IMG/VR virus record: IMGVR_UViG_3300031994_000056
Source of the DNA: a virus
Taxonomy: Duplodnaviria; Heunggongvirae; Uroviricota; Caudoviricetes
Strand: one strand, 5' to 3'
DNA: 64,000 nt
A program made the position numbers and the translations under genes. The notes under the pieces are model-generated. The model saw nothing but the letters and a program-made list of their open reading frames with translations. It was not told the DNA's origin and ran no database searches. Below are positions 1 to 64,000 of the stretch, piece after piece; positions within the stretch are counted from its first letter, which is position 1; each line of letters begins with the position of its first letter.

Positions 1-35
1 TAAATTGGACAACTGAAATTAACAGAAATATAACT

Positions 36-1976
36 TTGACACAAGAATATAGTTATATTATAGATTTTGGTAAAGGTAGAGCAAGTAACCAATATCTTAA
101 AGGTTCCATAGACCTCAAAGAAACATACATAAAAGTAAATGATAAGTTATGGTTTTACGGTAAAAACTATACAAGTGAAAACTATGCACCAGTACCTGCA
201 GGGTTGAACTACAACAATACAACAACCCCAAGTATAGGTTACGTAAATACACAAACACAAGAATTTATACCTGCACCAACGGATGGAATAAAATATTCAC
301 AAACTCGTGACATTAAGGTAATACCACCTGAAGATAATACCATTACTTTGTTGTATGGTGTTAAAAGTAATTTTAGTAAATATTCTTTATTCGGTTTAAT
401 AGCAAATGTTTCAAGTGGAACTTATGATATTTATATTGATGATGTATTATATGCAACAACTGCAAGTGAAACACAAACAGATATAGACTTTAGTACATTA
501 GGTGCTGAATATGTAAGTATAGGAACTTGCACAACACCTGAAGAGTTAGTATTACATAAAATTGTGATTAAGCCAACAAACAATGGAGAAACGATAACGA
601 GATTTGCTTGTAGAAGAACAACAGGTGCAACAGGAACACAACAACAAGGAATATTATGGGCAAATTTGCAACTAGAAAACAACTTAACATTAGGTAATTG
701 TTTTGGTACAGAAACAGCATATAACAATAGAATTTTATATGCTGTAACTGCTAAAAATAATAAGATAACAGTAACTAGTACAAGTACAAATACTACTGGT
801 TTATATTCAATATATGCAAGATGTGCTAGTTTAGTATATTCACCAATATTAGAATATAGTACTAAAGATTATATAAATGGAGTATATCTATCTTTTGACC
901 AAACAAAATTAAAAAGAATAACAATAAAAAATAATCCTAGTATAGATATGACAATAATTAGGAATGCTCAACAATTAGAAAAAATAGACATAGAAAATCC
1001 AATAAGTTTAAGAAGTAATACTGCATCAGGAAATAGTGCACAAAATGCTTATAAATTAGAATTATTTCCTAAATATGAAACTGAAACACGAATCTGTGAT
1101 AATATTAATATGTATGACACAACATCTTTATATCCAACAAAAATAAATGACAGTACAAATAAATTAAGAGAATTTTTAAGAATGTACGGTTCTTCAACTT
1201 ATCCAATGCGAGGTCTTCGTGGTTTAAAGGTAAGTAACGAAGCACCATTTAGTGGTACATCTCCACAAATCAACGTTTCCTACACAGGACTTGACAGGGA
1301 TGCACTTGTAGAGTTGTTTAATTTTCTACCTGATGTTTCAGAAGCAACAGATGGAATAACAAGAACATTAAGTTGCGTAGCAGCGACAGGAAACAATTTA
1401 ACTGTAGTAGGTAGTCCGACGATTGATGCTAATGGCGTTGCAAGTGGGTTTAGTAGTAATGATTATTTGAACATAGTAGGAAATATAAATTTATCATCTA
1501 ATTTTAAAATTCAAATAAAAATTACACCATCTTCAGTTACAACTGGTAGTAAGAAATTTTTATCAATATTTTATACTAATTCTATTTATTTAGATTTTTA
1601 TACTTCTGGAACAACCCCAAGAATAGATTGTCAATATAGTGGTGGAGCATATTGGACAGAAATTGCAACAAATTTATCTTATGACATACCTATTGTTATA
1701 ACTATCAAAGGAAATGGAACAAATTTAAACATTGATATAAATCAAAACAATGTTACACAAACAGGCACAAAAACATTGCAGAAATTAGGAATAAGTGATA
1801 TAAATGCTACTGTTTATTTAGGTAGAGGACATACTACATCTTTGCCTATGGTTAATGGCACTATTGACCTTGAAAACACATATATCAAAGTAGATAACAA
1901 CTACCTAATGAAAGGCTACCTTACTGATAACGATAGACTAATAGCAACGAATAAAGGTTGGACAATTACAGGATAA
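36..1976 (+). CDS. tail fibre-like structural protein (probably 5'-truncated by the window edge; TTG at 36)
   Basis: 646-aa ORF, Thr/Asn-rich. N-terminal GSIDLKETYIKVNDKLWFYG recurs near the C-terminus as GTIDLENTYIKVDNNYLMKG. The reading frame stays open upstream to position 3. Confidence 0.5.
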   Translation: MTQEYSYIIDFGKGRASNQYLKGSIDLKETYIKVNDKLWFYGKNYTSENYAPVPAGLNYNNTTTPSIGYVNTQTQEFIPAPTDGIKYSQTRDIKVIPPEDNTITLLYGVKSNFSKYSLFGLIANVSSGTYDIYIDDVLYATTASETQTDIDFSTLGAEYVSIGTCTTPEELVLHKIVIKPTNNGETITRFACRRTTGATGTQQQGILWANLQLENNLTLGNCFGTETAYNNRILYAVTAKNNKITVTSTSTNTTGLYSIYARCASLVYSPILEYSTKDYINGVYLSFDQTKLKRITIKNNPSIDMTIIRNAQQLEKIDIENPISLRSNTASGNSAQNAYKLELFPKYETETRICDNINMYDTTSLYPTKINDSTNKLREFLRMYGSSTYPMRGLRGLKVSNEAPFSGTSPQINVSYTGLDRDALVELFNFLPDVSEATDGITRTLSCVAATGNNLTVVGSPTIDANGVASGFSSNDYLNIVGNINLSSNFKIQIKITPSSVTTGSKKFLSIFYTNSIYLDFYTSGTTPRIDCQYSGGAYWTEIATNLSYDIPIVITIKGNGTNLNIDINQNNVTQTGTKTLQKLGISDINATVYLGRGHTTSLPMVNGTIDLENTYIKVDNNYLMKGYLTDNDRLIATNKGWTITG

Positions 1977-2062
1977 TGAAAGAGCTTGAAGATCGACAAA
2001 GTCATCCTTATTAAAAGAATTGGAATTTGGTTTAACAAAAAATATAAAAATGGAGTAAAATA

Positions 2063-5000
2063 ATGGCTATTAAAACAACTGATAAACAACAAATTCATGT
2101 TGTAACTGATGCGAATTTTAATCATAATAAACTTATCAATGCAAAAATTGATGCTAAGGAAAATGAAATAACCAATTTACCTAGTGGAGGTAATGTTGAT
2201 GATGTTAAGGTTAATAATACATCTGTAGTAGAAAATAAGATTGCAAGTATTAATTTAAAAACTATAAATCGTCAAAGCATTGTAGGTTCTGGTAATATAG
2301 ATGTAGAGGGTGGTGGTTCAAATTTAAACGAGTTTGTTATCACGCAAGAAATATTTGATGAATATAAAAATGAAAACAATTATGCAGATTTAGCAGATAT
2401 TATTGATAGTGAAGAAATTACACAGAAAGTAATAAACTTAAATAATTTTAATTATTTCTTAAATAATTTAATAATTTCTAATAAAGATTTAACATTTAAG
2501 AATGGTAATATTATACTTGACTCTAATGGAGTTGATGGAACATGTGATAAAGCTATTACAGCATCAGGGTGTAATATAGAATTTAAAGATTGTCAAATAA
2601 GTTCTGTTAATTGTATAGGGAATACAAATGCTTTAATAGATATAAATAATACAAATCTAACATTTAATAATGTAATAGCAGATGATATAAATTTTAGTGT
2701 TACTAAAACATTTATACAAACTACTAATGCTTGTAATATAAAAATAAATGATAGTGATATAGAATTAAAAAATAATGATGCTAGTGAAGATGAACCAGAA
2801 AATATAATAACTCTTATAAAAGTATTAAATGATAATAGTAATATAAAAATTAATAATTCAATAATAAAAATAAACAAAACTAATAATCAGTTAAGATATT
2901 TTCAGCACAAAATAGTATCTACTGCAACGAACACAGATGTTGCAATAAAGATAAATAATTCTTATTTAGAAATAGAAGATAATTGGGATTTACCACATAC
3001 TCCTAAAGAATATGAGTTATCTAATATTTTTGATGTTAATTTAGATAATATTAATATAGATATAATTAATAGTTGTATAAATAATCAATCATTATTAAGA
3101 TTAGAATCTAAATATATGTTCCAACAAGGTAATACATATACTACTGATGATCCTTATTGTATTAATATTTATAATGATATAAAAATAAGAGGACATTATA
3201 CCGAAGATGAAGAATATATTTTTGAAGAAATAAATGTTGATAAAGATACTTTTCTTTCAATAGTTGATTATGCAGAAGGAGAATATATTTTTGTATATGA
3301 TGGAACTAACTGGATTTTAAATGATGAAATAGTGAATCTTGAAGATTATGGTATAACTTATATATTAGTAGATGGTGCAGAATTATATGATGGAGTAGAA
3401 ATACAAGTATATTATAATAAAGGTTATGAAGCATATGATATATTAAAAAATTTTACAGCAGATAGTGATGATATAGAAAATTATACTAAAATAATTAAAG
3501 ACACGATAATAGATGACACAGTTCCTGGTATAGAATTTATAAGAGTAGAAAATGAAGAACACTATATTAATACTATAAATGATATTTTAGAAGAAAACGA
3601 TTATCCTACAGATGATACATATTATGAAGAGTATACTTATAATAATGATGAGTGGCATTTAAAACTTTATCGTATTGTAAATGAAACTGAAGATGTTGTT
3701 ATACAAGATGAAGTAGTTGATTTAAACGAATTTGGTGATGCTATACAAATAGGATTAAATGATGAAACACCTGATTTAGTAAATGGAATGAAATTTACTG
3801 TAGTTTCACAAAATCCTTATTTAGAAAAAAGAGAATTACATATAAATAAATGTTATAATTCTGTTCTTGCACAAGATACTTCTGATGGATATAAATTTTT
3901 AGATTATTTTATAAATGTAAATAATGATACTGTTGGCGAAACTAGTGTTTTTGGTATTCATAGAATAGATAGTAAAATTATTAATACTGGTGAAATCAAT
4001 GCAGATAATGTAAATGCCGATATGTTAACTATTAATGAAGAAGAAGGAGATTATTTTTTACCTATACATAATGAAAATTTAGAAAGTAATAATGTTAAAG
4101 ATGCTATTAATGAATTAGCCAATAGAGAAATTTCAACTAATAATTTATTTGACATAAAAACAATGTCAGAGCCAATGACACAAAAAGGTTGGAGTTGTAT
4201 TTCTTATCCGACACAAAATAAATTAGATAAAGCAGGTGTTCCTACAGCTTATAATTTTTTAAAAGATAAATTGGATAATGTTGACGCAAATATTGAGGGT
4301 TGGCAAACTTGGAGTTCTTCTTATCAAGTTGGTTCTTTGCGTGCATATATAATGAACGATACATATTGTTTAGTCTTTTTTCAAGGACATATTTATAAAG
4401 CACCTATCATTAGTATTGGAACTACTTCTACTTGGGAAATAATAACTATTAATGATAATACATCTTTTATTTATGACGAAAAATGTTTGGTTAAAATAGT
4501 AGGTGATTTAGTTTTCTTTAACATAAGAACAGATAAATCATACCTTATTATTCTAAATAAAAATACTTTTGAAGTTGTAAAAATTATTGATACAGGTTTA
4601 ATAGATGATAATTGGTTTTCTTTTGTATCATTAATAAATGGTGTTGTATATTATGGTATTAATAATAGAACTTATAAATTTAATTATACAACTAACGGTA
4701 ATGATATAAATCCCGAATTAATTAGAAGTGATTTGAATATTATGGGTATTTTTAAATATTCAGGTGGCTATTATTATTTTTATATTAATGCTGACAATTG
4801 GTGTTATGTAGCAAAAACAACAGATTTATCCGGAACTTATACACAAATAGCAAGTTTTGGTTTTTCGGGTTGGACTCGTTTTAGCAAAAATGCTATTGCT
4901 AGTAATCCCGTTCAGTTTGATAATAATGGCAATCTTTATTTAATAGACGGAAGTATAAAAGTTGCAAAAAATATTAAAAGTTGGAACGGAACAGCACAAT

Positions 5001-5818
5001 GGGAAACTATATCTAATTTTACCGGTGAATTTCAATATTTTTATCAAAATCCTATCTATTCTTGCTTTGCTTTTAAAACAACCTCTAAATTTATTGGTTT
5101 ATATTCAAGAAATGGAATTAGTTTAAATTATTTATATGAAATAGATATACCAACAGGAATTGTTCCAACTATACAATCAATAGATACTAATGGTGAGTTT
5201 GGTTGTTATGGTTGGTCAGCAAATGCTGTTCCTACTTTTAAATTTTCAGCACCTCACGCTGTTCCTATTATTTACACTGACACAATAAACGGTATTGATA
5301 TAAAATATTACAAAAATGGCGATTGGAAAATATGCACTCCCGATATTGCTGTTGGAAATGATGATAATTTACAAGCTGTTTATGAGTATTTAGGATACTT
5401 AAACTATTGGTGGATAGATACTACTAATGAGCAGATAACTTTACAAAGAAACTCAAATCTATGGACTATGATGTATGTTGGAGATGATTATATTGGTGAT
5501 GAGTTGCCAAGCGGAAATTATTTGCCGAACAAAACAGTTGCCGAAATAATAGAAATTGATACAGCCTCAATAACAATAGCTAATATACAGCCAAACAAAA
5601 ACTATGTGTTTACCAATAATGATATTACGGATATAACAATTACAGCTTGTGAAACTTCTTTTGAAGAAACTACAATACAATTTACAACGGGAAATTCTGC
5701 TCCGACACTTACTGATAATAGTGGTTTGGTTTGGTTTGGTGGAATACCAACATTATTGCCAAATACAACTTATGTGATTGTAATATTTAACAAACAAGCA
5801 TTTTATCAAGAAAATTAA
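2063..5818 (+). CDS. large tail fibre / receptor-binding-like structural protein
   Basis: 1251-aa ORF, Asn/Ile-rich and low complexity. Sits between two other fibre-like genes. GGAG ribosome-binding site upstream of the ATG. Confidence 0.45.
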   Translation: MAIKTTDKQQIHVVTDANFNHNKLINAKIDAKENEITNLPSGGNVDDVKVNNTSVVENKIASINLKTINRQSIVGSGNIDVEGGGSNLNEFVITQEIFDEYKNENNYADLADIIDSEEITQKVINLNNFNYFLNNLIISNKDLTFKNGNIILDSNGVDGTCDKAITASGCNIEFKDCQISSVNCIGNTNALIDINNTNLTFNNVIADDINFSVTKTFIQTTNACNIKINDSDIELKNNDASEDEPENIITLIKVLNDNSNIKINNSIIKINKTNNQLRYFQHKIVSTATNTDVAIKINNSYLEIEDNWDLPHTPKEYELSNIFDVNLDNINIDIINSCINNQSLLRLESKYMFQQGNTYTTDDPYCINIYNDIKIRGHYTEDEEYIFEEINVDKDTFLSIVDYAEGEYIFVYDGTNWILNDEIVNLEDYGITYILVDGAELYDGVEIQVYYNKGYEAYDILKNFTADSDDIENYTKIIKDTIIDDTVPGIEFIRVENEEHYINTINDILEENDYPTDDTYYEEYTYNNDEWHLKLYRIVNETEDVVIQDEVVDLNEFGDAIQIGLNDETPDLVNGMKFTVVSQNPYLEKRELHINKCYNSVLAQDTSDGYKFLDYFINVNNDTVGETSVFGIHRIDSKIINTGEINADNVNADMLTINEEEGDYFLPIHNENLESNNVKDAINELANREISTNNLFDIKTMSEPMTQKGWSCISYPTQNKLDKAGVPTAYNFLKDKLDNVDANIEGWQTWSSSYQVGSLRAYIMNDTYCLVFFQGHIYKAPIISIGTTSTWEIITINDNTSFIYDEKCLVKIVGDLVFFNIRTDKSYLIILNKNTFEVVKIIDTGLIDDNWFSFVSLINGVVYYGINNRTYKFNYTTNGNDINPELIRSDLNIMGIFKYSGGYYYFYINADNWCYVAKTTDLSGTYTQIASFGFSGWTRFSKNAIASNPVQFDNNGNLYLIDGSIKVAKNIKSWNGTAQWETISNFTGEFQYFYQNPIYSCFAFKTTSKFIGLYSRNGISLNYLYEIDIPTGIVPTIQSIDTNGEFGCYGWSANAVPTFKFSAPHAVPIIYTDTINGIDIKYYKNGDWKICTPDIAVGNDDNLQAVYEYLGYLNYWWIDTTNEQITLQRNSNLWTMMYVGDDYIGDELPSGNYLPNKTVAEIIEIDTASITIANIQPNKNYVFTNNDITDITITACETSFEETTIQFTTGNSAPTLTDNSGLVWFGGIPTLLPNTTYVIVIFNKQAFYQEN

Positions 5819-5830
5819 GGAGCTAAAAAT

Positions 5831-6466
5831 ATGAGCAAACTTTTAGCTATGATGATGAATAAAAAACTTAATCCAATTTTTAGTATAGTTGGAAATCCAA
5901 CAATAACAAAAGATTTTATTTATAAAGATGTAGGAGTAAATGATTATATCTATATAAATGAAATATTACCTTTATCAACAGCAAATACTTGGAAAATTCA
6001 AACTAAATTTATTTACAAGAGAAACACAAATAATCCGTATGCAAGTTGCCCAATAATTGCATACTATGGTGATAATTCAAATGATGGTAAATCACCAGTC
6101 TTGAGAATAGAGGGTGATGGAGATGGAGATGGTCAGCTGGATAGATTAAGAGTATTAATATCTTCTGTTGGTAATAGTAATTGGAATATTAATGTTACAA
6201 CATCTAACTATTACTTTATTATTGATAATGAATATTATATAGAATATGGATTTGATGGATATATGTATTATGTAAAAGACCTATATACTAATACTAATAT
6301 ATGGACTACAACTAATTCAAGCAAATGCGAGTGTTCCAATTATATAGCATTATTTCACAATGGATATATTACCAGTTGGGGATATGAATTATGTGGAGGT
6401 GAAATGGATATGAAAAAATTTAAAGTATTTATAAACGATGAATTATATTTAAAAGGTGTAATATAA
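5831..6466 (+). CDS. hypothetical protein with an acidic GDGDGDGQLD (Ca-binding-like) motif, fibre-associated
   Basis: 211-aa ORF; GGAG ribosome-binding site 6 nt upstream; lies directly downstream of the large fibre gene. Confidence 0.5.
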   Translation: MSKLLAMMMNKKLNPIFSIVGNPTITKDFIYKDVGVNDYIYINEILPLSTANTWKIQTKFIYKRNTNNPYASCPIIAYYGDNSNDGKSPVLRIEGDGDGDGQLDRLRVLISSVGNSNWNINVTTSNYYFIIDNEYYIEYGFDGYMYYVKDLYTNTNIWTTTNSSKCECSNYIALFHNGYITSWGYELCGGEMDMKKFKVFINDELYLKGVI

Positions 6467-6480
6467 TTTGAGGAGGAACA

Positions 6481-6873
6481 GTGTACGGAAAAATAATTGA
6501 CGGAAATTTAGTTTTTGCTGGAAACATAATAAAGACTGATAAAGGGTTTATTTCTAATCCTACAACAAAACAGTTAGTTGCTAATGAATATAAAGAAATT
6601 AAATATACTGAGAAACCTGAATATGACAAAGAAGAAGAAAAATTGCAAGAAGTATATACTGACGGAGATAAGATAACAGTTAGCTATGAAAAAGTAGCAC
6701 TTACTGATATAGAAAAATTGGAAATTAAAAAACAAAAAGTAGTTAGTTTGGAACAACAATATAATATGTGTAGGTATCAAAGAGAATTAATACTTTCTGA
6801 AAATAGCGGTGCAAGTCAATATGCTAAAGATAAAGCTCAAGAAATTGAAAATATTGCAAAGGATTTAAGATAA
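6481..6873 (+). CDS. hypothetical protein
   Basis: 130-aa ORF with GTG start after a GAGGAGG ribosome-binding site; Lys/Glu-rich C-terminus. Confidence 0.45.
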   Translation: MYGKIIDGNLVFAGNIIKTDKGFISNPTTKQLVANEYKEIKYTEKPEYDKEEEKLQEVYTDGDKITVSYEKVALTDIEKLEIKKQKVVSLEQQYNMCRYQRELILSENSGASQYAKDKAQEIENIAKDLR

Positions 6874-7013
6874 TAAATAAAAATATAGAAACAGGATATT
6901 ATGATTAATCAAGGTAGGTTAAACATATATGTTATATTTTATAATGATTGGAATAATGATAATAATATGTTGGTATTTGAATAATAAATTAAATAAATTT
7001 TAAGGAGTGAAAT

Positions 7014-7304
7014 ATGGCAATACATATAGGTGATGATACAGATGCTTTTGGATTTAGTTTTCTAACTATAAATTTAGAAAATGCATCTGAATATGTTATT
7101 ACAAAAGCAGAAGTTAGAATAGGACCTGTAAAAAAGATATTTAATAATCCAGTATTTCCTTTGGAAGTTTCTTTGAATCAACAAGAGACAGATAAGCTAA
7201 ATGAGTATAAAAATGATTGTTATATGGCAGTATATGATGAAAATAACAAAAAGTATACTTGTGAAGGAACTTTAACATTTAAAGCAAGTCCAAAGGTGGT
7301 ATAA
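7014..7304 (+). CDS. hypothetical protein
   Basis: 96-aa ORF; AAGGAG ribosome-binding site. Confidence 0.5.
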   Translation: MAIHIGDDTDAFGFSFLTINLENASEYVITKAEVRIGPVKKIFNNPVFPLEVSLNQQETDKLNEYKNDCYMAVYDENNKKYTCEGTLTFKASPKVV

Positions 7305-7306
7305 TT

Positions 7307-7504
7307 ATGTCAAATCATTTTATAGCAGATTTTAATTTAGAGAGACCTAATCAACAAAACGTAAATTTTAAATTACAAGAAAATACTGTTAATGCAGATT
7401 TTAATATTACAGCAACAAATTCAATGAATATTACTTTTGGTATAGCACAAGCCAATAAAGATAAATATTTTGTTTTTGAACATAGAGCATCTAGTAATAT
7501 TTAA
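7307..7504 (+). CDS. hypothetical protein
   Basis: 65-aa ORF, 2 nt after the previous stop; coupled. Confidence 0.45.
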   Translation: MSNHFIADFNLERPNQQNVNFKLQENTVNADFNITATNSMNITFGIAQANKDKYFVFEHRASSNI

Positions 7505-7525
7505 ATTTAAAATGGCGGTAGTAAA

Positions 7526-7753
7526 ATGTTTAAAGAATTATTTAAGAAATTGTTGTTTGAAATTGTAGGAGTAATTTTAGTTGTAGCATTAGCTTATGGT
7601 ATTGTTTTTGTTACAGGTTGGTTAACTAAAACAGAGTATTTAGGTACAGCAGTATTAGCAATAGTATATTTTTATTGCAGCCCTATAATTAATCCATATA
7701 TTAATGAATTAAGAAAAAAGATAGTAAAAAATATTGGTAAAGAGGAAAAATAA
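7526..7753 (+). CDS. small membrane protein (two hydrophobic helices; holin-like topology is possible)
   Basis: 75 aa with two predicted TM segments (VGVILVVALAYGIVFV; AVLAIVYFY) and a charged C-terminus. Confidence 0.4.
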   Translation: MFKELFKKLLFEIVGVILVVALAYGIVFVTGWLTKTEYLGTAVLAIVYFYCSPIINPYINELRKKIVKNIGKEEK

Positions 7754-7755
7754 TT

Positions 7756-8013
7756 ATGTCAAGATGGCTAATAGCTAAAGAGAAACAATTATCTGATATA
7801 GAAACAAAAAAACCTACTCCGAAAGATTTGTTTACAAAACCAGCAAGTACAATTGTTAAAGTTTTATTGCAGATGACAAAAGGTAATGTAGGTAAAGCTA
7901 TACAGAAAATTACTTTCTATATTAATCGTGCAGGTGAAAATTTATCCAATAAAACTGAAGTTTTAAAAGCAAAAGAAATACTAAAGAAAAAATTGGAGAA
8001 AGAAAAAGATTAG
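7756..8013 (+). CDS. hypothetical protein
   Basis: 85-aa ORF, 2 nt after the previous stop. Confidence 0.45.
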   Translation: MSRWLIAKEKQLSDIETKKPTPKDLFTKPASTIVKVLLQMTKGNVGKAIQKITFYINRAGENLSNKTEVLKAKEILKKKLEKEKD

Positions 8014-8020
8014 AGGTATT

Positions 8021-8209
8021 ATGAAATATACTGTTGAGATTTTTAAAGTTAATAATAAATATGTAGCTAAATGTACAGAATTAAATATTGAAGTTCTCGG
8101 AGATACAGAAGCTGGTGTGAAACAGAATTTTGTACAGGAATTAATTTTATATAGTAAAAAGAATAATACTTTCATCGATTTTGTTTGGGAATATAATATT
8201 GACAAATAA
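8021..8209 (+). CDS. HicB-like / UPF0150-family small protein
   Basis: MKYTVEIFKVNNKYVAKCTELNIEVLGDTEAGVKQNF resembles the HicB N-terminal domain; no HicA partner is evident. Confidence 0.35.
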   Translation: MKYTVEIFKVNNKYVAKCTELNIEVLGDTEAGVKQNFVQELILYSKKNNTFIDFVWEYNIDK

Positions 8210-8227
8210 AATAAAAAATATTATAAT
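8199..8227 (+). promoter_or_regulatory. sigma-70/SigA-type promoter (TTGACA-17-TATAAT)
   Basis: ttgaca at 8199-8204, a 17-nt spacer and tataat at 8222-8227; the csp-like gene starts 40 nt downstream. Confidence 0.6.
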
Positions 8228-8266
8228 AATTATGTTGTTAAATTTAAAAAGGAGATAGAAACAAAA

Positions 8267-8467
8267 ATGTATCAAGGAAAAATTAAGTGGTTTAATGGTG
8301 CAAAGGGGTATGGATTTATTACGGGAAATGATAGTAATGATTATTTTCTTCATTTTTCTGAAATTCAAATGGAGGGTTACAAAACGTTGCAAGAGGGAGA
8401 TAACGTAACTTTTGATGTAGAAGATACTGAAAAAGGCAAGAAAGCTATAAAAGTACATAAAATATAA
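8267..8467 (+). CDS. cold-shock protein (CspA family)
   Basis: MYQGKIKWFNGAKGYGFITGNDSNDYFLHFSEI carries the canonical RNP1/RNP2 cold-shock-domain motifs; 66 aa. Confidence 0.9.
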   Translation: MYQGKIKWFNGAKGYGFITGNDSNDYFLHFSEIQMEGYKTLQEGDNVTFDVEDTEKGKKAIKVHKI

Positions 8468-8484
8468 TTTCTTTATTTTTCATA

Positions 8485-8521
8485 GAGACGTCATATTTAT
8501 ATGTGACGCCTCTTTTTTTTT
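8485..8521 (+). terminator. rho-independent terminator
   Basis: gagacgtca / tgacgcctc stem (8 of 9 bp) followed by a run of nine T. Confidence 0.75.
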
Positions 8522-8524
8522 ACT

Positions 8525-9580
8525 ATGAAAACATTAACTAAATATATTAAAAATAATAAATTTAATTATATATTTATTAAGAAAAATTACTTAACTCAAG
8601 AAGTTAATAATGTACTTAATAAATATAATTTAACTTTACAAGAATTGTGTTATAGAATTAAAAACAATATTCCTTTAGATGAGGTATTTAAATGTAATTA
8701 TTGTGGTAAGAAAATAGTATTACGCAAAAAAGATAAATATTATAAAAAATTTTGTAATTGTACTTGTGCCAATTCTTATAGAAACAAATCACAAGAGTTT
8801 AAAAATAAGAGAAAACAGACTTGGTTAAATAAATATGGTGTAGATTTTCCTGTGAAATTACAAACAACACAAGACAAACGTAAACGAACTTGTATGGAAA
8901 AATATGGAGTAAATAGTCCTGTTAAATCTAAAGAAGTACATAATAAAATAGAAGCCACTTGTTTAAAAAAATATGGTGTTAAGCATTATGCGCAAACAAA
9001 AGAGTATCGAAATTTTGTAAAAGCAAATCATAATAAATTAGTAGAGAAAGCTAAAGTTACATGTCTGAAGAAATATGGAGTAGAGCATTATTCTAAAACA
9101 CAAGAATATAAAGATAAAATGAAACATTATAATACTGTTATTCAACAAAAGATTTATGATACTAAAAAAGTAAATAATTCATTTACTAAATCAAAACAAG
9201 AAGAGAAAGTTTATAAGCTTTTACTGACTAAATTTACTAAAGAAGATATCGAACGTCAATATAAGTCAAAATTATACCCTTTCAATTGTGATTTTTATAT
9301 TAAAAGTATAGACTTATATATTGAGTATAATGGAAATTGGACGCATGGTCCTGAATTATTTAATATAGATAATGTAGAGCATCTCAAATTACTGAATTAT
9401 TGGAAAAATAAAATAAACGAATTAAATTTTAAAGGTAAGAAAAAGGATTATTTTAAGATAGCTATTTACGTATGGACAGATTTAGATGTTAGAAAGTTAA
9501 AAGCTTTTAAAGATAATAATTTAAATTACAAGATTTTTTGGAATATTAAAGAAGTTGAAGATTGGATAAGTAAAATATAA
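8525..9580 (+). CDS. putative free-standing homing-endonuclease-like protein (Zn finger, 4x KYGV repeats, Vsr/DUF559-like PD-(D/E)xK C-terminus)
   Basis: CNYCGKK...CNCTC zinc finger; four repeats of about 23 aa (TWLNKYGVDF / TCMEKYGVNS / TCLKKYGVKH / TCLKKYGVEH); C-terminal CDFYI...IEYNGNWTHG resembles Vsr/DUF559 nucleases. Confidence 0.45.
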   Translation: MKTLTKYIKNNKFNYIFIKKNYLTQEVNNVLNKYNLTLQELCYRIKNNIPLDEVFKCNYCGKKIVLRKKDKYYKKFCNCTCANSYRNKSQEFKNKRKQTWLNKYGVDFPVKLQTTQDKRKRTCMEKYGVNSPVKSKEVHNKIEATCLKKYGVKHYAQTKEYRNFVKANHNKLVEKAKVTCLKKYGVEHYSKTQEYKDKMKHYNTVIQQKIYDTKKVNNSFTKSKQEEKVYKLLLTKFTKEDIERQYKSKLYPFNCDFYIKSIDLYIEYNGNWTHGPELFNIDNVEHLKLLNYWKNKINELNFKGKKKDYFKIAIYVWTDLDVRKLKAFKDNNLNYKIFWNIKEVEDWISKI

Positions 9581-9605
9581 TCTCCCATAATATTTGTTTG
9601 CTTTT

Positions 9606-9637
9606 ATCCGTGAGTATCAATACTCACGGATTTTTTT
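9606..9637 (+). terminator. rho-independent terminator
   Basis: atccgtgagta-tcaa-tactcacggat 11-bp stem followed by seven T. Confidence 0.8.
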
Positions 9638-9638
9638 A

Positions 9639-9667
9639 TTGACATTTAATTTTAAATATTATATAAT
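9639..9667 (+). promoter_or_regulatory. consensus promoter (TTGACA-17-TATAAT)
   Basis: ttgaca at 9639-9644 and tataat at 9662-9667; GGAGGT ribosome-binding site and the ATG at 9695 follow. Confidence 0.65.
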
Positions 9668-9694
9668 ACTTCCAAATTATTTTCGGAGGTCGTA

Positions 9695-10054
9695 ATGATA
9701 TCCAAACAAAAGTTCAAACATTATATTGAATTCCTAAAAAATTATGAATCTAAACTTGAAAAAGCAAATAGTGCACTTCAAAGTATTAGTACAGAGTTTA
9801 CAGGTATTTATGGGATAGCTTCTCCGTTAATAGATCAGTATATGAATGTATTAACTGATTTAATAGGACTAACTAAAATAGATCCAGATTTATTATGGTG
9901 GTGGTGTTACGAACAAGATTTTGGTAGAGATACTTGTGAAGCTTGGTTTCAAAAGAAAAAATATTATTTAAATACTCCAGAAAAACTTTACGATTATATA
10001 ATATTATTGTTAGAAAAACCTAAAGGGAAAAAAGGAGAAAAAAATGGAAAATAA
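9695..10054 (+). CDS. hypothetical protein
   Basis: 119-aa ORF, first gene after the promoter. Confidence 0.5.
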   Translation: MISKQKFKHYIEFLKNYESKLEKANSALQSISTEFTGIYGIASPLIDQYMNVLTDLIGLTKIDPDLLWWWCYEQDFGRDTCEAWFQKKKYYLNTPEKLYDYIILLLEKPKGKKGEKNGK

Positions 10055-10835
10055 ATTAGTTAATGCTTATAGAAAAGGATATAATAAAGACTACTTAAGT
10101 TTTGATGCATTAGATAGTAACGAAGAAAGATTAAGTTTTATAAGAGGATTAATTGAGTCCACTGGGATGTATACAGACGGACATTTAGTTTTATCTGGTA
10201 ATTTCACAGATACTTTAGTAGACTATTTAATTGACTTAACATTTAAACCAATGCCTGTAAGACCTACAGACGGTTATTCGTATTTACAATTAAGTGGAGA
10301 CCGTGCAAAAGACTTTTTAGGAATAATATATAATAACTTTGAAGAAAACTATACACTTGCAAAAGACACAAGAGCTTTTATTAAAGGGAATGTTTTTAAT
10401 AACAAACCACCTTTACAATTTTATTTAGAAGATAAAGATGCAGTAATCCCTTCAAAAGCGTATTTATCTGATACAGGTTATGATTTAACGGTTATAAAAA
10501 AAGTAAAAGATATTGGAGATAAAACTGCGTTATATGATACAGGTGTTGTTGTAGTTCCTCCAGATGGATATTATACAAGAGTTGTAGGAAGAAGTTCAAT
10601 ATCAAAAACTGGATATACATTAGCTAATTGTGAAGGTATAATCGATAACGCATATAGAGGAACAATAAAAATTGCTTTACATAAATATGATGATACGAAA
10701 CCAGATATAGAATGCCCGCATAAAATTGCACAGTTAATTATAGAAAAAAGATATGACTTGCCTGTAGAGATAATACAAGAAAAACCATTATCTGTAAGAG
10801 GAGATGGTGGGTTCGGGAGTACGAATAAAAAGTAA
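10044..10835 (+). CDS. dut: dUTP diphosphatase with an N-terminal extension of about 115 aa
   Basis: All five dUTPase motifs in the C-terminal half: TGYDL, GRSSISKTG, GIIDNAYRGTIKIAL, IAQLII and RGDGGFGSTNK. Confidence 0.85.
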   Translation: MENKLVNAYRKGYNKDYLSFDALDSNEERLSFIRGLIESTGMYTDGHLVLSGNFTDTLVDYLIDLTFKPMPVRPTDGYSYLQLSGDRAKDFLGIIYNNFEENYTLAKDTRAFIKGNVFNNKPPLQFYLEDKDAVIPSKAYLSDTGYDLTVIKKVKDIGDKTALYDTGVVVVPPDGYYTRVVGRSSISKTGYTLANCEGIIDNAYRGTIKIALHKYDDTKPDIECPHKIAQLIIEKRYDLPVEIIQEKPLSVRGDGGFGSTNKK

Positions 10836-10846
10836 GGAGAAATAAA

Positions 10847-11593
10847 ATGAAAGTAACTTTAATCGGTAAAACAAACACAGATATATTAAGTTATACTGAA
10901 TTCTTAGCATGTATAGCTAGACGCTGTTACAGTATTAAACCTTTTAGTCATATTAAAGATACTGTAATACCTAATAGTGCTGAACCTAAAAATAACCAAA
11001 TAGATGCAAATAAACTTGTTAAAAAAATAATTGAATCAGGGCATCATTCTATACTAGAACATATCTCATTAACATTTTCTATTGAAGATGTTCCAGTATA
11101 TTTAGTATCACAACTAACAAGACATAGAATGGCTTCGTTTTCCGTTACAAGTTTTAGATATAATAATTTAACAAAGAAGGATGGTTCTATAAGTCCTTTA
11201 TGGGATGTTCCGTTTGAAAGTTTAACTCATGAACAAGAAGCTGAGTTTAATAAAGCTGCACTTAGATCTTTTGCAACTTATGATCAATTAATAGAACAAG
11301 GTGTTAAACCAGAAGTAGCTAGAGGTATATTACCACAAAGTATGATGACAAATTTAATAATGACAATGAATGTTAGAGAGTTATTTCATTTTATTGATTT
11401 AAGAAATTGTTTAAGGGCTGATAAACCTATCAGAGAATTAGCTAAAGAAATTTTAAAAATATGTGAAACTCTAGACTCTTATTTATTTAGTTTTGCAAAA
11501 CATGATTGTATTAGTTGCAGTAAATTTACAACGTGTGATGTAGTAAGAAAAACACCAACTTGTAAATATAATATGGTGGAGGAAAAGAAATGA
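10847..11593 (+). CDS. thyX: flavin-dependent thymidylate synthase ThyX
   Basis: GHHSILEH and the ThyX signature RHRMASFSVTS (RHR-x7-S); 248 aa. Confidence 0.85.
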   Translation: MKVTLIGKTNTDILSYTEFLACIARRCYSIKPFSHIKDTVIPNSAEPKNNQIDANKLVKKIIESGHHSILEHISLTFSIEDVPVYLVSQLTRHRMASFSVTSFRYNNLTKKDGSISPLWDVPFESLTHEQEAEFNKAALRSFATYDQLIEQGVKPEVARGILPQSMMTNLIMTMNVRELFHFIDLRNCLRADKPIRELAKEILKICETLDSYLFSFAKHDCISCSKFTTCDVVRKTPTCKYNMVEEKK

Positions 11594-11856
11594 ATAGATT
11601 CTTTGGAATGATGCCAAGCAAGGAAGTAGAAAAAGAAAAATGGTATGAAGATGATTTAGGACTTTCAATAGGTATTCAAGCAGGTCCACACGGATGGACA
11701 ATTATGTGGGCAGACACTAGTGCAACGTGGAAAGATAACGATGCAACTACGGAAGAAAATTTTGAAGATGCTTTAAAAACATTGAAATCATATCCTGGAT
11801 TTGATACTGTAAAAGAAAAAGGTAGTGAAAAAAGCGAAATAGCAATGGAGGAATAA
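11590..11856 (+). CDS. hypothetical protein
   Basis: 88 aa; ATGA overlap with the thyX stop. Confidence 0.5.
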   Translation: MNRFFGMMPSKEVEKEKWYEDDLGLSIGIQAGPHGWTIMWADTSATWKDNDATTEENFEDALKTLKSYPGFDTVKEKGSEKSEIAMEE

Positions 11857-11857
11857 T

Positions 11858-12106
11858 ATGTGTGACGATTTAAAATGTAATGCAAATAATCTTGATCTTG
11901 TTAAAGGTGAAGATGTTATAATCAAAGAGAACTTAATTTGGAAAATAAAACGTATGGCAGGTATGTATATAAGAGAAGCAAATTATACCACAGAGGATTA
12001 CATCCATAATTTTGATAAAACAAGAGGTATGATATATTTTGTAGATGAAATTGTTAAAACAATTCGTGATTTGAAAATAGATACAACGAAAGGAGAAAGT
12101 AAATGA
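11858..12106 (+). CDS. hypothetical protein
   Basis: 82 aa; coupled. Confidence 0.45.
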   Translation: MCDDLKCNANNLDLVKGEDVIIKENLIWKIKRMAGMYIREANYTTEDYIHNFDKTRGMIYFVDEIVKTIRDLKIDTTKGESK

Positions 12107-12576
12107 GTATAAAAGAACGTTGGCAGAATTTTAAACTATGGTGGAAGTATCCATTCATTAGACCTAGAACACTAGCAAGAGATAAATACTGCAGTAATTT
12201 TTTTAGTTATACATTATTACATTCAATTCCACAAGGTTGGATGAAAACATTCGGTATTCAGTTTTGTGAAGATTTAAAAAAAGTATTAAAAAGTTATACA
12301 AAAGATGTTCGTAAATCTTTCCGTATTTACGATATAAAAGAAAAATGGGGAAAATTACAAATATCTTGTAATTGGTATACTCCAGAAATAGAAAATGTGT
12401 TAGTTAAATATGAAAAACTTTCTCAAAGAACTTGTATATTTTGTGGTCATAAAGCAAAGTGGTTAAGTAAAGGATATATTCTTCCTTACTGTAATGACTG
12501 TATGAAAAAAGAAAAACACACACGTAAATTTATATCTTTATTTAAAAAAGGAAAAAAACATGGAAAAAATAGATAG
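12103..12576 (+). CDS. hypothetical protein with a C-terminal CxxC...CxxC zinc-ribbon
   Basis: CIFCGH...CNDC motif; 157 aa. Confidence 0.5.
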   Translation: MSIKERWQNFKLWWKYPFIRPRTLARDKYCSNFFSYTLLHSIPQGWMKTFGIQFCEDLKKVLKSYTKDVRKSFRIYDIKEKWGKLQISCNWYTPEIENVLVKYEKLSQRTCIFCGHKAKWLSKGYILPYCNDCMKKEKHTRKFISLFKKGKKHGKNR

Positions 12577-12973
12577 TTTAGCAAGATTAACACAGTTATT
12601 AAGTAACAATTTGAAAGATTACAATATTATATTACAAACACTACTAAACACTAATAAAGCCAAAGAACCAAGCGTTATTTTTGATGGTACAGATACTGTA
12701 ACATATATAATACCTGGTTGTGATATAATACAATTTAAAATATTTAAACAAAATAATAATGAACAATATTTTTTATATACTGATAAAGGAAATTTATGTT
12801 ATACTAATGATTATATAAAAGATAAAGGAGTTGCACTTCATAATAGAATAATTTTAGAAAAACCAACTTATGATGAGGTGTATGATTTCTGTTATACTTA
12901 TTATGTGCATCCATTAACATTAAATAAAGATAAATATAAAAGTATAAATAAAATATTTAAAAGGAAAAGATAA
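12560..12973 (+). CDS. hypothetical protein
   Basis: 137-aa ORF. Confidence 0.45.
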   Translation: MEKIDSLARLTQLLSNNLKDYNIILQTLLNTNKAKEPSVIFDGTDTVTYIIPGCDIIQFKIFKQNNNEQYFLYTDKGNLCYTNDYIKDKGVALHNRIILEKPTYDEVYDFCYTYYVHPLTLNKDKYKSINKIFKRKR

Positions 12974-13546
12974 ATGGCAGAAAAAAAAGTTTTTATAATT
13001 AGTGATACACATTTTGCACACACAAGAATTATTCAGTATGAAAATCGCCCATTTAATTCTGTAAAGGAAATGGATAAAGAAATAATTAAAAGATGGAATG
13101 AAAAAGTTACAAATAATGATATAGTATTTCATTTAGGTGATTTTTGTTTTGGGAATAAAGAAATGATTTCAGCAATTATATCTGAACTTAATGGAAAGAA
13201 AATATTGGTAATGGGTAACCATGATAGAGGACATAACATAAAATATTATTTAGATTGTGGTTTTGATGAAGTATATAATTATCCAATATTATATAAAGAA
13301 TTTTTTATATTTAGTCATGAACCAATAACATATTTAAAGGCACCGTTTACAAATTTGTATGGGCATATACATGGTAGTCCTAACTACCCTACATTTACAA
13401 GAAACAGTGTTTGTTGTTGTGTAGAAAGATGGAATTATGCACCAATAAATTTTAATACAATACTTTTAAATTTAGAAAGATTACAAAGGCAAATGGAAAC
13501 AGCATTAAATACATATAAGCCAATAGAAACATTGGAGGATAAATAA
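12974..13546 (+). CDS. metallophosphoesterase (calcineurin-like phosphoesterase)
   Basis: FIISDTHFAH, HLGDF and VMGNHD metal-binding motifs. Confidence 0.7.
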   Translation: MAEKKVFIISDTHFAHTRIIQYENRPFNSVKEMDKEIIKRWNEKVTNNDIVFHLGDFCFGNKEMISAIISELNGKKILVMGNHDRGHNIKYYLDCGFDEVYNYPILYKEFFIFSHEPITYLKAPFTNLYGHIHGSPNYPTFTRNSVCCCVERWNYAPINFNTILLNLERLQRQMETALNTYKPIETLEDK

Positions 13547-13933
13547 ATGACTGGTAAAAATATCATTGATGTTATTTTAGAAAATAAAGAAAAAATAAAA
13601 TATATCGGATACACTTTTCCAGATATAGATACAAGCGGATATTATAAATTTAAATTTTACTTCGATACAAAAAATGTATTTGGTTTTAGAAAATACTTAG
13701 ATATTATTTGTTGGGATGATATTGAACGATATAATATGAAAAACCCTTTGGATATACGTATTGAAATTCCTTCATGGAATATTTTTAAATACAATGATTA
13801 TATTGATGTAAAAGACATAAAACTTTCTACAGAACTAAAAAATATTTATGATAGATACGTTTATAATGATATAAATTCTTCATGGATACATCTAGGAGAA
13901 GTATTAGATAAAAATCTTAATGGGAAAAAATAA
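13547..13933 (+). CDS. hypothetical protein
   Basis: 128 aa; 1-nt gap after the previous gene. Confidence 0.45.
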   Translation: MTGKNIIDVILENKEKIKYIGYTFPDIDTSGYYKFKFYFDTKNVFGFRKYLDIICWDDIERYNMKNPLDIRIEIPSWNIFKYNDYIDVKDIKLSTELKNIYDRYVYNDINSSWIHLGEVLDKNLNGKK

Positions 13934-13935
13934 AT

Positions 13936-13966
13936 TTGACATTTTTAAAAAAATTTGTTTTAATAA
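13936..13966 (+). promoter_or_regulatory. putative promoter (TTGACA with a 17-nt spacer and a TAATAA-like -10)
   Basis: ttgaca at 13936-13941; tgttttaataat -10 region; AAGGGAG ribosome-binding site and the ATG at 13982 follow. Confidence 0.4.
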
Positions 13967-13981
13967 TTCAAAAAGGGAGAA

Positions 13982-14197
13982 ATGAAAATGAAAGAAGAAA
14001 CTTTTATAAATATTATGGAATTAGTAGCAATTGCAATGTTTCTAGTATTCGTTATTGTTGGGACAACGTCTATTGCACAAGTAAATAATAGATTAGATGA
14101 ACAAAATATTATTTTAAAAGAATTAGTTATAGCTTGCCAAAATCAAGCAGATGCAATTCAAGAGCAAAATAAAATATTTAATGCGGAGGAAAAGTAA
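13982..14197 (+). CDS. small membrane protein
   Basis: 71 aa with one TM helix (ELVAIAMFLVFVIVGTT). Confidence 0.45.
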   Translation: MKMKEETFINIMELVAIAMFLVFVIVGTTSIAQVNNRLDEQNIILKELVIACQNQADAIQEQNKIFNAEEK

Positions 14198-14294
14198 TGT
14201 CAATATCTGCATTTATAGTAATAATATCAATTATAGCTGCTGTGGTTTTCATAGCAAACTATAAAAATAAAAGATAGAAAGGAGAAACAAAGAA

Positions 14295-15488
14295 ATGGTA
14301 AGAGAAACAGAAACAAAAAAAGAATGGAGTTTTTTAGGTTTTAACAAGAAAGAATTTTCACTTATTATTTTAAGTGTATTAATTATTCTTGTAGTAGTAT
14401 GTAGTGGATGGATTTTTGAAACAAATACATTCGGTTATTACCAAGTAAAGCAAGCAGCAATAACCGGTAATGTTACAGTAAGAAATGATCCAGGTGTTTA
14501 TTTACAGTGGTTTGGAAATATTTACACATATCAAATATCAGAAGACTTTGACTTTGAAGATGCAGGACTCACAGTTAGATTTAATGATGGTTCTGTTGCA
14601 GCAGTAAAAGGAACTGTTAAGTTTAAATTATCTTTAAAGCCAGAAATACAAAAAGAACTTCATAGAGATTATGCAAGTTTTAAAAATGTTATGGTTGATC
14701 TAATACAAAAGAATGTTCAAGAAAGTTTAAGTAATACTGCTACTCTTATGAAAGCAGAAGACTCATATTCATCAAGACGTGCTGAATTTTCTAATGTTGC
14801 TAAACAGCAACTTGAACAAGGTATATTTAAAACAAAGAGTGAAATTGTAGACTCTGTTGATGAGAAAGGAACAAAGTTCAAAGAAAAATTAATTGAAGTA
14901 GTTTATGATAAAGATGGTAATCCAATAATTCAAAAACCTTCTTTATTAAAACATTATGATATTGAGATACTTCAATTTGTTGTAAATGATTTTGAATATG
15001 ATGCAAAAGTAAAAGAATTAATTGATAAGAAAAAAGAAGCTGAACAGATTAAAGTTGTTGCAGTAGCTAATGCAGAAAAAGCAAAACAAAATGCATTGAC
15101 TGCAGAAGCAGAAGGTTCTGCAAAGATTGCTCAAGCTAAAGCAGAAGCTGAAGTACAAAAAATGACTGAAGTTGTTGAAGCTCAGAAAAGAGCAGAAGTT
15201 GCAAAACTTGAAGCACAAAGAGCAACTTTTGAAGCAGCTAAAATTAAAGCTGAAGGTGAAGCACAAGCTTATGCTGCTAGATTAAAAGTACAAGCTGGAT
15301 TGACTCCTTTAGAAAAAGCTACTATAGAAAAAGAAACTAAGATAGGAATTGCAGCAGAACTTGCTAAAGTAAAATTCCCAGAAAGAATGATAGTAGCTGG
15401 TGGTAGTGGAAATGGTCATTCACCAAATCCATTTGATGCAGTTGGATTAAAAGCATTATATGAACTTTCAAGTCAAATGAGTAAATAA
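14295..15488 (+). CDS. SPFH / band-7 (prohibitin/flotillin-like) membrane protein
   Basis: N-terminal TM, then SPFH-like core, then an Ala/Glu/Lys-rich coiled coil (AEAEGSAKIAQAKAEAEVQK...). Confidence 0.6.
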   Translation: MVRETETKKEWSFLGFNKKEFSLIILSVLIILVVVCSGWIFETNTFGYYQVKQAAITGNVTVRNDPGVYLQWFGNIYTYQISEDFDFEDAGLTVRFNDGSVAAVKGTVKFKLSLKPEIQKELHRDYASFKNVMVDLIQKNVQESLSNTATLMKAEDSYSSRRAEFSNVAKQQLEQGIFKTKSEIVDSVDEKGTKFKEKLIEVVYDKDGNPIIQKPSLLKHYDIEILQFVVNDFEYDAKVKELIDKKKEAEQIKVVAVANAEKAKQNALTAEAEGSAKIAQAKAEAEVQKMTEVVEAQKRAEVAKLEAQRATFEAAKIKAEGEAQAYAARLKVQAGLTPLEKATIEKETKIGIAAELAKVKFPERMIVAGGSGNGHSPNPFDAVGLKALYELSSQMSK

Positions 15489-15923
15489 ATGAGTATAATA
15501 CTTTTAGTAATTGCTTTTATAATATTATGTTATGTAATCTTCCCTCGTATTTATCTACGAGGGAAGAAACTAGTTAAAAAATCTTCTAAGAAAGAAAACG
15601 CAAGTACAGTTACATTTTGTGTCGGTAAAAAAGAAGATAAACCTAAAACTGTTGTAGTAAATACTAAAGAAAAATCTTATAAATTTGAATTAGATAAAAA
15701 TAAAGAATTTACAAAAGAAGCATATGATCGTGCGGTAAAAATTGTTTTGGCTGAAGAAACAAATATACCTTTAGAGGAATTAGTTTATTTAAATAGTTTA
15801 CCAGAATGCACATATTATGTATATAATAAAAGAACACGTGATTATTATAAAATATCTTGGCATCAAGTACAAGTAAGGATTAATCAATTATACTCTTATG
15901 TGAGGCATCAGTATGAAAATTAA
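15489..15923 (+). CDS. hypothetical membrane-anchored protein
   Basis: 144 aa; N-terminal TM helix. Confidence 0.45.
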   Translation: MSIILLVIAFIILCYVIFPRIYLRGKKLVKKSSKKENASTVTFCVGKKEDKPKTVVVNTKEKSYKFELDKNKEFTKEAYDRAVKIVLAEETNIPLEELVYLNSLPECTYYVYNKRTRDYYKISWHQVQVRINQLYSYVRHQYEN

Positions 15924-16188
15924 AATTTATATTAATAATGCTCCATATACAGTAAAAGAAAATGAATTATATTTATATAGACCAGAGTTAAAGAATGAAC
16001 CTGTTACTATTGTTAGAGCAATCTTAGAGCTAATTAATAAAATGGAAATAAGTATTTTTTCTATGAATATAACTTTTGTAAAAGAATTAAAAGAATTATT
16101 AAATAGACATAATATAAAATGTGAGTATTATATAAATGATGATCTAACTACATTTAAACAAGTTGAAAGATTTTTTAGGAGAGACTAA
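15913..16188 (+). CDS. hypothetical protein
   Basis: 91-aa ORF. Confidence 0.45.
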   Translation: MKIKIYINNAPYTVKENELYLYRPELKNEPVTIVRAILELINKMEISIFSMNITFVKELKELLNRHNIKCEYYINDDLTTFKQVERFFRRD

Positions 16189-16337
16189 TGGAAATTAAAG
16201 TAGGACAGGTTTATACATTTAATGATGGTGAAACATATGACGTAATAAATAATATAGATAAAGACGGTAAAATATGGTATCAAATTTGGCAAATAAAGGA
16301 TTTAACATATTGGGATGAAAAAACACCTATTCTTTAG
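16188..16337 (+). CDS. hypothetical small protein (49 aa, absent from the ORF track)
   Basis: ATG overlaps the previous stop (TAATG): MEIKVGQVYTFNDGETYDV... Confidence 0.4.
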   Translation: MEIKVGQVYTFNDGETYDVINNIDKDGKIWYQIWQIKDLTYWDEKTPIL

Positions 16338-16369
16338 AATTTATAAATATTTATATATAGGAGAAATTT

Positions 16370-16711
16370 ATGGCAGAACAAAAAACAATAAATGAAAAAG
16401 AAATATTTGAAAGAAACAAAGAAACATTAAAATTTATGTTACCTGATAAAGGTTTTGTTTTTGCAGATTATACTATGCTTTCTACTGTTCAATGTATAGA
16501 ATATTCAATGAAATATGATGAGTACACAATTACTATTGTCCTACATACAGATAATACTTTAAAACTTATGATATGTAATGATACAACAAAAAATTTAATA
16601 ATTTCAAGAAGGTTAAAACCAACAGATTCTTCTGAAGCAAGTTTTATAGTTGCAATAACAAAACTTTATAATTTTATTATAAGTTTTAAAAATATTTTTA
16701 TAGAAAAATAA
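16370..16711 (+). CDS. hypothetical protein
   Basis: 113 aa; GGAG ribosome-binding site. Confidence 0.45.
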   Translation: MAEQKTINEKEIFERNKETLKFMLPDKGFVFADYTMLSTVQCIEYSMKYDEYTITIVLHTDNTLKLMICNDTTKNLIISRRLKPTDSSEASFIVAITKLYNFIISFKNIFIEK

Positions 16712-16723
16712 AAGGAGAAATTT

Positions 16724-17113
16724 ATGGTAGATGAAAAAATAGAAGAAAAGAATTTTAATTTAGTAGCTTATTGGGCATTAGCATATAATTGTATAGTTTT
16801 AGATAAAATAATGATATATATTTCTATAGCAGGGCTAATATTTTTAGGTTTCTTTACTGAAACAAAAATAACAGCAGAAATGGCAACATGGGCAATGTTT
16901 ATATTGAAAGGTATATCTATTATAGCTTTTACAATTACACTAATTATATCTTTAATATTGTTAAAAATAAATAACAAAGTTATGATAGCAGTTTTAGAAA
17001 ATAACAATATAAAGAATGACCTTGAAACATTAGCAAGAGAAGGTGATGGTATAAGTTTTACATGTTGTTTAATAGGAATAATTACATTAGTATTATTTAT
17101 TTTATTTAAATAA
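16724..17113 (+). CDS. membrane protein (3-4 TM)
   Basis: 129 aa; hydrophobic throughout. Confidence 0.5.
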   Translation: MVDEKIEEKNFNLVAYWALAYNCIVLDKIMIYISIAGLIFLGFFTETKITAEMATWAMFILKGISIIAFTITLIISLILLKINNKVMIAVLENNNIKNDLETLAREGDGISFTCCLIGIITLVLFILFK

Positions 17114-17122
17114 GGAGGATAA

Positions 17123-17296
17123 ATGAGAATATACATAGCAATGCATGAATGGGAAGAAATTAGTTCAAGTAGAAATTATGAAATTTTAGGTGTTTTTAAA
17201 TCAGCTGAAGAAGCTAATGAATGTTTAATACATGTTACGCATAATCGTGGTTTTTTAAGTAAAGATAAATATTTTATAAAAGATTATGTTATATAA
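17123..17296 (+). CDS. hypothetical small protein (57 aa, absent from the ORF track)
   Basis: TAAGGAGGA ribosome-binding site then ATG: MRIYIAMHEWEEISSSRNYEILGVFKSAEEANE... Confidence 0.45.
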   Translation: MRIYIAMHEWEEISSSRNYEILGVFKSAEEANECLIHVTHNRGFLSKDKYFIKDYVI

Positions 17297-17312
17297 TAGG
17301 AGAATTATAAAA

Positions 17313-17717
17313 ATGTTTAAGCTATCTCAAGAAGAAATAGATAAAATGAAAGAAGAAGTAAAAGAACTTAAAAAGAAAATAGATAGATTAGAATGGTTTA
17401 TAAGAATAAATGAATACGACTCAAATGAACATAAAGTTTATGAAGGTGGTAGTGATTTACATTTAAACTACGAAGGCACAAGAGAAAGAAAAAATATTAT
17501 TGGTGTTCAACAAACTGAAACTTCAGATAATATAGAATATAATAAAGTAGATTCATATAGTAAAGTAATAGGTAAAGTTAAAAAACAAAGTCCATTTGAT
17601 ACTTATGAACCACCATTTGAATGTTGTAAAGATTGTCCAAATAATTTTAAAAATAATCCATCAAGTGGTGGAGTATGTAGTTGCGATTTACCTTATCATG
17701 AGATGTTAAGGTGGTAG
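17313..17717 (+). CDS. hypothetical protein with a coiled coil and a Cys-rich C-terminus
   Basis: Start moved to the ATG after the GGAGA ribosome-binding site (MFKLSQEE...); CCKDCPNN...CSC. Confidence 0.45.
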   Translation: MFKLSQEEIDKMKEEVKELKKKIDRLEWFIRINEYDSNEHKVYEGGSDLHLNYEGTRERKNIIGVQQTETSDNIEYNKVDSYSKVIGKVKKQSPFDTYEPPFECCKDCPNNFKNNPSSGGVCSCDLPYHEMLRW

Positions 17718-17719
17718 AT

Positions 17720-17881
17720 ATGATAAATACTAATACAAAAGAAATAACATTTACGATGGATACAAAAAATAATAGATATTATTTTGGATGTGGAATATTT
17801 TATATATTTTATACAAGAGTTAATAGAAATAATTTAAATAATTATTCATGTCATTTTATAGGCAAGGAGTTAAAAAAATGA
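17720..17881 (+). CDS. hypothetical small protein (52 aa)
   Basis: Its stop overlaps the next gene's start (ATGA at 17878). Confidence 0.35.
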   Translation: MINTNTKEITFTMDTKNNRYYFGCGIFYIFYTRVNRNNLNNYSCHFIGKELKK

Positions 17882-19419
17882 GTTTAATTATTGCAGGGTT
17901 TCCCGGTATGGGTAAAGATGTTGATATAAATACACCAGTATTAACTTTAAATGGGTGGACAAAAGCAGGTAATATAAAATTAGGTGATTATTTAATTGGA
18001 CAAAATGGTAGACCAACTAAAGTTGTAGGTGTGTATCCACAAGGTGTTTTAGATAAATATGAAATAACTTTCAATGACAATACAAAAACAAATTGTGGTA
18101 TAGATCATTTATGGCAAGTAGCAAAAACAATAAATAAAAAAACAAATGAACCAAGATGGCAAGTTTTAAGTTTAAGAGAAATAATTAAAGATGGTATTGT
18201 TCGCAAATATGGAAATAAAATAAAGAGCAAATGGAGAATACCACTTACACAACCTGTACAATTTGAAGAACAAAAACATATAATAGATTCTTATATTTTA
18301 GGAACGTTAATAGGTAATGGCTATTTATGTGGCAATGTTGTTGAATATATTGGCTCTAATGAAGATAACTTTATAATAGATAAAATAAAAAAACTAATTA
18401 ACAATAAAAATATTTCTTTTGAAAATTGCACAACAAAAAATCAAACTTGCAACCACTATAAATTTATTAGGAAAAATAAACAAAATGAATATAAAAAAGA
18501 AATTAATAGACTTGGATTAAATGTAAAATCTGGACAAAAGTTTATACCAAAAGAATATTTAGTTGATTCTATAGAAAACAGAATAAAATTGTTAAATGGT
18601 TTAATGGATACTGATGGTTCAAGCAATCCAAGAAATAGAATTACATATTCAACAACTTCTAAACAACTTGTAGAAAATATTATAGAACTAGTACAGTCAT
18701 TAGGTGGAATGGCATGGTGTCATGTTTATAATAGAATTGGGAGAGAAAAGGAATACAAAGGAAAAAAGTATATTACAAAATCACTTGAGTACACAATTAG
18801 AATCACATTAAATAATATTTGTCCTTTTTCATTACCGAGAAAAGCTAAAAATTGGAGAAAAACAAAGTTTAAAAGATATTTGATTGATATTAAAAAAATT
18901 AAACCTGCAGAATCTGTTTGTTTTAGAGTTGATAATAAAGATGGACTGTTTTTAATAGAGAACTATATTGTAACACATAATTCTTCTTTATTTAATGAGA
19001 ATAAAGAATATTATTCTGATAGTGATAGTTCAAAATTTAATAAAAAAGATTTTCCAAATAACTATATAAAACATATTAAAAGTATTATGGGAAAAAAACA
19101 ATTAATACTTGTTTCTTCTCATATAGAAGTAAGAAATGCTTTAGTAAAAGAAAACATACCTTTTATTTATGTATTACCTACGCTTGATAGATTAGAAGAA
19201 TTTTGTAGTAATTATGAGAAGCGTGGATCATCAAAAGAATTTATAGAAAAAGTTAGAAAGAATTGGGAACAATGGTTAATGATTTCTGGATATAATACAG
19301 AGTATCCAGTTTACTTTTGTAAGCATGGTTATTTAAAAGATAATTTAGAAGGTATAGTAAAAGAGTATAATAAATTCTATAATGAACAAGTAAATAGAAT
19401 GATTAATTGGCAGGTATAA
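17878..19419 (+). CDS. P-loop NTPase / kinase-like protein interrupted by an intein in the Walker-A motif
   Basis: N-extein MSLIIAGFPGMGK plus C-extein SSLF... rebuilds GxxGxGKS; AAGGAG ribosome-binding site before the ATG at 17878; extein is about 165 aa. Confidence 0.65.
   Translation: MSLIIAGFPGMGKDVDINTPVLTLNGWTKAGNIKLGDYLIGQNGRPTKVVGVYPQGVLDKYEITFNDNTKTNCGIDHLWQVAKTINKKTNEPRWQVLSLREIIKDGIVRKYGNKIKSKWRIPLTQPVQFEEQKHIIDSYILGTLIGNGYLCGNVVEYIGSNEDNFIIDKIKKLINNKNISFENCTTKNQTCNHYKFIRKNKQNEYKKEINRLGLNVKSGQKFIPKEYLVDSIENRIKLLNGLMDTDGSSNPRNRITYSTTSKQLVENIIELVQSLGGMAWCHVYNRIGREKEYKGKKYITKSLEYTIRITLNNICPFSLPRKAKNWRKTKFKRYLIDIKKIKPAESVCFRVDNKDGLFLIENYIVTHNSSLFNENKEYYSDSDSSKFNKKDFPNNYIKHIKSIMGKKQLILVSSHIEVRNALVKENIPFIYVLPTLDRLEEFCSNYEKRGSSKEFIEKVRKNWEQWLMISGYNTEYPVYFCKHGYLKDNLEGIVKEYNKFYNEQVNRMINWQV
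17917..18981 (+). mobile_element. intein (355 aa) with a LAGLIDADG homing-endonuclease domain; class-3-like features
   Basis: Block A DVDINTPVLTLNG (first residue is Asp, not Cys/Ser); LAGLIDADG motifs ILGTLIGNGY and LLNGLMDTDGS; C-terminal IVTHN followed by Ser +1; Trp in DHLW, Cys in SVCF and Thr in VTHN form a WCT triad. Confidence 0.6.
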
Positions 19420-19781
19420 TTTTGGAAATTCAAAACGAAAGATTACGTGCATTAATAAAAGATCAGGTTACTGTAATGAGAAATTATTACAAAGACCTGT
19501 GTCATTATTTTTATATTGTTAAAGGATATAAAACTCCTTTAGTTGCAACAAAGTTTATGTCTGTTGAATTATTTGAATTATATCATGTAACAATAAATTT
19601 TAATGAAGCACTTAGAAGACTTTATAATTTATTAGAAGTATCGTCTAATCAAACGGTACAGATTGCGGATGAAGAATTAGAAAAATTACTTACACAAAAG
19701 AAAAATTCATTTACATATTATACACATTCAAAAATTTCTGGTAAAGAAGCGCATGTGTATAATTTAGACGGAGGAGTATAA
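19407..19781 (+). CDS. hypothetical protein
   Basis: 124-aa ORF. Confidence 0.45.
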   Translation: MAGIILEIQNERLRALIKDQVTVMRNYYKDLCHYFYIVKGYKTPLVATKFMSVELFELYHVTINFNEALRRLYNLLEVSSNQTVQIADEELEKLLTQKKNSFTYYTHSKISGKEAHVYNLDGGV

Positions 19782-19984
19782 TGGTTATTAAAAACGGAAG
19801 TGCAATGAGTAAGAAAGATATATTTTATGATGAACTGCTACCAAAGCTTCGTCAAAAAATTATAGAAGAAATTATGGCTTTAGGTATGGATAAATTTCTT
19901 GATAGAGATGCACTTGAGTTAAGTTATAAATGTACAGATGGTCTATTCAATTATGCAGAACATATTCTAGAAGACGAAGAATAA
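19781..19984 (+). CDS. hypothetical protein
   Basis: 67 aa; ATGG overlap with the previous stop. Confidence 0.45.
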   Translation: MVIKNGSAMSKKDIFYDELLPKLRQKIIEEIMALGMDKFLDRDALELSYKCTDGLFNYAEHILEDEE

Positions 19985-19987
19985 ACC

Positions 19988-20017
19988 TTGACAAAAGTGT
20001 AATAAATATATTATAAT
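19988..20017 (+). promoter_or_regulatory. consensus promoter (TTGACA-18-TATAAT) at the head of the tRNA cluster
   Basis: ttgaca at 19988-19993 and tataat at 20012-20017. Confidence 0.6.
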
Positions 20018-20124
20018 TATTTCTGTAGTATACTATATGCTCACCACCTCCGCCTCTGCTTATATTAAAAGCTTTGATATAAGTTATGCGAAATAGAGGT
20101 TAGTTCTACATCTGGGGATTAAGA

Positions 20125-20284
20125 TGACAGCCTGGGCAATGATAAGTCCTTAGCAAGATGAATTCATCCCTGAAAGTAATCTAGGCTGGGTGGAAATAGA
20201 TTACTTACATGTGAAGCAGTAGCATTCAAGGTAATGCACCCAGCTGCAGATGGTAATATGTTGGTTCGATCCCAACCCTGTCAC
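20125..20284 (+). ncRNA. atypical tRNA-like element (acceptor halves about 160 nt apart; canonical T-arm at the 3' end)
   Basis: T-arm gttgg-ttcgatc-ccaac at 20260-20276 and 3' acceptor strand cctgtca; the only complementary 5' strand (tgacagc) lies at 20125. The insert holds the 12-nt perfect palindrome GATGAATTCATC. Confidence 0.3.
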
Positions 20285-20295
20285 ATGGAAATTAT

Positions 20296-20389
20296 GGAGG
20301 GATGGCAGAGTTGGTTTATTGCAGAGGTTTGCTAAACCTCCGTGGCAGTTGTAAAACTACCACCACTGGTCCGAATCCAGTTCCCTCCG
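20296..20389 (+). tRNA. tRNA-Ser (anticodon GCU), long variable arm
   Basis: Acceptor ggaggga/tccctcc, anticodon loop ttGCTaa, T-arm actgg-tccgaat-ccagt; 94 nt. Confidence 0.65.
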
Positions 20390-20397
20390 TTTTAATG

Positions 20398-20523
20398 TGA
20401 GGAGTAGTATAAATTTAAATGGCAGTACGTGGGTACCTCGTAAAATGTGGGACGCTTCCCTAGGATAGTAGAGGTAGATAAAAGCTCAGCCAAAATCCAG
20501 GTTCGATCCCTGGCTCTTCACCA
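20398..20523 (+). ncRNA. atypical tRNA-like element with a CCA-like 3' end and an insertion of about 50 nt
   Basis: T-arm ccagg-ttcgatc-cctgg plus ctcttca-cca at 20497-20523; the only complementary 5' acceptor strand (tgaggag) is at 20398; D-arm-like gtat...atac. Confidence 0.3.
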
Positions 20524-20615
20524 AATTTGTTCTTTAAAAATAAAAGAGTGGCGGAATAATATGGAGAGAATGTATGCCAGTATAGAGTGAAATTCTCTAT
20601 CTCTTTTATAATAGA

Positions 20616-20686
20616 TTCTTCCTCGTCCAACGGTAGGACATAGGTTTTTGGAACCTACAATTCTGGTTCGAATCCAGGGGAAGAAA
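20616..20686 (+). tRNA. tRNA-Gln (anticodon UUG)
   Basis: Acceptor ttcttcc/ggaagaa (U1:A72), D-arm gtcc-aacggta-ggac, anticodon loop ttTTGga, T-arm tctgg-ttcgaat-ccagg. Confidence 0.7.
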
Positions 20687-20688
20687 GT

Positions 20689-20760
20689 GCTACTGTGGCT
20701 CAATGGTAGAGCGCCTGCTTTGTAAGCAGGATGTTGGAGGTTCAAGTCCTCTCGGTAGCT
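20689..20760 (+). tRNA. tRNA-Thr (anticodon UGU)
   Basis: Acceptor gctactg/cggtagc, D-arm gctc-aatggta-gagc, anticodon loop ttTGTaa, T-loop ttcaagt. Confidence 0.8.
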
Positions 20761-20763
20761 TGT

Positions 20764-20807
20764 TTGCGATATAGCTCAATGGTGGAGCTTTATAATGTGG
20801 AGGTTAT
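20764..20807 (+). pseudogene. truncated tRNA fragment (5' acceptor and D-arm only)
   Basis: gcgatat-a-gctc-aatggt-ggagc reads as a tRNA 5' half, but no T-arm follows before the next tRNA. Confidence 0.3.
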
Positions 20808-20882
20808 TGGGAAGTAGCTCAATTGGTAGAGCGTTCGGCTGTTAACCGAAAGGTTTTGTGGGTTCGAAACCCACCTTCCCAG
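20808..20882 (+). tRNA. tRNA-Asn (anticodon GUU)
   Basis: D-arm gctc-aattggta-gagc, anticodon stem ttcgg/ccgaa with loop ctGTTaa, T-arm gtggg-ttcgaaa-cccac, acceptor cttccca. Confidence 0.7.
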
Positions 20883-20891
20883 TTTTAAATA

Positions 20892-20973
20892 GCAGGTATA
20901 GAGAAACGGCTCTCTCAGTAGGCTCATAACCTACCCTCGTAAGAGTAAGATGGGTTCAACTCCCACACCTGCA
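20892..20973 (+). tRNA. tRNA with a CAU anticodon (Met or Ile-lysidine), atypical long variable region
   Basis: Anticodon arm gtagg-ctCATaa-cctac, T-arm tggg-ttcaact-ccca, acceptor gcaggt/acctgc; a variable region of about 15 nt is unusual for a CAU tRNA. Confidence 0.45.
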
Positions 20974-20979
20974 ACCATT

Positions 20980-21053
20980 CCAGGAGTAGGATAATTAGCT
21001 ATTCCGCTCGCTTTGGGAGCGAGAGACTCCGTGTGCAAGTCACGGCTCCTGGA
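20980..21053 (+). tRNA. tRNA-Pro (anticodon UGG)
   Basis: Acceptor ccaggag/ctcctgg, anticodon stem ctcgc/gcgag with loop ttTGGga, T-arm ccgtg-tgcaagt-cacgg; a T-run follows. Confidence 0.6.
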
Positions 21054-21080
21054 TATTTTTATTTATACTGGAGTTAAAAA

Positions 21081-21353
21081 ATGACAGAAAAAACAATAGA
21101 ACAACAGTTAAAAGAGATTACAAATCTCACAAATTCGAATACAAAATTTACATATATTGAAGAAGATTCATCAGATTCTGCTATAAAATATAAAATTTTA
21201 ACAGATGATTCTCAAGAAAAGGTATTAAAAAAGTTAAAAAGATTTCAGAAATCTCATAAAATACTAAGTATTTCTTTCTCAACCAACACAAAATATTCAA
21301 AAATGTTTGACAGAGAGTATACGGAATATCATTTTTTTATACAATACTTATAG
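21081..21353 (+). CDS. hypothetical protein
   Basis: 90 aa; GGAG ribosome-binding site; last plus-strand gene before the minus-strand block. Confidence 0.45.
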   Translation: MTEKTIEQQLKEITNLTNSNTKFTYIEEDSSDSAIKYKILTDDSQEKVLKKLKRFQKSHKILSISFSTNTKYSKMFDREYTEYHFFIQYL

Positions 21354-21357
21354 TTTT

Positions 21358-21747
21358 TTAAATTCCGTTACCTAAATCTTGATAAAGTTCATCAAAATCT
21401 GCAAGAGATTGTATTGAATTATCAAGCATTATGTCAATATTATTGATACTTGTTTGTAAATTTTGAAGGTTCATATAAGATAAATCACGTACATTATGAT
21501 ATTTTGTCGTAAATTCTCCTATATATTTATCATAAAACTTACCATAAATAATCCAATCTTTTGGAAAAATATTGTAAATTAGTTGATCTATATTATTATA
21601 TTTTACGCCATATACGATAATATCACTAACATCATGTTTATAATATTGTCCAACTATGTGCATACATTTATTAAATGTATTTACATATTCACTAAACTTT
21701 GCGGTATTAAGGAGCATTATAGTCCCTCTCTTGTATGACATACCCAA
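21358..21747 (-). CDS. hypothetical protein
   Basis: 129 aa; last gene of the minus-strand operon. Confidence 0.5.
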   Translation of the reverse strand: MGMSYKRGTIMLLNTAKFSEYVNTFNKCMHIVGQYYKHDVSDIIVYGVKYNNIDQLIYNIFPKDWIIYGKFYDKYIGEFTTKYHNVRDLSYMNLQNLQTSINNIDIMLDNSIQSLADFDELYQDLGNGI

Positions 21748-22121
21748 GCATTGAGGTAATCTTTAGATACGGTTTTTATGGTGGTGGCATATATTACTTC
21801 ACTGGTAAGTTTTTCCAAATCTTTTAAATCTATATCATTTAAATTATAAAGGTCTCCATGGTAGAACACTTGAAGTTTATAATCAAGTTGTTCTGGTTTA
21901 AAGCTATACGATAATGCAATCTTTGCCAGATCAATCGGAAAGAAGTTTATAATATTACAATGGTACTTTCTTATATGATGACGTAATTTAAGTGTATTAG
22001 CTACTGTTATTTCATCTATAATATAGATATTATTATTCATAGGTGCTGGATCTATATATCTACTCCAATCCCAATGTGTCAATGCCATTATACACCTCTC
22101 CAGTGAAAATATTTTGGGCAT
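21717..22121 (-). CDS. hypothetical protein
   Basis: 134 aa; overlaps its neighbours. Confidence 0.5.
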   Translation of the reverse strand: MPKIFSLERCIMALTHWDWSRYIDPAPMNNNIYIIDEITVANTLKLRHHIRKYHCNIINFFPIDLAKIALSYSFKPEQLDYKLQVFYHGDLYNLNDIDLKDLEKLTSEVIYATTIKTVSKDYLNAWVCHTREGL

Positions 22122-22618
22122 GCATCACTAAGTGTTCTACTAGTATCTTTTGCCTGTGCCTGTATTATTTGGTACATAATAATAAACTCATGAAAGCTTA
22201 AATCTTCCAATCTTTTAATTGAATATGTATTAGTTTCTTCTACCTCAATATAACCGTCATAATAATATTTTTGTGTTGTTTTAAAACCAGCAGCCATAAA
22301 TACAGACATATCTCTAAGATCGCTTTCTTGAATTAGTTGTATGAAATACTGTTGTTCATCATTTTTATCAAAGACGAGATCCTCATTCATTTTATTGATT
22401 TCTTTTAGTTCTACTTGTTCGGTTATATTTTTAAACAGATCCAAGACTTTCCAGCATTCCATATTATTTATGAAATATTTATGTTCATTTAGTTTACATT
22501 GTGTAACACGTACAGGTATAAATTTATACATACTATCCGACAAACTGAACTGTATATCTCCAAATTTAGGTATAGTAACTTCTAGCATTTCATATTCCTC
22601 CGTTGCAAAAGCATACAA
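22088..22618 (-). CDS. hypothetical protein
   Basis: 176 aa; ends in RGV. Confidence 0.5.
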   Translation of the reverse strand: MYAFATEEYEMLEVTIPKFGDIQFSLSDSMYKFIPVRVTQCKLNEHKYFINNMECWKVLDLFKNITEQVELKEINKMNEDLVFDKNDEQQYFIQLIQESDLRDMSVFMAAGFKTTQKYYYDGYIEVEETNTYSIKRLEDLSFHEFIIMYQIIQAQAKDTSRTLSDACPKYFHWRGV

Positions 22619-22634
22619 TATTTAGGAATAAATG

Positions 22635-22958
22635 TCAAGTTTTTGCTCCGAATTCTTTTACAAGCCACAAGGCTTTACTATAACCCCAGATATCTCCCAA
22701 TGGTAAATCAAATCCGCTACATCCGTTCCAGTCTTTAAATTCTTTTAGATATTCTGGGACTGTTTTACTCAGTTCCGGGTACTTATCTTGTAGTGCTTTA
22801 AGTTTCTTGGCGAACTTATCGTACTGATAATCAGATATAATATTTGTATTGAGTCGGTAATATATAATGGAATGTACCAACACACACAGACGGAGTCTTT
22901 TGATTCCCTCCATGATTTTCCTTTCATCCTCGGTATATTTACGAATCTTTTCTTTCAT
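22635..22958 (-). CDS. hypothetical protein
   Basis: 107-aa ORF. Confidence 0.5.
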   Translation of the reverse strand: MKEKIRKYTEDERKIMEGIKRLRLCVLVHSIIYYRLNTNIISDYQYDKFAKKLKALQDKYPELSKTVPEYLKEFKDWNGCSGFDLPLGDIWGYSKALWLVKEFGAKT

Positions 22959-22961
22959 TTT

Positions 22962-23186
22962 TTATAATCCACAGATTGCAAGTATAATAAGGTACACACA
23001 TATAAACTTTACGCTGAGCACATCTTTAAGAAGTACAACTGCGCCTGCAAGTGTAAGTATACAAAGCCATCTATACATATTTATTTCCTCCCTGCCCCGT
23101 ACCATATAATCAGAGCCAAACAAATACATCCAAACATAAACCAAATCATACACCCTCCGTTTCTTCTGTAAGTATTTTAAATTCAT
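22962..23186 (-). CDS. small membrane protein
   Basis: 74 aa, two hydrophobic helices; overlaps the upstream gene by 41 nt. Confidence 0.35.
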   Translation of the reverse strand: MNLKYLQKKRRVYDLVYVWMYLFGSDYMVRGREEINMYRWLCILTLAGAVVLLKDVLSVKFICVYLIILAICGL

Positions 23187-23349
23187 CTAAATTCATGGTA
23201 AATTCTGTACCTTCTCCGATTATATAAAGATGCACTTTTTGTTTTTGCATATCATATTTAATTGGCATACACAATACATCTTCTTTAACCAGAAGCTCGG
23301 CAGTTGGAGTCATGCGAATTTGTATAGGTACTTTAACTTTTACAACCAT
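23146..23349 (-). CDS. small array protein ending in EGV
   Basis: 67 aa; member of the minus-strand small-gene array. Confidence 0.5.
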   Translation of the reverse strand: MVVKVKVPIQIRMTPTAELLVKEDVLCMPIKYDMQKQKVHLYIIGEGTEFTMNLDEFKILTEETEGV

Positions 23350-23380
23350 TAGAGTCCTCTAACCGAATCATATGTAAGTT

Positions 23381-23599
23381 TCATACACCCTCCTTAATTT
23401 CTTCGGTAATAAGTTTAAACACTTCGAGTGGAAGTATGAAGCTTTCTCCACCCCCAACGGGTTCAAGATACATATGATTTTCTGTATTCATATCATAGGA
23501 AACCCTATAGAATGTATTTTCGGGGATCATGGCGGTAGCTGTTCCACTATAACTATAACCAAATCCTTTAAAAATCGACGCTTTAAGTCTTACAATCAT
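23381..23599 (-). CDS. small array protein ending in EGV
   Basis: 72 aa; an 11-codon mini-ORF (MKLTYDSVRGL) bridges to the next gene through ATGA and TAATG overlaps. Confidence 0.5.
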   Translation of the reverse strand: MIVRLKASIFKGFGYSYSGTATAMIPENTFYRVSYDMNTENHMYLEPVGGGESFILPLEVFKLITEEIKEGV

Positions 23600-23600
23600 T

Positions 23601-23777
23601 CTAAACTCCTTTAATTAGTTCTTCGGAAAGTGGTGTGATATCTGCGATATATACAAAAAATTCCCGATTATCCAAACATACTTTGCAGTGCCAGCGACCA
23701 TCTTTTGTGGTCCCAAGAACTTCAAAAATCGTTCCTCTAGGTAATGTATATACATATCCGGTTATAACTCTATACAT
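23601..23777 (-). CDS. small array protein ending in KGV (58 aa, absent from the ORF track)
   Basis: MYRVITGYVYTLPRGTIFEVLGTTKDGRWHCKVCLDNREFFVYIADITPLSEELIKGV; its ATG lies 3 nt after the upstream stop. Confidence 0.5.
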   Translation of the reverse strand: MYRVITGYVYTLPRGTIFEVLGTTKDGRWHCKVCLDNREFFVYIADITPLSEELIKGV

Positions 23778-23780
23778 ATT

Positions 23781-24005
23781 CTAAACTCCGCCCTCAACTT
23801 TCTCTGACAGCCTTATTACTTCATCACCCCATAACCATCCAGACTCCTCTGTCTTTAATGATTTTACTTTTATTTGACATATATTCCTATCCAAAATCTT
23901 AATGGTATCTCCTCTTTTTAACCATCCGATATCTACAGTAACCACTCTTAATTGCCCTTTTATGCGCTTACGTTCTCTTTCTATTGCTTTTAAAAGTTCA
24001 TCCAT
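23781..24005 (-). CDS. small array protein ending in GGV
   Basis: 74 aa; 3-nt spacing to its neighbours. Confidence 0.5.
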   Translation of the reverse strand: MDELLKAIERERKRIKGQLRVVTVDIGWLKRGDTIKILDRNICQIKVKSLKTEESGWLWGDEVIRLSEKVEGGV

Positions 24006-24008
24006 ATA

Positions 24009-24230
24009 TTAAACACCCTCTTCTAATATATCCATATAATCTGTAAAATCTTCTGTAGGTATCCTAAATATATCATGTGAATTCATTATATTCTGTATTT
24101 CTATGAAACTGTCAGATATACTTAAAGTTTCATATAAAGTACCCTTGGGTATCTGTACTACGACGATATCTATACCAGTAGGATCTGTACCAATAGGTCT
24201 AAAATAAATACATTTTGTTATACATAACAT
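24009..24230 (-). CDS. small array protein ending in EGV (start moved to the internal ATG)
   Basis: The ORF track begins at TTG 24266, but TTGTATAAT there is the -10 of an internal promoter. GGAGGT and the ATG at 24230 give MLCITKCIYF... Confidence 0.45.
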   Translation of the reverse strand: MLCITKCIYFRPIGTDPTGIDIVVVQIPKGTLYETLSISDSFIEIQNIMNSHDIFRIPTEDFTDYMDILEEGV

Positions 24231-24257
24231 ATATACCGGTTTACCTCCATAAACCGA

Positions 24258-24287
24258 ATTATACAATACTTCCTATCCAAGTGTCAA
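24258..24287 (-). promoter_or_regulatory. internal consensus promoter on the minus strand (TTGACA-18-TATAAT)
   Basis: Minus-strand ttgacacttggataggaagtattgtataat; GGAGGT ribosome-binding site downstream. Confidence 0.5.
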
Positions 24288-24377
24288 TACTTATACATAA
24301 AGTCGTACGACTAAATGTATAAACAAACCATAAATTCTAATGACTAATTGGTTTTAACCCAAGTATGTTTAGGTTCA

Positions 24378-24584
24378 TTACACACCTTCCCAGATTCTAT
24401 GTACATAACTTGGATCTCTAAACTCTTCATAAGAAAGATGTAGCCGATGGTATTCATTTAGCACACTAACCAGGTTCGCCGAATAATTGTCGGATATGTC
24501 AACTCTCATGACGGTACCTTTCGGTATCATATAGCTATCACGAAAACCTCCCATATATAAATTACGTGTAGTTATACAAAGCAT
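24378..24584 (-). CDS. small array protein ending in EGV
   Basis: 68 aa; a 13-codon mini-ORF (MNLNILGLKPISH) overlaps its stop (TAATG). Confidence 0.5.
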   Translation of the reverse strand: MLCITTRNLYMGGFRDSYMIPKGTVMRVDISDNYSANLVSVLNEYHRLHLSYEEFRDPSYVHRIWEGV

Positions 24585-24587
24585 ATT

Positions 24588-24791
24588 TTACACTCCTTTC
24601 CCATTAACAATTGCTTTTCTTATCCCTTTTATATACCTTAATACCTTCTGATAAGCTTCAATTACTTCCTTATCGGTAGTCTGTAACAGTTCCCTTTCTA
24701 TAAATGCCTTTATATCATCACATACAGCTATCTCATCTGTATAAGTATACGGGCTTTCATTATCAAAAAGATCATCATATAATATACTCAT
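24588..24791 (-). CDS. small array protein ending in KGV
   Basis: 67 aa; AAAGGAGTG at its 3' end serves as the ribosome-binding site of the next gene. Confidence 0.5.
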   Translation of the reverse strand: MSILYDDLFDNESPYTYTDEIAVCDDIKAFIERELLQTTDKEVIEAYQKVLRYIKGIRKAIVNGKGV

Positions 24792-24803
24792 ATTACCTCC
24801 TAA

Positions 24804-24893
24804 TTAATCCAACAGTTTAAGTATAAGTATACAAACTACACCAGCTATACAAACCATACAAATACCACCAAATATAGATTCGGCTATTGTCAT
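24804..24893 (-). CDS. 29-aa hydrophobic peptide, first gene of the minus-strand operon
   Basis: TAAGGAGGGG ribosome-binding site then ATG: MTIAESIFGGICMVCIAGVVCILILKLLD. Confidence 0.35.
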   Translation of the reverse strand: MTIAESIFGGICMVCIAGVVCILILKLLD

Positions 24894-24925
24894 ACCTAGC
24901 CCCTCCTTATATATTAACTATCCGA

Positions 24926-24955
24926 ATTATACAATAATCCAAACTAAAATGTCAA
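24926..24955 (-). promoter_or_regulatory. consensus promoter on the minus strand (TTGACA-18-TATAAT) for the divergent small-gene operon
   Basis: Minus-strand ttgacattttagtttggattattgtataat. Confidence 0.6.
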
Positions 24956-24989
24956 GGGAAATTTATTTTCTCGGGATGTAAAAAAGGCA

Positions 24990-25145
24990 GACGGTTTGGG
25001 AAATTCAAAATCCGTACACGTGCTACATAAGTAAACTATCCAGACAGATTGGAAATTTCGAAATCCGTACATGCGTTCTATATAAACTATATGGTTAAAA
25101 AAGGCGTACGAAAGGGAAAAATCAAAAACCAGACACGCGTTCTTA
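24990..25145. repeat. three imperfect direct repeats of about 60 bp (GGGAAATTCAAAATCCGTACACGYG...TAAACTAT)
   Basis: Copies start near 24999, 25050 and 25113, each preceded by AAAAAAGGC(A/G)(G/T)ACG; they sit in the divergent region between the minus-strand promoter and the gene at 25311. Confidence 0.6.
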
Positions 25146-25310
25146 AAGGGGCAATGACCGCTTAAAGAGGGGGGACCTTCCCCCAAGCGTATCTTACACC
25201 GGAAAAACCCTACCTACCTGGGTCATTTACCTAGTATATACTAAGTAATACCTGGTATAGGCGGGTTATTAATAATGGGGTGGCGCCCCTTACCAGCCAA
25301 GGAGGACATC

Positions 25311-25754
25311 ATGTCCAATACAACAACCTTCCAAGTTCTTAAGAACTTGGTGTTCACTGCTGACATTACAGCAGCATCTTTGGAGACTAAAGTTTCCAGA
25401 AAGACAGGTACTTCGTACCAGCAGTTCAGTACGCCTATTTATTTAGGTGGAGTAAGAGCAGGAGACATTACAGCCTTCGTACCTAAAGCTCCAAAATTGG
25501 TACTCAGAGATGGTGAGTATAAACCCGTATTTATACTTGACTATGAGTATAAAGCATGGGTAAGCTTAAAGGAAGAAGACCTCGGAGACTACAAGATGTT
25601 CTACGAAGGTGACCAGAATCAGCACCACGTAAAAGGCTATTCCAAAGGTGGAATAACCATCTGGGCTTATACGGATATCCAGGATAAGAAAGAAGCTGGA
25701 TTGATAAGAGCTCAGATCGTTCTCAGAACCAGAGGCTTTGCAACCGCAAAGTAA
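25311..25754 (+). CDS. hypothetical protein in the GC-richer island
   Basis: AAGGAGG ribosome-binding site then ATG (MSNTTTFQVL...); about 45% GC against about 28% elsewhere; no motif recognised. Confidence 0.5.
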   Translation: MSNTTTFQVLKNLVFTADITAASLETKVSRKTGTSYQQFSTPIYLGGVRAGDITAFVPKAPKLVLRDGEYKPVFILDYEYKAWVSLKEEDLGDYKMFYEGDQNQHHVKGYSKGGITIWAYTDIQDKKEAGLIRAQIVLRTRGFATAK

Positions 25755-25807
25755 GGTAGGAGCACTGACCAAACCCATCGGCTTCGGTGGGTTTGGATGA
25801 GTGCTTT

Positions 25808-25917
25808 GGAACCTGTAGCTCAGTGGCAGAAGCTTGAAGTGCTCCCTGAAATAACGGGATACAACCGTAACACATGTCCAACGGTGACCCTGGTTCGATT
25901 CCAGGCAGGTTCCACCA
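25808..25917 (+). ncRNA. tRNA-like RNA with an encoded CCA and an extra internal stem-loop (about 110 nt)
   Basis: Acceptor ggaacct/aggttcc then a-CCA; D-arm agct-cagtggcaga-agct; T-arm cctgg-ttcgatt-ccagg; no canonical 7-nt anticodon loop; preceded by the 10-bp hairpin aaacccatcg-gctt-cggtgggttt. Confidence 0.4.
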
Positions 25918-25938
25918 AAATCTCAAAAGGAGGTTATT

Positions 25939-26103
25939 ATGAAAAAATTGATAAACCTATTTTTTATAGTAGGTGCAATAATTATTTATGGCTTAATAGT
26001 TGGAGCGTTCTTTCTGGGAAATGCAAGTGAAATACTATTCCTTATGCTCGGTTTCCTGGGCGGAATCTATATCGCACTTTATTTGACTGTAAAATATTTA
26101 TAG
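25939..26103 (+). CDS. small membrane protein (54 aa, absent from the ORF track)
   Basis: AAGGAGG ribosome-binding site; MKKLINLFFIVGAIIIYGLIVGAFFLGNASEILFLMLGFLGGIYIALYLTVKYL. Confidence 0.45.
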   Translation: MKKLINLFFIVGAIIIYGLIVGAFFLGNASEILFLMLGFLGGIYIALYLTVKYL

Positions 26104-26119
26104 GTAGAAATAATAATCA

Positions 26120-26151
26120 CCCGAGAATATTGACATATCCTTGGGTTTTTT
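26120..26151 (+). terminator. possible intrinsic terminator
   Basis: cccgag ... cttggg stem (G-U wobble) with a 14-nt loop, then tttttt. Confidence 0.3.
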
Positions 26152-26464
26152 GGTAAGCTATTTAGAATGATAAGAATGTTTCCAGAGATTCTTCTGCGGA
26201 ACAATCAAGCGTTTACCGCCTGTCCTATAGCTCGTTACTAGCCTAAGAGTAAGATTGTCAACCCCGACTTACGTGAATACATCTTTCTACATTCACCACT
26301 TATCGTATATGGCTCCACGTCTTTCGATTGATTTTTCAATGTTTTTCTGAGTTTGAAATTATTAACTTATCTCAACTAAGTTCCTTTATCAAAGGTGTGA
26401 AACTTAGAAAAGCACGCTGATACAAAGTGTGCAATTATGATATATTTGTCAAGGGAGGTATGTT

Positions 26465-26617
26465 ATGTTTAAAAGGTATATTATATACGCTCGTAGTGAA
26501 GAACGCACAGATTATGTAACGGAGTTCCGCACTCAGGAAAGTGCAGAGAAGTTCATACAAGATAAAGCTCACGAGTTCCAGGGATGTGAGCTTTATTGCG
26601 TTGTGAAGCATTATTAA
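26465..26617 (+). CDS. hypothetical small protein (50 aa)
   Basis: AAGGGAGG ribosome-binding site; MFKRYIIYARSEERTDYVTEFRTQESAEKF... Confidence 0.35.
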   Translation: MFKRYIIYARSEERTDYVTEFRTQESAEKFIQDKAHEFQGCELYCVVKHY

Positions 26618-26623
26618 AGGAGG

Positions 26624-26758
26624 ATGGAAATGATAATAGTATTAAATGTAGTATTCGGAATTTTATTATTTTGTTACTGTCACTTTATTAACGGTCCAGT
26701 AACAAAAGCTCTAAAGGAGGAACTTAAAGCGTTGGAAGCAAAACGTGTTGAAAAGTAA
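26624..26758 (+). CDS. hypothetical small membrane protein (about 44 aa)
   Basis: AAAGGAGG ribosome-binding site; M(EM)IIVLNVVFGILLFCYCHF... Confidence 0.3.
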   Translation: MEMIIVLNVVFGILLFCYCHFINGPVTKALKEELKALEAKRVEK

Positions 26759-26796
26759 ACGCGTTTTGAAAATTTTGAAATCGACTTGCGATTTCT

Positions 26797-26880
26797 TTCT
26801 TGGGAAGGAGGCAGACCCAAGCGTAGCACTTGAGAGTAGTTCACTCTCATCCAAGCCTTAGTTTGCTTGGTGTGTCTGCT
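26797..26880. repeat. large inverted repeat (15-bp stem, 14/15 matched) enclosing two internal hairpins
   Basis: gggaaggaggcagac ... gtctgcttccttccc; internal pairs gagag/ctctc and ccaagc/gcttgg. Confidence 0.55.
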
Positions 26881-26888
26881 TCCTTCCC

Positions 26889-26949
26889 TGTGTATAAGTA
26901 GGAAAGTTATACACAAGTTATTCACAACCTGTGGATAAGCTGTGTATAA
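26889..26949. promoter_or_regulatory. cluster of five DnaA boxes (TTATNCACA) overlapping a candidate promoter for the plus-strand small-gene array
   Basis: tgtgtataa at 26889-26897 (minus), ttatacaca at 26907-26915 (plus), ttattcaca at 26918-26926 (plus), tgtggataa at 26930-26938 (minus, perfect TTATCCACA), tgtgtataa at 26941-26949 (minus). A ttcaca -35 and tataac -10 lie among them. Confidence 0.6.
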
Positions 26950-26995
26950 CTGGATTACGATAGTAAGACTATAACTTAAGGATAGGAGGGATAAT

Positions 26996-27205
26996 ATGCC
27001 AAACATAAATAGAGTAATTGTAGTATGCAAAACATTGCTTAAGTATAAGCTAAAAGGGTTAATAGATGAACATGATGATACCATAATAACCAGTATGTTC
27101 TATCATATGGATTTAGATAGTTTAACTAGGAATGATTGGGAGTATGTAATAGAACAGTTGGTTGCAGAGTGTGTATATTTGGAATTCTGTACATGTTTAA
27201 AATAA
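26996..27205 (+). CDS. hypothetical protein, first gene of the plus-strand array
   Basis: GGAGGG ribosome-binding site; 69 aa. Confidence 0.5.
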   Translation: MPNINRVIVVCKTLLKYKLKGLIDEHDDTIITSMFYHMDLDSLTRNDWEYVIEQLVAECVYLEFCTCLK

Positions 27206-27217
27206 AGGAGGTAACCT

Positions 27218-27400
27218 ATGAATACCTATATGAAGAAAGATTCGGTGATACATTTAGATGATGCTACGATAGTAGTTAGGGAAGGCAAATGTGAAACCTG
27301 TTGTTTTTTCAATGAGTTTTCAACTGATCACTGTACTATTCGTAATAAGTGTAGAGTATCATTAGGGTTGCATTATGAGAGGCTGGAAGGAGGTGTGTGA
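27218..27400 (+). CDS. small Cys-rich array protein (CxxC), ends LEGGV
   Basis: VREGKCETCCFF motif; its stop overlaps the next ATG (GTGTGATG). Confidence 0.55.
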   Translation: MNTYMKKDSVIHLDDATIVVREGKCETCCFFNEFSTDHCTIRNKCRVSLGLHYERLEGGV

Positions 27401-27663
27401 TGATACAAATTGAAGAATGGTATATGTATGGTAAGAAGTACTACACCATTGAATATAACGGTAAAACATATATAGCTAGGAAATCAAATATGCCCTGTAA
27501 AGCTTGTGCATTCGTAAGTAATATATCACCAAGCGGATATTTTACTGATAGAGTGTATTGTAAGCTTCCTAATACACTCCGAACAAAAGAACTTATGTGT
27601 CCGCTTCACGTAGCATTTCCAAACGAGAATAAAGTATTTGTGGAAGTGATAGGAGGTGTGTGA
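27397..27663 (+). CDS. small Cys-rich array protein, ends IGGV
   Basis: PCKACAF motif; ATGA overlap. Confidence 0.55.
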   Translation: MMIQIEEWYMYGKKYYTIEYNGKTYIARKSNMPCKACAFVSNISPSGYFTDRVYCKLPNTLRTKELMCPLHVAFPNENKVFVEVIGGV

Positions 27664-27968
27664 TGGAGGACTTTAGAGAAGCATTTAAGAAGTATATAGA
27701 AGGTGTTGCTACAGAGAAAATAAATAAGATTGCGAGAAAAAGTGCGAAACGTTTTAAACAGAACCAAATACTAGAGCTTGATGGTGTGAAAGTTATGATA
27801 CAAAAAGGAGCTTGTGGGAATGGAGGATGCTACTTTAGTAGGGAAAGAACCAGTAAGATATCCGGGAAATATATAGGCAGAGTTTGTATGGCACGGTTTC
27901 ATTGTTATAAAATACTTAAGGAGCTTCATGGTAAGTATCATTTTATTTGTGTTGAAGGAGGGGTATGA
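27660..27968 (+). CDS. small Cys-rich array protein, ends EGGV
   Basis: IQKGACGNGGCYFS motif. Confidence 0.55.
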   Translation: MMEDFREAFKKYIEGVATEKINKIARKSAKRFKQNQILELDGVKVMIQKGACGNGGCYFSRERTSKISGKYIGRVCMARFHCYKILKELHGKYHFICVEGGV

Positions 27969-28150
27969 TGGCAAAATATAAGATGGGAGATAAAATAACT
28001 TATGGAAAGGCAAGACTTACAGTGGTGAAAGGAAAATGTGAGGATTGCTACTTCTCGACTCCTTATGGTTGCATGTCAGTATTTATTGAAGGCTGTGCAA
28101 GTACACTTGGGTTTGATTTGATATTCATTCCTACAAGAAAGGGGGTATAA
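27965..28150 (+). CDS. small Cys-rich array protein (family VxKGxCxxCYF), paralog 1
   Basis: MMAKYKMGDKITYGKARLTVVKGKCEDCYFS...; 61 aa, ends KGV. Confidence 0.6.
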   Translation: MMAKYKMGDKITYGKARLTVVKGKCEDCYFSTPYGCMSVFIEGCASTLGFDLIFIPTRKGV

Positions 28151-28335
28151 TGATAACAAAATATAAGATAGGTGATAGATTAACTTATGGAAAGACAAGA
28201 CTTATAGTAGTTAAAGGTAGCTGTAAGAATTGCTACTTCTCAGCCCCTCATGGTTGCATGGCAAAGTTTGCTGGAATCTGTGCAAGTACACTTGGGTTTA
28301 ATCTAAAATTTATACCTGTGGGAAAGGGGGTATGA
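28150..28335 (+). CDS. small Cys-rich array protein, paralog 2 (about 66% identical to the previous gene)
   Basis: MITKYKIGDRLTYGKTRLIVVKGSCKNCYFS...; 40 of 61 positions identical by manual alignment. Confidence 0.6.
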   Translation: MITKYKIGDRLTYGKTRLIVVKGSCKNCYFSAPHGCMAKFAGICASTLGFNLKFIPVGKGV

Positions 28336-28336
28336 T

Positions 28337-28531
28337 ATGCCAAGATATAAAGTAGGTGAAAGAATAGTTGTAGGAGCGGTTGAAGCCGTTGTAGTTCGTG
28401 GAAACTGCGAAAGTTGTTTCTTTAGTAGACATATTTTTCTATATAAAACAGAATGTATGTTGGATGAAGAAAGCTGTATAGAAGAAATCGGTTTTGGTAA
28501 CTGCTATAAAGTATTGAAAAAAGGGCTTTAG
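28337..28531 (+). CDS. small Cys-rich array protein, paralog 3
   Basis: MPRYKVGERIVVGAVEAVVVRGNCESCFFS... Confidence 0.55.
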   Translation: MPRYKVGERIVVGAVEAVVVRGNCESCFFSRHIFLYKTECMLDEESCIEEIGFGNCYKVLKKGL

Positions 28532-28576
28532 GGTTGGTCGCCTAAATGTACCTAATATATAGACCTGGAGGATGTT

Positions 28577-28948
28577 ATGAATAGAAGACTTAAAGATGTG
28601 TTTGCAGGTGCAGTAGTAAAGGTAGTAAGTAGCGGAGTTTATCGAGATAGCGGTAATAAGTACTGCGAAGTCTCAATAAACGGTAAGAAGCTCGGACAAA
28701 GATTTAATTCCTTTATCAATGTAAGATGTAAAGGGGGGTATTCGGACTTTCAAAGACAGAAACTCGTTGTTGCTTCCGATGACTTTATGAAAGATGGAAG
28801 CATACAGGTGTATGGCGTAAAGTTTGATTTGGAAGAAAGGGTTAGCCGTAAGAACGAGAAATATCTTGCCATACTTAAAGATGGTAAGAAAATCGGCTAC
28901 TATGTAAACGAAAAACAGAGGGCTTGCTTTAATAACCTTTGTTTGTAG
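28577..28948 (+). CDS. hypothetical protein
   Basis: 123 aa; GGAGG ribosome-binding site. Confidence 0.5.
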   Translation: MNRRLKDVFAGAVVKVVSSGVYRDSGNKYCEVSINGKKLGQRFNSFINVRCKGGYSDFQRQKLVVASDDFMKDGSIQVYGVKFDLEERVSRKNEKYLAILKDGKKIGYYVNEKQRACFNNLCL

Positions 28949-28957
28949 GGAGGTACC

Positions 28958-29224
28958 ATGTATAAATATATACAAAAGGAATATGATGCGTGGCGTAAAG
29001 CAGATAGAGCATTGAGAAACAAGATTATTTCATATCTGGATGGTTTGCATATGCAAATAGATATGGAACTCGTGCTTGATGGAACGGAAGAAATACTGCT
29101 GTTCGTTGAAATTAAAGAAGGTGTACTTATAACAGATCACGGTGAAAGATATTCATACTCAAGCTTCTCTACAGGAGAACTTCTTGAAGTATATGAAAAA
29201 CTGTATAAACAAGGAGGTATATAA
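28958..29224 (+). CDS. hypothetical protein, ends QGGI
   Basis: 88 aa. Confidence 0.5.
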   Translation: MYKYIQKEYDAWRKADRALRNKIISYLDGLHMQIDMELVLDGTEEILLFVEIKEGVLITDHGERYSYSSFSTGELLEVYEKLYKQGGI

Positions 29225-29490
29225 TGAAACTAACGGTGTTGAAAGCTTTGGAGAACCTACCTGAAGGTCTAGAGCTGGAGTATGAAGCAGTTGAACAAAA
29301 GATTACTATCAGCACAGACTTTGCAGATAGAGAAGGGTTTGAAGTGTTTGATGCACATGTAAATGACCTTATCAGGAAATTTGAAGGTAAGGGATGTAAG
29401 GTTTATTTTGATACTATAACAAATAAAAAGTTTAACGAAGTATTACAGCATAGAAGATATGTTGCAATGAAAAAGGAGGAAAAATGTTAA
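29224..29490 (+). CDS. hypothetical protein
   Basis: 88 aa; overlapping start. Confidence 0.5.
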   Translation: MKLTVLKALENLPEGLELEYEAVEQKITISTDFADREGFEVFDAHVNDLIRKFEGKGCKVYFDTITNKKFNEVLQHRRYVAMKKEEKC

Positions 29491-29837
29491 AATTAGTAAC
29501 AAGTAACAAAGTAATTGAAGGCAGAAAGAATTGGGAAATGCATCCCGAAATAAAAGTAGGGATGAATAAGATTAAGAAATGGTTGGAAAAGAAAGCTCAA
29601 ACTAAAGAAGAAACAACTGTCTTTAGCTATAATCCAATACTGTTTCGCATCGGACTATTACTTAAACTTAAAGGCGAGAAAGTTAGTTTCGCCTATATTG
29701 GAAGTAATAAAGAAGAGGAAGTAATGGTAGATGATTTAGGTTACTTTGTGAATTGTCCAAGTCATTTCTTGGATATGTATGAAGATATTCAAAGGGAAAT
29801 AATAGATATAAGGACTGAAAGAAAAGGAGGTATGTAA
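29484..29837 (+). CDS. hypothetical protein, ends KGGM
   Basis: 117 aa. Confidence 0.5.
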   Translation: MLKLVTSNKVIEGRKNWEMHPEIKVGMNKIKKWLEKKAQTKEETTVFSYNPILFRIGLLLKLKGEKVSFAYIGSNKEEEVMVDDLGYFVNCPSHFLDMYEDIQREIIDIRTERKGGM

Positions 29838-30611
29838 ATGGGTATACAAATAGAACCAAAGTTTTTTCATACCGCAATTGACTATGGTAATTTCGCCTTG
29901 TTTGATAAGTTACTTAATGAAGTTGACCCATCTAACTGGAAGAACCAAAAGAAGATGGAAATACTTTTCAGGTTTCACTATCCAAATAGTAAATATGTAA
30001 GTTATTTTACCGTTGAAAGATATAAGAACCTAATAAACACTCTTAAGATAAATTTAAATAGTACTTGCTATGGATACACACCGTTAACCCATCTCATGGG
30101 TTGGTATGATAGCTGGCGTATAAAAGAAACTGAACACGGTAAAGGACTTATGGATTATTTACTTAGCCGTAATGATGTTGAAATTAACAAACCAGACAGA
30201 AATCGAGGCTTTCCTATACTTCAATGCTATCTTATGAGTGTTAATAGTGATGAGGAGTTTAATAAAGAATTTATTGAAAGACTGAAAGGTCTTGGAGCAA
30301 ATCTTAATTGGTGTGATAAGAGAGGTCAGAATTTATTACATAAGATATGTAATTTCAATTACTATTATGGTAATAGAAATACAAGGTTATTGAAATATTT
30401 GATATTTAGCACAGACATTAACTTTGAAAAGAAGGATAAGGATGGTAATACTCCTTTAGACTTAGCTGAGAAATCCATTTTAGATGAGGAAATAGCATAT
30501 CAAAAAGCTATGGCACAACAATCAAGGTATTACACTCCTACAAGAGAGTCAGTTGAAAAGGCAATTGCAATAAGAGATATACTTAAGAGCAGAATAAAAG
30601 GAGGTATATAA
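29838..30611 (+). CDS. ankyrin-repeat-like protein, ends KGGI
   Basis: Recurring ankyrin-like units: GYTPLTHLMGW, RGFPILQCYLMS, RGQNLLHKICN and DGNTPLDLAEKS. Confidence 0.45.
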   Translation: MGIQIEPKFFHTAIDYGNFALFDKLLNEVDPSNWKNQKKMEILFRFHYPNSKYVSYFTVERYKNLINTLKINLNSTCYGYTPLTHLMGWYDSWRIKETEHGKGLMDYLLSRNDVEINKPDRNRGFPILQCYLMSVNSDEEFNKEFIERLKGLGANLNWCDKRGQNLLHKICNFNYYYGNRNTRLLKYLIFSTDINFEKKDKDGNTPLDLAEKSILDEEIAYQKAMAQQSRYYTPTRESVEKAIAIRDILKSRIKGGI

Positions 30612-30851
30612 ATGAATACAAAGGAGTCTATAGAAGATAGATTAGAGGGATTGGAGAAACAAGTCCTTATGTTAAGCGTTGCAATGGGACTTGTGATGAA
30701 GATTATGCGAGATAAAGGTATGGTAGATTTAGATCAACTCGCAAAAGATGCAGCAGAAGATGTGTTAAAGAAAGAAAATGACTCTGGTAAGGAGGCAGAG
30801 TACGAAGATGTGCTTAAGAAGTTTGAAGTAAAGAAGGAAAATTTAAATTAG
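30612..30851 (+). CDS. hypothetical acidic protein
   Basis: 79 aa. Confidence 0.45.
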   Translation: MNTKESIEDRLEGLEKQVLMLSVAMGLVMKIMRDKGMVDLDQLAKDAAEDVLKKENDSGKEAEYEDVLKKFEVKKENLN

Positions 30852-30867
30852 AAAGGAGAGAAAGTAA

Positions 30868-31218
30868 ATGGAAGTACTAGTAATTATTTTAGCAGTAGTA
30901 GTGTTAATTGAAGTGGTTGTATTCTCTGGTTGGCAAGTTCATCAAATCAATAAAAGGATAGATGGTATCATGAAAATCTTTGATACACAATTCAGGATAC
31001 TTGAAATTATTAAATCCAAAATAAAAGGGATTGATGATGATATCTTGCATGTAGCAGAGGGTTTGGATGCAACTCAAGATGTATTACAAAGTTCAATGGA
31101 TATTCATGATAGGTTCGTTGACTTTGTAAAAGAGAAATGTATAATGAAAAAAGAAAAAATTACTAAAGAAGTAAAGAAGAAAAGTAAAAGAGGAAGACCT
31201 AAAAAAGATACTAAGTAG
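30868..31218 (+). CDS. membrane-anchored protein with a basic AT-hook-like tail
   Basis: N-terminal TM helix; C-terminal KKSKRGRPKKDTK. Confidence 0.45.
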   Translation: MEVLVIILAVVVLIEVVVFSGWQVHQINKRIDGIMKIFDTQFRILEIIKSKIKGIDDDILHVAEGLDATQDVLQSSMDIHDRFVDFVKEKCIMKKEKITKEVKKKSKRGRPKKDTK

Positions 31219-31229
31219 TATTGTATTTT

Positions 31230-31254
31230 GCTCCCTTGCTAAATGTAAGGGAGC
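31230..31254 (+). terminator. hairpin that splits the array (possible terminator/attenuator)
   Basis: gctccctt-gctaaatgt-aagggagc 8-bp stem; no clean U-tract. Confidence 0.3.
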
Positions 31255-31284
31255 TTAATAGAATATTATCTAAGGAGAAAACCT

Positions 31285-31521
31285 ATGACTAAATATGTTG
31301 AAGGTAGTATAATAAAAACTAAGTCAGGTGTATCATTAGTTGTACGCAAAAAAGTATGTAAGAAAACCTGTACACATGATTGTTATTTTGGAAAGTATAT
31401 TGACAGTTCCAACTACTATTGCAAAGTTGTATTATATACACATGAGTTAGGAGAGGATGACCAATGTGGGTTTGTTATTCCTGAGGGTTGTTGCTTCAAA
31501 ATACTTAAAGGAGGAATTTAA
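31285..31521 (+). CDS. small Cys-rich array protein, ends KGGI
   Basis: VRKKVCKKTCTHDCYF...CGFVIPEGCCF. Confidence 0.55.
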   Translation: MTKYVEGSIIKTKSGVSLVVRKKVCKKTCTHDCYFGKYIDSSNYYCKVVLYTHELGEDDQCGFVIPEGCCFKILKGGI

Positions 31522-31523
31522 TT

Positions 31524-31802
31524 ATGATAATAACAAAATTAAATAATACAACCTTCATTTGTGAAAGCTCTGTAAATAATGTTAAGTATTTAATTAGATT
31601 TGTAAAAGGTGTTGATCACTGTCAACATTATTGTTGCTTTGCTTCTTATTGTACTAAACATGGAGCATTTGGTAATACAAAAGCTATGTTAAAATATTTT
31701 GGATTAGAAAATACTTGGTGTGGCGAGTTATTTAATAAACTTAAAACTGATACTAACCAAGGTTTTTTACGCTACTTTGTTAAACTAGAAGGAGGTTTAT
31801 GA
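31524..31802 (+). CDS. small Cys-rich array protein, ends EGGL
   Basis: HCQHYCCFASYC. Confidence 0.5.
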   Translation: MIITKLNNTTFICESSVNNVKYLIRFVKGVDHCQHYCCFASYCTKHGAFGNTKAMLKYFGLENTWCGELFNKLKTDTNQGFLRYFVKLEGGL

Positions 31803-32173
31803 TGAATGATAAAATAGTAGAAGATATTAGAGGTAATAAGTTTAAGGTCATAGATAGTAAAGAGAATATAGAGTATAGTTCTTGTAAGAAATGTGACGCA
31901 AATTATGGTTCTGATTATTGTTCATTATGTAATTATGATTGTAGTAGTACTGTTGGTGAATATCTAAAGTTAATAGAGGAAGATAAGAGATTAAAGTTAG
32001 GAAGTACAATAAATATAAATGATATATCCTACGTAGTTACAAAAGGAAATTGTGAAGACTGTGAGTTTAATGAACCAAAAATATCTGATGAGAGTCCTTA
32101 TCGTTGCAAACTAAAAGGTTATCATTGTAATGGAAAAGGAATATGCTTAAAGCATTTTAATGGAGGTATATAA
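31799..32173 (+). CDS. small Cys-rich array protein with two CxxC modules, ends NGGI
   Basis: SCKKCDANYGSDYCSLCNYDC ... VTKGNCEDCEF ... CKLKGYHCNGKGIC. Confidence 0.55.
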   Translation: MMNDKIVEDIRGNKFKVIDSKENIEYSSCKKCDANYGSDYCSLCNYDCSSTVGEYLKLIEEDKRLKLGSTININDISYVVTKGNCEDCEFNEPKISDESPYRCKLKGYHCNGKGICLKHFNGGI

Positions 32174-32388
32174 TGTATAAGATAAATACCAGAGATAAAG
32201 TTAGAGTGCTTAAGTTAGGTGAGACTGTTTGGCTTGATGGTAAGATAGTTCAAGTTGCAAATGTACCTTGTTTTAAATGTTGTTTCTTTAAACTTGGATT
32301 TTGTACAATGTCATTTCCTTGTGATGAACTTGTAGGTAAATATAACTTATATAGATTTGCATTTATAGAAATTAAAGGAGGTGTTTAA
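32173..32388 (+). CDS. small Cys-rich array protein, ends KGGV
   Basis: VANVPCFKCCFFKLGFC. Confidence 0.55.
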   Translation: MYKINTRDKVRVLKLGETVWLDGKIVQVANVPCFKCCFFKLGFCTMSFPCDELVGKYNLYRFAFIEIKGGV

Positions 32389-32707
32389 TATGAGAACATT
32401 TCCAATAGAATACTTTTTTAAACCAGAGAGTTTAAAGAAAGGTGATAGGATTAAACTAAGTGAAACTGATTTTATTCTGATTGCAGATACAATTCAATTA
32501 GAGTCTGATAAGATAATATCAATGGCTCAAGATTGGTGTGGAAAATATTGTGACTTAAATAACAATGGATGTGTCACAATAATAAAAAACTATATGTCCA
32601 ATGAAGAATATGAAAACAATAAATGGAAAACATGTCATATGTATTTTTATGATGAAAATGATATAGCTTGGGGACATGTATATAAGTTAATTAAAGGAGG
32701 TATTTAA
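32381..32707 (+). CDS. small array protein, ends KGGI
   Basis: 108 aa; CGKYCDLNNNGC. Confidence 0.5.
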   Translation: MFNMRTFPIEYFFKPESLKKGDRIKLSETDFILIADTIQLESDKIISMAQDWCGKYCDLNNNGCVTIIKNYMSNEEYENNKWKTCHMYFYDENDIAWGHVYKLIKGGI

Positions 32708-32708
32708 A

Positions 32709-32960
32709 ATGGCATTTAAAAAAGGTCATGTTATTAAAACAAAAGTAGGTTCGTTTATAGTTGACTATATTGGATATGATACGATAGGTAAATTTATAAA
32801 AGTTTCTAATTGTCGTAAATGTGATGTATTTAAAATTATGTCTAAACAAAAACAACAAAGTTGTAATACAATTTTAAATGTATTACTTAAAATACCATCA
32901 GAATTAGGATGTCCTTTATCAATGGGATATGGGTTTAAAAAAATTAAAGGAGGTATGTAA
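32709..32960 (+). CDS. small Cys-rich array protein, ends KGGM
   Basis: VSNCRKCDVFKI. Confidence 0.5.
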   Translation: MAFKKGHVIKTKVGSFIVDYIGYDTIGKFIKVSNCRKCDVFKIMSKQKQQSCNTILNVLLKIPSELGCPLSMGYGFKKIKGGM

Positions 32961-33208
32961 TGAAAGTTAAAGAAGAAATCCCATCTAAAATATTAAAGGT
33001 TGAAACATTAAAAAACGATAACCGTGTTGCAGTTATAACGCATGATATTAATAAAAATAGATGTAGTGAATTGTGTTACTTTAAAGTATATAAACAACAT
33101 CAAGGAGGTTGGAGATGCCATCATGAAAGAGTACAAAAAGAATTAGGATATTGTTCAACTGGAGCTGGAAGCCACTACATTAAAATAAATCTAAAAGGAG
33201 GTATATAA
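32960..33208 (+). CDS. small Cys-rich array protein, ends KGGI
   Basis: CSELCYFKVY...WRCHH...GYC. Confidence 0.5.
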   Translation: MKVKEEIPSKILKVETLKNDNRVAVITHDINKNRCSELCYFKVYKQHQGGWRCHHERVQKELGYCSTGAGSHYIKINLKGGI

Positions 33209-33211
33209 ATA

Positions 33212-33352
33212 ATGACAGAACAAACAGTAGTTAATACATTAGCAATAATGGGGTTAGTTGGATTTGGTTTAGCATTAGTAACTCTATTTATTTGGATGTG
33301 GGTTTTGGCGTATGACTTTTATAAAACAATAATAAAGGAGGGTGAGAAATGA
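33212..33352 (+). CDS. 46-aa membrane peptide (absent from the ORF track)
   Basis: MTEQTVVNTLAIMGLVGFGLALVTLFIWMWVLAYDFYKTIIKEGEK; its stop overlaps the next ATG (ATGA). Confidence 0.4.
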   Translation: MTEQTVVNTLAIMGLVGFGLALVTLFIWMWVLAYDFYKTIIKEGEK

Positions 33353-33957
33353 AAAACTTAAATGAAGTAATGTTGTACTTGGACTGTCCAAGGAAGTACA
33401 GTTTTGAAAAAGTTGGATTGAAAAAAGGAAAAAGTGACAACGATAAAATGAAACAAAAAGTAAAGGAGGCAATTAGTAAATATCTGGAAACAGAAATGAC
33501 TGACTTGCAATTTGCAGATGAAGTTGGTACAATATCACATGGCAAGACAGTTGTAAAGGTCGATGGTTTATATAATCTAATTAAAGAGAATAAGGATAAG
33601 CTCTTAGATAAAGATTATATATTGACAGTTGTTCTTAAGACACCCACAGATGGATATGAAAAAAGCTTGTATTATAATATCCATCAAGTAATTAATTGTG
33701 AGAATAAAGAGTTAAAGTTCAATGTAATTGTTCTTAATGTTAATCCAAAGTTAGAACAGATTATATTAAAACCAAGAACAGAAGCACAGGTAAAAGAAAT
33801 AAATGAGCTTGTGAAATCTGTTGATAGGTTAATTGATATGGTAGAAAAGGAACAGCTTGTGTACATCAAACGACCTAACAACATAACTTGTAGTAGTTGT
33901 GTTTACAATGCAGAATGTAAACCAATATGTTTTACAAGGGAGGTTAAGGATGAGTAA
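33349..33957 (+). CDS. Cas4/RecB-family PD-(D/E)xK nuclease with an Fe-S cluster cysteine signature
   Basis: N-terminal LYLDCPRKYSF plus C-terminal CSSCVYNAECKPIC gives the Cas4-type C...CxxC...C pattern; internal VKVDGL / VVLKT. Confidence 0.55.
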   Translation: MKNLNEVMLYLDCPRKYSFEKVGLKKGKSDNDKMKQKVKEAISKYLETEMTDLQFADEVGTISHGKTVVKVDGLYNLIKENKDKLLDKDYILTVVLKTPTDGYEKSLYYNIHQVINCENKELKFNVIVLNVNPKLEQIILKPRTEAQVKEINELVKSVDRLIDMVEKEQLVYIKRPNNITCSSCVYNAECKPICFTREVKDE

Positions 33958-34123
33958 TATAAGTGAAACACTCAAGAAAGAATTAAATGAGTTAAAACAA
34001 ACGGAACTTAATATTCAAAAGAAAAAAGATGAACTTGTATCTTTAATTGATAGTCATTTAGAGTCTGTAAAAAAAGAAAGGATGCAAGCTGAAAAGATTT
34101 ACAAATCTTTAATAAGGAGGTAA
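33950..34123 (+). CDS. hypothetical coiled-coil protein (start moved to the ATG after GGAGG)
   Basis: MSNISETLKKELNELKQTELNIQKKKDELV... Confidence 0.4.
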   Translation: MSNISETLKKELNELKQTELNIQKKKDELVSLIDSHLESVKKERMQAEKIYKSLIRR

Positions 34124-34348
34124 GTGATGACAAATGATAATGAAATAGTAAAACAAATGAAGCAATTAAGAAAAGAAGTAGATGGATTGTTACTTAATAT
34201 TGATGCTTGGTTATCAAACGTAAAAATATTAGGTAATCAATGTGCAAGTACAGATAGACATATTGAAGGTATAATTGATATCGGTACAAATAAAGTAGGT
34301 AAGTTAGTTAAAAAGATAAGCCGTCTATATGACGGAAATTTTAAATAA
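34124..34348 (+). CDS. hypothetical protein
   Basis: 74 aa. Confidence 0.45.
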   Translation: MMTNDNEIVKQMKQLRKEVDGLLLNIDAWLSNVKILGNQCASTDRHIEGIIDIGTNKVGKLVKKISRLYDGNFK

Positions 34349-34365
34349 AAAGGAGGATAGTAACA

Positions 34366-35457
34366 ATGTTATTATCAGAAATCAAAAATGTAGTAAAAGA
34401 ATTATGTCAGAATGGTTGCAAAGTAAACTTATGTCTTAAAGGACATCAAGGAATTGGTAAGACTCAAATCTTACAACAGGTAGCAGAAGAACTTGGTTGG
34501 GATTATAAAGCAATATATTGTGCTCAAACTTCTACGGAAGATTTAATTGGTATGCCAAAGATTGTAGAGAATAAAGATGGTACTTTCTCTACGGAGTTTG
34601 CAAAACCAACTCTGTTTCCAACTAAAGAGAATACAATTTTTGTATTGGAAGAAATTAACAGAGCTCCGTTGGAAGTTCAACAATCTGTATTACAGTTACT
34701 TACAGATAAAAAGATTGGTAATTTTGTATTACCAAAGAACACATTGATATGTGCTTGTATCAATCCTACAGACTCAATCTATATGACACAAGAGTTAGAT
34801 TCTGTATTTGTTAATAGAATGGTAACGATTGATGTTGAAACAAATATAGAGGAGTTCTGTAATTATGCAGAAAAGAAAGGAGTTAGTCAAGACATTATTA
34901 ACTTCATAGGTTCTTTGAATAGTTCTCAAGCAGCGATACATTTCATACCAAAACCTTCAGAGAATACAATAGGTAAACCTATGGCGTCACCAAGAACTTG
35001 GATGATAGCAGATAGTATCCTAAAATTGAATGTGAGTGATAATGTATTAGCTCAGATGTTAAGTGGTGCAATTGGTAAAGAAACTGCAACGTTCTTTTTA
35101 ACTACAAGAAGTAAGTTAGATAAGTTAATAAACATTGAAGCAGTTATTAAAAGTTATGATAAATTAAAATCTAAAATAGAAAAGCAAAGTGATGGAACTT
35201 TATTGAAGACAGTGAATGATTTTGCGGATGTATTGAACAACCAAGAGAAAGCGAAAACATATTCAGACGATGAGATAAACAATATGGGTAAGTTTATTGA
35301 ATACTTGTATAACAATAACAAAGCATTGGCTTCAATGTTGTATCAAAAGATAACAGACTTATCTAAGGATAGTTTGTTAAAGAGAATACATAAAACATAT
35401 CAATCAGAGAAAAAGATTATAGCAATGTTGACTGAAGTAGGTACAAGTATAAAATAA
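34366..35457 (+). CDS. MoxR-like AAA+ ATPase
   Basis: Walker A GHQGIGKTQ and Walker B / sensor VLEEINRAP (the MoxR/CbbQ-type DEINRA motif). Confidence 0.7.
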   Translation: MLLSEIKNVVKELCQNGCKVNLCLKGHQGIGKTQILQQVAEELGWDYKAIYCAQTSTEDLIGMPKIVENKDGTFSTEFAKPTLFPTKENTIFVLEEINRAPLEVQQSVLQLLTDKKIGNFVLPKNTLICACINPTDSIYMTQELDSVFVNRMVTIDVETNIEEFCNYAEKKGVSQDIINFIGSLNSSQAAIHFIPKPSENTIGKPMASPRTWMIADSILKLNVSDNVLAQMLSGAIGKETATFFLTTRSKLDKLINIEAVIKSYDKLKSKIEKQSDGTLLKTVNDFADVLNNQEKAKTYSDDEINNMGKFIEYLYNNNKALASMLYQKITDLSKDSLLKRIHKTYQSEKKIIAMLTEVGTSIK

Positions 35458-35469
35458 AGGAGGACAAAG

Positions 35470-36756
35470 ATGGGAATAGAAAGAGTTAATAATTGTATAA
35501 ACAAATTAGCATTTAACTTTGAAACTCTTTGGTTTCTTGACGTCCTTTATAACATTAACATTGAGGTACTGGATGCTGAGAAGTGTCCAGCACCTACAGC
35601 TTGTGTAATGTTTAAAGACTTCAAGATTAATATGTTCTTTAACAAAGAGTTCATTGATAAGTTAAATGATGATGAGTTATTAGGTTTAATACTTCATGAA
35701 ACATTACATTTATCTTTGTATCATAATGTTAGAAATAAAAATAAAAATGGACAGTTATGGAACATAGCTTGTGATTTAGAAGTAAATTCTATAATAAATA
35801 GTTTAGGATTTAAATTACCTGAAGGTGGTTTAATGCCACAGAAAGACTTTAATTTACCTACAAGATTGAGTGCTGAAAATTACTATGACCAAATCTATAA
35901 AGAGTTAGAACAGCAAATGCAAAATGGTAAGGGTAAAGGTAATGGAAGTGGAGTTGGTATTAGTATAGAAGGTAAATGTACATTAGATAGCCATGACCAT
36001 TGGAGCAAAACTGAAAGTGAAAGTGAGTTGGTAAAACAAGTTATAGATAGTGTGGTTAAGTCAGCGATAGAAAAGAATGCACAAGATATTGAGAAGTCTT
36101 CTATAAAAGATAATATTACTTCAGCATTGAAAGATGCAAATGGTATGAAGAAAAGTAGTAGGTATGGTAATAGTCCAGGAGATTTTATATCAAAGGTTAA
36201 AGTTACAGGTAATGGTAAAGTTAAATGGAATTTCATATTGAATAGACTTATAAGAAAAACATTATCTTCAAACTATCTTTCTTCCTTTAAAAGAACTTCA
36301 AGAAGATATGGAGAACTTGTTAAAGGTAAGATTAAAAACCATAAGATAGATAATATTATTGTAGCTGTAGATACTTCAGGAAGTATAGATGAAAAACTTC
36401 ACGAAAGATTTATGGAAGAAATAATATTAATCAGAAGAATGTTTAAGGTAGAGATAAGATATATTCAATGTGATACAGAGATAACACAAGACATTAAGTT
36501 GAAAAGATATACAGACATAGAGAACATTGAAATTAAAGGTGGTGGTGGTACAGACTTTGTTCCTGTGTTTGAGTATATCAAACAGAAACATTATACTCCA
36601 AATGCAATATTATATTTCACAGATGGTCAAGGAAGATATCCAGAGAAATCTAATATAGATACACTTTGGATATTAAGTGATGATGATTGCTTAAGATATG
36701 GAGATGCACCACCGTTTGGATATAAGTTATTCTTAAATGAAAAAAATGAAAAATAA
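35470..36756 (+). CDS. VWA-domain protein with an N-terminal HExxH metallopeptidase-like domain (DUF2201-like partner of the MoxR ATPase)
   Basis: HETLH motif; MIDAS motif VAVDTSGSI; C-terminal GGGGTDFVPVFEY. Confidence 0.6.
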   Translation: MGIERVNNCINKLAFNFETLWFLDVLYNINIEVLDAEKCPAPTACVMFKDFKINMFFNKEFIDKLNDDELLGLILHETLHLSLYHNVRNKNKNGQLWNIACDLEVNSIINSLGFKLPEGGLMPQKDFNLPTRLSAENYYDQIYKELEQQMQNGKGKGNGSGVGISIEGKCTLDSHDHWSKTESESELVKQVIDSVVKSAIEKNAQDIEKSSIKDNITSALKDANGMKKSSRYGNSPGDFISKVKVTGNGKVKWNFILNRLIRKTLSSNYLSSFKRTSRRYGELVKGKIKNHKIDNIIVAVDTSGSIDEKLHERFMEEIILIRRMFKVEIRYIQCDTEITQDIKLKRYTDIENIEIKGGGGTDFVPVFEYIKQKHYTPNAILYFTDGQGRYPEKSNIDTLWILSDDDCLRYGDAPPFGYKLFLNEKNEK

Positions 36757-36771
36757 AAGGAGGAAATTAAA

Positions 36772-37410
36772 ATGGCTAAAAAGAAACAAGAGTCAATTGA
36801 AGTATCAAAAAGTCCAGAGTTAGTTAAAAGGTTAGAGGAGTCTGCAGCAAGACTTCGTGGTAAAAATATTAAAGCAATAATATTTAATCACAAAAACTTG
36901 GTGTATGACAACAGAGGATTGGCAGTGTATAATCCAGTCATAAGAACAGTAGTAACATTAGGTAAAGTAAGAGAAACAGATTTCTCAATTGCTCCAGATA
37001 CAATAATAAATAGTTCAAGGTTAGAAGCAATTGAAAAAGTTTCAAAGTTAGATGACTTGTTAAAAGACCCTGATGTTTATGCAATCATTGATTCAAATAA
37101 CAACTTCAAATGTGTTGATAGTAAGTTTGATAAACAAATGGAGTTTGATAGCGAGAGTGATGATTGTATGACAGTTTATTATAATTCATTTTCAGATACA
37201 AATAACTATCCTAAATATCTTGTAAGAGAAAAACAAGGACAGTATAGATTGTGTCGTGATTGTAATAAACTATTGGTTGATGAGTTAGATTATGCAGAAG
37301 TAAGTGGTGACAATTATTGTTATGATTGTATCGTGAAGAAAGGTAAGGAAGATTATGTTGACCAAAAGAAACTTAAGCTTATGCAATTGCATAAACTGGA
37401 AGCAGAGTAA
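36772..37410 (+). CDS. hypothetical protein with a C-terminal Cys4 zinc finger
   Basis: CRDCNK...CYDC. Confidence 0.5.
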   Translation: MAKKKQESIEVSKSPELVKRLEESAARLRGKNIKAIIFNHKNLVYDNRGLAVYNPVIRTVVTLGKVRETDFSIAPDTIINSSRLEAIEKVSKLDDLLKDPDVYAIIDSNNNFKCVDSKFDKQMEFDSESDDCMTVYYNSFSDTNNYPKYLVREKQGQYRLCRDCNKLLVDELDYAEVSGDNYCYDCIVKKGKEDYVDQKKLKLMQLHKLEAE

Positions 37411-37474
37411 AGTAAAGTTATAAGTTATGGTAAGGTTGTATTACTTACCATAACTTATATTAAGGAGTCCTAAA

Positions 37475-37678
37475 ATGAAAGACCCTAAAAAAGAAATCAT
37501 TGAAGCAGGTGATAAAGTTCTTATAAACAAAGTTTTATATAAAGCAATACCTATAAAGTTTTCAAATGAAGCAATAGTTAGTTGTAGTGGTTATTGCGAT
37601 TTATATAAAATAAAATATACTTGTTCAAAGATAAACTGTAGAGGTATATATTATAAAAAAGATGAAGGAGGTATATGA
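37475..37678 (+). CDS. small Cys-rich array protein, ends EGGI
   Basis: VSCSGYCDLYKIKYTCSKINC. Confidence 0.5.
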   Translation: MKDPKKEIIEAGDKVLINKVLYKAIPIKFSNEAIVSCSGYCDLYKIKYTCSKINCRGIYYKKDEGGI

Positions 37679-38253
37679 TGAGTTTATATCCGCAAGTTCC
37701 ATATGACTTGGAAGATAAATTAGATTTCAAAAGAATTAATTATCGTAAATGTAGATACTTTGAAGATGATAATATGATGGTTCTTAAAAGTTACAATACA
37801 ATAGTTGCGATGTATGATAAAAGAACTGACTTATTATACCTTGATGAAGTTACTTATTCATCGTACACTAGTGTTCATATTGGTGTGTTTATTAGATATT
37901 ATATTAAAGGTATGTCATTTAAATCAGTTTACATACCACAAGAATATCTAATAAGTTTTATAAGATTATCTTTAGAGGATAAGAAACCATATATTAAAAC
38001 AGTCCTATCTTTTAAACTCGGAGAACTTGTAAAGATTTATAGGTTACATAAATTGGCTAACAGTATTGCACAAGTAACTTATTATGGTGATTCCTATTCA
38101 ATGATTAAAGATTGTAGTGTATATGAGTTTGCAAAAGATGGTTGTGCAATTGAACCAAAATATTATTCTATAAAAATTCAAAGTGGTTTATATGTAAACT
38201 CACACATATCTTGTGAACCTAAGAATTTAAAACATTTAGAAGGAGGTTTATAA
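37675..38253 (+). CDS. hypothetical protein, ends EGGL
   Basis: 192 aa; ATGA overlap. Confidence 0.5.
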   Translation: MMSLYPQVPYDLEDKLDFKRINYRKCRYFEDDNMMVLKSYNTIVAMYDKRTDLLYLDEVTYSSYTSVHIGVFIRYYIKGMSFKSVYIPQEYLISFIRLSLEDKKPYIKTVLSFKLGELVKIYRLHKLANSIAQVTYYGDSYSMIKDCSVYEFAKDGCAIEPKYYSIKIQSGLYVNSHISCEPKNLKHLEGGL

Positions 38254-38254
38254 G

Positions 38255-39067
38255 ATGCCAAACTATGTTAGAAATATGTTTATTGAATGTAAGTATCCTA
38301 ATAAATTGAATAAGTTTATATTAAATGATAAGAGTGAAATTGATTTCGGTATATTAATTCCAATGCCAGAAACGTTAGGAGTGATAGGAAGTTTATGTAG
38401 TGACATAGCTAAGTTCTTAAAAGATAATAAGTATAAATCTTTTGCATGTAGAGCAAATACATTCGAAGAATATATACAAGCAATAAATAGTAATTTGAAT
38501 TTAAATGTCAGAGCATTCAATAATCAAAATGAGTTTATGAATAACGTAAAAGATAGAAACTATAGTGAGATTATAGAAAATGTTTATATGACTTGGAATA
38601 TAATAAAATATGGATATCCAACTTGGTATGAATGGAGTTGTGAAAAGTGGGGTACAAAATGGAATGCTTGTAACCAGGGTAAATGGAATGAGTATGATAA
38701 AGGTAATAATATATTTGATACTGCATGGAGTGCTCCTACAGCTTGGCTAAAAGAATTAGCAAAGAAAGTAGAGTTTGTTTTGTTATATGCAGATGAAGAT
38801 ATTGGAGCTAACTGTGGTATAGTTGAAAGTAAAAATGGAATACTCTTTATACATAATAATAACTCAAACCAAGAAAGTGCAATTGTATTTGCTTCCGGTG
38901 TTAACGGTTATGACTTTAGTGATAGAGATTATTACTCAAAGGAAGAAGAAAATGAAGCCAAACAAATGTATAACAATAGATATAAATTAATGGAGACTTT
39001 CTTTTTAAAAAATAATTGTGGAGATATTTATTATAGAAATAAGGATAAGATAAATGGATTGCTTTAG
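38255..39067 (+). CDS. hypothetical protein
   Basis: 270-aa ORF. Confidence 0.5.
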   Translation: MPNYVRNMFIECKYPNKLNKFILNDKSEIDFGILIPMPETLGVIGSLCSDIAKFLKDNKYKSFACRANTFEEYIQAINSNLNLNVRAFNNQNEFMNNVKDRNYSEIIENVYMTWNIIKYGYPTWYEWSCEKWGTKWNACNQGKWNEYDKGNNIFDTAWSAPTAWLKELAKKVEFVLLYADEDIGANCGIVESKNGILFIHNNNSNQESAIVFASGVNGYDFSDRDYYSKEEENEAKQMYNNRYKLMETFFLKNNCGDIYYRNKDKINGLL

Positions 39068-39070
39068 GAG

Positions 39071-39358
39071 GTGACTATGGAAAAAGAAGAATGGAAACAG
39101 TTAATGGGGGATGAAGAACTTACAGTCATAGCCTTTGAAGTTCTGAAACTTAAAGTTGGTGATGTTATTTCTACAAAGTCTGGTGAATTGGTTAAAGTAG
39201 TAAAAGGTAAATGTCAAGAATGTAGGTTTCGTTTGAATAGAGGTATGGTATTTTGTGAATGTTATAAAGATATAGACGAGAAATATTTGTTATACAATAG
39301 TTGTAATTTAGAAGCAGATCAAAAGTTTGTAAGTATAAAATCAAATAAAGGATTATAA
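39071..39358 (+). CDS. small Cys-rich array protein (VxKGxCxxC family)
   Basis: GELVKVVKGKCQECRF...FCECY. Confidence 0.55.
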   Translation: MTMEKEEWKQLMGDEELTVIAFEVLKLKVGDVISTKSGELVKVVKGKCQECRFRLNRGMVFCECYKDIDEKYLLYNSCNLEADQKFVSIKSNKGL

Positions 39359-39370
39359 AGGAGGTATGTC

Positions 39371-39922
39371 ATGGGGCAATATTATCGTCCGGTATTAAAA
39401 CAAAATGGTAAAGTTACTGTTTACAATAGAGATGTAGATGGTGAATACACAATGGCAAAATTAATGGAACACAGTTGGTGGAACAATGATTTACTTAGAG
39501 CAATAGGAGCTAAACTTTATAAAAAGAGAGGGCAGCTAGCTTGGGTTGGTGATTATGCAGATGATGAAGATTTAGTGAAAATGAATATGACTGTTGAAGA
39601 TGTTTGGGGTAGTGAACATAAACAAGTTAGAGGACATGGATTAAAGAGTGTTAAATTTATATTTGATAATAAATATCTTTGCAACCATACTAAGGAACAA
39701 TACATAAATTTAAAAGAATATTATGAACTTGCTGTAGAAGATGGCTGGTGCATAAATCCATTAAGTCTTTTATGTGCAATTGGAAATGGTTTAGGTGGAG
39801 GTGATTACCATAGTGATAGTATATATATAGATGATGTTGGTACATGGGCTTGGGATGAAATAAGTATTGAAGATAATATACCAAAAGATTATAGTAAGAG
39901 TGAAATTATATTTAAAGAATAA
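39371..39922 (+). CDS. hypothetical protein
   Basis: 183 aa; AAGGAGG ribosome-binding site. Confidence 0.5.
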   Translation: MGQYYRPVLKQNGKVTVYNRDVDGEYTMAKLMEHSWWNNDLLRAIGAKLYKKRGQLAWVGDYADDEDLVKMNMTVEDVWGSEHKQVRGHGLKSVKFIFDNKYLCNHTKEQYINLKEYYELAVEDGWCINPLSLLCAIGNGLGGGDYHSDSIYIDDVGTWAWDEISIEDNIPKDYSKSEIIFKE

Positions 39923-39934
39923 AGGAGGCATAGC

Positions 39935-40303
39935 ATGTTTTTACCTACGGATAAAGTAATACTAGTTAACGAGTGTGTAAATAATCATGAAATTAAAGCT
40001 GTGATAATCGAAACTCATATAAATGAAAATTTTGAAGCTACATATATTACAAGTCACGATTGGTCAAAGATAAGAACTGAAAATGAACTTTTACTTATTA
40101 CACAAGGTAATTGGCATTTGAAAAGATTCGTAAAAGAATTTTATCCAGGTGAAAGAGTTTTATGGAACAAAGATGGTATAACAAGAATCAGTGTAATTAA
40201 AGAACGAATATATAATTATAAAACTTCACGTATATTATATAAACTAGACTGTGGTTTAATCTCTTATGCTTCATATTTAAATAGATGTGAAGGAGGAATA
40301 TAG
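39935..40303 (+). CDS. hypothetical protein, ends EGGI
   Basis: 122 aa. Confidence 0.5.
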   Translation: MFLPTDKVILVNECVNNHEIKAVIIETHINENFEATYITSHDWSKIRTENELLLITQGNWHLKRFVKEFYPGERVLWNKDGITRISVIKERIYNYKTSRILYKLDCGLISYASYLNRCEGGI

Positions 40304-40789
40304 ATGATTAATTATGAGAAAATAAAACTAGGTAAAGGTCTTACTAGAAATCAAAAACGATTAAGAGAAATATATCTTGAACATCAATTACATTTAGAAG
40401 GTAATCTAATAAAAGAAAGAGATGAACTTTGCGGACATAAAATATGTAAAGTAACAAGTACTCGTTTAAACGTTTCATGCTCCAGAGCTTTAGGTGATAC
40501 GTTTCTTGTGTATGATGGCAAGCAAAAAGAAAATATAAAACTTCATATTGAAACACGTTGTGTACGAAAATGGGGTCAACACTTTGCAAAATATTTTGAT
40601 GATGTATATGTTATTATTGGAAAAAAGAATATAGTAAGATTTCAACAAGATAATTGTTATAACCATCGTGAAGGTTGTTATGTGTTTTATGATAACAATA
40701 ATATACTTCGCAATATCACACCAGAAATAAACCATAGAAAAAAAGAGGGAGGTATAAGTCTTTATAAAGAGTTTGAAGGAGGTGTTTAA
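40304..40789 (+). CDS. hypothetical protein, ends EGGV
   Basis: 161 aa. Confidence 0.5.
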   Translation: MINYEKIKLGKGLTRNQKRLREIYLEHQLHLEGNLIKERDELCGHKICKVTSTRLNVSCSRALGDTFLVYDGKQKENIKLHIETRCVRKWGQHFAKYFDDVYVIIGKKNIVRFQQDNCYNHREGCYVFYDNNNILRNITPEINHRKKEGGISLYKEFEGGV

Positions 40790-41079
40790 TGTATTATCCT
40801 GTTAAAAGATTTAAGATTAAAGAAGGTAAGATTATAGAAGTGTATCATGCTGGTGATATTATAATAGCAAAAAAAACAAAACAAGTATTCAAAGTTGTAC
40901 CACAACCAAAATATTTAGATTGTACTAAGTGTGCAATAGGAAATCACCCAAGTCAAAAACAATTTGAATCATGTGCACATGTATTAAGTTTTGTATTAGA
41001 TATACCAGTAATACAAGGTGGATGTAATGCAATACTTCCAAACGGATATATGTTTGAAGAACTTAAGGAGGGAGTATGA
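40789..41079 (+). CDS. small Cys-rich array protein, ends KEGV
   Basis: CTKCAIGNHPSQKQFESC...GGC. Confidence 0.5.
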   Translation: MYYPVKRFKIKEGKIIEVYHAGDIIIAKKTKQVFKVVPQPKYLDCTKCAIGNHPSQKQFESCAHVLSFVLDIPVIQGGCNAILPNGYMFEELKEGV

Positions 41080-41351
41080 AAGTTTTCTTTGTTAAAGGGA
41101 GTATAATACAATTAAATAAAACAAAACAATTAGTACAAGTTACTCGTGCAAATATAGATGGTTGTGGTAAATGTATATTCTATCCAAAATCTAATCTTCT
41201 TCCTTCTACTAATTATGCACCTATATATGCAAAGTATCTATGTCATAAATCACTGAATGAGTCTTTAGGATTTAAGTATGAACATAAATGTTCAAACATA
41301 ATTCCTTCTGGTTATATCTTTAAAGAAATAAATAATAAAGGAGGTGTGTAA
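41076..41351 (+). CDS. small Cys-rich array protein, ends KGGV
   Basis: ANIDGCGKCIFYP. Confidence 0.5.
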   Translation: MKVFFVKGSIIQLNKTKQLVQVTRANIDGCGKCIFYPKSNLLPSTNYAPIYAKYLCHKSLNESLGFKYEHKCSNIIPSGYIFKEINNKGGV

Positions 41352-41905
41352 TGAATAAACTTGTAGTTGAATTCTTAAAAAGTTTAGAAGATAATGAAAA
41401 GAAAAAGTTCTTTTGTGAAGAACCATCAGAAAAAACGATAGGTAAACCAATACCTTCGCCGAGGTCTTGGGAAATTGTAAGTAATATTTTGGATTCAAAT
41501 TTAAGTGACATTACATTATTAGAAATGATAAAAGGTGCAATTGGTAAAGATGCTGCAACTAAACTTATTGAATTTAAAAACAGTAGATATGGTATAACTT
41601 TAAATTATTTATTGGCAGATAAACCTATTGTACTTACAGATTTACCAAAAGATAATGTCATGCGTTTGTGTATTGAGATAAGAGAATTAATTAAGAATAA
41701 CTTTGATACATATAATATCAATGATATTTATATGCCGTTAGGTACTTTTATTAATTATATATGTGGCTTTTCTGAATACATTAAAGTTATTTTTAATTTG
41801 CAAAGTTCTGTTCCAGGAACAAAAAAACTTCAGTCTATATTAGATTTATATAAAGAAAAAACAAGTATAGATTTAGAAGATAGAATATTGGAGGGATTAA
41901 AATGA
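41351..41905 (+). CDS. hypothetical protein
   Basis: 184 aa; shares the segment TIGKPIPSPRSWEIVSNILDSNLSDITLLEMIKGAIGKDAATKL with the C-terminal part of the MoxR-like ATPase (TIGKPMASPRTWMIADSILKLNVSDNVLAQMLSGAIGKETATFF), suggesting a partial duplication. Confidence 0.5.
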   Translation: MNKLVVEFLKSLEDNEKKKFFCEEPSEKTIGKPIPSPRSWEIVSNILDSNLSDITLLEMIKGAIGKDAATKLIEFKNSRYGITLNYLLADKPIVLTDLPKDNVMRLCIEIRELIKNNFDTYNINDIYMPLGTFINYICGFSEYIKVIFNLQSSVPGTKKLQSILDLYKEKTSIDLEDRILEGLK

Positions 41906-42519
41906 GATTTTTTGAGAGTGTAAAAAAATGTTTATGGGAAGATACATTTAAACATGTATCTTCTAATATGAAAGATTCAGATATTCCAGAAGAAAAATAT
42001 GGAAAAGATTATGTAGAATTTATAAATGAATTACTTCACTATGTTAAAATAGGTATACAATCTGCTCCTGCAAAATATATAGACCACAGGTATGATGAAT
42101 ATCATTTAGCAGTTCTATTTGAATATCATTCAAGGTTATATATTATTAGATTTTCAAATTGGACTTTGCAATATAATATTTATCTTTGTCCAGACCAACA
42201 ATACTTTTATGAGTATGGTAGTGTATATTTTAATACAAAGTATACGGAACACAACTTAGATAATATTGATAGACCTGAAGGGTTGTTAATGGTTAGCTTT
42301 CCTAACTATAATAAGTTTAAAGAAGGTGATATAGTAAAATTAAATAACTCAGCTCTGAAGAGATATTACTATCGCTCAAGTAAAAGCAAAATCTTTCAAG
42401 TTGAAAAAGTAAGATTTCATAGTCACTATATTGATTATGATACAGTATCATTAGATAATGATAAAACGAGTTATGCTTATTCTGAAAGTAATTTAATAAA
42501 AATTAAAAACGGATTGTAA
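41902..42519 (+). CDS. hypothetical protein
   Basis: 205 aa, ends KNGL. Confidence 0.5.
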   Translation: MRFFESVKKCLWEDTFKHVSSNMKDSDIPEEKYGKDYVEFINELLHYVKIGIQSAPAKYIDHRYDEYHLAVLFEYHSRLYIIRFSNWTLQYNIYLCPDQQYFYEYGSVYFNTKYTEHNLDNIDRPEGLLMVSFPNYNKFKEGDIVKLNNSALKRYYYRSSKSKIFQVEKVRFHSHYIDYDTVSLDNDKTSYAYSESNLIKIKNGL

Positions 42520-42533
42520 AGGAGGAAGGTAAA

Positions 42534-42769
42534 ATGAAATTAAAAGAATATATCAAAAGATTGCAAAATCTGGAAAAGGAATAGGTGATGTAGAATTAAT
42601 TTACGGAACAGACGAAGAATGTAATTGGTTTAACTCTGTTTGTTTTTCACCAAGTATTAAGTACGTACCTAAGGAATGTTTAAACAAGGGTTCTATAGAT
42701 GGAATTAAAGTTTGTGACTATGAAGACAAAAATGAAGGAGCAGATACAATTGTAGTTTGTATAAACTAA
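42534..42769 (+). pseudogene. frameshifted small gene (possible -1 programmed frameshift, or a pseudogene)
   Basis: ATG 42534 gives MKLKEYIKRLQNLEKE then stop at 42582-42584. The -1 frame continues with no start codon as GIGDVELIYGTDEECNWFNSVCFSPSIKYVPKECLNKGSIDGIKVCDYEDKNEGADTIVVCIN to 42769; the junction is at GGAAAAGG. Confidence 0.4.
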
Positions 42770-42781
42770 AGGAGGTATAAA

Positions 42782-43408
42782 ATGGAACAAGAAAAATTAA
42801 ACAAATTATTAAAAGAGATTTGTGAAACAGGTAAGGCACTAGATAACCTTAGTAAAAATAATAAAGGTTCTGTGACTTATCAAAATAACACAGTGATTAA
42901 ATTCATAGGTCAATTTAAAGAGTTAGTAAAAGAATTCTTTAAACAGGTAGGTATAACAAATATTATGTTCAAAAGTATGATTAGTTATAATCAACTTTAT
43001 ATAGGAGGTATGTTTAAGTTTAAAGATAACTACTATAAGATTAGAAGTTCATCTTTATGGCATTGCTTTGAAGATCATATACAAATTGAAATATTACCAA
43101 TGTGTGAAACATATGATTCTGAATCACAAGAGATTAGCTATAAAACAATTTGGAGACGTACAAAGTATTATTTATTTGAAAATGACTTTAAAATATTAGA
43201 TACTTTTAAATTACCTAATCCTGCAAAATGCAAGAGATTTGAAATTGTATCTATAAAAGATAAGTATAGAAACATTAGAAAACTTGCAAAGATAACTAGT
43301 GTAAGTGTCTGGGGACCAGTTTATTATTCAGTAAAATATTTAGATGGAAAGTCTGGAAGTAATCTTATTTCAGAATCAAGAGTAATAAAAATTAAAAATG
43401 GAATATAA
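42782..43408 (+). CDS. hypothetical protein
   Basis: 208 aa, ends KNGI. Confidence 0.5.
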   Translation: MEQEKLNKLLKEICETGKALDNLSKNNKGSVTYQNNTVIKFIGQFKELVKEFFKQVGITNIMFKSMISYNQLYIGGMFKFKDNYYKIRSSSLWHCFEDHIQIEILPMCETYDSESQEISYKTIWRRTKYYLFENDFKILDTFKLPNPAKCKRFEIVSIKDKYRNIRKLAKITSVSVWGPVYYSVKYLDGKSGSNLISESRVIKIKNGI

Positions 43409-43421
43409 ATGAGGTAGTAAA

Positions 43422-44291
43422 ATGAAAGCAAATGTAATTAAAGAAGTAAAAGAAATGATGAAGTTAAATCCAAAGTATACACAATCGGATTTAAAGAAAG
43501 CAGTAGAGAAAGCAACAAATATTATATATCAAATTGAAAATGATATATTTAAAGGTAAGATATTTAAGTATGGTAATCTTAAACTTGAAAAGAACATTGC
43601 AAGATTTACTTTACCAGAAGTTATAACTTGCAAATCAAGATGCCCAGGATGTTATGCAAGTAAAATGTTATGGGAATCTACAAGAGTATACAGGCTAACA
43701 AATCTATTACTTATAATGAACGCTTTAAGAGATGAAGATTTCAATAATCATTTTACAAAACAAATTCAAAAAGAGTTACAGTTGCATGAAAAGAAATGTA
43801 TAAAGATGGATAGATTACCAATGTTCAGATGGCATGACAGCGGTGATATATTTAGTATAGAATATTTTAATTGGATGAGAGAAGTTATGTCAGCTAATTT
43901 GAATATTAAATTCTATACTTATACAAAGAACACACAAGTATATCAAACTTATACCATGTTAAAAAATATAGAATCGTCTATGTTTAATTTTAATATTGTG
44001 AATAGTTTTGTATTGAATCATGTAAATTACTTTGACTTCATACATAACTTTGAAATAGAGTTTGATGCATTCAAAAGGATTATTGAAACTTTAAGAGAGA
44101 GTGGAAAGAAATTATTCTTTTGCAATTATAACTTTGAAAAATTTAAAGAAAGAAATGAAGTGAACTATAATAAGTTAGTTGAATATTTGAAATCAAACAG
44201 CGATGTAATATCTTTCTTTGCTAATCATTTAGCTTGCGGTCAGTGCAGTGCATGTTGTGATTATGAATACACAGTATTCTTAAAACATTAA
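43422..44291 (+). CDS. phage Gp37/Gp68-family (DUF5131-like) protein
   Basis: TCKSRCPGCYA matches the GCxxxSxGCxNCYA signature of that family. Confidence 0.45.
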   Translation: MKANVIKEVKEMMKLNPKYTQSDLKKAVEKATNIIYQIENDIFKGKIFKYGNLKLEKNIARFTLPEVITCKSRCPGCYASKMLWESTRVYRLTNLLLIMNALRDEDFNNHFTKQIQKELQLHEKKCIKMDRLPMFRWHDSGDIFSIEYFNWMREVMSANLNIKFYTYTKNTQVYQTYTMLKNIESSMFNFNIVNSFVLNHVNYFDFIHNFEIEFDAFKRIIETLRESGKKLFFCNYNFEKFKERNEVNYNKLVEYLKSNSDVISFFANHLACGQCSACCDYEYTVFLKH

Positions 44292-44303
44292 AGGAGGAAG
44301 TAA

Positions 44304-44669
44304 ATGAATAAATTTGAAAAACAATTAAAAGAATTATTTCAGAATTTAAAAGGAGCATATAAATATATGACTCGTAAAGCAGGCTCTATATATAATATAT
44401 TCACAAGTAAAAGTGTAAGTTTTAATGATGCACTACGAGTTATGGATGATGAGATTCTCGTAGATATTAGAGATCTGCAAATGGTTAAAAATCAATTTGA
44501 TATAGCATTTGCAATGATAAGAATGATATTCAAATTAAATTTTAATATTGACTATGATTCTATAATGGAAGATTCTGTTATTAAATATTGTAAAGGTCAA
44601 ACAGATTTTATAGAATATTATGTTATGAAGAACGATAAACAGATTTGGAAAAAATATTATATAAAATAG
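44304..44669 (+). CDS. hypothetical protein
   Basis: 121 aa. Confidence 0.5.
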   Translation: MNKFEKQLKELFQNLKGAYKYMTRKAGSIYNIFTSKSVSFNDALRVMDDEILVDIRDLQMVKNQFDIAFAMIRMIFKLNFNIDYDSIMEDSVIKYCKGQTDFIEYYVMKNDKQIWKKYYIK

Positions 44670-44679
44670 GAGGTGCAAT

Positions 44680-45027
44680 ATGAGACAAGCTTATTATGAA
44701 CATAACAAAGAAAATACAATGCGTGTTAAGAAATTTGCGAATAAGTTAAAGAAAACATTGTATGGTATTTATATTCCTCATTCTGTATCTGGATGTCAAA
44801 CATCACCTTCAAGATATTTTCATTTGCTTAGTATGAAATATAAAGATAAGATTATTAGGATAAGTGATCACGAAAGTATCAATCCTTTTTACCATACTGC
44901 AAATGTATATAATGTAATTATAAGGAGTGATGTTACAGATGAATGGGTTGAAAATAAATTAATAGATATTAAAAATTGGTTAGATAAGGAGGAAGATGAT
45001 GAAAACAAAAGTATATCAGATAAATAA
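44680..45027 (+). CDS. hypothetical protein
   Basis: 115 aa. Confidence 0.5.
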   Translation: MRQAYYEHNKENTMRVKKFANKLKKTLYGIYIPHSVSGCQTSPSRYFHLLSMKYKDKIIRISDHESINPFYHTANVYNVIIRSDVTDEWVENKLIDIKNWLDKEEDDENKSISDK

Positions 45028-45736
45028 TAAGTTACAACTTATAATGGCATTATCTGAAATATCTAAAAATCCATATGAATATGCAGACTGTACTGTTGAA
45101 TTAGATAGAATTAAAATAGAATTGCTTGCAAAGATTTTATCTTATAGTAATGACTTTGTAAAATTTCATATTAAACATTCTGAAGAACTTATTAAATATA
45201 AAGCTGGTAAGAATTATGTAAGTAATCATATTAATTTAAATCTATTAGACTCTGGTTCTAATATGATATATAATCCTCCTCAAATAAAACAAGATGAGAT
45301 TAATAGACTTGTAGACTTTCTTGACTGGCAAGCGTCTACAGATAATCAATGGAACACTTTTAAAAGAGAATTTATTTGTGAGAAAGCTATTTATAAATAT
45401 ATAATTGAACCAGCATATGATAGAGATAAATTTAAAAAGTTATTTGCAAATAGAGTAACTACTTTAAGTAAAGCATCAGATTTTCCTTTTACTAATTCTG
45501 ATATATTGACTTGCAAAAATCATATAATATATATTAAATGCAAGAATATGTTTAATGCTTTAGATTTAATTCGAACTATAATTAACGATATATTAGATTA
45601 TGAGATACGTAAATATATATTATTGTTTGAAATTAATAAAGTTTTATATGTTCTATCAGAAGAACCTATTAAATCTATTAGCTACTATGATAATAGTACA
45701 TTGAAAATAAATGAAGATTTATATAAAATAATATAG
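44996..45736 (+). CDS. hypothetical protein
   Basis: 246 aa. Confidence 0.5.
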   Translation: MMKTKVYQINNKLQLIMALSEISKNPYEYADCTVELDRIKIELLAKILSYSNDFVKFHIKHSEELIKYKAGKNYVSNHINLNLLDSGSNMIYNPPQIKQDEINRLVDFLDWQASTDNQWNTFKREFICEKAIYKYIIEPAYDRDKFKKLFANRVTTLSKASDFPFTNSDILTCKNHIIYIKCKNMFNALDLIRTIINDILDYEIRKYILLFEINKVLYVLSEEPIKSISYYDNSTLKINEDLYKII

Positions 45737-45748
45737 GAGGTAAATGAA

Positions 45749-45979
45749 ATGTTTACATTATTTGACTCAACAATGTTTCAAATTTTAAGTCCGTTATTCT
45801 TTCTTGTAGGAGTTATGATTGTAATTTGTTTAATTCTAGTAGTGATATTTTCAGTTCTTATCTTTATTAAGAGATTGATATTTGGATTTGAAGATGAAAA
45901 CAATCAAGATGAAAGCAAGAAAGATAAGGATGCAGTTGTAGGTTTTGCATTAAAAAATAATAATATAAGGAGAGAATAA
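45749..45979 (+). CDS. small membrane protein
   Basis: 76 aa with one long TM helix. Confidence 0.45.
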   Translation: MFTLFDSTMFQILSPLFFLVGVMIVICLILVVIFSVLIFIKRLIFGFEDENNQDESKKDKDAVVGFALKNNNIRRE

Positions 45980-46855
45980 ATGAAAAAAATAATATTAGTA
46001 ATATTAATGTTGTCGTTGTTACCCATATTTACTTTTGCAAAGTTAATAGAAGAAAATATTGACTTTCGTTATAAGTATGATTGGATTTCTTTTTTAGGAA
46101 GAGGTACTCAAGAATATCATAAGAAAGGTAATTGGTCATATGGATATAAAGAATGGGATAACGGTGTAGATGGTCCTGGACACAAACATTTATTCATACC
46201 AAAAACACCAAAAGAATTTAAATGTCCTGCTTATTTAAACAATTATCCGTTAGCTAATCGAGATATAAATGTAAATAATGTTAGAGATAATATGTATAGT
46301 GAAGATGATGCAATAGAATTAATAAGATGTCAAAACGGATATGCGTTTGAAGAAGGTATTTTGTTTGGTGTTACTGCAAATAATAATTGGTTTGTTGTGA
46401 ATAATTGTGGTTATACACATACTAAAATGCCTGGTGATAGGCATGATAAGTTTAGACCTTTTACAGATGCAAAGGTTGGTATTATGAAAACAATTATGAT
46501 GCATTGCGAAAAGGAAAAAAGGAATCCAACATTGTCTGAGAAATATATTATGTTGTACCTTGACATGTGTGGAGACCAATTAAGTAGAGAATTAGACCAA
46601 GACTATCAACAATATTATGCAAAAGATTATAGAGCTACACAAAGAGCAAAAGAAGTTGGTCTTTGGATAGGTGGTCCAATTAAATTAGTTGGCTGGTGTT
46701 TGCTTGCATTGTTTGCATTTGTATTGCCAGGACTTATACTTGTAATGTTAAAATGTATATTTCCGAAAGGTTCTGTAGTTTACAATGCAGTATGTGCACT
46801 TGAAGTGTTGTTAGGTATATTTGTAATATCATATTGGTATGGCAGTAAAAGATAA
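45980..46855 (+). CDS. secreted/membrane protein (signal peptide plus C-terminal TM helices)
   Basis: N-terminal MKKIILVILMLSLLPIFTFA; hydrophobic C-terminus. Confidence 0.5.
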   Translation: MKKIILVILMLSLLPIFTFAKLIEENIDFRYKYDWISFLGRGTQEYHKKGNWSYGYKEWDNGVDGPGHKHLFIPKTPKEFKCPAYLNNYPLANRDINVNNVRDNMYSEDDAIELIRCQNGYAFEEGILFGVTANNNWFVVNNCGYTHTKMPGDRHDKFRPFTDAKVGIMKTIMMHCEKEKRNPTLSEKYIMLYLDMCGDQLSRELDQDYQQYYAKDYRATQRAKEVGLWIGGPIKLVGWCLLALFAFVLPGLILVMLKCIFPKGSVVYNAVCALEVLLGIFVISYWYGSKR

Positions 46856-46870
46856 TTGGGGGTAAATAAA

Positions 46871-47056
46871 ATGAAAGATGAAATCGTAGAATTATTAGAA
46901 GAAATAAAAAGTATCTGTATCGGAGCTGACTCACCAGATGCTTTAGAAAATGGAAAGAAAAATCCTAAAGATGAATTAGCGAAATGTAGAAAAGATATAT
47001 CTACAATATCTGATTTAGCAGAACAAATAGAAAACTTATTGGAGGAGGTGGAATAA
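46871..47056 (+). CDS. hypothetical small acidic protein
   Basis: Start moved to the ATG of MKDEIVELLEE... Confidence 0.4.
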   Translation: MKDEIVELLEEIKSICIGADSPDALENGKKNPKDELAKCRKDISTISDLAEQIENLLEEVE

Positions 47057-47057
47057 A

Positions 47058-47351
47058 ATGTTTGATTATGTATTATATGTAATAAAGTTCTTGACATTTG
47101 TTATTGGTATCGGGACTTACATTTTTCAATGGGCAAGTTTGATGTATGAAATTATAGAAGGAGAAGTTAAAAATAAAAAAGAAATTATATGGAAAGTTAT
47201 ACCTTTTGGTTTTCTAATACTCGTAGTTTGGAAGTGGCAAGAACTTAGCAAAAAAGAGTTTGTTTATGAAGCAGAAGTTGTAAATAAAGAAGAAGTAGGA
47301 GTTGTAAATACAGAAAAAAAGGAGGAAAGAAAATGTTTGAAAAATATATAG
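47058..47351 (+). CDS. small membrane protein
   Basis: 97 aa, two TM helices. Confidence 0.45.
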   Translation: MFDYVLYVIKFLTFVIGIGTYIFQWASLMYEIIEGEVKNKKEIIWKVIPFGFLILVVWKWQELSKKEFVYEAEVVNKEEVGVVNTEKKEERKCLKNI

Positions 47352-49177
47352 GACAAAATCACATTAAAGATTTACTTTCAAAGTTTATTACTTACAGTAA
47401 ATCTTCAACAGAACCTTTGCAACATATGTTAATTACTGGTTCTTCGGGTGCGGGTAAGACGACATTAGCAAATGCAATCGCAAAAGAACTTGGAGTTAAA
47501 TGTGTATCGTTACTTGCAACAAATGCATCTGAAGATGATTTGATAAAAGCAATCTGCAATTTGAGTGATAAAGATATCTTGTTCATAGATGAATGTTTAT
47601 CTGGTGATACAGAAGTTTTAACCGAAAACGGTTATATAAGATTAGATAAATTAACAACTGAAACTCGTGTAGCTCAATGGAATAATGGAGTTATCGAATT
47701 TGTTTATCCAGAAAGAATAGTTAAAAAATATGCAAAGAAAGTTTATGAATTGCCTATAAAAGACAATATGATATTGTATCAAACAGAACATCATAGAAAT
47801 CTTATATATGATAAACAGTCAAAAACAAATAAAGTAAAATACCCTTCACAGTTAACAAGTGCACATAGTGTTATTTGTTCTGGAAAGATAAAAGATAAAC
47901 ATAATAAGTTAACTTTATTAGAAAAATTAATTATTATGACACAAGCTGATGGGTCAGTTAATGATAAAAATGTCGCAGGTATTCCAGTTACATTTTCGAT
48001 TTCATTATCTAAGCAAAGAAAAATAAAGTATTTAAATTCATTAATAAAATTAGATATAAATAACTCTTTTAAAATACGTGAAGTAAAAGGTGCTAAAGCT
48101 CATGAGAATGTAAAATCAATGAAACGTTGGTTGTATAATTTACCTAAAACTTCAAAAGATTATAAACTATTATCTAATTGGTTTACTTTAACTGATTTTG
48201 ATTTATCTAAAGCAAATGAGTTTTTAAAGAATATATTTATTTGGGATTCTGCAGACTATGCTACTGGTAAAGTATATTGTACTACGGAAAAAGCTAATGC
48301 TGAATTTGTATATCAAGTAATGGTTCTCGCAGGTTATACACCATATATAAGTAAGCAAATTGATAAAAGAGGTTACAAAACACATTATAGAGTTTATATG
48401 CCAGATAAAACACGTAAATTATCTTTGCAGCATATACATGAAAAAAGAAAGCTTATTGATTGGAATGATTATATGTATTGTATAACAGTACCTTCTACAT
48501 TTTTTATAGTAAAAAAAGATGGATATACATTTGTAACAGGTAATTGTCATGCATTGAATAAGAAACTTATTGAGATATTGTTTCCAATAATAAGTGAACA
48601 TATATTATACACAAAGTATCAAGGAGTGATGACTAGGTTTAGAGTATCAAACTTTACTATCATTGGAGCAACAACTCATGAAGGTAAGTTACCGACTGCA
48701 TTCTTAAATAGATTTACAGTTACTTTAAATCTTAAACCTTATACTGAAAGTGAATTGTCTACAATGACAAAACTATATCTCGGACAATATAAAGCAGATG
48801 ATACTATGCTTAATGCAATTGTGAATATGTCTAAAGGAGTTCCAAGAATTATAACAAATATAGTTAATAGTGTGAAAGTTTATTTGAAAAGTTTAGGTAA
48901 GGATACATTAGAGCAGAAAGACTTAAAGATGATACAAATGTTTTTAGGTGTTAATGACATTGGTTTAAACAATGTTGACTTCGAAATATTAAAGTATCTC
49001 TGCAAAGTTAAAGCTGCATCGTTAAAAACTCTTGCAAGTGTATTGAGTATTGAAGCAATTAATATCGAGCAGATACATGAACCATACTTAATTAAACTTG
49101 GTTTCATTGAAAGATGTTCTGCAGGAAGAACAATTACAGATGCAGGAAGAAAATATTTAGTTGACAAACAAATTTAA
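47333..49177 (+). CDS. ruvB: RuvB-like Holliday-junction AAA+ ATPase interrupted by an intein
   Basis: Walker A GSSGAGKTTLANAIAKELG; Walker B ILFIDE then intein then CHAL (IHRL equivalent); GATTHEGKLPTAFLNRF and GVPRII sensor regions; C-terminal winged-helix-like tail matching the RuvB layout. Confidence 0.8.
   Translation: MFEKYIGQNHIKDLLSKFITYSKSSTEPLQHMLITGSSGAGKTTLANAIAKELGVKCVSLLATNASEDDLIKAICNLSDKDILFIDECLSGDTEVLTENGYIRLDKLTTETRVAQWNNGVIEFVYPERIVKKYAKKVYELPIKDNMILYQTEHHRNLIYDKQSKTNKVKYPSQLTSAHSVICSGKIKDKHNKLTLLEKLIIMTQADGSVNDKNVAGIPVTFSISLSKQRKIKYLNSLIKLDINNSFKIREVKGAKAHENVKSMKRWLYNLPKTSKDYKLLSNWFTLTDFDLSKANEFLKNIFIWDSADYATGKVYCTTEKANAEFVYQVMVLAGYTPYISKQIDKRGYKTHYRVYMPDKTRKLSLQHIHEKRKLIDWNDYMYCITVPSTFFIVKKDGYTFVTGNCHALNKKLIEILFPIISEHILYTKYQGVMTRFRVSNFTIIGATTHEGKLPTAFLNRFTVTLNLKPYTESELSTMTKLYLGQYKADDTMLNAIVNMSKGVPRIITNIVNSVKVYLKSLGKDTLEQKDLKMIQMFLGVNDIGLNNVDFEILKYLCKVKAASLKTLASVLSIEAINIEQIHEPYLIKLGFIERCSAGRTITDAGRKYLVDKQI
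47594..48544 (+). mobile_element. intein (317 aa) with a degenerate LAGLIDADG-like endonuclease region
   Basis: Block A CLSGDTEVLTENG immediately after Walker B; ends ...FVTGN with Cys at +1; LIIMTQADGS resembles a LAGLIDADG motif. Confidence 0.65.
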
Positions 49178-49194
49178 AATTTATATTATAGGGG

Positions 49195-49488
49195 ATGAAA
49201 ATGAAGAAATCATTAGAAGAACAAGTTAAAGAATTTAAAAATTTTTTAGATGTAAATTATTTCATTTATGATTATTGTACTTTAGATAATGATAAAGTAC
49301 ATAATTTTATAATTTACCCTAAAAATGACAAAACTAAATCATATAAAGTTATATTTGAAAATCAATATTGTATACGAATAATTATGTCATTTGATATGAA
49401 TAATTATGTTACAACTAATATATCACCATTACCTGGTATATATTTTACTTTAGAAAAAACTATAGCATTTTTTAGATTATTTTTATAA
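49195..49488 (+). CDS. hypothetical protein
   Basis: 97 aa. Confidence 0.45.
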   Translation: MKMKKSLEEQVKEFKNFLDVNYFIYDYCTLDNDKVHNFIIYPKNDKTKSYKVIFENQYCIRIIMSFDMNNYVTTNISPLPGIYFTLEKTIAFFRLFL

Positions 49489-49498
49489 GGAGGAGTAA

Positions 49499-49846
49499 AT
49501 GGATAAAATTAAATATAGTAGAGGTCAAAAAGTATTTGTAATAAGTTCAGAACCATATTATGGTACATGTGATATTTGTAAAGGTAAAAGAAAAATTGAA
49601 TTAAAAGGTAGACTATATACTTGTCCTGAATGTGATGGTAGTGGTAAGATGTATATAGACAATAGAAAATGGCGTATATTTGAAGGAACTATTAAAACTA
49701 TATATGTTAATGAAGCTGGTGCTATATTATATACTGTTTGTTCAAAATCAAATGGTAATTATATTGATTCAATAGATGAGGATGATATTTTTATAGATAA
49801 AAAATCAGCATTAGCAGTATGTAGAAAAAGAAAATTGGAGGATTAA
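49499..49846 (+). CDS. DnaJ-type zinc-finger (CxxCxGxG x2) small protein
   Basis: CDICKGKR ... CPECDGSG. Confidence 0.55.
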   Translation: MDKIKYSRGQKVFVISSEPYYGTCDICKGKRKIELKGRLYTCPECDGSGKMYIDNRKWRIFEGTIKTIYVNEAGAILYTVCSKSNGNYIDSIDEDDIFIDKKSALAVCRKRKLED

Positions 49847-49847
49847 T

Positions 49848-50858
49848 ATGTCTTTTTTAAAATCAATAAAAGATTTTTTTCAAGAAAAAAGTAGAGTATC
49901 TGCTTGTGCAAAGCACGATTTTTATAAAGAATTGTTGCTAGAAGCGATAAATGCTATAAATAAAAATGCAAATTTACAAGAAGATGAAATTGAGTTTTAC
50001 AAAAAAGTAGGAGAATATTGTATATCCCATCATCTATCTTTGGATAAAGAACGTGATATTATAGAAGCTATAGTTATGAATAGTTTTAATGTTCCTATAG
50101 TAGGGATATATTATTTAGATGGATGGTTTCAATCAGCAAGATACGACCAAGATAGATTTACAAGTGATTATATAACAATATATCAAAGATTTGCTAATCA
50201 AATATTACATACAAGAAATGCAAGAAAAGGAGAGTATATAGTTGTAATAGAAGAAAAACCTTTAGAATTAAAGAAACAAATTAGAGATTTTCAAGGACGT
50301 ATTCTTAGAGAAGCAGTAATTGCAATAGATTATTATGCAAGATTAATTAAAATAACAGATGACCACGAAGAAGATAATGCTAAAATAAGTCATGATTTTA
50401 ATCAAAGAGCTCATAAATATGCAATAAAAAATTCACCACCTATAATACTAAATAAGCCAAGTCAAGAAGCTATGGAACAATATAACCTTGCAAGACAGAC
50501 TTATATACAACGTTACGGAGATGGAAGAGAATATTTTAATAACGATGTTAAAGGTATAGTTATTGAAAGAAAGTATATAAAAACACTTGAAAATTTAAGT
50601 TTTATTCATTCGAAAATATTGCAACAAGAACAAGTGTATAATGTTGGAGATATTGCATACACAAGTTCAAATCGTAAAGTTAAAGTGTTGGAAAAAACAG
50701 AGAAAGGTTATTTAGTTAAAGATTTATTCAACGGTTTGGTTGGAGATGAAACAAGATTATATGATGTAATCAGTGCATACTTTACAGAATACTTTTCACA
50801 TAACAAAATAACTGCTACTTTAAAATGGAAGAAAGATAAAGAAAGGGGAGTAAAATAA
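49848..50858 (+). CDS. hypothetical protein
   Basis: 336 aa. Confidence 0.5.
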   Translation: MSFLKSIKDFFQEKSRVSACAKHDFYKELLLEAINAINKNANLQEDEIEFYKKVGEYCISHHLSLDKERDIIEAIVMNSFNVPIVGIYYLDGWFQSARYDQDRFTSDYITIYQRFANQILHTRNARKGEYIVVIEEKPLELKKQIRDFQGRILREAVIAIDYYARLIKITDDHEEDNAKISHDFNQRAHKYAIKNSPPIILNKPSQEAMEQYNLARQTYIQRYGDGREYFNNDVKGIVIERKYIKTLENLSFIHSKILQQEQVYNVGDIAYTSSNRKVKVLEKTEKGYLVKDLFNGLVGDETRLYDVISAYFTEYFSHNKITATLKWKKDKERGVK

Positions 50859-50859
50859 A

Positions 50860-51048
50860 ATGAATAAAAAATATTTTGCAGTAATAGTATATAAAATATG
50901 GAGTATGTCATGTTTTGGTAATGATGAAACAATTGAATATATTAAAATATTTGAAAAAGAAAAAGATGCAGAAGAATATAAAAATAAAAAAGAAAAAGAA
51001 GATAAGAATTCTTCAATTAAATGTGAAATTAAAAATGCTTATTTTTAA
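50860..51048 (+). CDS. hypothetical protein
   Basis: 62 aa. Confidence 0.4.
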   Translation: MNKKYFAVIVYKIWSMSCFGNDETIEYIKIFEKEKDAEEYKNKKEKEDKNSSIKCEIKNAYF

Positions 51049-51056
51049 ATAGGAGG

Positions 51057-51251
51057 ATGGCAATGAACGTTAAACAATTAATTAAAGAGTTACAAAAGTA
51101 TGACGGTAATACTAATGTAGAAATAGATATAGGTGAAATAAAAAATGAACCTATAAAATGTGTAAAGAAAACTATATACAATAGTAATACTATCAACGGT
51201 ATAGTAATAGAGCCTAGAAGATTCCGGGCGTTATGTTTAAAGAAACTATAG
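51057..51251 (+). CDS. hypothetical protein
   Basis: 64 aa; GGAGGA ribosome-binding site. Confidence 0.45.
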   Translation: MAMNVKQLIKELQKYDGNTNVEIDIGEIKNEPIKCVKKTIYNSNTINGIVIEPRRFRALCLKKL

Positions 51252-51261
51252 GAGTACACTA

Positions 51262-51552
51262 ATGAAAATTATAAATACTTATAAAGAGTTAATAAAGTGT
51301 ATTAAAAGATTAAACATTAATGCTTTGACAATATGGAATAATGGAAAACTAATTTTACTTGAATTACCTAAACCAAAGGATACAACATTTTGGTATGGTA
51401 AATGGTTAGGGTTTGATGAAGACGGAACGATTAGTTTAATAGAGAGTGATATGTTACATAATAAATCAGAAACTATATTAGCAACAGACAAATCCTATAG
51501 TACTATGTGGACTATGATTAAATGTTTGGCTTTTAACGAGGAGGGGATATAA
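51262..51552 (+). CDS. hypothetical protein
   Basis: 96 aa. Confidence 0.45.
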   Translation: MKIINTYKELIKCIKRLNINALTIWNNGKLILLELPKPKDTTFWYGKWLGFDEDGTISLIESDMLHNKSETILATDKSYSTMWTMIKCLAFNEEGI

Positions 51553-51740
51553 TGGAACCAAAACTACAATTACTATATAAATTTAAAGATCATAATAATA
51601 GTTGGCATGAACCTGGAGAAGTATGGGAAGTAAGTTATGCTGCTGGTGAAGGAACTGGATATATATACATACGTGATATTGGTGCATATAACCCTGCGGT
51701 AATTGCTTTAATTACAAGACGCTTAGACGGAGGAGTATAG
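51552..51740 (+). CDS. hypothetical protein, ends DGGV
   Basis: 62 aa. Confidence 0.45.
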   Translation: MEPKLQLLYKFKDHNNSWHEPGEVWEVSYAAGEGTGYIYIRDIGAYNPAVIALITRRLDGGV

Positions 51741-51970
51741 TGCATAAACTAAATCAAATTGTTGTACTTAAAGATAAAACTAAAGTAAAAGTAGAACCTA
51801 AAGCAGATAGTTTTCCATGCGCATATATTTGTTACTTTGGTAAACAAGAGTATCATTTAGGATTTAATTATACATGTAATGAAAACTTATTGTTTAAACA
51901 ATTAGATGGATGTAAAGCACCAAATGACTGTTGCTATACAGTACTTACAAAATTTAGAAGAGGAGTATAA
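51740..51970 (+). CDS. hypothetical Cys-containing protein, ends RRGV
   Basis: 76 aa; GTG start. Confidence 0.4.
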   Translation: MHKLNQIVVLKDKTKVKVEPKADSFPCAYICYFGKQEYHLGFNYTCNENLLFKQLDGCKAPNDCCYTVLTKFRRGV

Positions 51971-51971
51971 T

Positions 51972-52451
51972 ATGGAACAAGAAAATTTTAATTGGACTAT
52001 TATATTAAAAGATAAAGAATTACCAAAAAACTTTCAAGAGTTAATTGACTATTGCCATTCTAAAAATTGGATGTTTTCATATCCACCAACAGCAAGAACG
52101 TTAACTATTAGAGTTGCAAAAAAACAACAATTATTGTATGATTACACAAAACAAAAGTTAGAGATACAAGACTGTGGATTAGATGAAAACGGAACTGAAG
52201 TAGTAAAGAATCATGTAGAGTTTGAGAATATATCTACAGATCAAGTTTGTATTATTGCAGAAGGTTTTTTAGTACGAAAGTCTTCTATAGTTTTAATAAG
52301 ATTAAAAGAAGAGATAAGCTACTTTAAAAGAACAAAAGATGCATTAATAAACAAATATCATTTTGATACAGACGGAGATATAATTAGAATGTATAATGAA
52401 AATATTGCAGATAGAGAACAAAAATTAAAAGAATTAGGAGGTATACTATGA
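51972..52451 (+). CDS. hypothetical protein (start moved to the ATG after GAGGAG)
   Basis: MEQENFNWTIILKDK...; ends LGGIL. Confidence 0.45.
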   Translation: MEQENFNWTIILKDKELPKNFQELIDYCHSKNWMFSYPPTARTLTIRVAKKQQLLYDYTKQKLEIQDCGLDENGTEVVKNHVEFENISTDQVCIIAEGFLVRKSSIVLIRLKEEISYFKRTKDALINKYHFDTDGDIIRMYNENIADREQKLKELGGIL

Positions 52452-52696
52452 TAGAAATAAAACCTACAAAAAGAAGATATGATGGGTATAAATTAAATGA
52501 AGTTTATTTAAATGAAGAAGTTATCTCTAAAGGGTCTGATGTAATTGAATTAAGGATAAAAGATATACAGATAAAATTAGATATAACTCAAGACGGTTAT
52601 ATTAGAATATGGTCGGATAACGGTAAGTTTATTAATGATGGATATATGAATAGCCTAAGTTGTGATTTTAAATTGAAGGAGGAAAAAAAATGGTAA
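52448..52696 (+). CDS. hypothetical protein
   Basis: 82 aa. Confidence 0.45.
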   Translation: MIEIKPTKRRYDGYKLNEVYLNEEVISKGSDVIELRIKDIQIKLDITQDGYIRIWSDNGKFINDGYMNSLSCDFKLKEEKKW

Positions 52697-53064
52697 CAGG
52701 GATAGGTGGGATGGAAATAAAAACTAAGTATAGTATAAAGGATTTACTTTATATAATTGAAGAAGAAAAGTATGAAACAGAATGTGTATACTGTAATGGT
52801 ACAGGAGTAGTAAAGATTAAAGGAAAGAAATTTGATTGTCCTAATTGTGATGGTAAAGGTGAAACTGAAACTGCAGTTAAATGGATTGTAGGTGACGCAC
52901 AATATCCCGATAGAATTAGTATAGAAGTTGAGGAAGGTGAAAAGCCTAGAATAAGTTATGTATTTAAATGTGGAGATTTCCCACGTTACTATGATGAGAA
53001 CGATTGTTTTCCATCTAGAGCTAAAGCACAAGCTGAATGTAATAGGAGGAACAATGAGAAATAA
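52690..53064 (+). CDS. DnaJ-type zinc-finger (CxxCxGxG x2) small protein, paralog of 49499..49846
   Basis: CVYCNGTG ... CPNCDGKG. Confidence 0.55.
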   Translation: MVTGIGGMEIKTKYSIKDLLYIIEEEKYETECVYCNGTGVVKIKGKKFDCPNCDGKGETETAVKWIVGDAQYPDRISIEVEEGEKPRISYVFKCGDFPRYYDENDCFPSRAKAQAECNRRNNEK

Positions 53065-53239
53065 GATAATAGATGAAATAAATGAAGTAGATAGTAAGAT
53101 AACAGAAATAAGAAAGCAAATGGAAAACATAGCATATTCTTTAAAAATGAAAGAATATTGCATTGAAATTATAAGACTAATAGATATTAGATATTATTTA
53201 GTTGATAAATTAAAGGAGCAGGACAATGGAAAAATATAA
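53054..53239 (+). CDS. hypothetical protein (start moved to the ATG after TAGGAGG)
   Basis: MRNKIIDEINEVDSKITEIRKQ... Confidence 0.4.
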   Translation: MRNKIIDEINEVDSKITEIRKQMENIAYSLKMKEYCIEIIRLIDIRYYLVDKLKEQDNGKI

Positions 53240-53714
53240 TATAAATGATGAAGTTTATATAGTATATTGCGATAAAATAATTAAGTGTAAAGTAACAGAA
53301 ATAACTAAAAATATTAATGATATTAAATATAAATTATTAGGTGAAAATAAAGAAGAATATATAAATTCTGAATCTACTGTATATAAAAATACAGAGGAAG
53401 CAGATCATTATATAAAAGAATGTTTATATAATCGTAAAGTTAATATGATGGAATCTGAAATATCGAATTATCAAAAATGGGTATCTGAGTTAGATTTTGC
53501 TATAAAAAATCATGATAGATGTGAAACGATAATGAAAACTGTTTTATTATCAAATGAAACTAATGGTAATGATAAAGCTACTGTATTTGCTGTAAATAAT
53601 CAAGGTTCTAAAAAATTATTAGATTACATAAGAAGATACTTTAAAGAAGAACTTGATAGAAGAGAAAAAGAATTAGAAGAGTTTAAGGAGGAAAACAATG
53701 GAATTAAAAATTAA
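53226..53714 (+). CDS. hypothetical protein
   Basis: 162 aa. Confidence 0.5.
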   Translation: MEKYNINDEVYIVYCDKIIKCKVTEITKNINDIKYKLLGENKEEYINSESTVYKNTEEADHYIKECLYNRKVNMMESEISNYQKWVSELDFAIKNHDRCETIMKTVLLSNETNGNDKATVFAVNNQGSKKLLDYIRRYFKEELDRREKELEEFKEENNGIKN

Positions 53715-53886
53715 AATAAAACATTGTGAAGAATGTCCTTATGGTTATACATTAGATGATTATATTATAAGTGATAAAGAACCTTATTGTAGAGTAGAAG
53801 ATTTTAAATTAACTCATGTTGAATGTCCGAACATTAAAGACGGTAAAAGAATAAAACTTTTAAAAGAGGAAGATAATGGGAAATAA
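53698..53886 (+). CDS. small Cys-rich protein
   Basis: CEECPYG ... CRVEDFKLTHVECP. Confidence 0.45.
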   Translation: MELKIKIKHCEECPYGYTLDDYIISDKEPYCRVEDFKLTHVECPNIKDGKRIKLLKEEDNGK

Positions 53887-54052
53887 AATAATAGTTGAAT
53901 TTGATATAGAAGATTTGAAAAATATATGTAATAGTAGAGAAGCTAATATTATTAAATGTGATGGTTGTAAGCAGACAGATGAAAATTTAATTAGATGCAA
54001 TTTGTTTTGTAGTGATTATAAGATTAAAGAACAGAACAATGGAAATAATTAA
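53876..54052 (+). CDS. small Cys-rich protein (58 aa, absent from the ORF track)
   Basis: MGNKIIVEFD...CDGCKQTDENLIRCNLFC. Confidence 0.4.
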   Translation: MGNKIIVEFDIEDLKNICNSREANIIKCDGCKQTDENLIRCNLFCSDYKIKEQNNGNN

Positions 54053-54149
54053 ATTTATTTATAATAGTAAAGATAAGTGCAATATCTATATTAATTCTAT
54101 TATTAGCTTGTGTAATAATTAAAATAATAATAGTTTTTAGGAGATTAAA

Positions 54150-54578
54150 ATGATAATAAGTAAATCTAGTTTATATTTGAGTAGTGGACCAAGTAAACGA
54201 GATATTCAAGAACAAAAATTATATAAAAATATTGTTGAAATATTATTAAAAAATAAAGATAAAATTGAATATGTAGAATCTAAATTAATTAATAATACTA
54301 CTTATCATTATTTTAAATACAAAAATAAAGAAATTGATATTTGTAAATACAATTGGAAAGAAAGTGCTGATAAATATAATTTAACAGTTGATGATATTTG
54401 GTTTATTGGTTCTAATAGTTTTTCTTTTGAATATTTAGATTTATGTGAATATTTATGTAAATTAGGTGAAGATAAAGAATTTGATGAAAGATTAAAAAAA
54501 TCTAAAGAAGAATCAATAAAAATATCTAATGAAATAATAAATAAATTAGAAAATACATTAAAAGATTTAGAAAAATAA
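54150..54578 (+). CDS. hypothetical protein
   Basis: 142 aa; GGAG ribosome-binding site. Confidence 0.5.
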   Translation: MIISKSSLYLSSGPSKRDIQEQKLYKNIVEILLKNKDKIEYVESKLINNTTYHYFKYKNKEIDICKYNWKESADKYNLTVDDIWFIGSNSFSFEYLDLCEYLCKLGEDKEFDERLKKSKEESIKISNEIINKLENTLKDLEK

Positions 54579-54632
54579 AATAATAAAATATGAGTTTTAT
54601 TATATGTAAAAATGAAATAAAGGAGAATAAAA

Positions 54633-54827
54633 ATGTTAAGAGCAATATTTAAGGTTATGTTGTATAAAAATAAAGAATTAACTGAAGAAAGTAAAATGAT
54701 AGGTGATGGTGATATAATAGAAGTAATAGAACTAAAAGATAATTATGCTAAAATTTATAGTAAAACTTATAAAGATATGTTTTATATATCAATAGGACAA
54801 CTTACAGGTGGTTTTGAAAGAGGATAA
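54633..54827 (+). CDS. hypothetical protein
   Basis: 64 aa. Confidence 0.45.
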   Translation: MLRAIFKVMLYKNKELTEESKMIGDGDIIEVIELKDNYAKIYSKTYKDMFYISIGQLTGGFERG

Positions 54828-54830
54828 AAG

Positions 54831-55010
54831 ATGGAAACAAAAGAACAGAAAATTGAAAGGTTGAATAAAATAATACAAAGAAATCAATTAAAAATGGGAT
54901 ATTTAATGGCTTTTGGAACTGATAAACAAATAGATAAGTGCTGGAAAGAAATAGAACAAGCAGAACAAGAACTAAAGGAGTTGGAAGATGATAAAAATAT
55001 TAACATCTAA
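54831..55010 (+). CDS. hypothetical small protein (59 aa, absent from the ORF track)
   Basis: METKEQKIERLNKIIQRNQ... Confidence 0.35.
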   Translation: METKEQKIERLNKIIQRNQLKMGYLMAFGTDKQIDKCWKEIEQAEQELKELEDDKNINI

Positions 55011-55320
55011 ACCTGATGAATTAAATTTTTTGTGCAGTAATGAAGATGAAAAAGAATTTATTAAAAATAATAGTGAAAAAATTTTAGATAAGTTTGTACA
55101 AGAAAGAACAAGGAATCATTGGAAAAGTTTTAAAGATTATTTATATAGTATGGTATATACTAATTTAGAAGCAGAAAAATGGGGTACTTCAATACAAAAT
55201 GAAATTGAATGGAATAATTATTGGACTAGAAGAGGTATGGACTGGACAAAAAGTAATATTGAAAGATTGGAAAACTTTATAAATAAATATTATTTAAAGG
55301 AGTTGGAACAATGCAAATAA
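54988..55320 (+). CDS. hypothetical protein
   Basis: 110 aa. Confidence 0.45.
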   Translation: MIKILTSKPDELNFLCSNEDEKEFIKNNSEKILDKFVQERTRNHWKSFKDYLYSMVYTNLEAEKWGTSIQNEIEWNNYWTRRGMDWTKSNIERLENFINKYYLKELEQCK

Positions 55321-55466
55321 TAATGTTTTTTATAGTTGTTATATTTTGTCTTATAGGATTTTTAGCATACGCAACACAGTGCCAAATACAAAAATTAGTA
55401 GAAGAAGTTAATGCTTTAAGATATGATATACAAGAAGTTAGAAAGAAATTAAGAAACAAAAAGTAG
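55311..55466 (+). CDS. small membrane peptide (51 aa, absent from the ORF track)
   Basis: MQIIMFFIVVIFCLIGFLAYATQC... Confidence 0.35.
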   Translation: MQIIMFFIVVIFCLIGFLAYATQCQIQKLVEEVNALRYDIQEVRKKLRNKK

Positions 55467-55474
55467 GAGGTTTA

Positions 55475-55888
55475 ATGATTAAAAAAGCAATTGTCCCTAT
55501 AATTAATGTATGTAAAGATTGTAGAAAGAATGATGATGGAAAGTGTAGAGGTGTAGGAAATGAAGTTATTTGTAGTATTATAGAAGAAGGTAAACAAGAT
55601 TATGTTGAAACTAAAGTTATTGAGCTTCCAGAAACATTTGAAGAATTTAAAAGTCTTTGTAAAGTATTATCTGAAAAACATGAATTATTAAAACACGGGT
55701 CAGACATACAAATATATCTTGATTCCGTTTGGATAAAACCATTAGAATATACTAGAACAGGTGAAATAATGATGCATATAATAGAGGACGATTATGAAGT
55801 AACCTATGAAATAAGTACTGGTAGGACGCCTGCGCAAATGTATTTAAATATATTAACCGCTAAAGATAATATAATAGGAGGGGTTTAA
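55475..55888 (+). CDS. hypothetical protein, ends IGGV
   Basis: 137 aa; GGAGGT ribosome-binding site. Confidence 0.5.
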   Translation: MIKKAIVPIINVCKDCRKNDDGKCRGVGNEVICSIIEEGKQDYVETKVIELPETFEEFKSLCKVLSEKHELLKHGSDIQIYLDSVWIKPLEYTRTGEIMMHIIEDDYEVTYEISTGRTPAQMYLNILTAKDNIIGGV

Positions 55889-55890
55889 AG

Positions 55891-56121
55891 ATGAGTTTAG
55901 AAGAACAAATACAATTAATAGATGACGCAGTAACAAGAATAATGAGTTTAACTGTAAGAGCAGTTATTGAAGCAACGCAAACAGTAAAATCTGAAGATGC
56001 TTTTGATAGAATAGATTCTTTAATGAAAGAAAATAGTAGTTTAGTTGAACGCTTAAATAGCTATAGAAATTATTTATCTGAACAAAGAAAGATGGATGCT
56101 AGATCTTTAAAGGAGTTATAA
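55891..56121 (+). CDS. hypothetical protein
   Basis: 76 aa. Confidence 0.45.
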   Translation: MSLEEQIQLIDDAVTRIMSLTVRAVIEATQTVKSEDAFDRIDSLMKENSSLVERLNSYRNYLSEQRKMDARSLKEL

Positions 56122-56597
56122 TGCGTAAGATAATTTATTTTGATATGGACGGTGTACTTGTAGATTTCTATACAAAAGCGAAGGAAATCACTGCTCCATC
56201 TAAAACTCAATTCTGGAAACAAGTATCTCAAATTGGATTAAGTTTTTGGACTTCAATGAATGAAATAAAAGGAATAAAAGATATAATATTATCTTTAGAC
56301 CTTAACACTATTGAAGTTAATATATTATCTAAGCTTCCTATAACAGATACTGCAAATGCTTTAGCAGGGAAAGCTCTTTGGCTTTCACAACACTACCCTA
56401 ATATATTTACGCATGTTATACTAACAAAAGGAAACAAAAGAGCATTTGCTAAAGATTGTTTACTTATAGATGATAAGGAAGCTAATGTTGAGTCCTGGAA
56501 ATTAAAAGGTGGTGAAGCTTATTTATTTAAAGATAATGTAAAAGAGTTGACAAAAGTAATAAAAAATTATATAAGGAGATGTAATGATGAAAAGTAA
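56121..56597 (+). CDS. 5'(3')-deoxyribonucleotidase (HAD superfamily, NT5C-like)
   Basis: N-terminal IYFDMDGVLVDF (DxDGV HAD motif I); about 158 aa, as in phage and bacterial dNMP nucleotidases. Confidence 0.6.
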   Translation: MRKIIYFDMDGVLVDFYTKAKEITAPSKTQFWKQVSQIGLSFWTSMNEIKGIKDIILSLDLNTIEVNILSKLPITDTANALAGKALWLSQHYPNIFTHVILTKGNKRAFAKDCLLIDDKEANVESWKLKGGEAYLFKDNVKELTKVIKNYIRRCNDEK

Positions 56598-56832
56598 AAT
56601 TCTTAAAGATGTAAAAAAGTATGTAAATAATATAATAGATAATGAGTTTCATAGAATTATTGCTAGTGATATTCTTATGGTAGTTCAAAGAAGAGCATAT
56701 AGTTATCTTTTAAATAATAGTTCAAAATATAATATGACTTATAATAAAATGAAAAACTTAGTTGATGAAATTATTGTTTTATTTAATAGTGAAAAACAAA
56801 AAATAGAAGTTAAAATAAAATGGAATAATTAA
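56584..56832 (+). CDS. hypothetical protein
   Basis: 82 aa. Confidence 0.45.
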   Translation: MMKSKILKDVKKYVNNIIDNEFHRIIASDILMVVQRRAYSYLLNNSSKYNMTYNKMKNLVDEIIVLFNSEKQKIEVKIKWNN

Positions 56833-56848
56833 TTGTATAGGAGGTGTA

Positions 56849-57193
56849 ATGATGAATATAAAAAAGAAAGATGCATTGTATAAGATAAAAGGAACTAAAT
56901 TTCCTAAAAAATTATATGAAGTCTGGACAGATACAGAAGGTGAGTGTTTAGTTGATATATGGATATTGGAAGATAAAGAAGAAAATTTATATGGTTTAGA
57001 CGAAACTATATCTTTAGAACACTTTAATGAAAGTTATAAATTAAATCTTGAAGAAATGAAAACTAAAAGTAAAGTTGTTAATAATTGTTATCTTAAGTTG
57101 TTAGTACCAAAAAAAGAAAAAGACTTAGAGATATTAAAAAAATTAGTTCCACTATATAAAAAAGAAGTTATGGAGATATTAAATGGAAATTAA
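56849..57193 (+). CDS. hypothetical protein
   Basis: 114 aa. Confidence 0.45.
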   Translation: MMNIKKKDALYKIKGTKFPKKLYEVWTDTEGECLVDIWILEDKEENLYGLDETISLEHFNESYKLNLEEMKTKSKVVNNCYLKLLVPKKEKDLEILKKLVPLYKKEVMEILNGN

Positions 57194-57665
57194 AATGGTA
57201 AATACAGATAAAGTAAGTGAAGAAAATAAAAAAGTATTTTTTGAGTATATGGAAAAAACTTCAAAAGAATTCCATGATGAAGCTTATCAATACTTAGATA
57301 AACTTTATAGTATACGGAATGTTTTAACTTATCGTCCAAGTAGTTTATTAACAAAACATTTATGTTATATTTGTGGTTGTCTTATAATGACTCAATTTAC
57401 ATTATGTATTAATGATTATATAAATATGATTTTACATGGTGAAAATCTAATAGTAAGTTGTATCTTTGGGTTTGTTTTAATGTTAGTTCAAATAGGTGCC
57501 TTGTGTGTTATATTATATCAAGCTATGTTACGCGATAAAAACTATAGGCATGCATGTTATTTAAAATTTAAGAAAAGTGATTGTGTAAAGAAATATGAAA
57601 ATAATTTATTAAAAAAAGCAGAAGAATTAAATATAGAATTGGAAATAATTGATGATGAAAATTAA
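57183..57665 (+). CDS. membrane protein
   Basis: 160 aa with central TM helices. Confidence 0.45.
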   Translation: MEIKMVNTDKVSEENKKVFFEYMEKTSKEFHDEAYQYLDKLYSIRNVLTYRPSSLLTKHLCYICGCLIMTQFTLCINDYINMILHGENLIVSCIFGFVLMLVQIGALCVILYQAMLRDKNYRHACYLKFKKSDCVKKYENNLLKKAEELNIELEIIDDEN

Positions 57666-57666
57666 T

Positions 57667-57695
57667 TTGCATTTTATTTTAAAATATGGTATAAT
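57667..57695 (+). promoter_or_regulatory. promoter with an extended -10 (TTGCAT-17-TGgTATAAT)
   Basis: ttgcat at 57667-57672 and tggtataat at 57687-57695; GAGGT ribosome-binding site and the ATG at 57725 follow. Confidence 0.55.
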
Positions 57696-57724
57696 TATTT
57701 TTTATTAAATTTCGCGAGGTAAAA

Positions 57725-59257
57725 TTGATGAAGAAACGTATTACAAAAGAAGATGTAATAAATGATTACATTAAATGTAATGAAAATTACTTTAGCAAAA
57801 CCAAGCGTGCAAACATTCCTAGATCAGTATATAGACTACACTCAACTCTATCAGAACATCAAGTAAGAAAATATTTCGGCGGGTTATCAGCACTAAGAAA
57901 AGCAGCAGATAAAAAACTATTATTACGTTCTAGATTTACATCAGAAATTAACAGTAAGGGTTATAAAAAGCAGCGTTATATTGTAACATCTATTGTAGAA
58001 GGAGCACCTATTAATAATGATTTTTATAGTGCATTAAAGTTATATGCTAATAAGAATAATGCTAAACTTCTTATGCTTTGGATGCGTGGTGTTTTAAAAA
58101 CAGATATGTTTTCTTCAGAAGAAATGCGTGAGTATGAACCTTATTTAATAACAGGATTTAAATTTAATAGTAACTTAGAAGCAAGAGATTTTCTATTGCA
58201 TCCTGCACAGCAATTACCTTTAACAGGACTTGATAGATTTGGTTCCAAAAAAACTTCATTAATTATATCCAGTACAAAGCAAATGATGACATCGGTTCCT
58301 AGACCAAAGAATACATTACCACATGTATTATGGACGACTGGAACTATATCTATTCCAAATTACTCTAATACAAGAGCAGGTGAACTAGCCAAACAAGATA
58401 ATACACTCGGGGCATTAGTTGTAGAAGTTGAGTCAAATAAAAAATTTTATATCAGAAATGTTGAATGGTTAAAAGACTGTTTTGTAGATTTAGGAAAGGC
58501 ATATTATAAAGATAAAATAAAAAATATTACATGTGAAGCTATGGTTCTCGGAGATATACACAGCCAAGAAATAGATATGACTGCATTAAATAATGCTTTG
58601 GAACAAGTAAATTATTTAAAAGCCAAGAAGATATTCTTACATGATTTAAGTAGTTTTAATAGTATATCACACCATAATGAAGGGAAATATTTAACGAAAA
58701 CTTTTATTCCACACGAGGCAAATACACTTAGGAAAGAATTAAATATAGCAAAAGGTATATTAAAATATATACATCAATCAGTTAAAAGTTCTATTATAGT
58801 TGTGCAATCAAATCATGACGACTTTTTATACAGGTATTGTGATGAAGGATATTTCTTAAAGGATGCACACAATGCAATTTTAGGTGCTGAATGCTTTATA
58901 AAATTTACAAAAAACCGTAATCCAATTCAAGACTTTGTAAAGATGAGTTGTGTAAAATTTTTAAAACAAGATGAAAGTTATCAAGTTAATGGTATTGAAG
59001 TTGGTCAACATGGTCACCACGGTTCGAATGGAGCAAAAGGAAGTCCGAATGGTTTTAGGAAGTCATATAATAAAATTATACTTGGGCATTCACATTCACC
59101 TAAAATTTTAGGTGATACTTATTATGTAGGAACTTTATCTAAACTAACTTTATCGTATAATAAAGGATCAAGTTCTTGGCTACCAGCCAATGCAGCAATC
59201 TATTCTAATGGTAGCAGACAGCTTTTAATTTGGATAGAAGATAATTGGAAAATGTAA
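57725..59257 (+). CDS. two-domain protein with a C-terminal metallophosphoesterase domain
   Basis: VLGDIHSQ ... QSNHDDF ... GHHGSNG ... LGHSHSP metal-binding motifs in the C-terminal half. Confidence 0.5.
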   Translation: MMKKRITKEDVINDYIKCNENYFSKTKRANIPRSVYRLHSTLSEHQVRKYFGGLSALRKAADKKLLLRSRFTSEINSKGYKKQRYIVTSIVEGAPINNDFYSALKLYANKNNAKLLMLWMRGVLKTDMFSSEEMREYEPYLITGFKFNSNLEARDFLLHPAQQLPLTGLDRFGSKKTSLIISSTKQMMTSVPRPKNTLPHVLWTTGTISIPNYSNTRAGELAKQDNTLGALVVEVESNKKFYIRNVEWLKDCFVDLGKAYYKDKIKNITCEAMVLGDIHSQEIDMTALNNALEQVNYLKAKKIFLHDLSSFNSISHHNEGKYLTKTFIPHEANTLRKELNIAKGILKYIHQSVKSSIIVVQSNHDDFLYRYCDEGYFLKDAHNAILGAECFIKFTKNRNPIQDFVKMSCVKFLKQDESYQVNGIEVGQHGHHGSNGAKGSPNGFRKSYNKIILGHSHSPKILGDTYYVGTLSKLTLSYNKGSSSWLPANAAIYSNGSRQLLIWIEDNWKM

Positions 59258-59273
59258 CAGGAGAAACAAAGAA

Positions 59274-60725
59274 ATGGTAACAATTCAAGTAGCAAACTTA
59301 ATGAGTAGAATAGTAGAAGTTTATGATTGGAATATACATAAACTACTTGATAGACAATTAAGCTATCAAGTAGAGGGCGTAGAGTTTATTCCGTCAGTTC
59401 AAAATGGATTTTGGGATGGTATTATTCATCTTTATAGTACGAAAACATTTACTTTTTCTACTGGGTTATTATCAAAAGTTTGTGATATACTTACAAAAAA
59501 TAATGTTCAATATACAATTAATGATACAAGAATAAAACCAACATGTGGTTTACCTTTACCTACAAATACAAATTTAAGACAAGATCAAGAGGATGTAGTA
59601 AAAACTTGTATGGAAAAAGCTAGAGGTATTGTAGCTCTTCCTACTGGCTGGGGAAAAAGTTTTTCTCAAATTGATCTCGTATGCAGATTAAATTTACCTA
59701 CGGTAATTGTTGTTCATAAATTAGATATAATGCAACAGTTTATTGATTGGTTTAAAGAAAGAGCAGGAATAGAAGTAGGACAAATTGGAAATGGGATTGT
59801 TAATCCTCAGCATATAACAGTAGTAATGATACAGACTCTTGCAAACTATTTTAATATAAAAAGCAAAGATATAAAGAAGGAAGCAGTTGATATGACGAAA
59901 TATAATGCAGTGATTAATATGTGTAACAATGCTCAAGTATTAATTACTGACGAATTGCATTGTATGTTAACTGGTGATGTATGGAATAAAGTATTTACTC
60001 ATTTCAAAAATACATATTACAGGCTTGGCTTTAGTGCAACTCCTTATAAAAGTTTATCTGGAGAGTTGGAATCTGAAGCTATTTACGGTCCAATAATAGC
60101 TAAAGAAAGTTATATGGAGTGTGTTAAAAAAGGGTACCTAACTCAACCAGAAGTAATTGTTTATGATTATAAACAACAAGGATTGCCTTGGGGTGTTAAA
60201 TTTCAACAAGCATATAAAGAAAGAATAGTTGAAAACGAAGATAGAAATTTTCTTATATGTCAAATTGCTTTAAAGTATTGGAAAGCAGGAAAAAAAGTAT
60301 TTATTGCAGTTACTCATATCAATCACGGTAAATTACTTAAACAAATGTTTGAGACAGTTATTGGTAAAGATAATGTTATTTTTGCAGAAGGTAGTACATC
60401 ATTGCAAAAAAGACAGGCTGGTATCAAAGACTTTGAAAACGGTGGAAAAATTTTGATAGCCACATCTATATATAACGAAGGTATTAATATTAAATCAATG
60501 GATGTATTAATAAATGCACGCTGTTCTTTATCAAAAAATGTATTCTTACAGACAATTGGAAGATGTTTAAGACTTTCTCCAGGTAAAACAAAAGCAGTTA
60601 TTATAGATATTCAAGATAAAAATGTGAAATACTTTGCTTACCATGGGCGTGAAAGATATCAAATATTACAAGATTGTGAATTTAATATAAAAGAAGTTGA
60701 CAATTTAAATCAGATTATAATATAA
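59274..60725 (+). CDS. SF2 DEAD/DEAH-box helicase
   Basis: Motif I LPTGWGKS, motif II ITDELH, motif VI QTIGRCLR. Confidence 0.7.
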   Translation: MVTIQVANLMSRIVEVYDWNIHKLLDRQLSYQVEGVEFIPSVQNGFWDGIIHLYSTKTFTFSTGLLSKVCDILTKNNVQYTINDTRIKPTCGLPLPTNTNLRQDQEDVVKTCMEKARGIVALPTGWGKSFSQIDLVCRLNLPTVIVVHKLDIMQQFIDWFKERAGIEVGQIGNGIVNPQHITVVMIQTLANYFNIKSKDIKKEAVDMTKYNAVINMCNNAQVLITDELHCMLTGDVWNKVFTHFKNTYYRLGFSATPYKSLSGELESEAIYGPIIAKESYMECVKKGYLTQPEVIVYDYKQQGLPWGVKFQQAYKERIVENEDRNFLICQIALKYWKAGKKVFIAVTHINHGKLLKQMFETVIGKDNVIFAEGSTSLQKRQAGIKDFENGGKILIATSIYNEGINIKSMDVLINARCSLSKNVFLQTIGRCLRLSPGKTKAVIIDIQDKNVKYFAYHGRERYQILQDCEFNIKEVDNLNQIII

Positions 60726-60747
60726 TAATTAAAAAGGAGAGATAAAA

Positions 60748-60909
60748 ATGCGTTATACAATTATGGCTATAATAATATTTATGATTGGTGTATTGTTTGT
60801 TATAGCTGCAAGTTATAGTAAATCAAATGCAGATACCAAAATCATAGTTAATTATTCAGATAAGTATGCGGGAACGGAACCGTATATTTTAAATTGGAGG
60901 ATAAGGTAA
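60748..60909 (+). CDS. small membrane protein (53 aa, absent from the ORF track)
   Basis: MRYTIMAIIIFMIGVLFVIAASY... Confidence 0.35.
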   Translation: MRYTIMAIIIFMIGVLFVIAASYSKSNADTKIIVNYSDKYAGTEPYILNWRIR

Positions 60910-61277
60910 TGAAAAATAAAATACCTGATGTAAAAGGAAGAAAAAAAATAATACTTAAATTTAATCTAGATGACTTTAAAAAGATGAAAATGATTGATGA
61001 CTTCTTTACAATAACAGGTATGACTCCTTATTTAAAAAATCTTACAATACACGATGTAAGACAAACTGAAATGAATGAAGAAGATGGTAAAGCAATTCAT
61101 GAATACTGGTTAAAGAACTGGAAGAAAATAAAAGAATGTCGTGGGTACAAAGAACAATATGCTCACAGCAAAATATCGTTTACATGGATGAATTATGCTC
61201 CAGTTTATAATCCTAAATGTCCAAGAGGGGAAGTATGGATATTTCCAAAAAAGAAAACCAAGGAGACTTTAAAATGA
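60894..61277 (+). CDS. hypothetical protein
   Basis: 127 aa. Confidence 0.45.
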   Translation: MEDKVMKNKIPDVKGRKKIILKFNLDDFKKMKMIDDFFTITGMTPYLKNLTIHDVRQTEMNEEDGKAIHEYWLKNWKKIKECRGYKEQYAHSKISFTWMNYAPVYNPKCPRGEVWIFPKKKTKETLK

Positions 61278-62938
61278 AAAAAGCATTAGTTGTTTTATGT
61301 CATAACCATGTTGATGTAACTAAAAAATTTATGCAATCTGTATTATCTGAATTAGATGAAACATATGATGTGTATATATTAGATAATGGTAGCACAGATG
61401 ATACAATGTCTTATTTAATAGACCTCACAAAAAATAATACAGATACTCAACCTGGAATTTATATACAACATTCAGATAAGAATTTAGGCTTTGCTGCCGG
61501 AAATAATCTTTTAATTAGAAGTTTATTATTAAATAATAAAGAGTTAGCGTTGCTACATCATGACGCAGAGAACTTTTATTCCAATGTAATATTTATAAAT
61601 AATGACACTTTAATTACTAAAAAAGCAATAGAGAAACTCATTGAGATAAATAATGCAGACGAATTTATTGGAGCTACAGGACCAATGTCAAATATGGCAG
61701 GAGGTTCTCAAGGAGTTAATATTGAAGGTTTAACTGAGGTAACATATAAAACTTATGCAGATAGGCTTGCTTCTACACAGAAAGTAAATGTAGTTAACAC
61801 ATTCCTACTTATTGGTTTTTGTTTATGTGTAAAGATGAATGTGCTTAAGAAAGTAGGTTTCTTTGATGAACAATTTGGTTTTGGAATGTGGGAAGATAAT
61901 GATTTCTGCTTACGTATAAAAGAAGCTGGGTATAAACTTTATATTGTTAGAGAGTCTTTTATATATCATTTTGGTAATCAAACAATAAAAGATTTTGATA
62001 TGAAAAAATTATTTGAAGAAAATAAAAAGAAGTTTATTAAAAAACATAAGACATTTAAACTATCTGTATCTATGATTGTAAAGAATGAAGAAAGATATTT
62101 ACCACAATGTTTAGAGTCAATAAAAGATTTTGTAGATGAAATTGTTATCACAGATACAGGTTCAGTTGATTCCTCAAAAGAAATATGTAAAAAGTATACA
62201 GATAAAATATTTGATTATAAATGGGATGATAGCTTTGCAAATGCAAGAAACAACTCTTTGCATAAATGTACAGGCGATTGGATTATAAGTTTAGATGCAG
62301 ATGAAGTAATACCAGTAGGAACTTTTCTTTATATTTATGATTTAATATTATGTAATACAGATAAAGCAGATGCTTATATATTTCCTATAAGAAACCTAAT
62401 GCCAGATAATACTTACAGTATAAGTACAACTACAAGATTATTTAGAAATATACCAGGTGTTGAATTTAAAGGTAGAGTACATGAAACAGTTGATAAGAGT
62501 TTACTTAAATTAAATCTTAAATGGTTTAATGCAACTCAACCGTTTTTACATTACGGATATTTAAAAGGTAAAGTTAAGACTCCTTTTTATAGACATTTAT
62601 GTTTAGAAGAATTGAAAGACGATCCTAAAAATTTTGAAGTATATTATAATCTTGGTAAAATATATTTTCATGATGATAAAGACTATCAAAAAGCAGCCGA
62701 CTTTATTTCCAAAGCAGTGGAACTTGGTGGTAATCATTATTTAATATTTCATGAGCTCGCTGTTGCTAAATATTTTGCTTTCATATCTAAACATCAAGAT
62801 GAAATAAAAGATATTTATAATGACTTTATGAAATGTAAAAAAACAATACCAAAAAGTTTTCCAGAATTTACTCAAAAACTTGAAGCAAATATGAAAGCAG
62901 TTGAGAAAATGATTATAAAAAAGGAAGATAAAAAATGA
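61274..62938 (+). CDS. tandem family-2 glycosyltransferase with a C-terminal TPR-like region
   Basis: Start moved to the ATG after GGAGA. Two GT2 cores (VYILDNGSTDDT; VSMIVKNEERYL...ITDTGSVDSS) then helical repeats. Confidence 0.6.
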   Translation: MKKALVVLCHNHVDVTKKFMQSVLSELDETYDVYILDNGSTDDTMSYLIDLTKNNTDTQPGIYIQHSDKNLGFAAGNNLLIRSLLLNNKELALLHHDAENFYSNVIFINNDTLITKKAIEKLIEINNADEFIGATGPMSNMAGGSQGVNIEGLTEVTYKTYADRLASTQKVNVVNTFLLIGFCLCVKMNVLKKVGFFDEQFGFGMWEDNDFCLRIKEAGYKLYIVRESFIYHFGNQTIKDFDMKKLFEENKKKFIKKHKTFKLSVSMIVKNEERYLPQCLESIKDFVDEIVITDTGSVDSSKEICKKYTDKIFDYKWDDSFANARNNSLHKCTGDWIISLDADEVIPVGTFLYIYDLILCNTDKADAYIFPIRNLMPDNTYSISTTTRLFRNIPGVEFKGRVHETVDKSLLKLNLKWFNATQPFLHYGYLKGKVKTPFYRHLCLEELKDDPKNFEVYYNLGKIYFHDDKDYQKAADFISKAVELGGNHYLIFHELAVAKYFAFISKHQDEIKDIYNDFMKCKKTIPKSFPEFTQKLEANMKAVEKMIIKKEDKK

Positions 62939-63618
62939 AAACACTTCTTTTAATTAATGGTGGGTTACGTATTGGAGATACATTTCATATGCTTCCGTGG
63001 TTGTATAAGCATAAGGATTTTAAAATTACTTGGATAACAGGTACATATGAATATGAAGCAGTAAAGTTTTTACAACAACATTATCCAAATATTATAGAAA
63101 TAAAGACAATAGAAGATGGTTTGCCAATGGATATAAAAGATAGATACAACTTTACAAAGAAAGTTAATTTATCGTATGAAGAATATAAAAAATATGATCT
63201 TGTAGAAAGTGATATTAATTTATTTCTTGATGTAAATCCAAATGCTTACCAGAAAGAAATTGAGTATTTACCGAATATAACTCAAGAAAATGTAGCACCT
63301 TATATATGTTATCAAGCAGATAGTGTAAGTTCTTGGAAACATTTAGATATAATAAATCAATATAAACTCCCGAATATAAGAGCAATTAGTATTGGAAAGA
63401 AAGGTGAAAGAATAGTTCCGGGGACTGAAGATTTTACTGGAACAGATTTAAATATAAGTGCACAATTAATTAAGAATAGTATACTATTTATAGGAATACA
63501 CTCAGCTATGAGCTGTCTTAATTTCTATTTAAATCACCCAGGGATTGTATTACATTTTACTTCTGGACTATTAAAGTTTTCGGATTATAATAAAAAAGTA
63601 CTTGACATTTTAAAATAA
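62935..63618 (+). CDS. hypothetical protein (possible glycosylation partner)
   Basis: 227 aa; ATGA overlap with the GT2 gene. Confidence 0.45.
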   Translation: MKTLLLINGGLRIGDTFHMLPWLYKHKDFKITWITGTYEYEAVKFLQQHYPNIIEIKTIEDGLPMDIKDRYNFTKKVNLSYEEYKKYDLVESDINLFLDVNPNAYQKEIEYLPNITQENVAPYICYQADSVSSWKHLDIINQYKLPNIRAISIGKKGERIVPGTEDFTGTDLNISAQLIKNSILFIGIHSAMSCLNFYLNHPGIVLHFTSGLLKFSDYNKKVLDILK

Positions 63619-63686
63619 TTATATTATAATAATTACATTCACTCAGAGAGAGTGTCTAAATTTATTACCCAAGGAGGGTTACCAAC

Positions 63687-64000
63687 ATGAAGAAGAATGC
63701 TGTACTTGTAGTAGATTATCAGTTCGATTTCGCCGATCCAAAAGGTGGACTCTACGTTAAAGACGGAGAGAAGATTCAAAAATCAATTAATGAATTTCTA
63801 GAAAAAGTTAAAGACAAAGTTACTGTCATAGCCTCTAGAGATTGGCATCCCAAAAATCATTGTTCATTTACAGAAAATGGTGGACAATGGAACACTCATT
63901 GCGTTCAAAATACAGACGGCGCAAAGCTATACTTTGATTCAAAGTACGTAAACATTTTTATTGATAAAGGACAAGACGTAAATAAAGAGGAGTACTCCTG
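63687..64000 (+). CDS. isochorismatase/nicotinamidase-family cysteine hydrolase (3'-truncated by the window edge)
   Basis: AAGGAGGG ribosome-binding site then ATG; VLVVDYQFDFADPKGGLYV ... SRDWHPKNHCSF as in the PncA/isochorismatase N-terminal region. Confidence 0.55.
   Translation, partial: MKKNAVLVVDYQFDFADPKGGLYVKDGEKIQKSINEFLEKVKDKVTVIASRDWHPKNHCSFTENGGQWNTHCVQNTDGAKLYFDSKYVNIFIDKGQDVNKEEYS

What the first reader, a model, noticed from the sequence alone, without database searches (positions are those of the whole stretch)
26797..26949. Five DnaA boxes in 61 bp next to a 15-bp-stem inverted repeat: candidate origin or DnaA-controlled switch
Every 9-mer listed in the feature entry fits TTATNCACA: three in one orientation and two in the other, one being the perfect TTATCCACA. 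Immediately upstream is GGGAAGGAGGCAGAC...GTCTGCTTCCTTCCC (14/15 bp) enclosing two smaller hairpins, and further upstream short AT-rich direct repeats (ttttgaaaattttgaaat). A -35/-10 pair (TTCACA ... TATAAC) is embedded among the boxes, directly ahead of the first gene of the plus-strand array. Either this is a phage origin that recruits host DnaA, or host DnaA gates transcription of the early array. DnaA-box density this high is very unlikely by chance in about 30% GC DNA.
Basis: partly seen in the sequence, partly recalled or inferred. Interest (0 to 1): 0.75.

Follow-up and report, generated by a model that had tools for sequence, protein, structure and literature searches.

The report
Conserved DnaA-box array in phage
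An uncultured ~162-kb phage carries, just ahead of a long block of early genes, a conserved cluster of binding sites for the host replication initiator DnaA joined to a conserved RNA hairpin; it looks like a host-sensing gate or boundary rather than a replication origin, and resembles an unexplained feature of phage T5.

Summary
Five exact TTATNCACA boxes lie in 26889-26949, where simulations give at most 2 per 61 bp, directly after an 87-nt hairpin (26802-26888).

Both features are conserved as one module in 13 versions of the locus from related metagenomic phages, which carry 4-8 boxes each. The eight specified box positions never change, while position 5 and the spacers vary. The double-box 24-mer found in several relatives recurs at dnaA/oriC loci across bacterial phyla, in over 120 viral contigs, and at 23/24 bases in the T5 injection-stop region. 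The sites are therefore almost certainly host-DnaA sites.

The origin reading is not supported by the architecture:
- There are no DnaA-trios and no AT-rich unwinding element.
- The two box arrays face each other.
- The flanks are a GC-rich hairpin and a ribosome-binding site.
- One relative replaces the boxes with a different palindrome.

The proposed -35/-10 pair is not conserved, and plus-strand genes lie upstream. The hairpin tolerates G.U pairs only as plus-strand RNA, so the module probably sits inside a transcript.

Best reading (about 0.4): a DnaA-loaded gate or boundary between immediate-early genes and the long rightward array. Its function is untested.

The parts
26792..26801 (+). 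Pyrimidine tract TTTCTTTCTT immediately 5' of the hairpin
   Evidence: A T/C-rich tract is present in all 12 aligned relatives. Its role is unknown.
26802..26888 (+). Conserved 87-nt stem-loop, probably plus-strand RNA. The outer stem is 26802-16 / 26874-88 and the inner hairpin GAGAGT-AGTTC-ACTCTC is 26832-48.
   Evidence: MFE is -46.3 kcal/mol, z = -6. The 14-bp outer stem is kept in 12/12 versions with 99.5% of cells paired. There is one invariant G.U and there are A-U<->G.U toggles at two pairs. The interior diverges but still folds. There is no Rfam match, even at E <= 1.
26889..26897 (-). DnaA box 1 (TGTGTATAA), 1 nt after the hairpin
   Evidence: It is exact in 9 of 13 versions and degenerate in L008, L016, L017 and L021; L018 is also degenerate here.
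26907..26915 (+). DnaA box 2 (TTATACACA)
   Evidence: It is present in all 13 versions, 18-20 nt after the hairpin.
26918..26926 (+). DnaA box 3 (TTATTCACA)
   Evidence: It is conserved, lying 2-3 nt after box 2.
26930..26938 (-). DnaA box 4 (TGTGGATAA, perfect consensus), convergent with box 3 across an invariant 3-nt gap
   Evidence: The spacer length of 3 is fixed while its sequence varies (acc, tgt, ggt, agc) in relatives.
26941..26949 (-). DnaA box 5 (TGTGTATAA), head-to-tail with box 4
   Evidence: Relatives carry 2-5 head-to-tail minus-oriented boxes here at an 11-12 bp period.
26955..26966 (.). Small 4-bp stem with a tetraloop (TTAC-gata-GTAA)
   Evidence: The stem covaries across relatives: CTAC/GTAG in L005, CCGC/GCGG in L016, L019 and L020, and CTGC/GCAG in L018. 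It is absent from L007, L008, L011 and L017.
26970..26978 (-). Remnant of a sixth box (TATAACTTA)
   Evidence: L005 has an intact TGTGTATAACTTA here, and the window lacks 4 nt. A final box followed by CTTAGG and the ribosome-binding site is conserved in relatives.
26983..27205 (+). Ribosome-binding site (TAGGAGGG) and the 69-aa ORF (26996-27205), the first gene after the module
   Evidence: Homologues at 68-100% identity occur in metagenomes. In L008 and L011 a different 105-aa gene follows the module.
26921..26950 (+).
   Evidence: It is present in the sequence. It was not listed by the promoter scan, which requires a T at -10 position 6. It is kept in only about 5 of 12 versions.
26764..26795 (+). 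AT-rich direct repeats and a small terminator-like hairpin (26777-26795); lineage-specific and not part of the conserved module
   Evidence: In most relatives a mini-ORF replaces it.

Best explanation
The element is a composite, conserved cis-module inside the rightward early transcription unit of a ~162-kb low-GC phage. It consists of a structured plus-strand RNA stem-loop followed within 1-20 nt by two short, opposed arrays of host-DnaA boxes, and it ends 6-45 nt before the ribosome-binding site of the next gene.

Proposed mechanism. Host DnaA (inferred, not shown) loads cooperatively on the 11-12-bp-phased boxes and builds a compact nucleoprotein block. The block sits between a few immediate-early plus-strand genes (25.3-26.8 kb) and the long plus-strand array (27 kb onward). 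RNA polymerase arriving from upstream has just made the hairpin when it meets this block. Passage into the array is therefore paused, terminated or timed according to how much active DnaA the host has. The hairpin serves as the 3'-end, release or processing structure.

Shown: the boxes, their conservation, their identity with bacterial oriC/dnaA box modules, the hairpin's conservation, and the lack of origin features.

Inferred: DnaA binding, transcription through the module, and the gating effect.
For: 1. The cluster is far beyond chance.
2. Thirteen distinct versions were recovered using the hairpin arms only. All carry 4-8 exact boxes in the same layout. Across the 70 boxes of the 12 versions tallied, the eight consensus positions are fixed, position 5 is free (C29/A26/T8/G7), the flanks read aAGTTATNCACAGG, and spacer sequences vary while spacer lengths are kept.
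3. The exact 24-mer TGTGGATAAGTCTGTGGATAACTT, present in relatives L011, L016, L017 and L019, occurs in 78 bacterial genome stretches across many phyla. Of these, 33 have a dnaA gene inside the <=8-kb locus. The sites therefore match what host DnaA recognises.
4. No DnaA-domain-IV-like ORF was found in the window.
5. The hairpin has one invariant G.U and two A-U<->G.U toggles. The plus-strand RNA is more stable than the minus-strand RNA in 10 of 12 versions. This points to a plus-strand transcript running into the boxes.
6. Upstream ORFs or a mini-ORF with a strong ribosome-binding site end 8-45 nt before the hairpin.
7. There is no strong sigma-A promoter on the plus strand between 24955 and 31118. 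Perfect ones exist elsewhere, including two that drive the leftward cluster.
8. The embedded -35/-10 pair is not conserved.
9. The module travels with its ribosome-binding site in front of different genes. In L014/L015 the box cassette is replaced by another palindrome while the hairpin and neighbouring genes stay. That is how an exchangeable operator behaves.
Against: - There are no binding, transcript-end or expression data.
- Eleven of the 14 outer-stem pairs never vary, so the RNA-versus-DNA argument rests on three one-sided changes.
- The promoter that would feed the module has not been identified.
- By rough geometry, the distance from hairpin to boxes (18-20 nt) would stall polymerase slightly too early for a classical hairpin-release mechanism.
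- No U-tract follows the hairpin.
- The host is unknown.
- A lytic phage gains no obvious benefit from letting a host protein block its own early operon.
Confidence: 0.4

Rival explanations
1. Replication origin or helicase-loading site. Host DnaA bound to the boxes opens nearby DNA, or acts on an R-loop made by the hairpin transcript as in ColE1/pBR322 or lactococcal phage c2 ori, and loads a helicase to start phage replication.
For: - DnaA-box clusters are the hallmark of oriC and of several plasmid and phage origins (established knowledge).
- The module lies near the divergent junction and the local cumulative-skew minimum.
- The distant relatives Lactococcus phages LW81 and PMBT69 carry 7-8 DnaA boxes together with iteron-like repeats in a ~1-kb non-coding divergent junction.
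- A structured transcript next to the boxes could prime synthesis.
Against: - There are no DnaA-trios and no AT-rich unwinding element, although both follow the same boxes in Clostridia oriC.
- The arrays converge on each other.
- Local GC is above the genome average.
- The flanks are a GC-rich hairpin and a ribosome-binding site plus coding sequence. In L008 and L011 only 6 nt separate the last box from the ribosome-binding-site region.
- There are no adjacent iterons or rep gene, and no replication initiator was recognised in the window.
- The boxes are dispensable in L014/L015.
- The skew signal is explained by gene orientation.
Confidence: 0.2
2. A T5-type injection-stop or anchoring signal. 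The boxes, with the abutting palindrome, bind membrane-associated DnaA as the DNA enters. This pauses or tethers the genome at the boundary between first-entering immediate-early DNA and the rest.
For: - The T5 iss region contains DnaA boxes in pairs separated by 3 bp, next to palindromes (Davison, bioRxiv 10.1101/866236).
- T5 itself reads TGTTGATAAGTCTGTGGATAACTTA, which matches 23 of 24 bases of this clade's double box. Palindrome D abuts its boxes.
- The topology is the same: a leftward promoter-driven small-gene cluster, a non-coding repeat region, the boxes, then rightward genes.
- The phage encodes an A1-like protein (57725-59257; PHROG 1745 at E = 3e-95, ~27% identity to T5-group A1).
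Against: - The role of DnaA in the T5 iss is itself only a hypothesis.
- The A1 homologue lies 31 kb downstream of the boxes, not in the segment that would enter first. No A2 was recognised.
- Genome termini are unknown. Assemblies are circularly permuted.
- The shared 24-mer is also common in bacteria, so it shows a shared host factor, not shared mechanism or ancestry.
Confidence: 0.12
3. A DnaA sink or modulator. Multiplying phage genomes titrate DnaA (datA-like), or the opposed boxes change its nucleotide state (DARS-like), to shut down or reprogramme host initiation.
For: - Box copy number changes quickly between relatives (4-8), as if dosage matters.
- The central oppositely oriented pair flanked by same-direction boxes recalls the DARS core, where boxes I and II are opposed and II and III are parallel (PMC6868365).
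- The double box is widespread in phages: at least 120 IMG/VR contigs hold it, and only 1 of these has a dnaA-like ORF.
Against: - The fixed register with the hairpin and the ribosome-binding site is not needed for a sink.
- The DARS spacer is 5 bp, whereas here it is always 3.
- A phage with an A1-like candidate host-DNA-degradation protein has little need to block initiation.
- There are no IHF or Fis site data.
Confidence: 0.1
4. An operator for a phage-encoded DNA-binding protein that happens to share, or mimics, the DnaA-box sequence. DnaA would be irrelevant or merely a competitor.
For: - Repeated, symmetric sites upstream of an operon are typical operators.
- Most neighbouring genes are ORFans of unknown function.
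- L014/L015 carry a different palindrome at the same place.
Against: - The motif, including its free fifth position and extended flanks, equals the DnaA consensus.
- The same 24-mer sits at bacterial dnaA loci.
- Unrelated phage families carry it, which a private repressor would not explain.
- tblastn found no DnaA-domain-IV-like ORF in the window (limited sensitivity, and only 64 of 162 kb were searched).
Confidence: 0.08

Closest known systems
DnaA-box pairs in the injection-stop (iss) region of T5-like phages (Heusterspreute 1987 as cited in, and Davison 2020, bioRxiv 10.1101/866236)
   Same: - Head-to-tail DnaA boxes with a 3-bp 'gtc' spacer and a CTTA flank; T5 matches 23 of 24 bases.
- A palindrome directly abuts the boxes.
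- The position is at the edge of a block of small, promoter-driven very-early genes.
- The element is conserved where the coding sequence around it is not.
- An A1-like gene is present in the genome.
   Different: - T5 has about 8 mostly degenerate boxes spread over two 131-bp inverted repeats in a ~1.5-kb untranslated zone of the terminal repeat. Here there are 4-8 mostly perfect boxes in 60-110 bp inside an operon.
- The A1 homologue is 31 kb away.
- The termini and the mode of DNA entry are unknown.
- The large hairpin here behaves like an RNA.
Bacterial oriC DnaA-box arrays with the basal unwinding system (DnaA boxes, DnaA-trios, AT-rich DUE), as seen in Clostridia loci L059, L078 and L105
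   Same: - The same 9-mers.
- The same 24-nt double box.
- The same 11-12-bp phasing that supports cooperative DnaA oligomers.
   Different: - No DnaA-trios (CTA repeats) and no AT-rich element.
- The arrays point at each other rather than toward an unwinding region.
- No dnaA or dnaN neighbour.
DnaA as a transcription factor or roadblock (dnaA autoregulation; DnaA-box-dependent termination; review PMC8203912; roadblock cases from my own knowledge)
   Same: High-affinity boxes are placed between an upstream transcription source and a downstream ribosome-binding site, in both orientations.
   Different: No promoter has been mapped. Box density is far higher than at known regulated promoters. 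The boxes are coupled to a conserved 87-nt RNA structure. No phage example is known.
DARS1/DARS2 core of E. coli (PMC6868365)
   Same: A central pair of oppositely oriented boxes is flanked by a same-direction box.
   Different: The spacer is 3 bp, not 5. There are more boxes. No IHF or Fis region is evident. The host is probably a Firmicute, where DARS is not described.
Non-coding divergent junction of Lactococcus 949-group phages (LW81 KY554777 ~24.5-25.5 kb; PMBT69 PQ036876 ~12.1-12.9 kb)
   Same: These are the nearest cultured relatives, by the P-loop protein at ~35% identity. They carry 7-8 exact DnaA boxes, including a convergent pair with a 3-nt gap, at the junction between leftward and rightward small-gene blocks.
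   Different: Their boxes are spread over ~400-800 bp among iteron-like repeats. I did not look for the hairpin module there. In the hit table the LW81 match overlaps no annotated feature, and the PMBT69 match lies under two small 'hypothetical protein' CDS.
Cis-acting leader RNAs of phage early operons (RNase III sites of T7/SP82, lambda nut, HK022 put); a lead from memory only
   Same: A conserved structured RNA sits near the head of a very long co-directional gene array.
   Different: There is no sequence or Rfam similarity. There is only one copy in the window. Its function is untested.

Membership tests
DnaA-box cluster (host DnaA binding sites) | 9-mers matching TTATNCACA, clustered beyond chance | tested here: met
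   There are 5 boxes in 61 bp. Simulations give at most 2, and the window-wide count is near expectation.
DnaA-box cluster (host DnaA binding sites) | Selection acts on the consensus positions rather than on the surrounding sequence | tested here: met
   The 70 boxes tallied across 12 distinct versions keep positions 1-4 and 6-9 fixed (by definition of an exact match), and the sites persist at homologous positions in all 13 versions. Position 5 is C29/A26/T8/G7, and spacer sequences vary.
DnaA-box cluster (host DnaA binding sites) | The same site arrangement is used at bacterial dnaA/oriC loci | tested here: met
   The 24-mer double box of relatives occurs in 78 genome stretches, 33 with dnaA within the locus. 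The window itself carries a 2-nt-spacer variant.
DnaA-box cluster (host DnaA binding sites) | Physical binding by DnaA | not testable with these tools
   This needs EMSA, footprinting or ChIP with the (unknown) host's DnaA.
DnaA-dependent chromosomal-type origin (boxes + DnaA-trios + DUE) | DnaA-trios (repeated CTA/TAG triplets) next to the proximal box | tested here: not met
   None lies on either side in the window or its relatives. They are clear in Clostridia oriC loci that carry the same boxes.
DnaA-dependent chromosomal-type origin (boxes + DnaA-trios + DUE) | An AT-rich unwinding element adjacent to the boxes | tested here: not met
   GC in 50-nt bins over 26801-27000 is 0.36-0.52, against 0.284 for the window. 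The flanks are a GC-rich hairpin and a ribosome-binding site plus coding sequence.
DnaA-dependent chromosomal-type origin (boxes + DnaA-trios + DUE) | Boxes oriented so the DnaA filament grows toward the DUE | tested here: not met
   The plus-oriented and minus-oriented arrays converge across a 3-nt gap in all versions.
DnaA-dependent chromosomal-type origin (boxes + DnaA-trios + DUE) | Origin activity or a strand-asymmetry switch | tested here: inconclusive
   The local cumulative GC-skew minimum near 25 kb coincides with the switch in gene orientation. The full genome was not available.
Iteron-type plasmid/phage origin with auxiliary DnaA boxes (P1 oriR, F, pSC101, RK2) | Iterons and a cognate rep gene next to the boxes | tested here: not met
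   The nearest direct repeats (3 x 52 nt, 24978-25146) are 1.7 kb away. No initiator was recognised among the window proteins scanned.
T5 injection stop signal | Paired DnaA boxes with 3-bp spacers beside palindromes in an untranslated region | tested here: met
   Searches compared. The resemblance reaches 23 of 24 bases.
T5 injection stop signal | Location at the inner edge of the first-step-transfer DNA in a terminal repeat, with A1 and A2 encoded in that segment | tested here: not met
   The A1 homologue is at 57725-59257, 31 kb to the right. The termini are unknown, so the location part could not be tested.
T5 injection stop signal | Two-step DNA transfer | not testable with these tools
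   This needs infection experiments.
Sigma-A promoter overlapped by an operator | Conserved -35/-10 hexamers at 16-18 nt spacing within the boxes | tested here: not met
   TTCACA-18-TATAAC lacks the -10 final T and was not listed by the scan, whose rule requires that T. It is kept in about 5 of 12 versions.
Intrinsic (Rho-independent) terminator | A GC-rich hairpin followed by a U-tract | tested here: not met
   The hairpin is followed by CUGUGUAUAAG. The scan lists only the small lineage-specific hairpin at 26777-26795.
Any Rfam RNA family | A covariance-model match | tested here: not met
   There is no hit at the gathering score in the window, and none at E <= 1 in 24700-27100.
DARS (DnaA-reactivating sequence) | Boxes I and II opposed with a 5-bp space, and box III parallel to II | tested here: not met
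   The topology is similar, but the gap is invariably 3 bp (PMC6868365).

The most novel reading that the evidence does not exclude
The hairpin plus opposed-DnaA-array module is a phage 'checkpoint' that makes progression from immediate-early to later genes depend on the host's DnaA state. Progression here means transcription and, if genome entry is transcription-driven, DNA entry itself. It would be a transcription-level counterpart of the T5 injection stop. It would also be one instance of a general, unrecognised use of host DnaA by many unrelated phages. The same double box is present in at least 120 viral contigs, T5-like phages, T7-like phages near their ends, 949-group phages and microviruses.
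Probability: 0.15. Interest if true: 0.8.

Novelty: new variant of a known kind. Interest (0 to 1): 0.55.

Why it matters
DnaA boxes in phage early regions have been noted since 1987 in T5, but no function has ever been demonstrated. This locus gives a compact case of about 190 bp, strongly conserved and well constrained by comparison, in an unrelated Firmicute-type phage clade. It has a clear architecture: an RNA hairpin, two opposed phased arrays and a ribosome-binding site. There is also a natural 'swap' variant that lacks the boxes.

Together with the finding that the identical double box is common in viral contigs that have no dnaA nearby, it suggests that recruiting the host initiator for something other than replication initiation may be widespread among phages. 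It also provides a tractable element on which the T5 iss/DnaA hypothesis and DnaA-as-roadblock ideas could be tested.

Tried and rejected
- **DNA similarity to known phages.** megablast and blastn of 25500-28500 gave no match.
- **The window's source contig in IMG/VR.** It was not found by the hairpin pattern or by the 147-aa protein.
- **Rfam and tRNA explanations for the hairpin.** None was found.
- **A second copy of the hairpin in the window.** There is none; the hit at 30786 is an ordinary ribosome-binding site.
- **The other TTATNCACA pairs (19718/19754, 46396/46411).** They lie in coding sequence and are consistent with chance.
- **The inner four boxes as a selected ssDNA hairpin (ABC-primosome 'A site' type).** Rejected, because position 5 does not covary between the arms and the spacers change.
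- **A promoter inside or at the last box.** Rejected; see the membership rows above.
- **DnaA-trios on either flank.** Absent.
- **Annotation of neighbours by Pfam and PHROGs.** They are nearly all ORFans.
- **Contexts of the unrelated viral contigs L001-L003 with the same 2+2 pattern.** They carry phage genes (GP88, M15 peptidase) but no replication genes beside the arrays.
- **Literature on 949-group DnaA boxes.** Nothing was found in the library.
Full report
**1. Observation**

Reading 26400-27400 and a pattern search confirm five exact TTATNCACA 9-mers:
- 26889-97 (-)
- 26907-15 (+)
- 26918-26 (+)
- 26930-38 (-), the perfect TTATCCACA
- 26941-49 (-)

The window as a whole has only 11 such sites (5.97 expected; 5 of 100 shuffles reach 11). 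One-mismatch variants of TTATCCACA are at chance level (24 against 27 expected). The signal is therefore purely local. In 300 first-order Markov simulations of the window, no 61-bp span contained more than 2 boxes.

Boxes 2-5 form a 22-nt inverted repeat with 11-bp phasing. The upstream inverted repeat (26802-16 / 26874-88) closes an 87-nt stem-loop with RNA MFE -46 kcal/mol, z = -6.

**2. Context**

The window comes from a large low-GC (28%) phage.
- Its ribosome-binding sites are AGGAGG-type and its promoters are perfect TTGACA-N17/18-TATAAT, which is the Firmicute style.
- It has six tRNA genes at 20.3-21.05 kb.
- It has inteins in a RuvB-like and a P-loop protein, an SF2 helicase and a T5-A1-like protein.
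- It has no DNA similarity to any deposited phage. The only distant protein similarity is to the Lactococcus 949 group.

A leftward cluster of small genes (21358-24893) is driven by two perfect promoters at 24955 and 24287. To its right lie a GC-rich non-coding stretch with three 52-nt repeats (24978-25146), several short plus-strand genes (25311-26758) and then the hairpin-box module. A plus-strand array follows and runs to the end of the window.

The boxes are therefore inside the rightward unit, not at its head. No strong sigma-A promoter exists on the plus strand between 24955 and 31118.

**3. Relatives**

The 69-aa protein just downstream is encoded on ~161.5-162.8-kb contigs in several metagenomes. 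It has homologues at 68-94% identity. Fetching their loci, and separately scanning metagenomes with the hairpin arms only, a query blind to the boxes, gave 13 distinct versions of the module.

Every version has 4-8 exact boxes in the same layout:
- the hairpin
- 1 nt
- a minus-oriented box, degenerate in four versions
- about 9 nt
- two plus-oriented boxes
- an invariant 3-nt gap
- two to five head-to-tail minus-oriented boxes at an 11-12-bp period
- optionally, a 4-bp stem with a tetraloop that covaries (TTAC/GTAA, CTAC/GTAG, CCGC/GCGG, CTGC/GCAG)
- a final box
- CTTAGG
- the ribosome-binding site

In the window the final box is broken by a 4-nt deletion (26970-78); L005 has it intact.

The 70 boxes in the 12 versions tallied give aAGTTATNCACAGG, with position 5 as C29/A26/T8/G7. 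Spacer sequences differ (acc, tgt, ggt, agc) while spacer lengths are kept. That is the constraint pattern expected of DnaA sites.

A more divergent relative (L014/L015) keeps a recognisable hairpin and the downstream gene but has a different palindrome and no boxes.

**4. Are they DnaA sites?**

The exact 24-mer TGTGGATAAGTCTGTGGATAACTT of relatives L011, L016, L017 and L019 was searched in 185,579 bacterial species genomes. It occurs in 78 stretches spread over Proteobacteria, Clostridia, Lactobacillales, Chloroflexota, Deinococcus, Oligoflexia and others. About 0.004 would be expected for a random 24-mer. Thirty-three of the 78 loci (each <=8 kb) encode a DnaA domain IV. This places the module at oriC/dnaA regions.

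The same 24-mer is in at least 120 IMG/VR viral contigs, and only one of these has a dnaA-like ORF.

BLAST of an array from a relative hits several kinds of phage:
- T5-like and T7-like phages near their ends
- KVP40-like vibriophages
- microviruses
- 949-group lactococcal phages

T5 itself reads TGTTGATAAGTCTGTGGATAACTTA in its injection-stop region, next to palindrome D.

I found no DnaA-domain-IV-like ORF in the window. Host DnaA is thus by far the most economical ligand. Binding itself is inferred.

**5. The hairpin**

In an alignment of 12 versions (A2), the 14-bp outer stem is paired in 99.5% of cells.
- Eleven pairs never vary, which says nothing either way.
- One pair is G.U in all 12 versions.
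- Two pairs toggle between A-U and G.U, and one between C-G and U-G.
- Those states pair only in plus-strand RNA.
- The plus strand folds better than the minus strand in 10 of 12 versions.
- The interior diverges strongly yet keeps lineage-specific helices and a conserved GAGU...ACUC hairpin with one compensatory change.

This is moderate evidence for a plus-strand RNA element, and therefore for transcription entering the box array from upstream. There is no U-tract, no Rfam match and no second copy in the window.

In 10 of 13 versions a mini-ORF (MKKLHL*, MKKLKF* or MKKM*) with a strong ribosome-binding site ends just before the hairpin. In the window a 44-aa ORF ends there instead.

**6. Origin test**

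Clostridia oriC loci carrying the same boxes show the canonical sequence: boxes, a short GC cluster, CTACTACTACTA (DnaA-trios), then a long AT-rich element. The phage module has none of this:
- The arrays face each other.
- The left flank is the GC-rich hairpin.
- The right flank is the ribosome-binding site and coding sequence.
- Local GC (0.36-0.52) exceeds the window mean of 0.284.
- There are no iterons or rep gene alongside.

The local skew minimum near 25 kb mirrors gene orientation. An unconventional, R-loop-type origin cannot be excluded, but the defining features of DnaA-dependent origins were tested and not met.

**7. Promoter test**

TTCACA-18-TATAAC exists in the window, but the -10 lacks its final T. 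It was not listed by the scan, whose rule requires that T. It is disrupted in most relatives by GATAAC in place of TATAAC, by 19-nt spacing or by inserted boxes. No alternative sigma-A promoter is conserved at the last box.

**8. Mechanism**

The best-supported reading is a DnaA-loaded block in the leader of the long rightward array. It would gate or time passage from the few immediate-early plus-strand genes. The hairpin would act as the associated RNA 3'-end, release or processing structure. I put this at about 0.4.

This reading explains four things:
- the fixed register of hairpin, boxes and ribosome-binding site
- the module travelling in front of different genes
- the replaceable cassette in L014/L015
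- the absence of origin features

The rivals are an unconventional origin (0.2), a T5-iss-like entry stop or anchor (0.12), a DnaA sink or DARS-like modulator (0.1) and a private phage operator (0.08).

**9. Comparison and novelty**

DnaA boxes in phage early or entry regions are known from T5-like phages, where their role is still hypothetical (bioRxiv 10.1101/866236; PMC13250531). This instance is a new variant. It is compact, built mostly of consensus boxes, fused to a conserved RNA structure, located inside an operon, and found in an uncultured Firmicute-type phage clade.

The broader observation may be the more interesting lead: the identical double box is frequent in viral contigs and occurs in several phage families.

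**10. Limits**

- Only 64 of about 162 kb were examined.
- The host, the termini, the transcripts and DnaA binding are all unknown.
- The hairpin's RNA nature rests on few informative substitutions.

Noticed in passing
window 25807-25916 (+): A tRNA-like gene with perfect acceptor, D and T arms and an encoded CCA, but a 31-nt insertion in the anticodon loop. ARAGORN in intron mode calls it tRNA-Cys(ACA) with an intron. The default ARAGORN and Rfam runs miss it.
   Followed up: partly
window 24960-25300: A GC-rich non-coding stretch with three imperfect 52-nt direct repeats (24978, 25031, 25095), between the leftward promoter and the 147-aa gene. These could be iterons, unusual promoters or an ncRNA.
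   Followed up: partly
window 24955-24926 (-) and 24287-24258 (-); L008 1688, L016 1053: Two perfect TTGACA-18-TATAAT promoters sharing TTGTATAATTCGG drive the leftward small-gene cluster. The promoter is conserved in relatives.
   Followed up: partly
window 23146-24584 (-) and 27218-28531 (+): Paralogous families of 58-102-aa proteins. Many are Cys-rich (CxxC), and nearly all end in -GGV or -KGV because the next gene's ribosome-binding site and GTG/ATG overlap the stop codon (GGAGGTGTGTGA). They have no Pfam or PHROG hits.
   Followed up: no
relatives L005, L007, L008, L011, L016, L019-L023, just 5' of the hairpin: A 4-6-codon mini-ORF (MKKLHL*, MKKLKF*, MKKM*) with a strong ribosome-binding site ends 8-25 nt before the hairpin in 10 of 13 versions. 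It may be a leader peptide. It is absent from the window.
   Followed up: partly
window 26955-26966 and the equivalent sites in L005, L016, L018-L020: A tiny stem-loop between box 5 and the final box, with four different compensatory stem sequences.
   Followed up: partly
L014/L015 ~225-390: A divergent relative keeps the hairpin, but a different palindrome (CTATCCGTA..TACGGGTAG) and an AT-rich stretch replace the DnaA boxes.
   Followed up: partly
window 57725-59257 (+), promoter at 57666: A T5-A1-like metallophosphatase ('DNA transfer protein', PHROG 1745, E = 3e-95) with its own extended -10 promoter, followed by an SF2 helicase.
   Followed up: partly
window 47333-49177 and 17848-19419: A RuvB-like protein whose N- and C-terminal domains are separated by ~450 aa, and a P-loop (terminase/PhoH-like) protein with Hint and LAGLIDADG domains. 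Both probably contain inteins.
   Followed up: no
L027 (Lactococcus phage LW81, 24.5-25.5 kb) and L028 (PMBT69, 12.1-12.9 kb): About 1-kb non-coding divergent junctions with ~8 iteron-like repeats and 7-8 exact DnaA boxes, including TTATCCACAgggTGTGGATAA. In the hit table the LW81 match overlaps no annotated feature, and the PMBT69 match lies under two small 'hypothetical protein' CDS.
   Followed up: partly
IMG/VR loci L108 onward; INPHARED hits H41-H70: The exact double DnaA box occurs in at least 120 viral contigs, and 1 of the 120 has a dnaA-like ORF. Similar arrays lie near the ends of T7-like Klebsiella phages (positions 36-79), in KVP40-like vibriophages and in microviruses.
   Followed up: partly
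L001-L003 (IMG/VR): Unrelated phage contigs with 8-29 DnaA boxes in non-coding junctions, including the same 2+2 convergent pattern. No replication genes are adjacent.
   Followed up: partly
window 20030-20295 and 26130-26460: Non-coding stretches of 250-300 nt that follow promoter-like sites (a perfect promoter at 19988; TTGACA at 26130). They may encode ncRNAs. There is no Rfam hit in 24700-27100.
   Followed up: no
window 22635-22958 (-): A stand-alone 107-aa protein consisting only of the NAD+-ligase N-terminal Ia domain (PF22745, E = 5e-27), within the leftward early cluster.
   Followed up: no
window 19-30 kb: GC content is 34-40% here against ~25-28% elsewhere in the window.
   Followed up: no

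Follow-up and report, generated by a model that had tools for sequence, protein, structure and literature searches.

A hypervariable array of small phage genes with in-frame Shine-Dalgarno junctions and an expanded four-Cys protein family

Layout of the array

The window analysed here, a 64,000-nucleotide stretch of DNA, derives from the AT-rich genome of an uncultured tailed phage of at least 161 kb (300 kb in one assembly), whose host relies on strong Shine-Dalgarno (SD) sites. Based on the list of open reading frames (ORFs) and the junction sequences, positions 27218-33352 were shown to encompass 21 genes on the same (+) strand, encoding proteins of 46-257 aa (Table 1), and an independent gene caller applied to the source contig (L001, offset 24365) returned identical coordinates. 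The first-pass annotation had described about 20 tightly packed micro-genes, each ATG following closely on the preceding stop, and the junctions agree with this description: nearly all genes abut or overlap their neighbour, with a very short spacer or overlap (-7 to +3 nt, including 1- or 4-nt overlaps) at 17 of the 21 junctions. Distances from g01 to g06 are -1, -1, -1, -1 and +1 nt, followed by +45 nt between g06 and g07; those from g07 to g13 are +9, -1, -7, 0, 0 and +16 nt, followed by +66 nt between g13 and g14; and those from g14 to g22 are +2, -4, -1, +1, +1, -1, +3 and -4 nt.

A strong and correctly spaced SD is present at every array gene, and no rival ORF of similar length was found in the other frames across the array. 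As the encoded proteins are very short, lack database annotation and are called on ORF and SD logic, the ORFs might be taken for by-products of an AT-rich sequence with scattered GGAGG motifs. This possibility is effectively refuted by these SDs, by the same ORFs being intact in several diverged phages, by four Cys residues that are invariant in an alignment of 59 family sequences and by dN/dS values below 1 for most pairs.

A DnaA-box cluster and conserved non-coding DNA are located immediately upstream of the array. Sigma-70-like promoters were not enriched (50 promoter-like sites observed, 43+/-6 expected); three candidate promoters and a single hairpin with a promoter-like element are listed in Table 1.

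Table 1. Genes and other features of the array, and family members encoded elsewhere in the window
Feature	Coordinates	Strand	Description
Candidate promoter	24887-24915		
g01	27218..27400	+	60 aa; four-Cys family; tail EGGV; A5 profile E=4e-11; stop TGA shares 1 nt with g02 ATG
g02	27400..27663	+	87 aa; probable family member; tail IGGV; A5 profile E=1e-3; hhalign probability 92%
g03	27663..27968	+	101 aa; family domain after N-terminal helical extension; tail EGGV; A5 profile E=3e-8 (g03 absent from profile)
g04	27968..28150	+	60 aa; family core member; tail RKGV (SD AAGGGGG); profile 6e-19; protein chosen for modelling
g05	28150..28335	+	61 aa; tandem duplicate of g04 (66% identity); tail GKGV; blastp 3e-30
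g06	28337..28531	+	64 aa; family member; profile 1e-12; tail KKGL despite 45-nt gap to next gene
Block B, g07-g13	28577..31218	+	seven non-family genes, conserved backbone of the region; orthologues in L003/L006 45-78% identical, dN/dS 0.06-0.24; tails QGGI (g08), KGGM (g10), KGGI (g11)
g11 (block B)	29838-30611	+	ankyrin repeats; Pfam Ank_2 5e-9
g13 (block B)	30868-31218	+	TM helix at N-terminus; basic tail
Candidate promoter	31118-31145		
Hairpin and promoter-like element	31222-31264		single instance
Candidate promoter	31236-31264		
g14	31285..31521	+	78 aa; 7 Cys; family member; tail KGGI; A5 profile 1.5e-8
g15	31524..31802	+	92 aa; Cys-rich; possible distant member; tail EGGL; hmmsearch E=1.4; hhalign probability 50%
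g16	31799..32173	+	124 aa (123 if second ATG); tandem pair of family domains; profile 2e-8; internal domain ends ..YLKLIEED without Gly-Gly, terminal domain NGGI
g17	32173..32388	+	71 aa; family member; tail KGGV; profile 2e-15; L006 orthologue 75% identical
g18	32390..32707	+	105 aa; 4 Cys; tail KGGI; membership unsupported (no profile match; hhalign 1%)
g19	32709..32960	+	83 aa; 4 Cys; tail KGGM; weak membership (hmmsearch E=0.9; hhalign 9%)
g20	32960..33208	+	82 aa; probable member; tail KGGI; profile 4e-3; hhalign 66%
g21	33212..33352	+	46 aa; predicted membrane peptide; tail IKEGEK, embedded SD for g22
Family member outside array	39077..39358	+	93 aa; ..VVKGKCQECRF..; tail NKGL; A5 profile 3e-7
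Two family members outside array	40789..41351	+	96 aa, tail KEGV, A5 profile 3e-5; 91 aa, tail KGGV, A5 profile 6e-5

Shine-Dalgarno sites within the terminal codons

The earlier statement that almost every gene ends in GG[VILM] was slightly overstated: such tails were identified in 13 of the 21 genes (g01, g02, g03, g08, g10, g11 and g14-g20), and a further three (g04-g06) end in KG[VL], where the SD reads AAGGGGG. In contrast, its proposal that the terminal codons contain the ribosome-binding site of the following gene was borne out: a AAGGAGGT-type SD occupies the last codons, its GGA-GGN encoding the Gly-Gly, and lies 5-9 nt upstream of the ATG that follows. GGAGG or GGGGG was observed within the last 3-4 codons, at this same distance, at 16 array junctions, and the GGA-GGN frame is used by 47 of 77 embedded SD sites. 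The Gly-Gly of the tail is accounted for by this in-frame SD.

The tail is specific to neither the four-Cys family nor the array, although GG-aliphatic tails are concentrated in the latter (13/21 genes versus 9/91 in the rest of the window; Fisher p=1.4e-6). A quarter of all window proteins end in G-aliphatic, and 26 of these 30 tails coincide with the embedded SD of an abutting gene. The same tail is found on unrelated window proteins (g08, g10, g11 and the products of genes ending at 19781, 38253, 40303, 40789, 51740 and 55888) and, across the phage clade, on unrelated proteins whose gene is directly followed by another; it is missing from the internal domains of two-domain proteins and from the outer relatives described below, which are found in a bacterial group that makes little use of SDs. 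What the tail follows is therefore the requirement for an SD and not membership of the family. Among the control phages examined (SPO1, c-st and other gut phage loci), it was essentially missing.

The embedded SD leaves the strictly aliphatic final residue without explanation. The X of GGX-stop is I, V, L or M at 58 of 58 junctions from five loci and at 53 of 54 in a second count (W, L003 and L011), counts that are not independent because many of the junctions are orthologous. The middle base of the last codon is T at 45/47 embedded frame-0 sites, compared with 19/61 free-standing SDs and 7/30 other-frame sites (p~1e-12), and codon positions 1 and 3 are free to vary, which indicates that it is the amino acid, and not the ribosome-binding site, that is constrained. 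Nine non-family window proteins all obey the rule (p~5e-6 at the bulk V/I/L/M frequency). G-aliphatic tails are furthermore kept where they do not serve as an SD: g06 and L006_762 both end in KKGL ahead of a 45-nt gap, L008_4115 ends in an EGGI specified by GGT-GGT and has a separate SD beyond the stop, and relatives also carry KEGL, DDGI and DHGL. The rule runs counter to the general depletion of V/I/L/M at bacterial C-termini, where such residues lower expression (PMC7246954); no description of a V/I/L/M-only last residue was found in the literature, and the rule was absent from the control phages examined.

These observations could indicate that the [K/E]-G-G-aliphatic C-terminus is a functional peptide signal of the phage clade and that its coincidence with the SD is secondary; such a signal could tune stability, serve as a mark for a host or phage factor that senses hydrophobic residues at the C-terminus, or help ribosomes to terminate and re-initiate efficiently. 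We consider this reading somewhat unlikely, given that most G-aliphatic tails in the window lie on an embedded SD, that internal domain copies and the outer relatives described below lack the tail, that tail-bearing proteins have nothing else in common, and that no known bacterial factor recognizing a GG-aliphatic C-terminus came to light.

The four-Cys protein family

At least ten paralogous members had originally been proposed for the array. Nine genes, about half of the array, are firm members of a four-Cys family of ~60 aa; g20 is a probable member and g15 a possible one, whereas homology of g18 and g19 is not demonstrable, as neither the profile search nor hhalign (1% and 9%, respectively) gives statistical support. 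Three additional members are encoded at 39-41 kb, outside the array, among them the protein containing VVKGKCQECRF, a genuine member that had been listed as part of the array. Similarity among members extends beyond Cys spacing: blastp E-values are 3e-30 for g04-g05, 1e-10 for g04-g06, 5e-6 for g04-g16 and 2e-5 for g01-g16, and a profile built without g02, g03, g16 and g20 scores these at 1e-3, 3e-8, 2e-8 and 4e-3, respectively, among 520 six-frame ORFs.

Family members have no match in Pfam, PHROG, NCBIfam, PDB or INPHARED, and g11 is the only recognizable protein of the array. A search with the family profile, as the first-pass annotation had advised, retrieved only 20 matches with E<=1e-3 in a set of 1.84 billion representatives, and almost all of these came from the one phage clade; the family is nearly absent outside this small clade, which comprises metagenomic phages of ~160-300 kb. 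Beyond this clade, the window-clade profile A2 matched P0032 (2.3e-5) and P0033 (3.5e-5) among the 1.84e9 proteins. Both belong to a set of outer relatives that match phrog_33085 (PHROGs v4) at 1e-6 to 6e-3, and they bridge the window-clade profile to phrog_33085, with all four Cys retained in the joint alignment. Weak matches to phrog_33085 were obtained for 25 of the 59 aligned members, and none at E<=1 for ten array proteins scanned against it. Through these profile links, the four-Cys family connects, as a distant branch, to a broader group of ~60-aa phage proteins. The phrog_33085 proteins, and gut phage and prophage proteins of the type 'KLKVVE..CxGCYF..C..C..RxDxKNVIFKE', share with the window family their length, four invariant Cys, spacing logic, N-terminal hairpin and final hydrophobic strand. 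However, the outer proteins are single-copy or paired on Bacteroidota-associated contigs, occur in Bacteroides/Prevotella genomes, a group in which SDs are hardly used (PMC6728339), and lack the change from RxD..VIF to a GG-aliphatic tail that is seen in the window family.

The domain (~60 aa) comprises a β-hairpin, CxxC-x-F and two further invariant Cys, and closes with a strand. Judging by the Cys pattern, a single metal ion is most likely bound; target binding is likewise proposed from this pattern. The small zinc-ribbon proteins proposed previously would have two knuckles (CxxC/CxxH-type), one per β-hairpin, in a three-stranded sheet around one Zn; the domain contains a single CxxC, ligands 3 and 4 being lone Cys residues 6-12 residues apart, and the AF2 model of g04 (pLDDT 78.8) places these two at the starts of two short helices, which argues against such a ribbon. 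The arrangement predicted by this model is closer to a treble clef. Structure searches returned no characterized neighbour, and the family did not match known DNA-binding folds.

The four-Cys proteins may alternatively represent small nucleic-acid-binding regulators of phage or host DNA or RNA, instead of protein-targeting takeover or anti-defence factors. Their small, putatively metal-binding Cys4 domain, the basic nature of many of them (pI 8.7-9.8 for g02-g05, g14, g15, g17, g19 and g20) and the DnaA-box region just upstream are consistent with such a role. Nevertheless, g01, g06, g16 and g18 are acidic or neutral, no DNA-binding fold was matched, and regulators that act on fixed operators do not typically diverge quickly or change in copy number, making this role distinctly unlikely.

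Turnover at gene junctions and proposed function

The family evolves more rapidly than the genes around it, and its members appear, disappear or change places exactly at junctions. Orthologues of most family members are 30-48% identical, compared with 67-89% for g07, g10 and g22, and relaxed constraint is reflected in dN/dS values of 0.16-1.0 for the family versus 0.06-0.24 for the neighbours, a rough contrast because some dS values are saturated. Between relatives, members were gained and lost, the order of g17 and g18 is reversed in L006, and extra genes slot precisely between the g16 and g17 orthologues. A three-way DNA alignment with two related phages showed g21 to be an insertion exactly between the SD/stop of g20 and the ATG of g22, and the g04/g05 tandem duplicate has unit-length boundaries. 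Gene g20, 84-87% identical in relatives, has a dS of 0.10-0.15, compared with 0.7-3 for its neighbours, a mosaic that suggests recent exchange.

Such precise boundaries and mosaic dS values could mean that recombination uses the junction string AAAGGAGGTRTRTRATG as a linker, microhomology between junctions driving duplication, deletion and shuffling of cassettes. This would explain both paralogue expansion and uniform tails on unrelated genes. Motif-mediated modular shuffling has a precedent (PMC2839356, PMC4122927), and the process would be comparable to the PeSL-mediated shuffling of hyperplastic regions in T4-type phages. However, junction identity covers only ~10-17 nt and is degenerate, the fixed second and variable first and third positions of the last codon point to selection instead of copying, recombination intermediates were not seen, and breakpoints at gene boundaries would also be expected from purifying selection alone. 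As with the peptide signal, we regard the linker as somewhat unlikely. We also regard as unlikely a tail selected for two purposes, its RNA serving as the next ribosome-binding site and its V/I/L/M end having a role of its own (in protein half-life, in recognition by a host or phage factor, or in efficient termination-reinitiation), with plug-and-play junctions speeding the shuffling of counter-defence or takeover genes.

The explanation we favour, with moderate confidence, is that the array is a hypervariable accessory block, probably transcribed as one or two polycistronic messages, that combines in-frame SD junctions with an expanded four-Cys family of accessory host-interaction proteins. 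The extended SD of the following gene (AAA/GAA-GGA-GGT) is translated in frame into Lys/Glu-Gly-Gly, with a single sense codon left before the stop, so that terminating ribosomes or fresh 30S subunits may initiate the next gene 0-4 nt away. Each gene would thereby form a self-contained cassette, from its start codon through to the SD and stop used by the gene that follows, and cassettes could be inserted, deleted, duplicated or reordered with translation intact. The four-Cys domain has undergone a lineage-specific expansion, and its fast-evolving paralogues would bind variable host targets in takeover or counter-defence. Demonstrated here are the gene structure, the embedded SDs, paralogy, restriction to the clade, turnover and relaxed constraint; a single transcript, actual coupling, metal binding, timing and function are what we infer, and independent initiation at the strong SDs is as possible as coupling.

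Both intragenic SDs and termination-reinitiation at -4/-1 overlaps are known phenomena (PMC6728339), and Firmicutes and Fusobacteria use strong SDs in this manner (PMC6728339; reviewed in PMC12548453). The array resembles such gene pairs (Huber et al. 2019, PMC6728339; PMC12548453) in its 4- or 1-nt overlaps or 0-3 nt gaps and in the location of the downstream SD inside the 3' end of the upstream gene; it differs in the great consistency with which one frame (GGA-GGT) and exactly one more sense codon are used. While the family, with no relative in Pfam, NCBIfam or PDB, is indeed as unassignable as first described, the architecture is not: the array is a neat local version of an arrangement already well known, and does not amount to a new system.

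The hyperplastic regions of T4-type phages (PMC2839356, PMC4122927) likewise hold blocks of small, mostly orphan, probably early genes, in which whole genes are inserted, deleted or replaced between close relatives and are bounded by a short recurring motif. There, genes are separated by a motif made up of a promoter and a stem-loop, whereas here the motif is the SD/stop/start junction itself, and intergenic DNA is absent; the hairpin and promoter-like element upstream of g14 is the sole resemblance to the promoter and stem-loop that flank each variable gene in those phages. The takeover module of Bacillus phage SPO1 (gp37-gp60) is comparable in comprising ~25 small genes, mostly of unknown function, in a large Firmicute phage, placed by a genome end or replication-related region, but has promoter-bearing gaps between genes, no paralogy and no GG-aliphatic tails (one GGX tail, KGGR, in 50 kb), and no sequence similarity to the array was found. 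The earlier interpretation is supported in part: the turnover pattern fits a takeover or anti-defence role, but no homologue of a characterized factor was identified among family members in the databases searched.

Apart from the aliphatic rule and the family, the array is an orderly case of known translational coupling in an SD-dependent host. If the rule is a real constraint on termination, re-initiation or stability, these phages would provide a clean natural data set, comprising dozens of unrelated proteins with a common three-residue tail, for the poorly understood question of how a gene's final codons influence both the protein it encodes and expression of the gene that follows. The four-Cys family joins the fast-turnover, clade-restricted sets of small phage proteins that are the usual hunting ground for takeover and anti-defence factors, and its 12-14 paralogues within one 64-kb genome stretch represent a compact target for screening.

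Array organization and embedded ribosome-binding sites

The array, which the first-pass annotation had described as about 20 abutting small genes, was confirmed to consist of 21 plus-strand genes (designated here as g01 through to g21), encoding proteins of 46-257 aa, with coordinates identical to those assigned by the gene caller of the public contig. The distance between adjacent genes was -7 to +3 nt at 17 of the 21 junctions, the others being +45, +9, +16 and +66 nt. Thirteen of the deduced proteins end in GG[VILM] and three in KG[VL], and in all 16 cases the Gly codons were shown to constitute the GGAGG or GGGGG core of a Shine-Dalgarno (SD) sequence, located 5-9 nt before the next start codon. 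The earlier claim that the terminal Gly-Gly represents the ribosome-binding site of the next gene was thus borne out, although its statement that almost every gene ends in this manner was generous. Gly-Gly arises because the extended SD sequence AAAGGAGGT is written in the frame AAA-GGA-GGT, which provides ordinary Gly codons, whereas other frames would yield AGG-AGG (Arg-Arg) or GAG-G.. tails.

The GG-aliphatic tail (C-terminal GG[VILM]) is an idiom of the whole phage clade. It was observed in unrelated array proteins (the ankyrin protein g11, g08 and g10), in further window genes ending at positions 19781, 37678, 38253, 40303, 40789, 41351, 51740 and 55888, and all along the 20-kb loci of two related phages (L003 and L011). 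An embedded SD serving an abutting gene coincided with 26 of the window's 30 G-aliphatic tails. A single GGX tail (KGGR) was found in 50 kb of SPO1 and two (GGE and GGC) in 50 kb of Clostridium phage c-st, the latter being a poor control with few tight junctions, while three other gut-phage loci bearing the outer family (the wider phage protein family described below) contained none. Within the four-Cys family of the array, the tail tracks the need for an SD; the internal domains of two-domain proteins end in ..YLKLIEE or ..YYKVVNE without a tail, and the outer family ends in ..VIFKEVKE.

In most prokaryotes, -4/-1 overlaps normally carry an intragenic SD, and Firmicutes and Fusobacteria make strong use of such sites (PMC6728339). 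The array is a real and neatly organized feature in which a known principle, a ribosome-binding site within the last codons, is applied with unusual uniformity; the suggestion that the architecture lacks a described counterpart stands only for this uniformity and for the surprising aliphatic end.

The aliphatic last residue

The codon between Gly-Gly and stop was found to encode I, V, L or M at 58 of 58 junctions from five loci, many of which are orthologous, such that the independent cases number a few dozen. The middle base of this codon corresponds to position +3 after GGAGG, which was T at 45 of 47 embedded SDs in the frame GGA-GGN, compared with 19 of 61 free-standing SDs and 7 of 30 embedded SDs in other frames (Fisher p ~1e-12). 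This frame specificity, together with unconstrained first and third positions of the last codon and a constant reading frame despite SD-to-ATG spacers of 5-10 nt, indicates that the constraint acts on the codon or amino acid and not on the ribosome-binding site. The aliphatic end was also obeyed by nine non-family window proteins (p ~5e-6), and tails were retained without SD function in g06, in L006_762 and L008_4115 (GGT-GGT) from related phage loci, and as KEGL and DDGI in relatives.

Several explanations at the nucleotide level were considered. A role of the T as part of an extended SD was ruled out, as free-standing SDs occur without it, as was use of the aliphatic codon as an alternative start, since it lies 1 nt from the SD and is in many cases GTA, TTA or CTC. 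Avoidance of a prfB-like +1 frameshift fails as a full explanation, as it would bar only slippery codons such as AAA. V, I, L and M are generally depleted at bacterial C-termini, where they lower expression through faster degradation (PMC7246954); the phage rule is the opposite. This strict aliphatic C-terminal rule, which the SD leaves unexplained, is the one surprising remainder of the analysis.

The four-cysteine family and its relatives

All-versus-all BLASTP strongly linked g04, g05 and g06, which were joined by g01, g03, g14, g16 and g17. Family alignments revealed a unit of ~60 aa, in which four Cys residues are invariant and which comprises a Y-K-x-G-D/E-x-I hairpin, V-V-K-G-x-C-x-x-C-x-F, a third Cys 6-12 residues on, a fourth 5-12 residues beyond the third and a last strand [FY]-K-x-[ILV]. 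Membership was assessed using a 59-sequence profile from which g02, g03, g15, g16, g18, g19 and g20 were excluded, searched against 520 six-frame window ORFs and followed by hhalign. By hmmsearch alone, g16 (E 2e-8) and g03 (E 3e-8) were members, as was g02 by both methods (E 1e-3; hhalign 92%); g20 was probable (E 4e-3; 66%) and g15 possible (E 1.4; 50%), while g19 (E 0.9; 9%) and g18 (no match; 1%) were not supported. The controls g07, g08 and g10 (not significant or no match; 0.1-6%) behaved as non-members. Based on these profile and hhalign results, nine array genes (g01 to g06, g14, g16 and g17) are firm members, with three further members detected by the profile outside the array. Instead of the at least ten CxxC paralogues initially counted in the array, there are thus nine, probably extended by g20 and possibly by g15, with g18 and g19 not supported. 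Two family domains are present in g16, and Cys accounts for 6.3% of family codons compared with 1.6% in large genes.

Searching protein collections with a model of the CxxC members, as had been proposed, returned clade orthologues and distant ~60-aa relatives. Only 21 proteins were recovered from 5.8 billion by a word-seeded search, and only 20 from 1.84 billion representatives by a full HMMER scan, nearly all being orthologues on a handful of related phage contigs. Three more distant proteins of ~60 aa (P0032, P0033 and P0055) bridge the clade to the outer family, with signature KLKVVE..CxGCYF..C..C..RxDxKNVIFKE. This outer family weakly matched phrog_33085 (25 of 59 aligned sequences, best 1e-6) and no Pfam or NCBIfam model; it occurs in phage or prophage contexts, with nine of ten genome matches in Bacteroides, Prevotella, Muribaculaceae or related Bacteroidota. 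Pfam, PHROGs and NCBIfam searches of family members and the non-family backbone (g07-g13) identified only the ankyrin repeats of g11, and a PDB sequence profile search yielded nothing below E=0.5. By these comparisons, the family represents a new branch, of narrow distribution, within an uncharacterized phage protein family.

Genomic setting, turnover and predicted role

The window (GC ~27%) matched a 161,575-bp metagenomic contig (ENA ERZ27256871 k141_305185), and a 300-kb assembly encodes proteins identical to those of the window. Recognizable genes encode an intein-bearing protein, an SPFH protein, a MoxR-type AAA ATPase with a VWA partner, a RuvB-like ATPase and glycosyltransferases. INPHARED contained no close phage, a near-identity DNA search of positions 27000-34000 against 50,697 phage records gave no matches, and identity of the MoxR protein to its counterparts in cultured phages did not exceed 27%, indicating that the source is a large uncultured tailed phage. 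No matches were obtained by tblastn of g04 and the outer-family protein P0085 against the same 50,697 records. The uniformly strong GGAGG sites point to an SD-dependent host, for example among the Firmicutes or Fusobacteria, in line with group-wise SD patterns (PMC6728339). An IMG/VR scan using the array-adjacent MoxR ATPase gave no match, nor did a GTDB genome scan using the MoxR alignment, hence no host was obtained by this route. Rfam identified nothing beyond known tRNAs at 20-34 kb.

Features of the window in and around the array
Position	Feature	Observation
17848-19419	Gene for a 523-aa protein	Hint and LAGLIDADG homing-endonuclease domains; probably contains an intein
19766-19781, 51725-51740	Junctions of unrelated genes	Same 16-nt sequence TAGACGGAGGAGTATA, tail DGGV; might reflect junction copying
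20000-30000	Higher-GC region	34-37% versus 24-30% elsewhere; spans tRNA cluster, minus-strand module and first array half
20.3-21.1 kb	Six tRNA genes	
24955-24926 (-)	Perfect TTGACA-18-TATAAT	Adjoins the repeats at 24980-25140
24980-25140	Divergent intergenic region	Direct repeat of ~55 nt in three imperfect copies, ..AAAAAAGGC..GGGAAA(T/A)TCAAAA(T/C)C(C/A)G(T/A)ACACG..
25808-25917	tRNA-like element	Perfect acceptor stem, D and T arms, encoded CCA, ~31 extra nt between arms; missed by default ARAGORN and Rfam; ARAGORN intron mode: 'tRNA-Cys(aca)', 31-nt intron; MFE fold: 9-nt anticodon-like loop and long extra arm; just upstream of the Cys-rich block, where TGT is 54/67 Cys codons
26185-26459	Non-coding	96% identical to L003 (flanking genes 70-87%); no Rfam match; ordinary folding energy (z=-0.9); possibly regulatory or related to an origin
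26889-26949	DnaA-box cluster	Five DnaA-box-like 9-mers in 61 bp, including the window's only perfect TTATCCACA; ~270 bp upstream of array; 75-84% conserved among related phages; 24 such 9-mers window-wide versus 27 expected (not above chance), clustering striking
27218-33352 (+)	Array	
31118-31145	Promoter-like site inside g13	TTGACT-16-TATAAT, 11/12 consensus
31222-31264	8-bp hairpin GCTCCCTT..AAGGGAGC	Overlaps promoter-like TTGCTA-17-TAGAAT; 66-nt gap before g14
34366-36756	MoxR-type AAA ATPase (AAA_5), then DUF2201_N/VWA-like protein	Directly downstream of array; pair kept in all related phages
39077-39358, 40789-41079, 41076-41351	Family members outside the array	
47333-49177	RuvB-like protein	~450 residues separate the N- and C-terminal RuvB domains, suggestive of a second insertion

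Across three related phages, backbone proteins were 67-73% (g07), 73-78% (g10), 45-57% (ankyrin protein g11) and 89% (g22, the next gene downstream) identical, whereas most family members were only 30-48% identical, or were absent, extra or reordered, with the exception of g17 (75%) and g20 (84-87%). The dN/dS values were 0.16-1.0 for the family and 0.06-0.24 for the backbone and MoxR, several dS values being saturated. The low dS of g20 (0.10-0.15, compared with 0.7-3 for its neighbours) suggests recent exchange. Furthermore, g21 represents an insertion exactly between the SD/stop of g20 and the ATG of g22, for which it supplies its own embedded SD, and locus L006 carries two genes inserted precisely at the junction of the g16 and g17 orthologues. 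Each gene thus behaves as a cassette that opens with its own start codon and closes with the SD and stop serving its downstream neighbour. Junction microhomology may actively drive such events, as has been proposed for PeSL motifs promoting shuffling in T4-type phages (PMC2839356, PMC4122927), or selection may merely keep those events that respect gene boundaries.

The placement of the array after a DnaA-box region, as originally noted, was upheld. Early expression is plausible, since a strand switch, a long non-coding stretch and the DnaA-box cluster precede the array; promoter-like sites were not enriched. In view of the promoter-like sites in g13 and ahead of g14, the array part from g14 onwards may have its own promoter.

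Nucleic acid binding by the family is possible, as many members are basic. With modest confidence, we favour a role as accessory proteins that engage variable host targets, since the family is small-sized, clade-restricted, fast-diverging and unstable in copy number, and is encoded alongside an ankyrin protein and small membrane peptides; a predicted metal-binding scaffold with variable loops is likewise typical of such host-target accessory genes.
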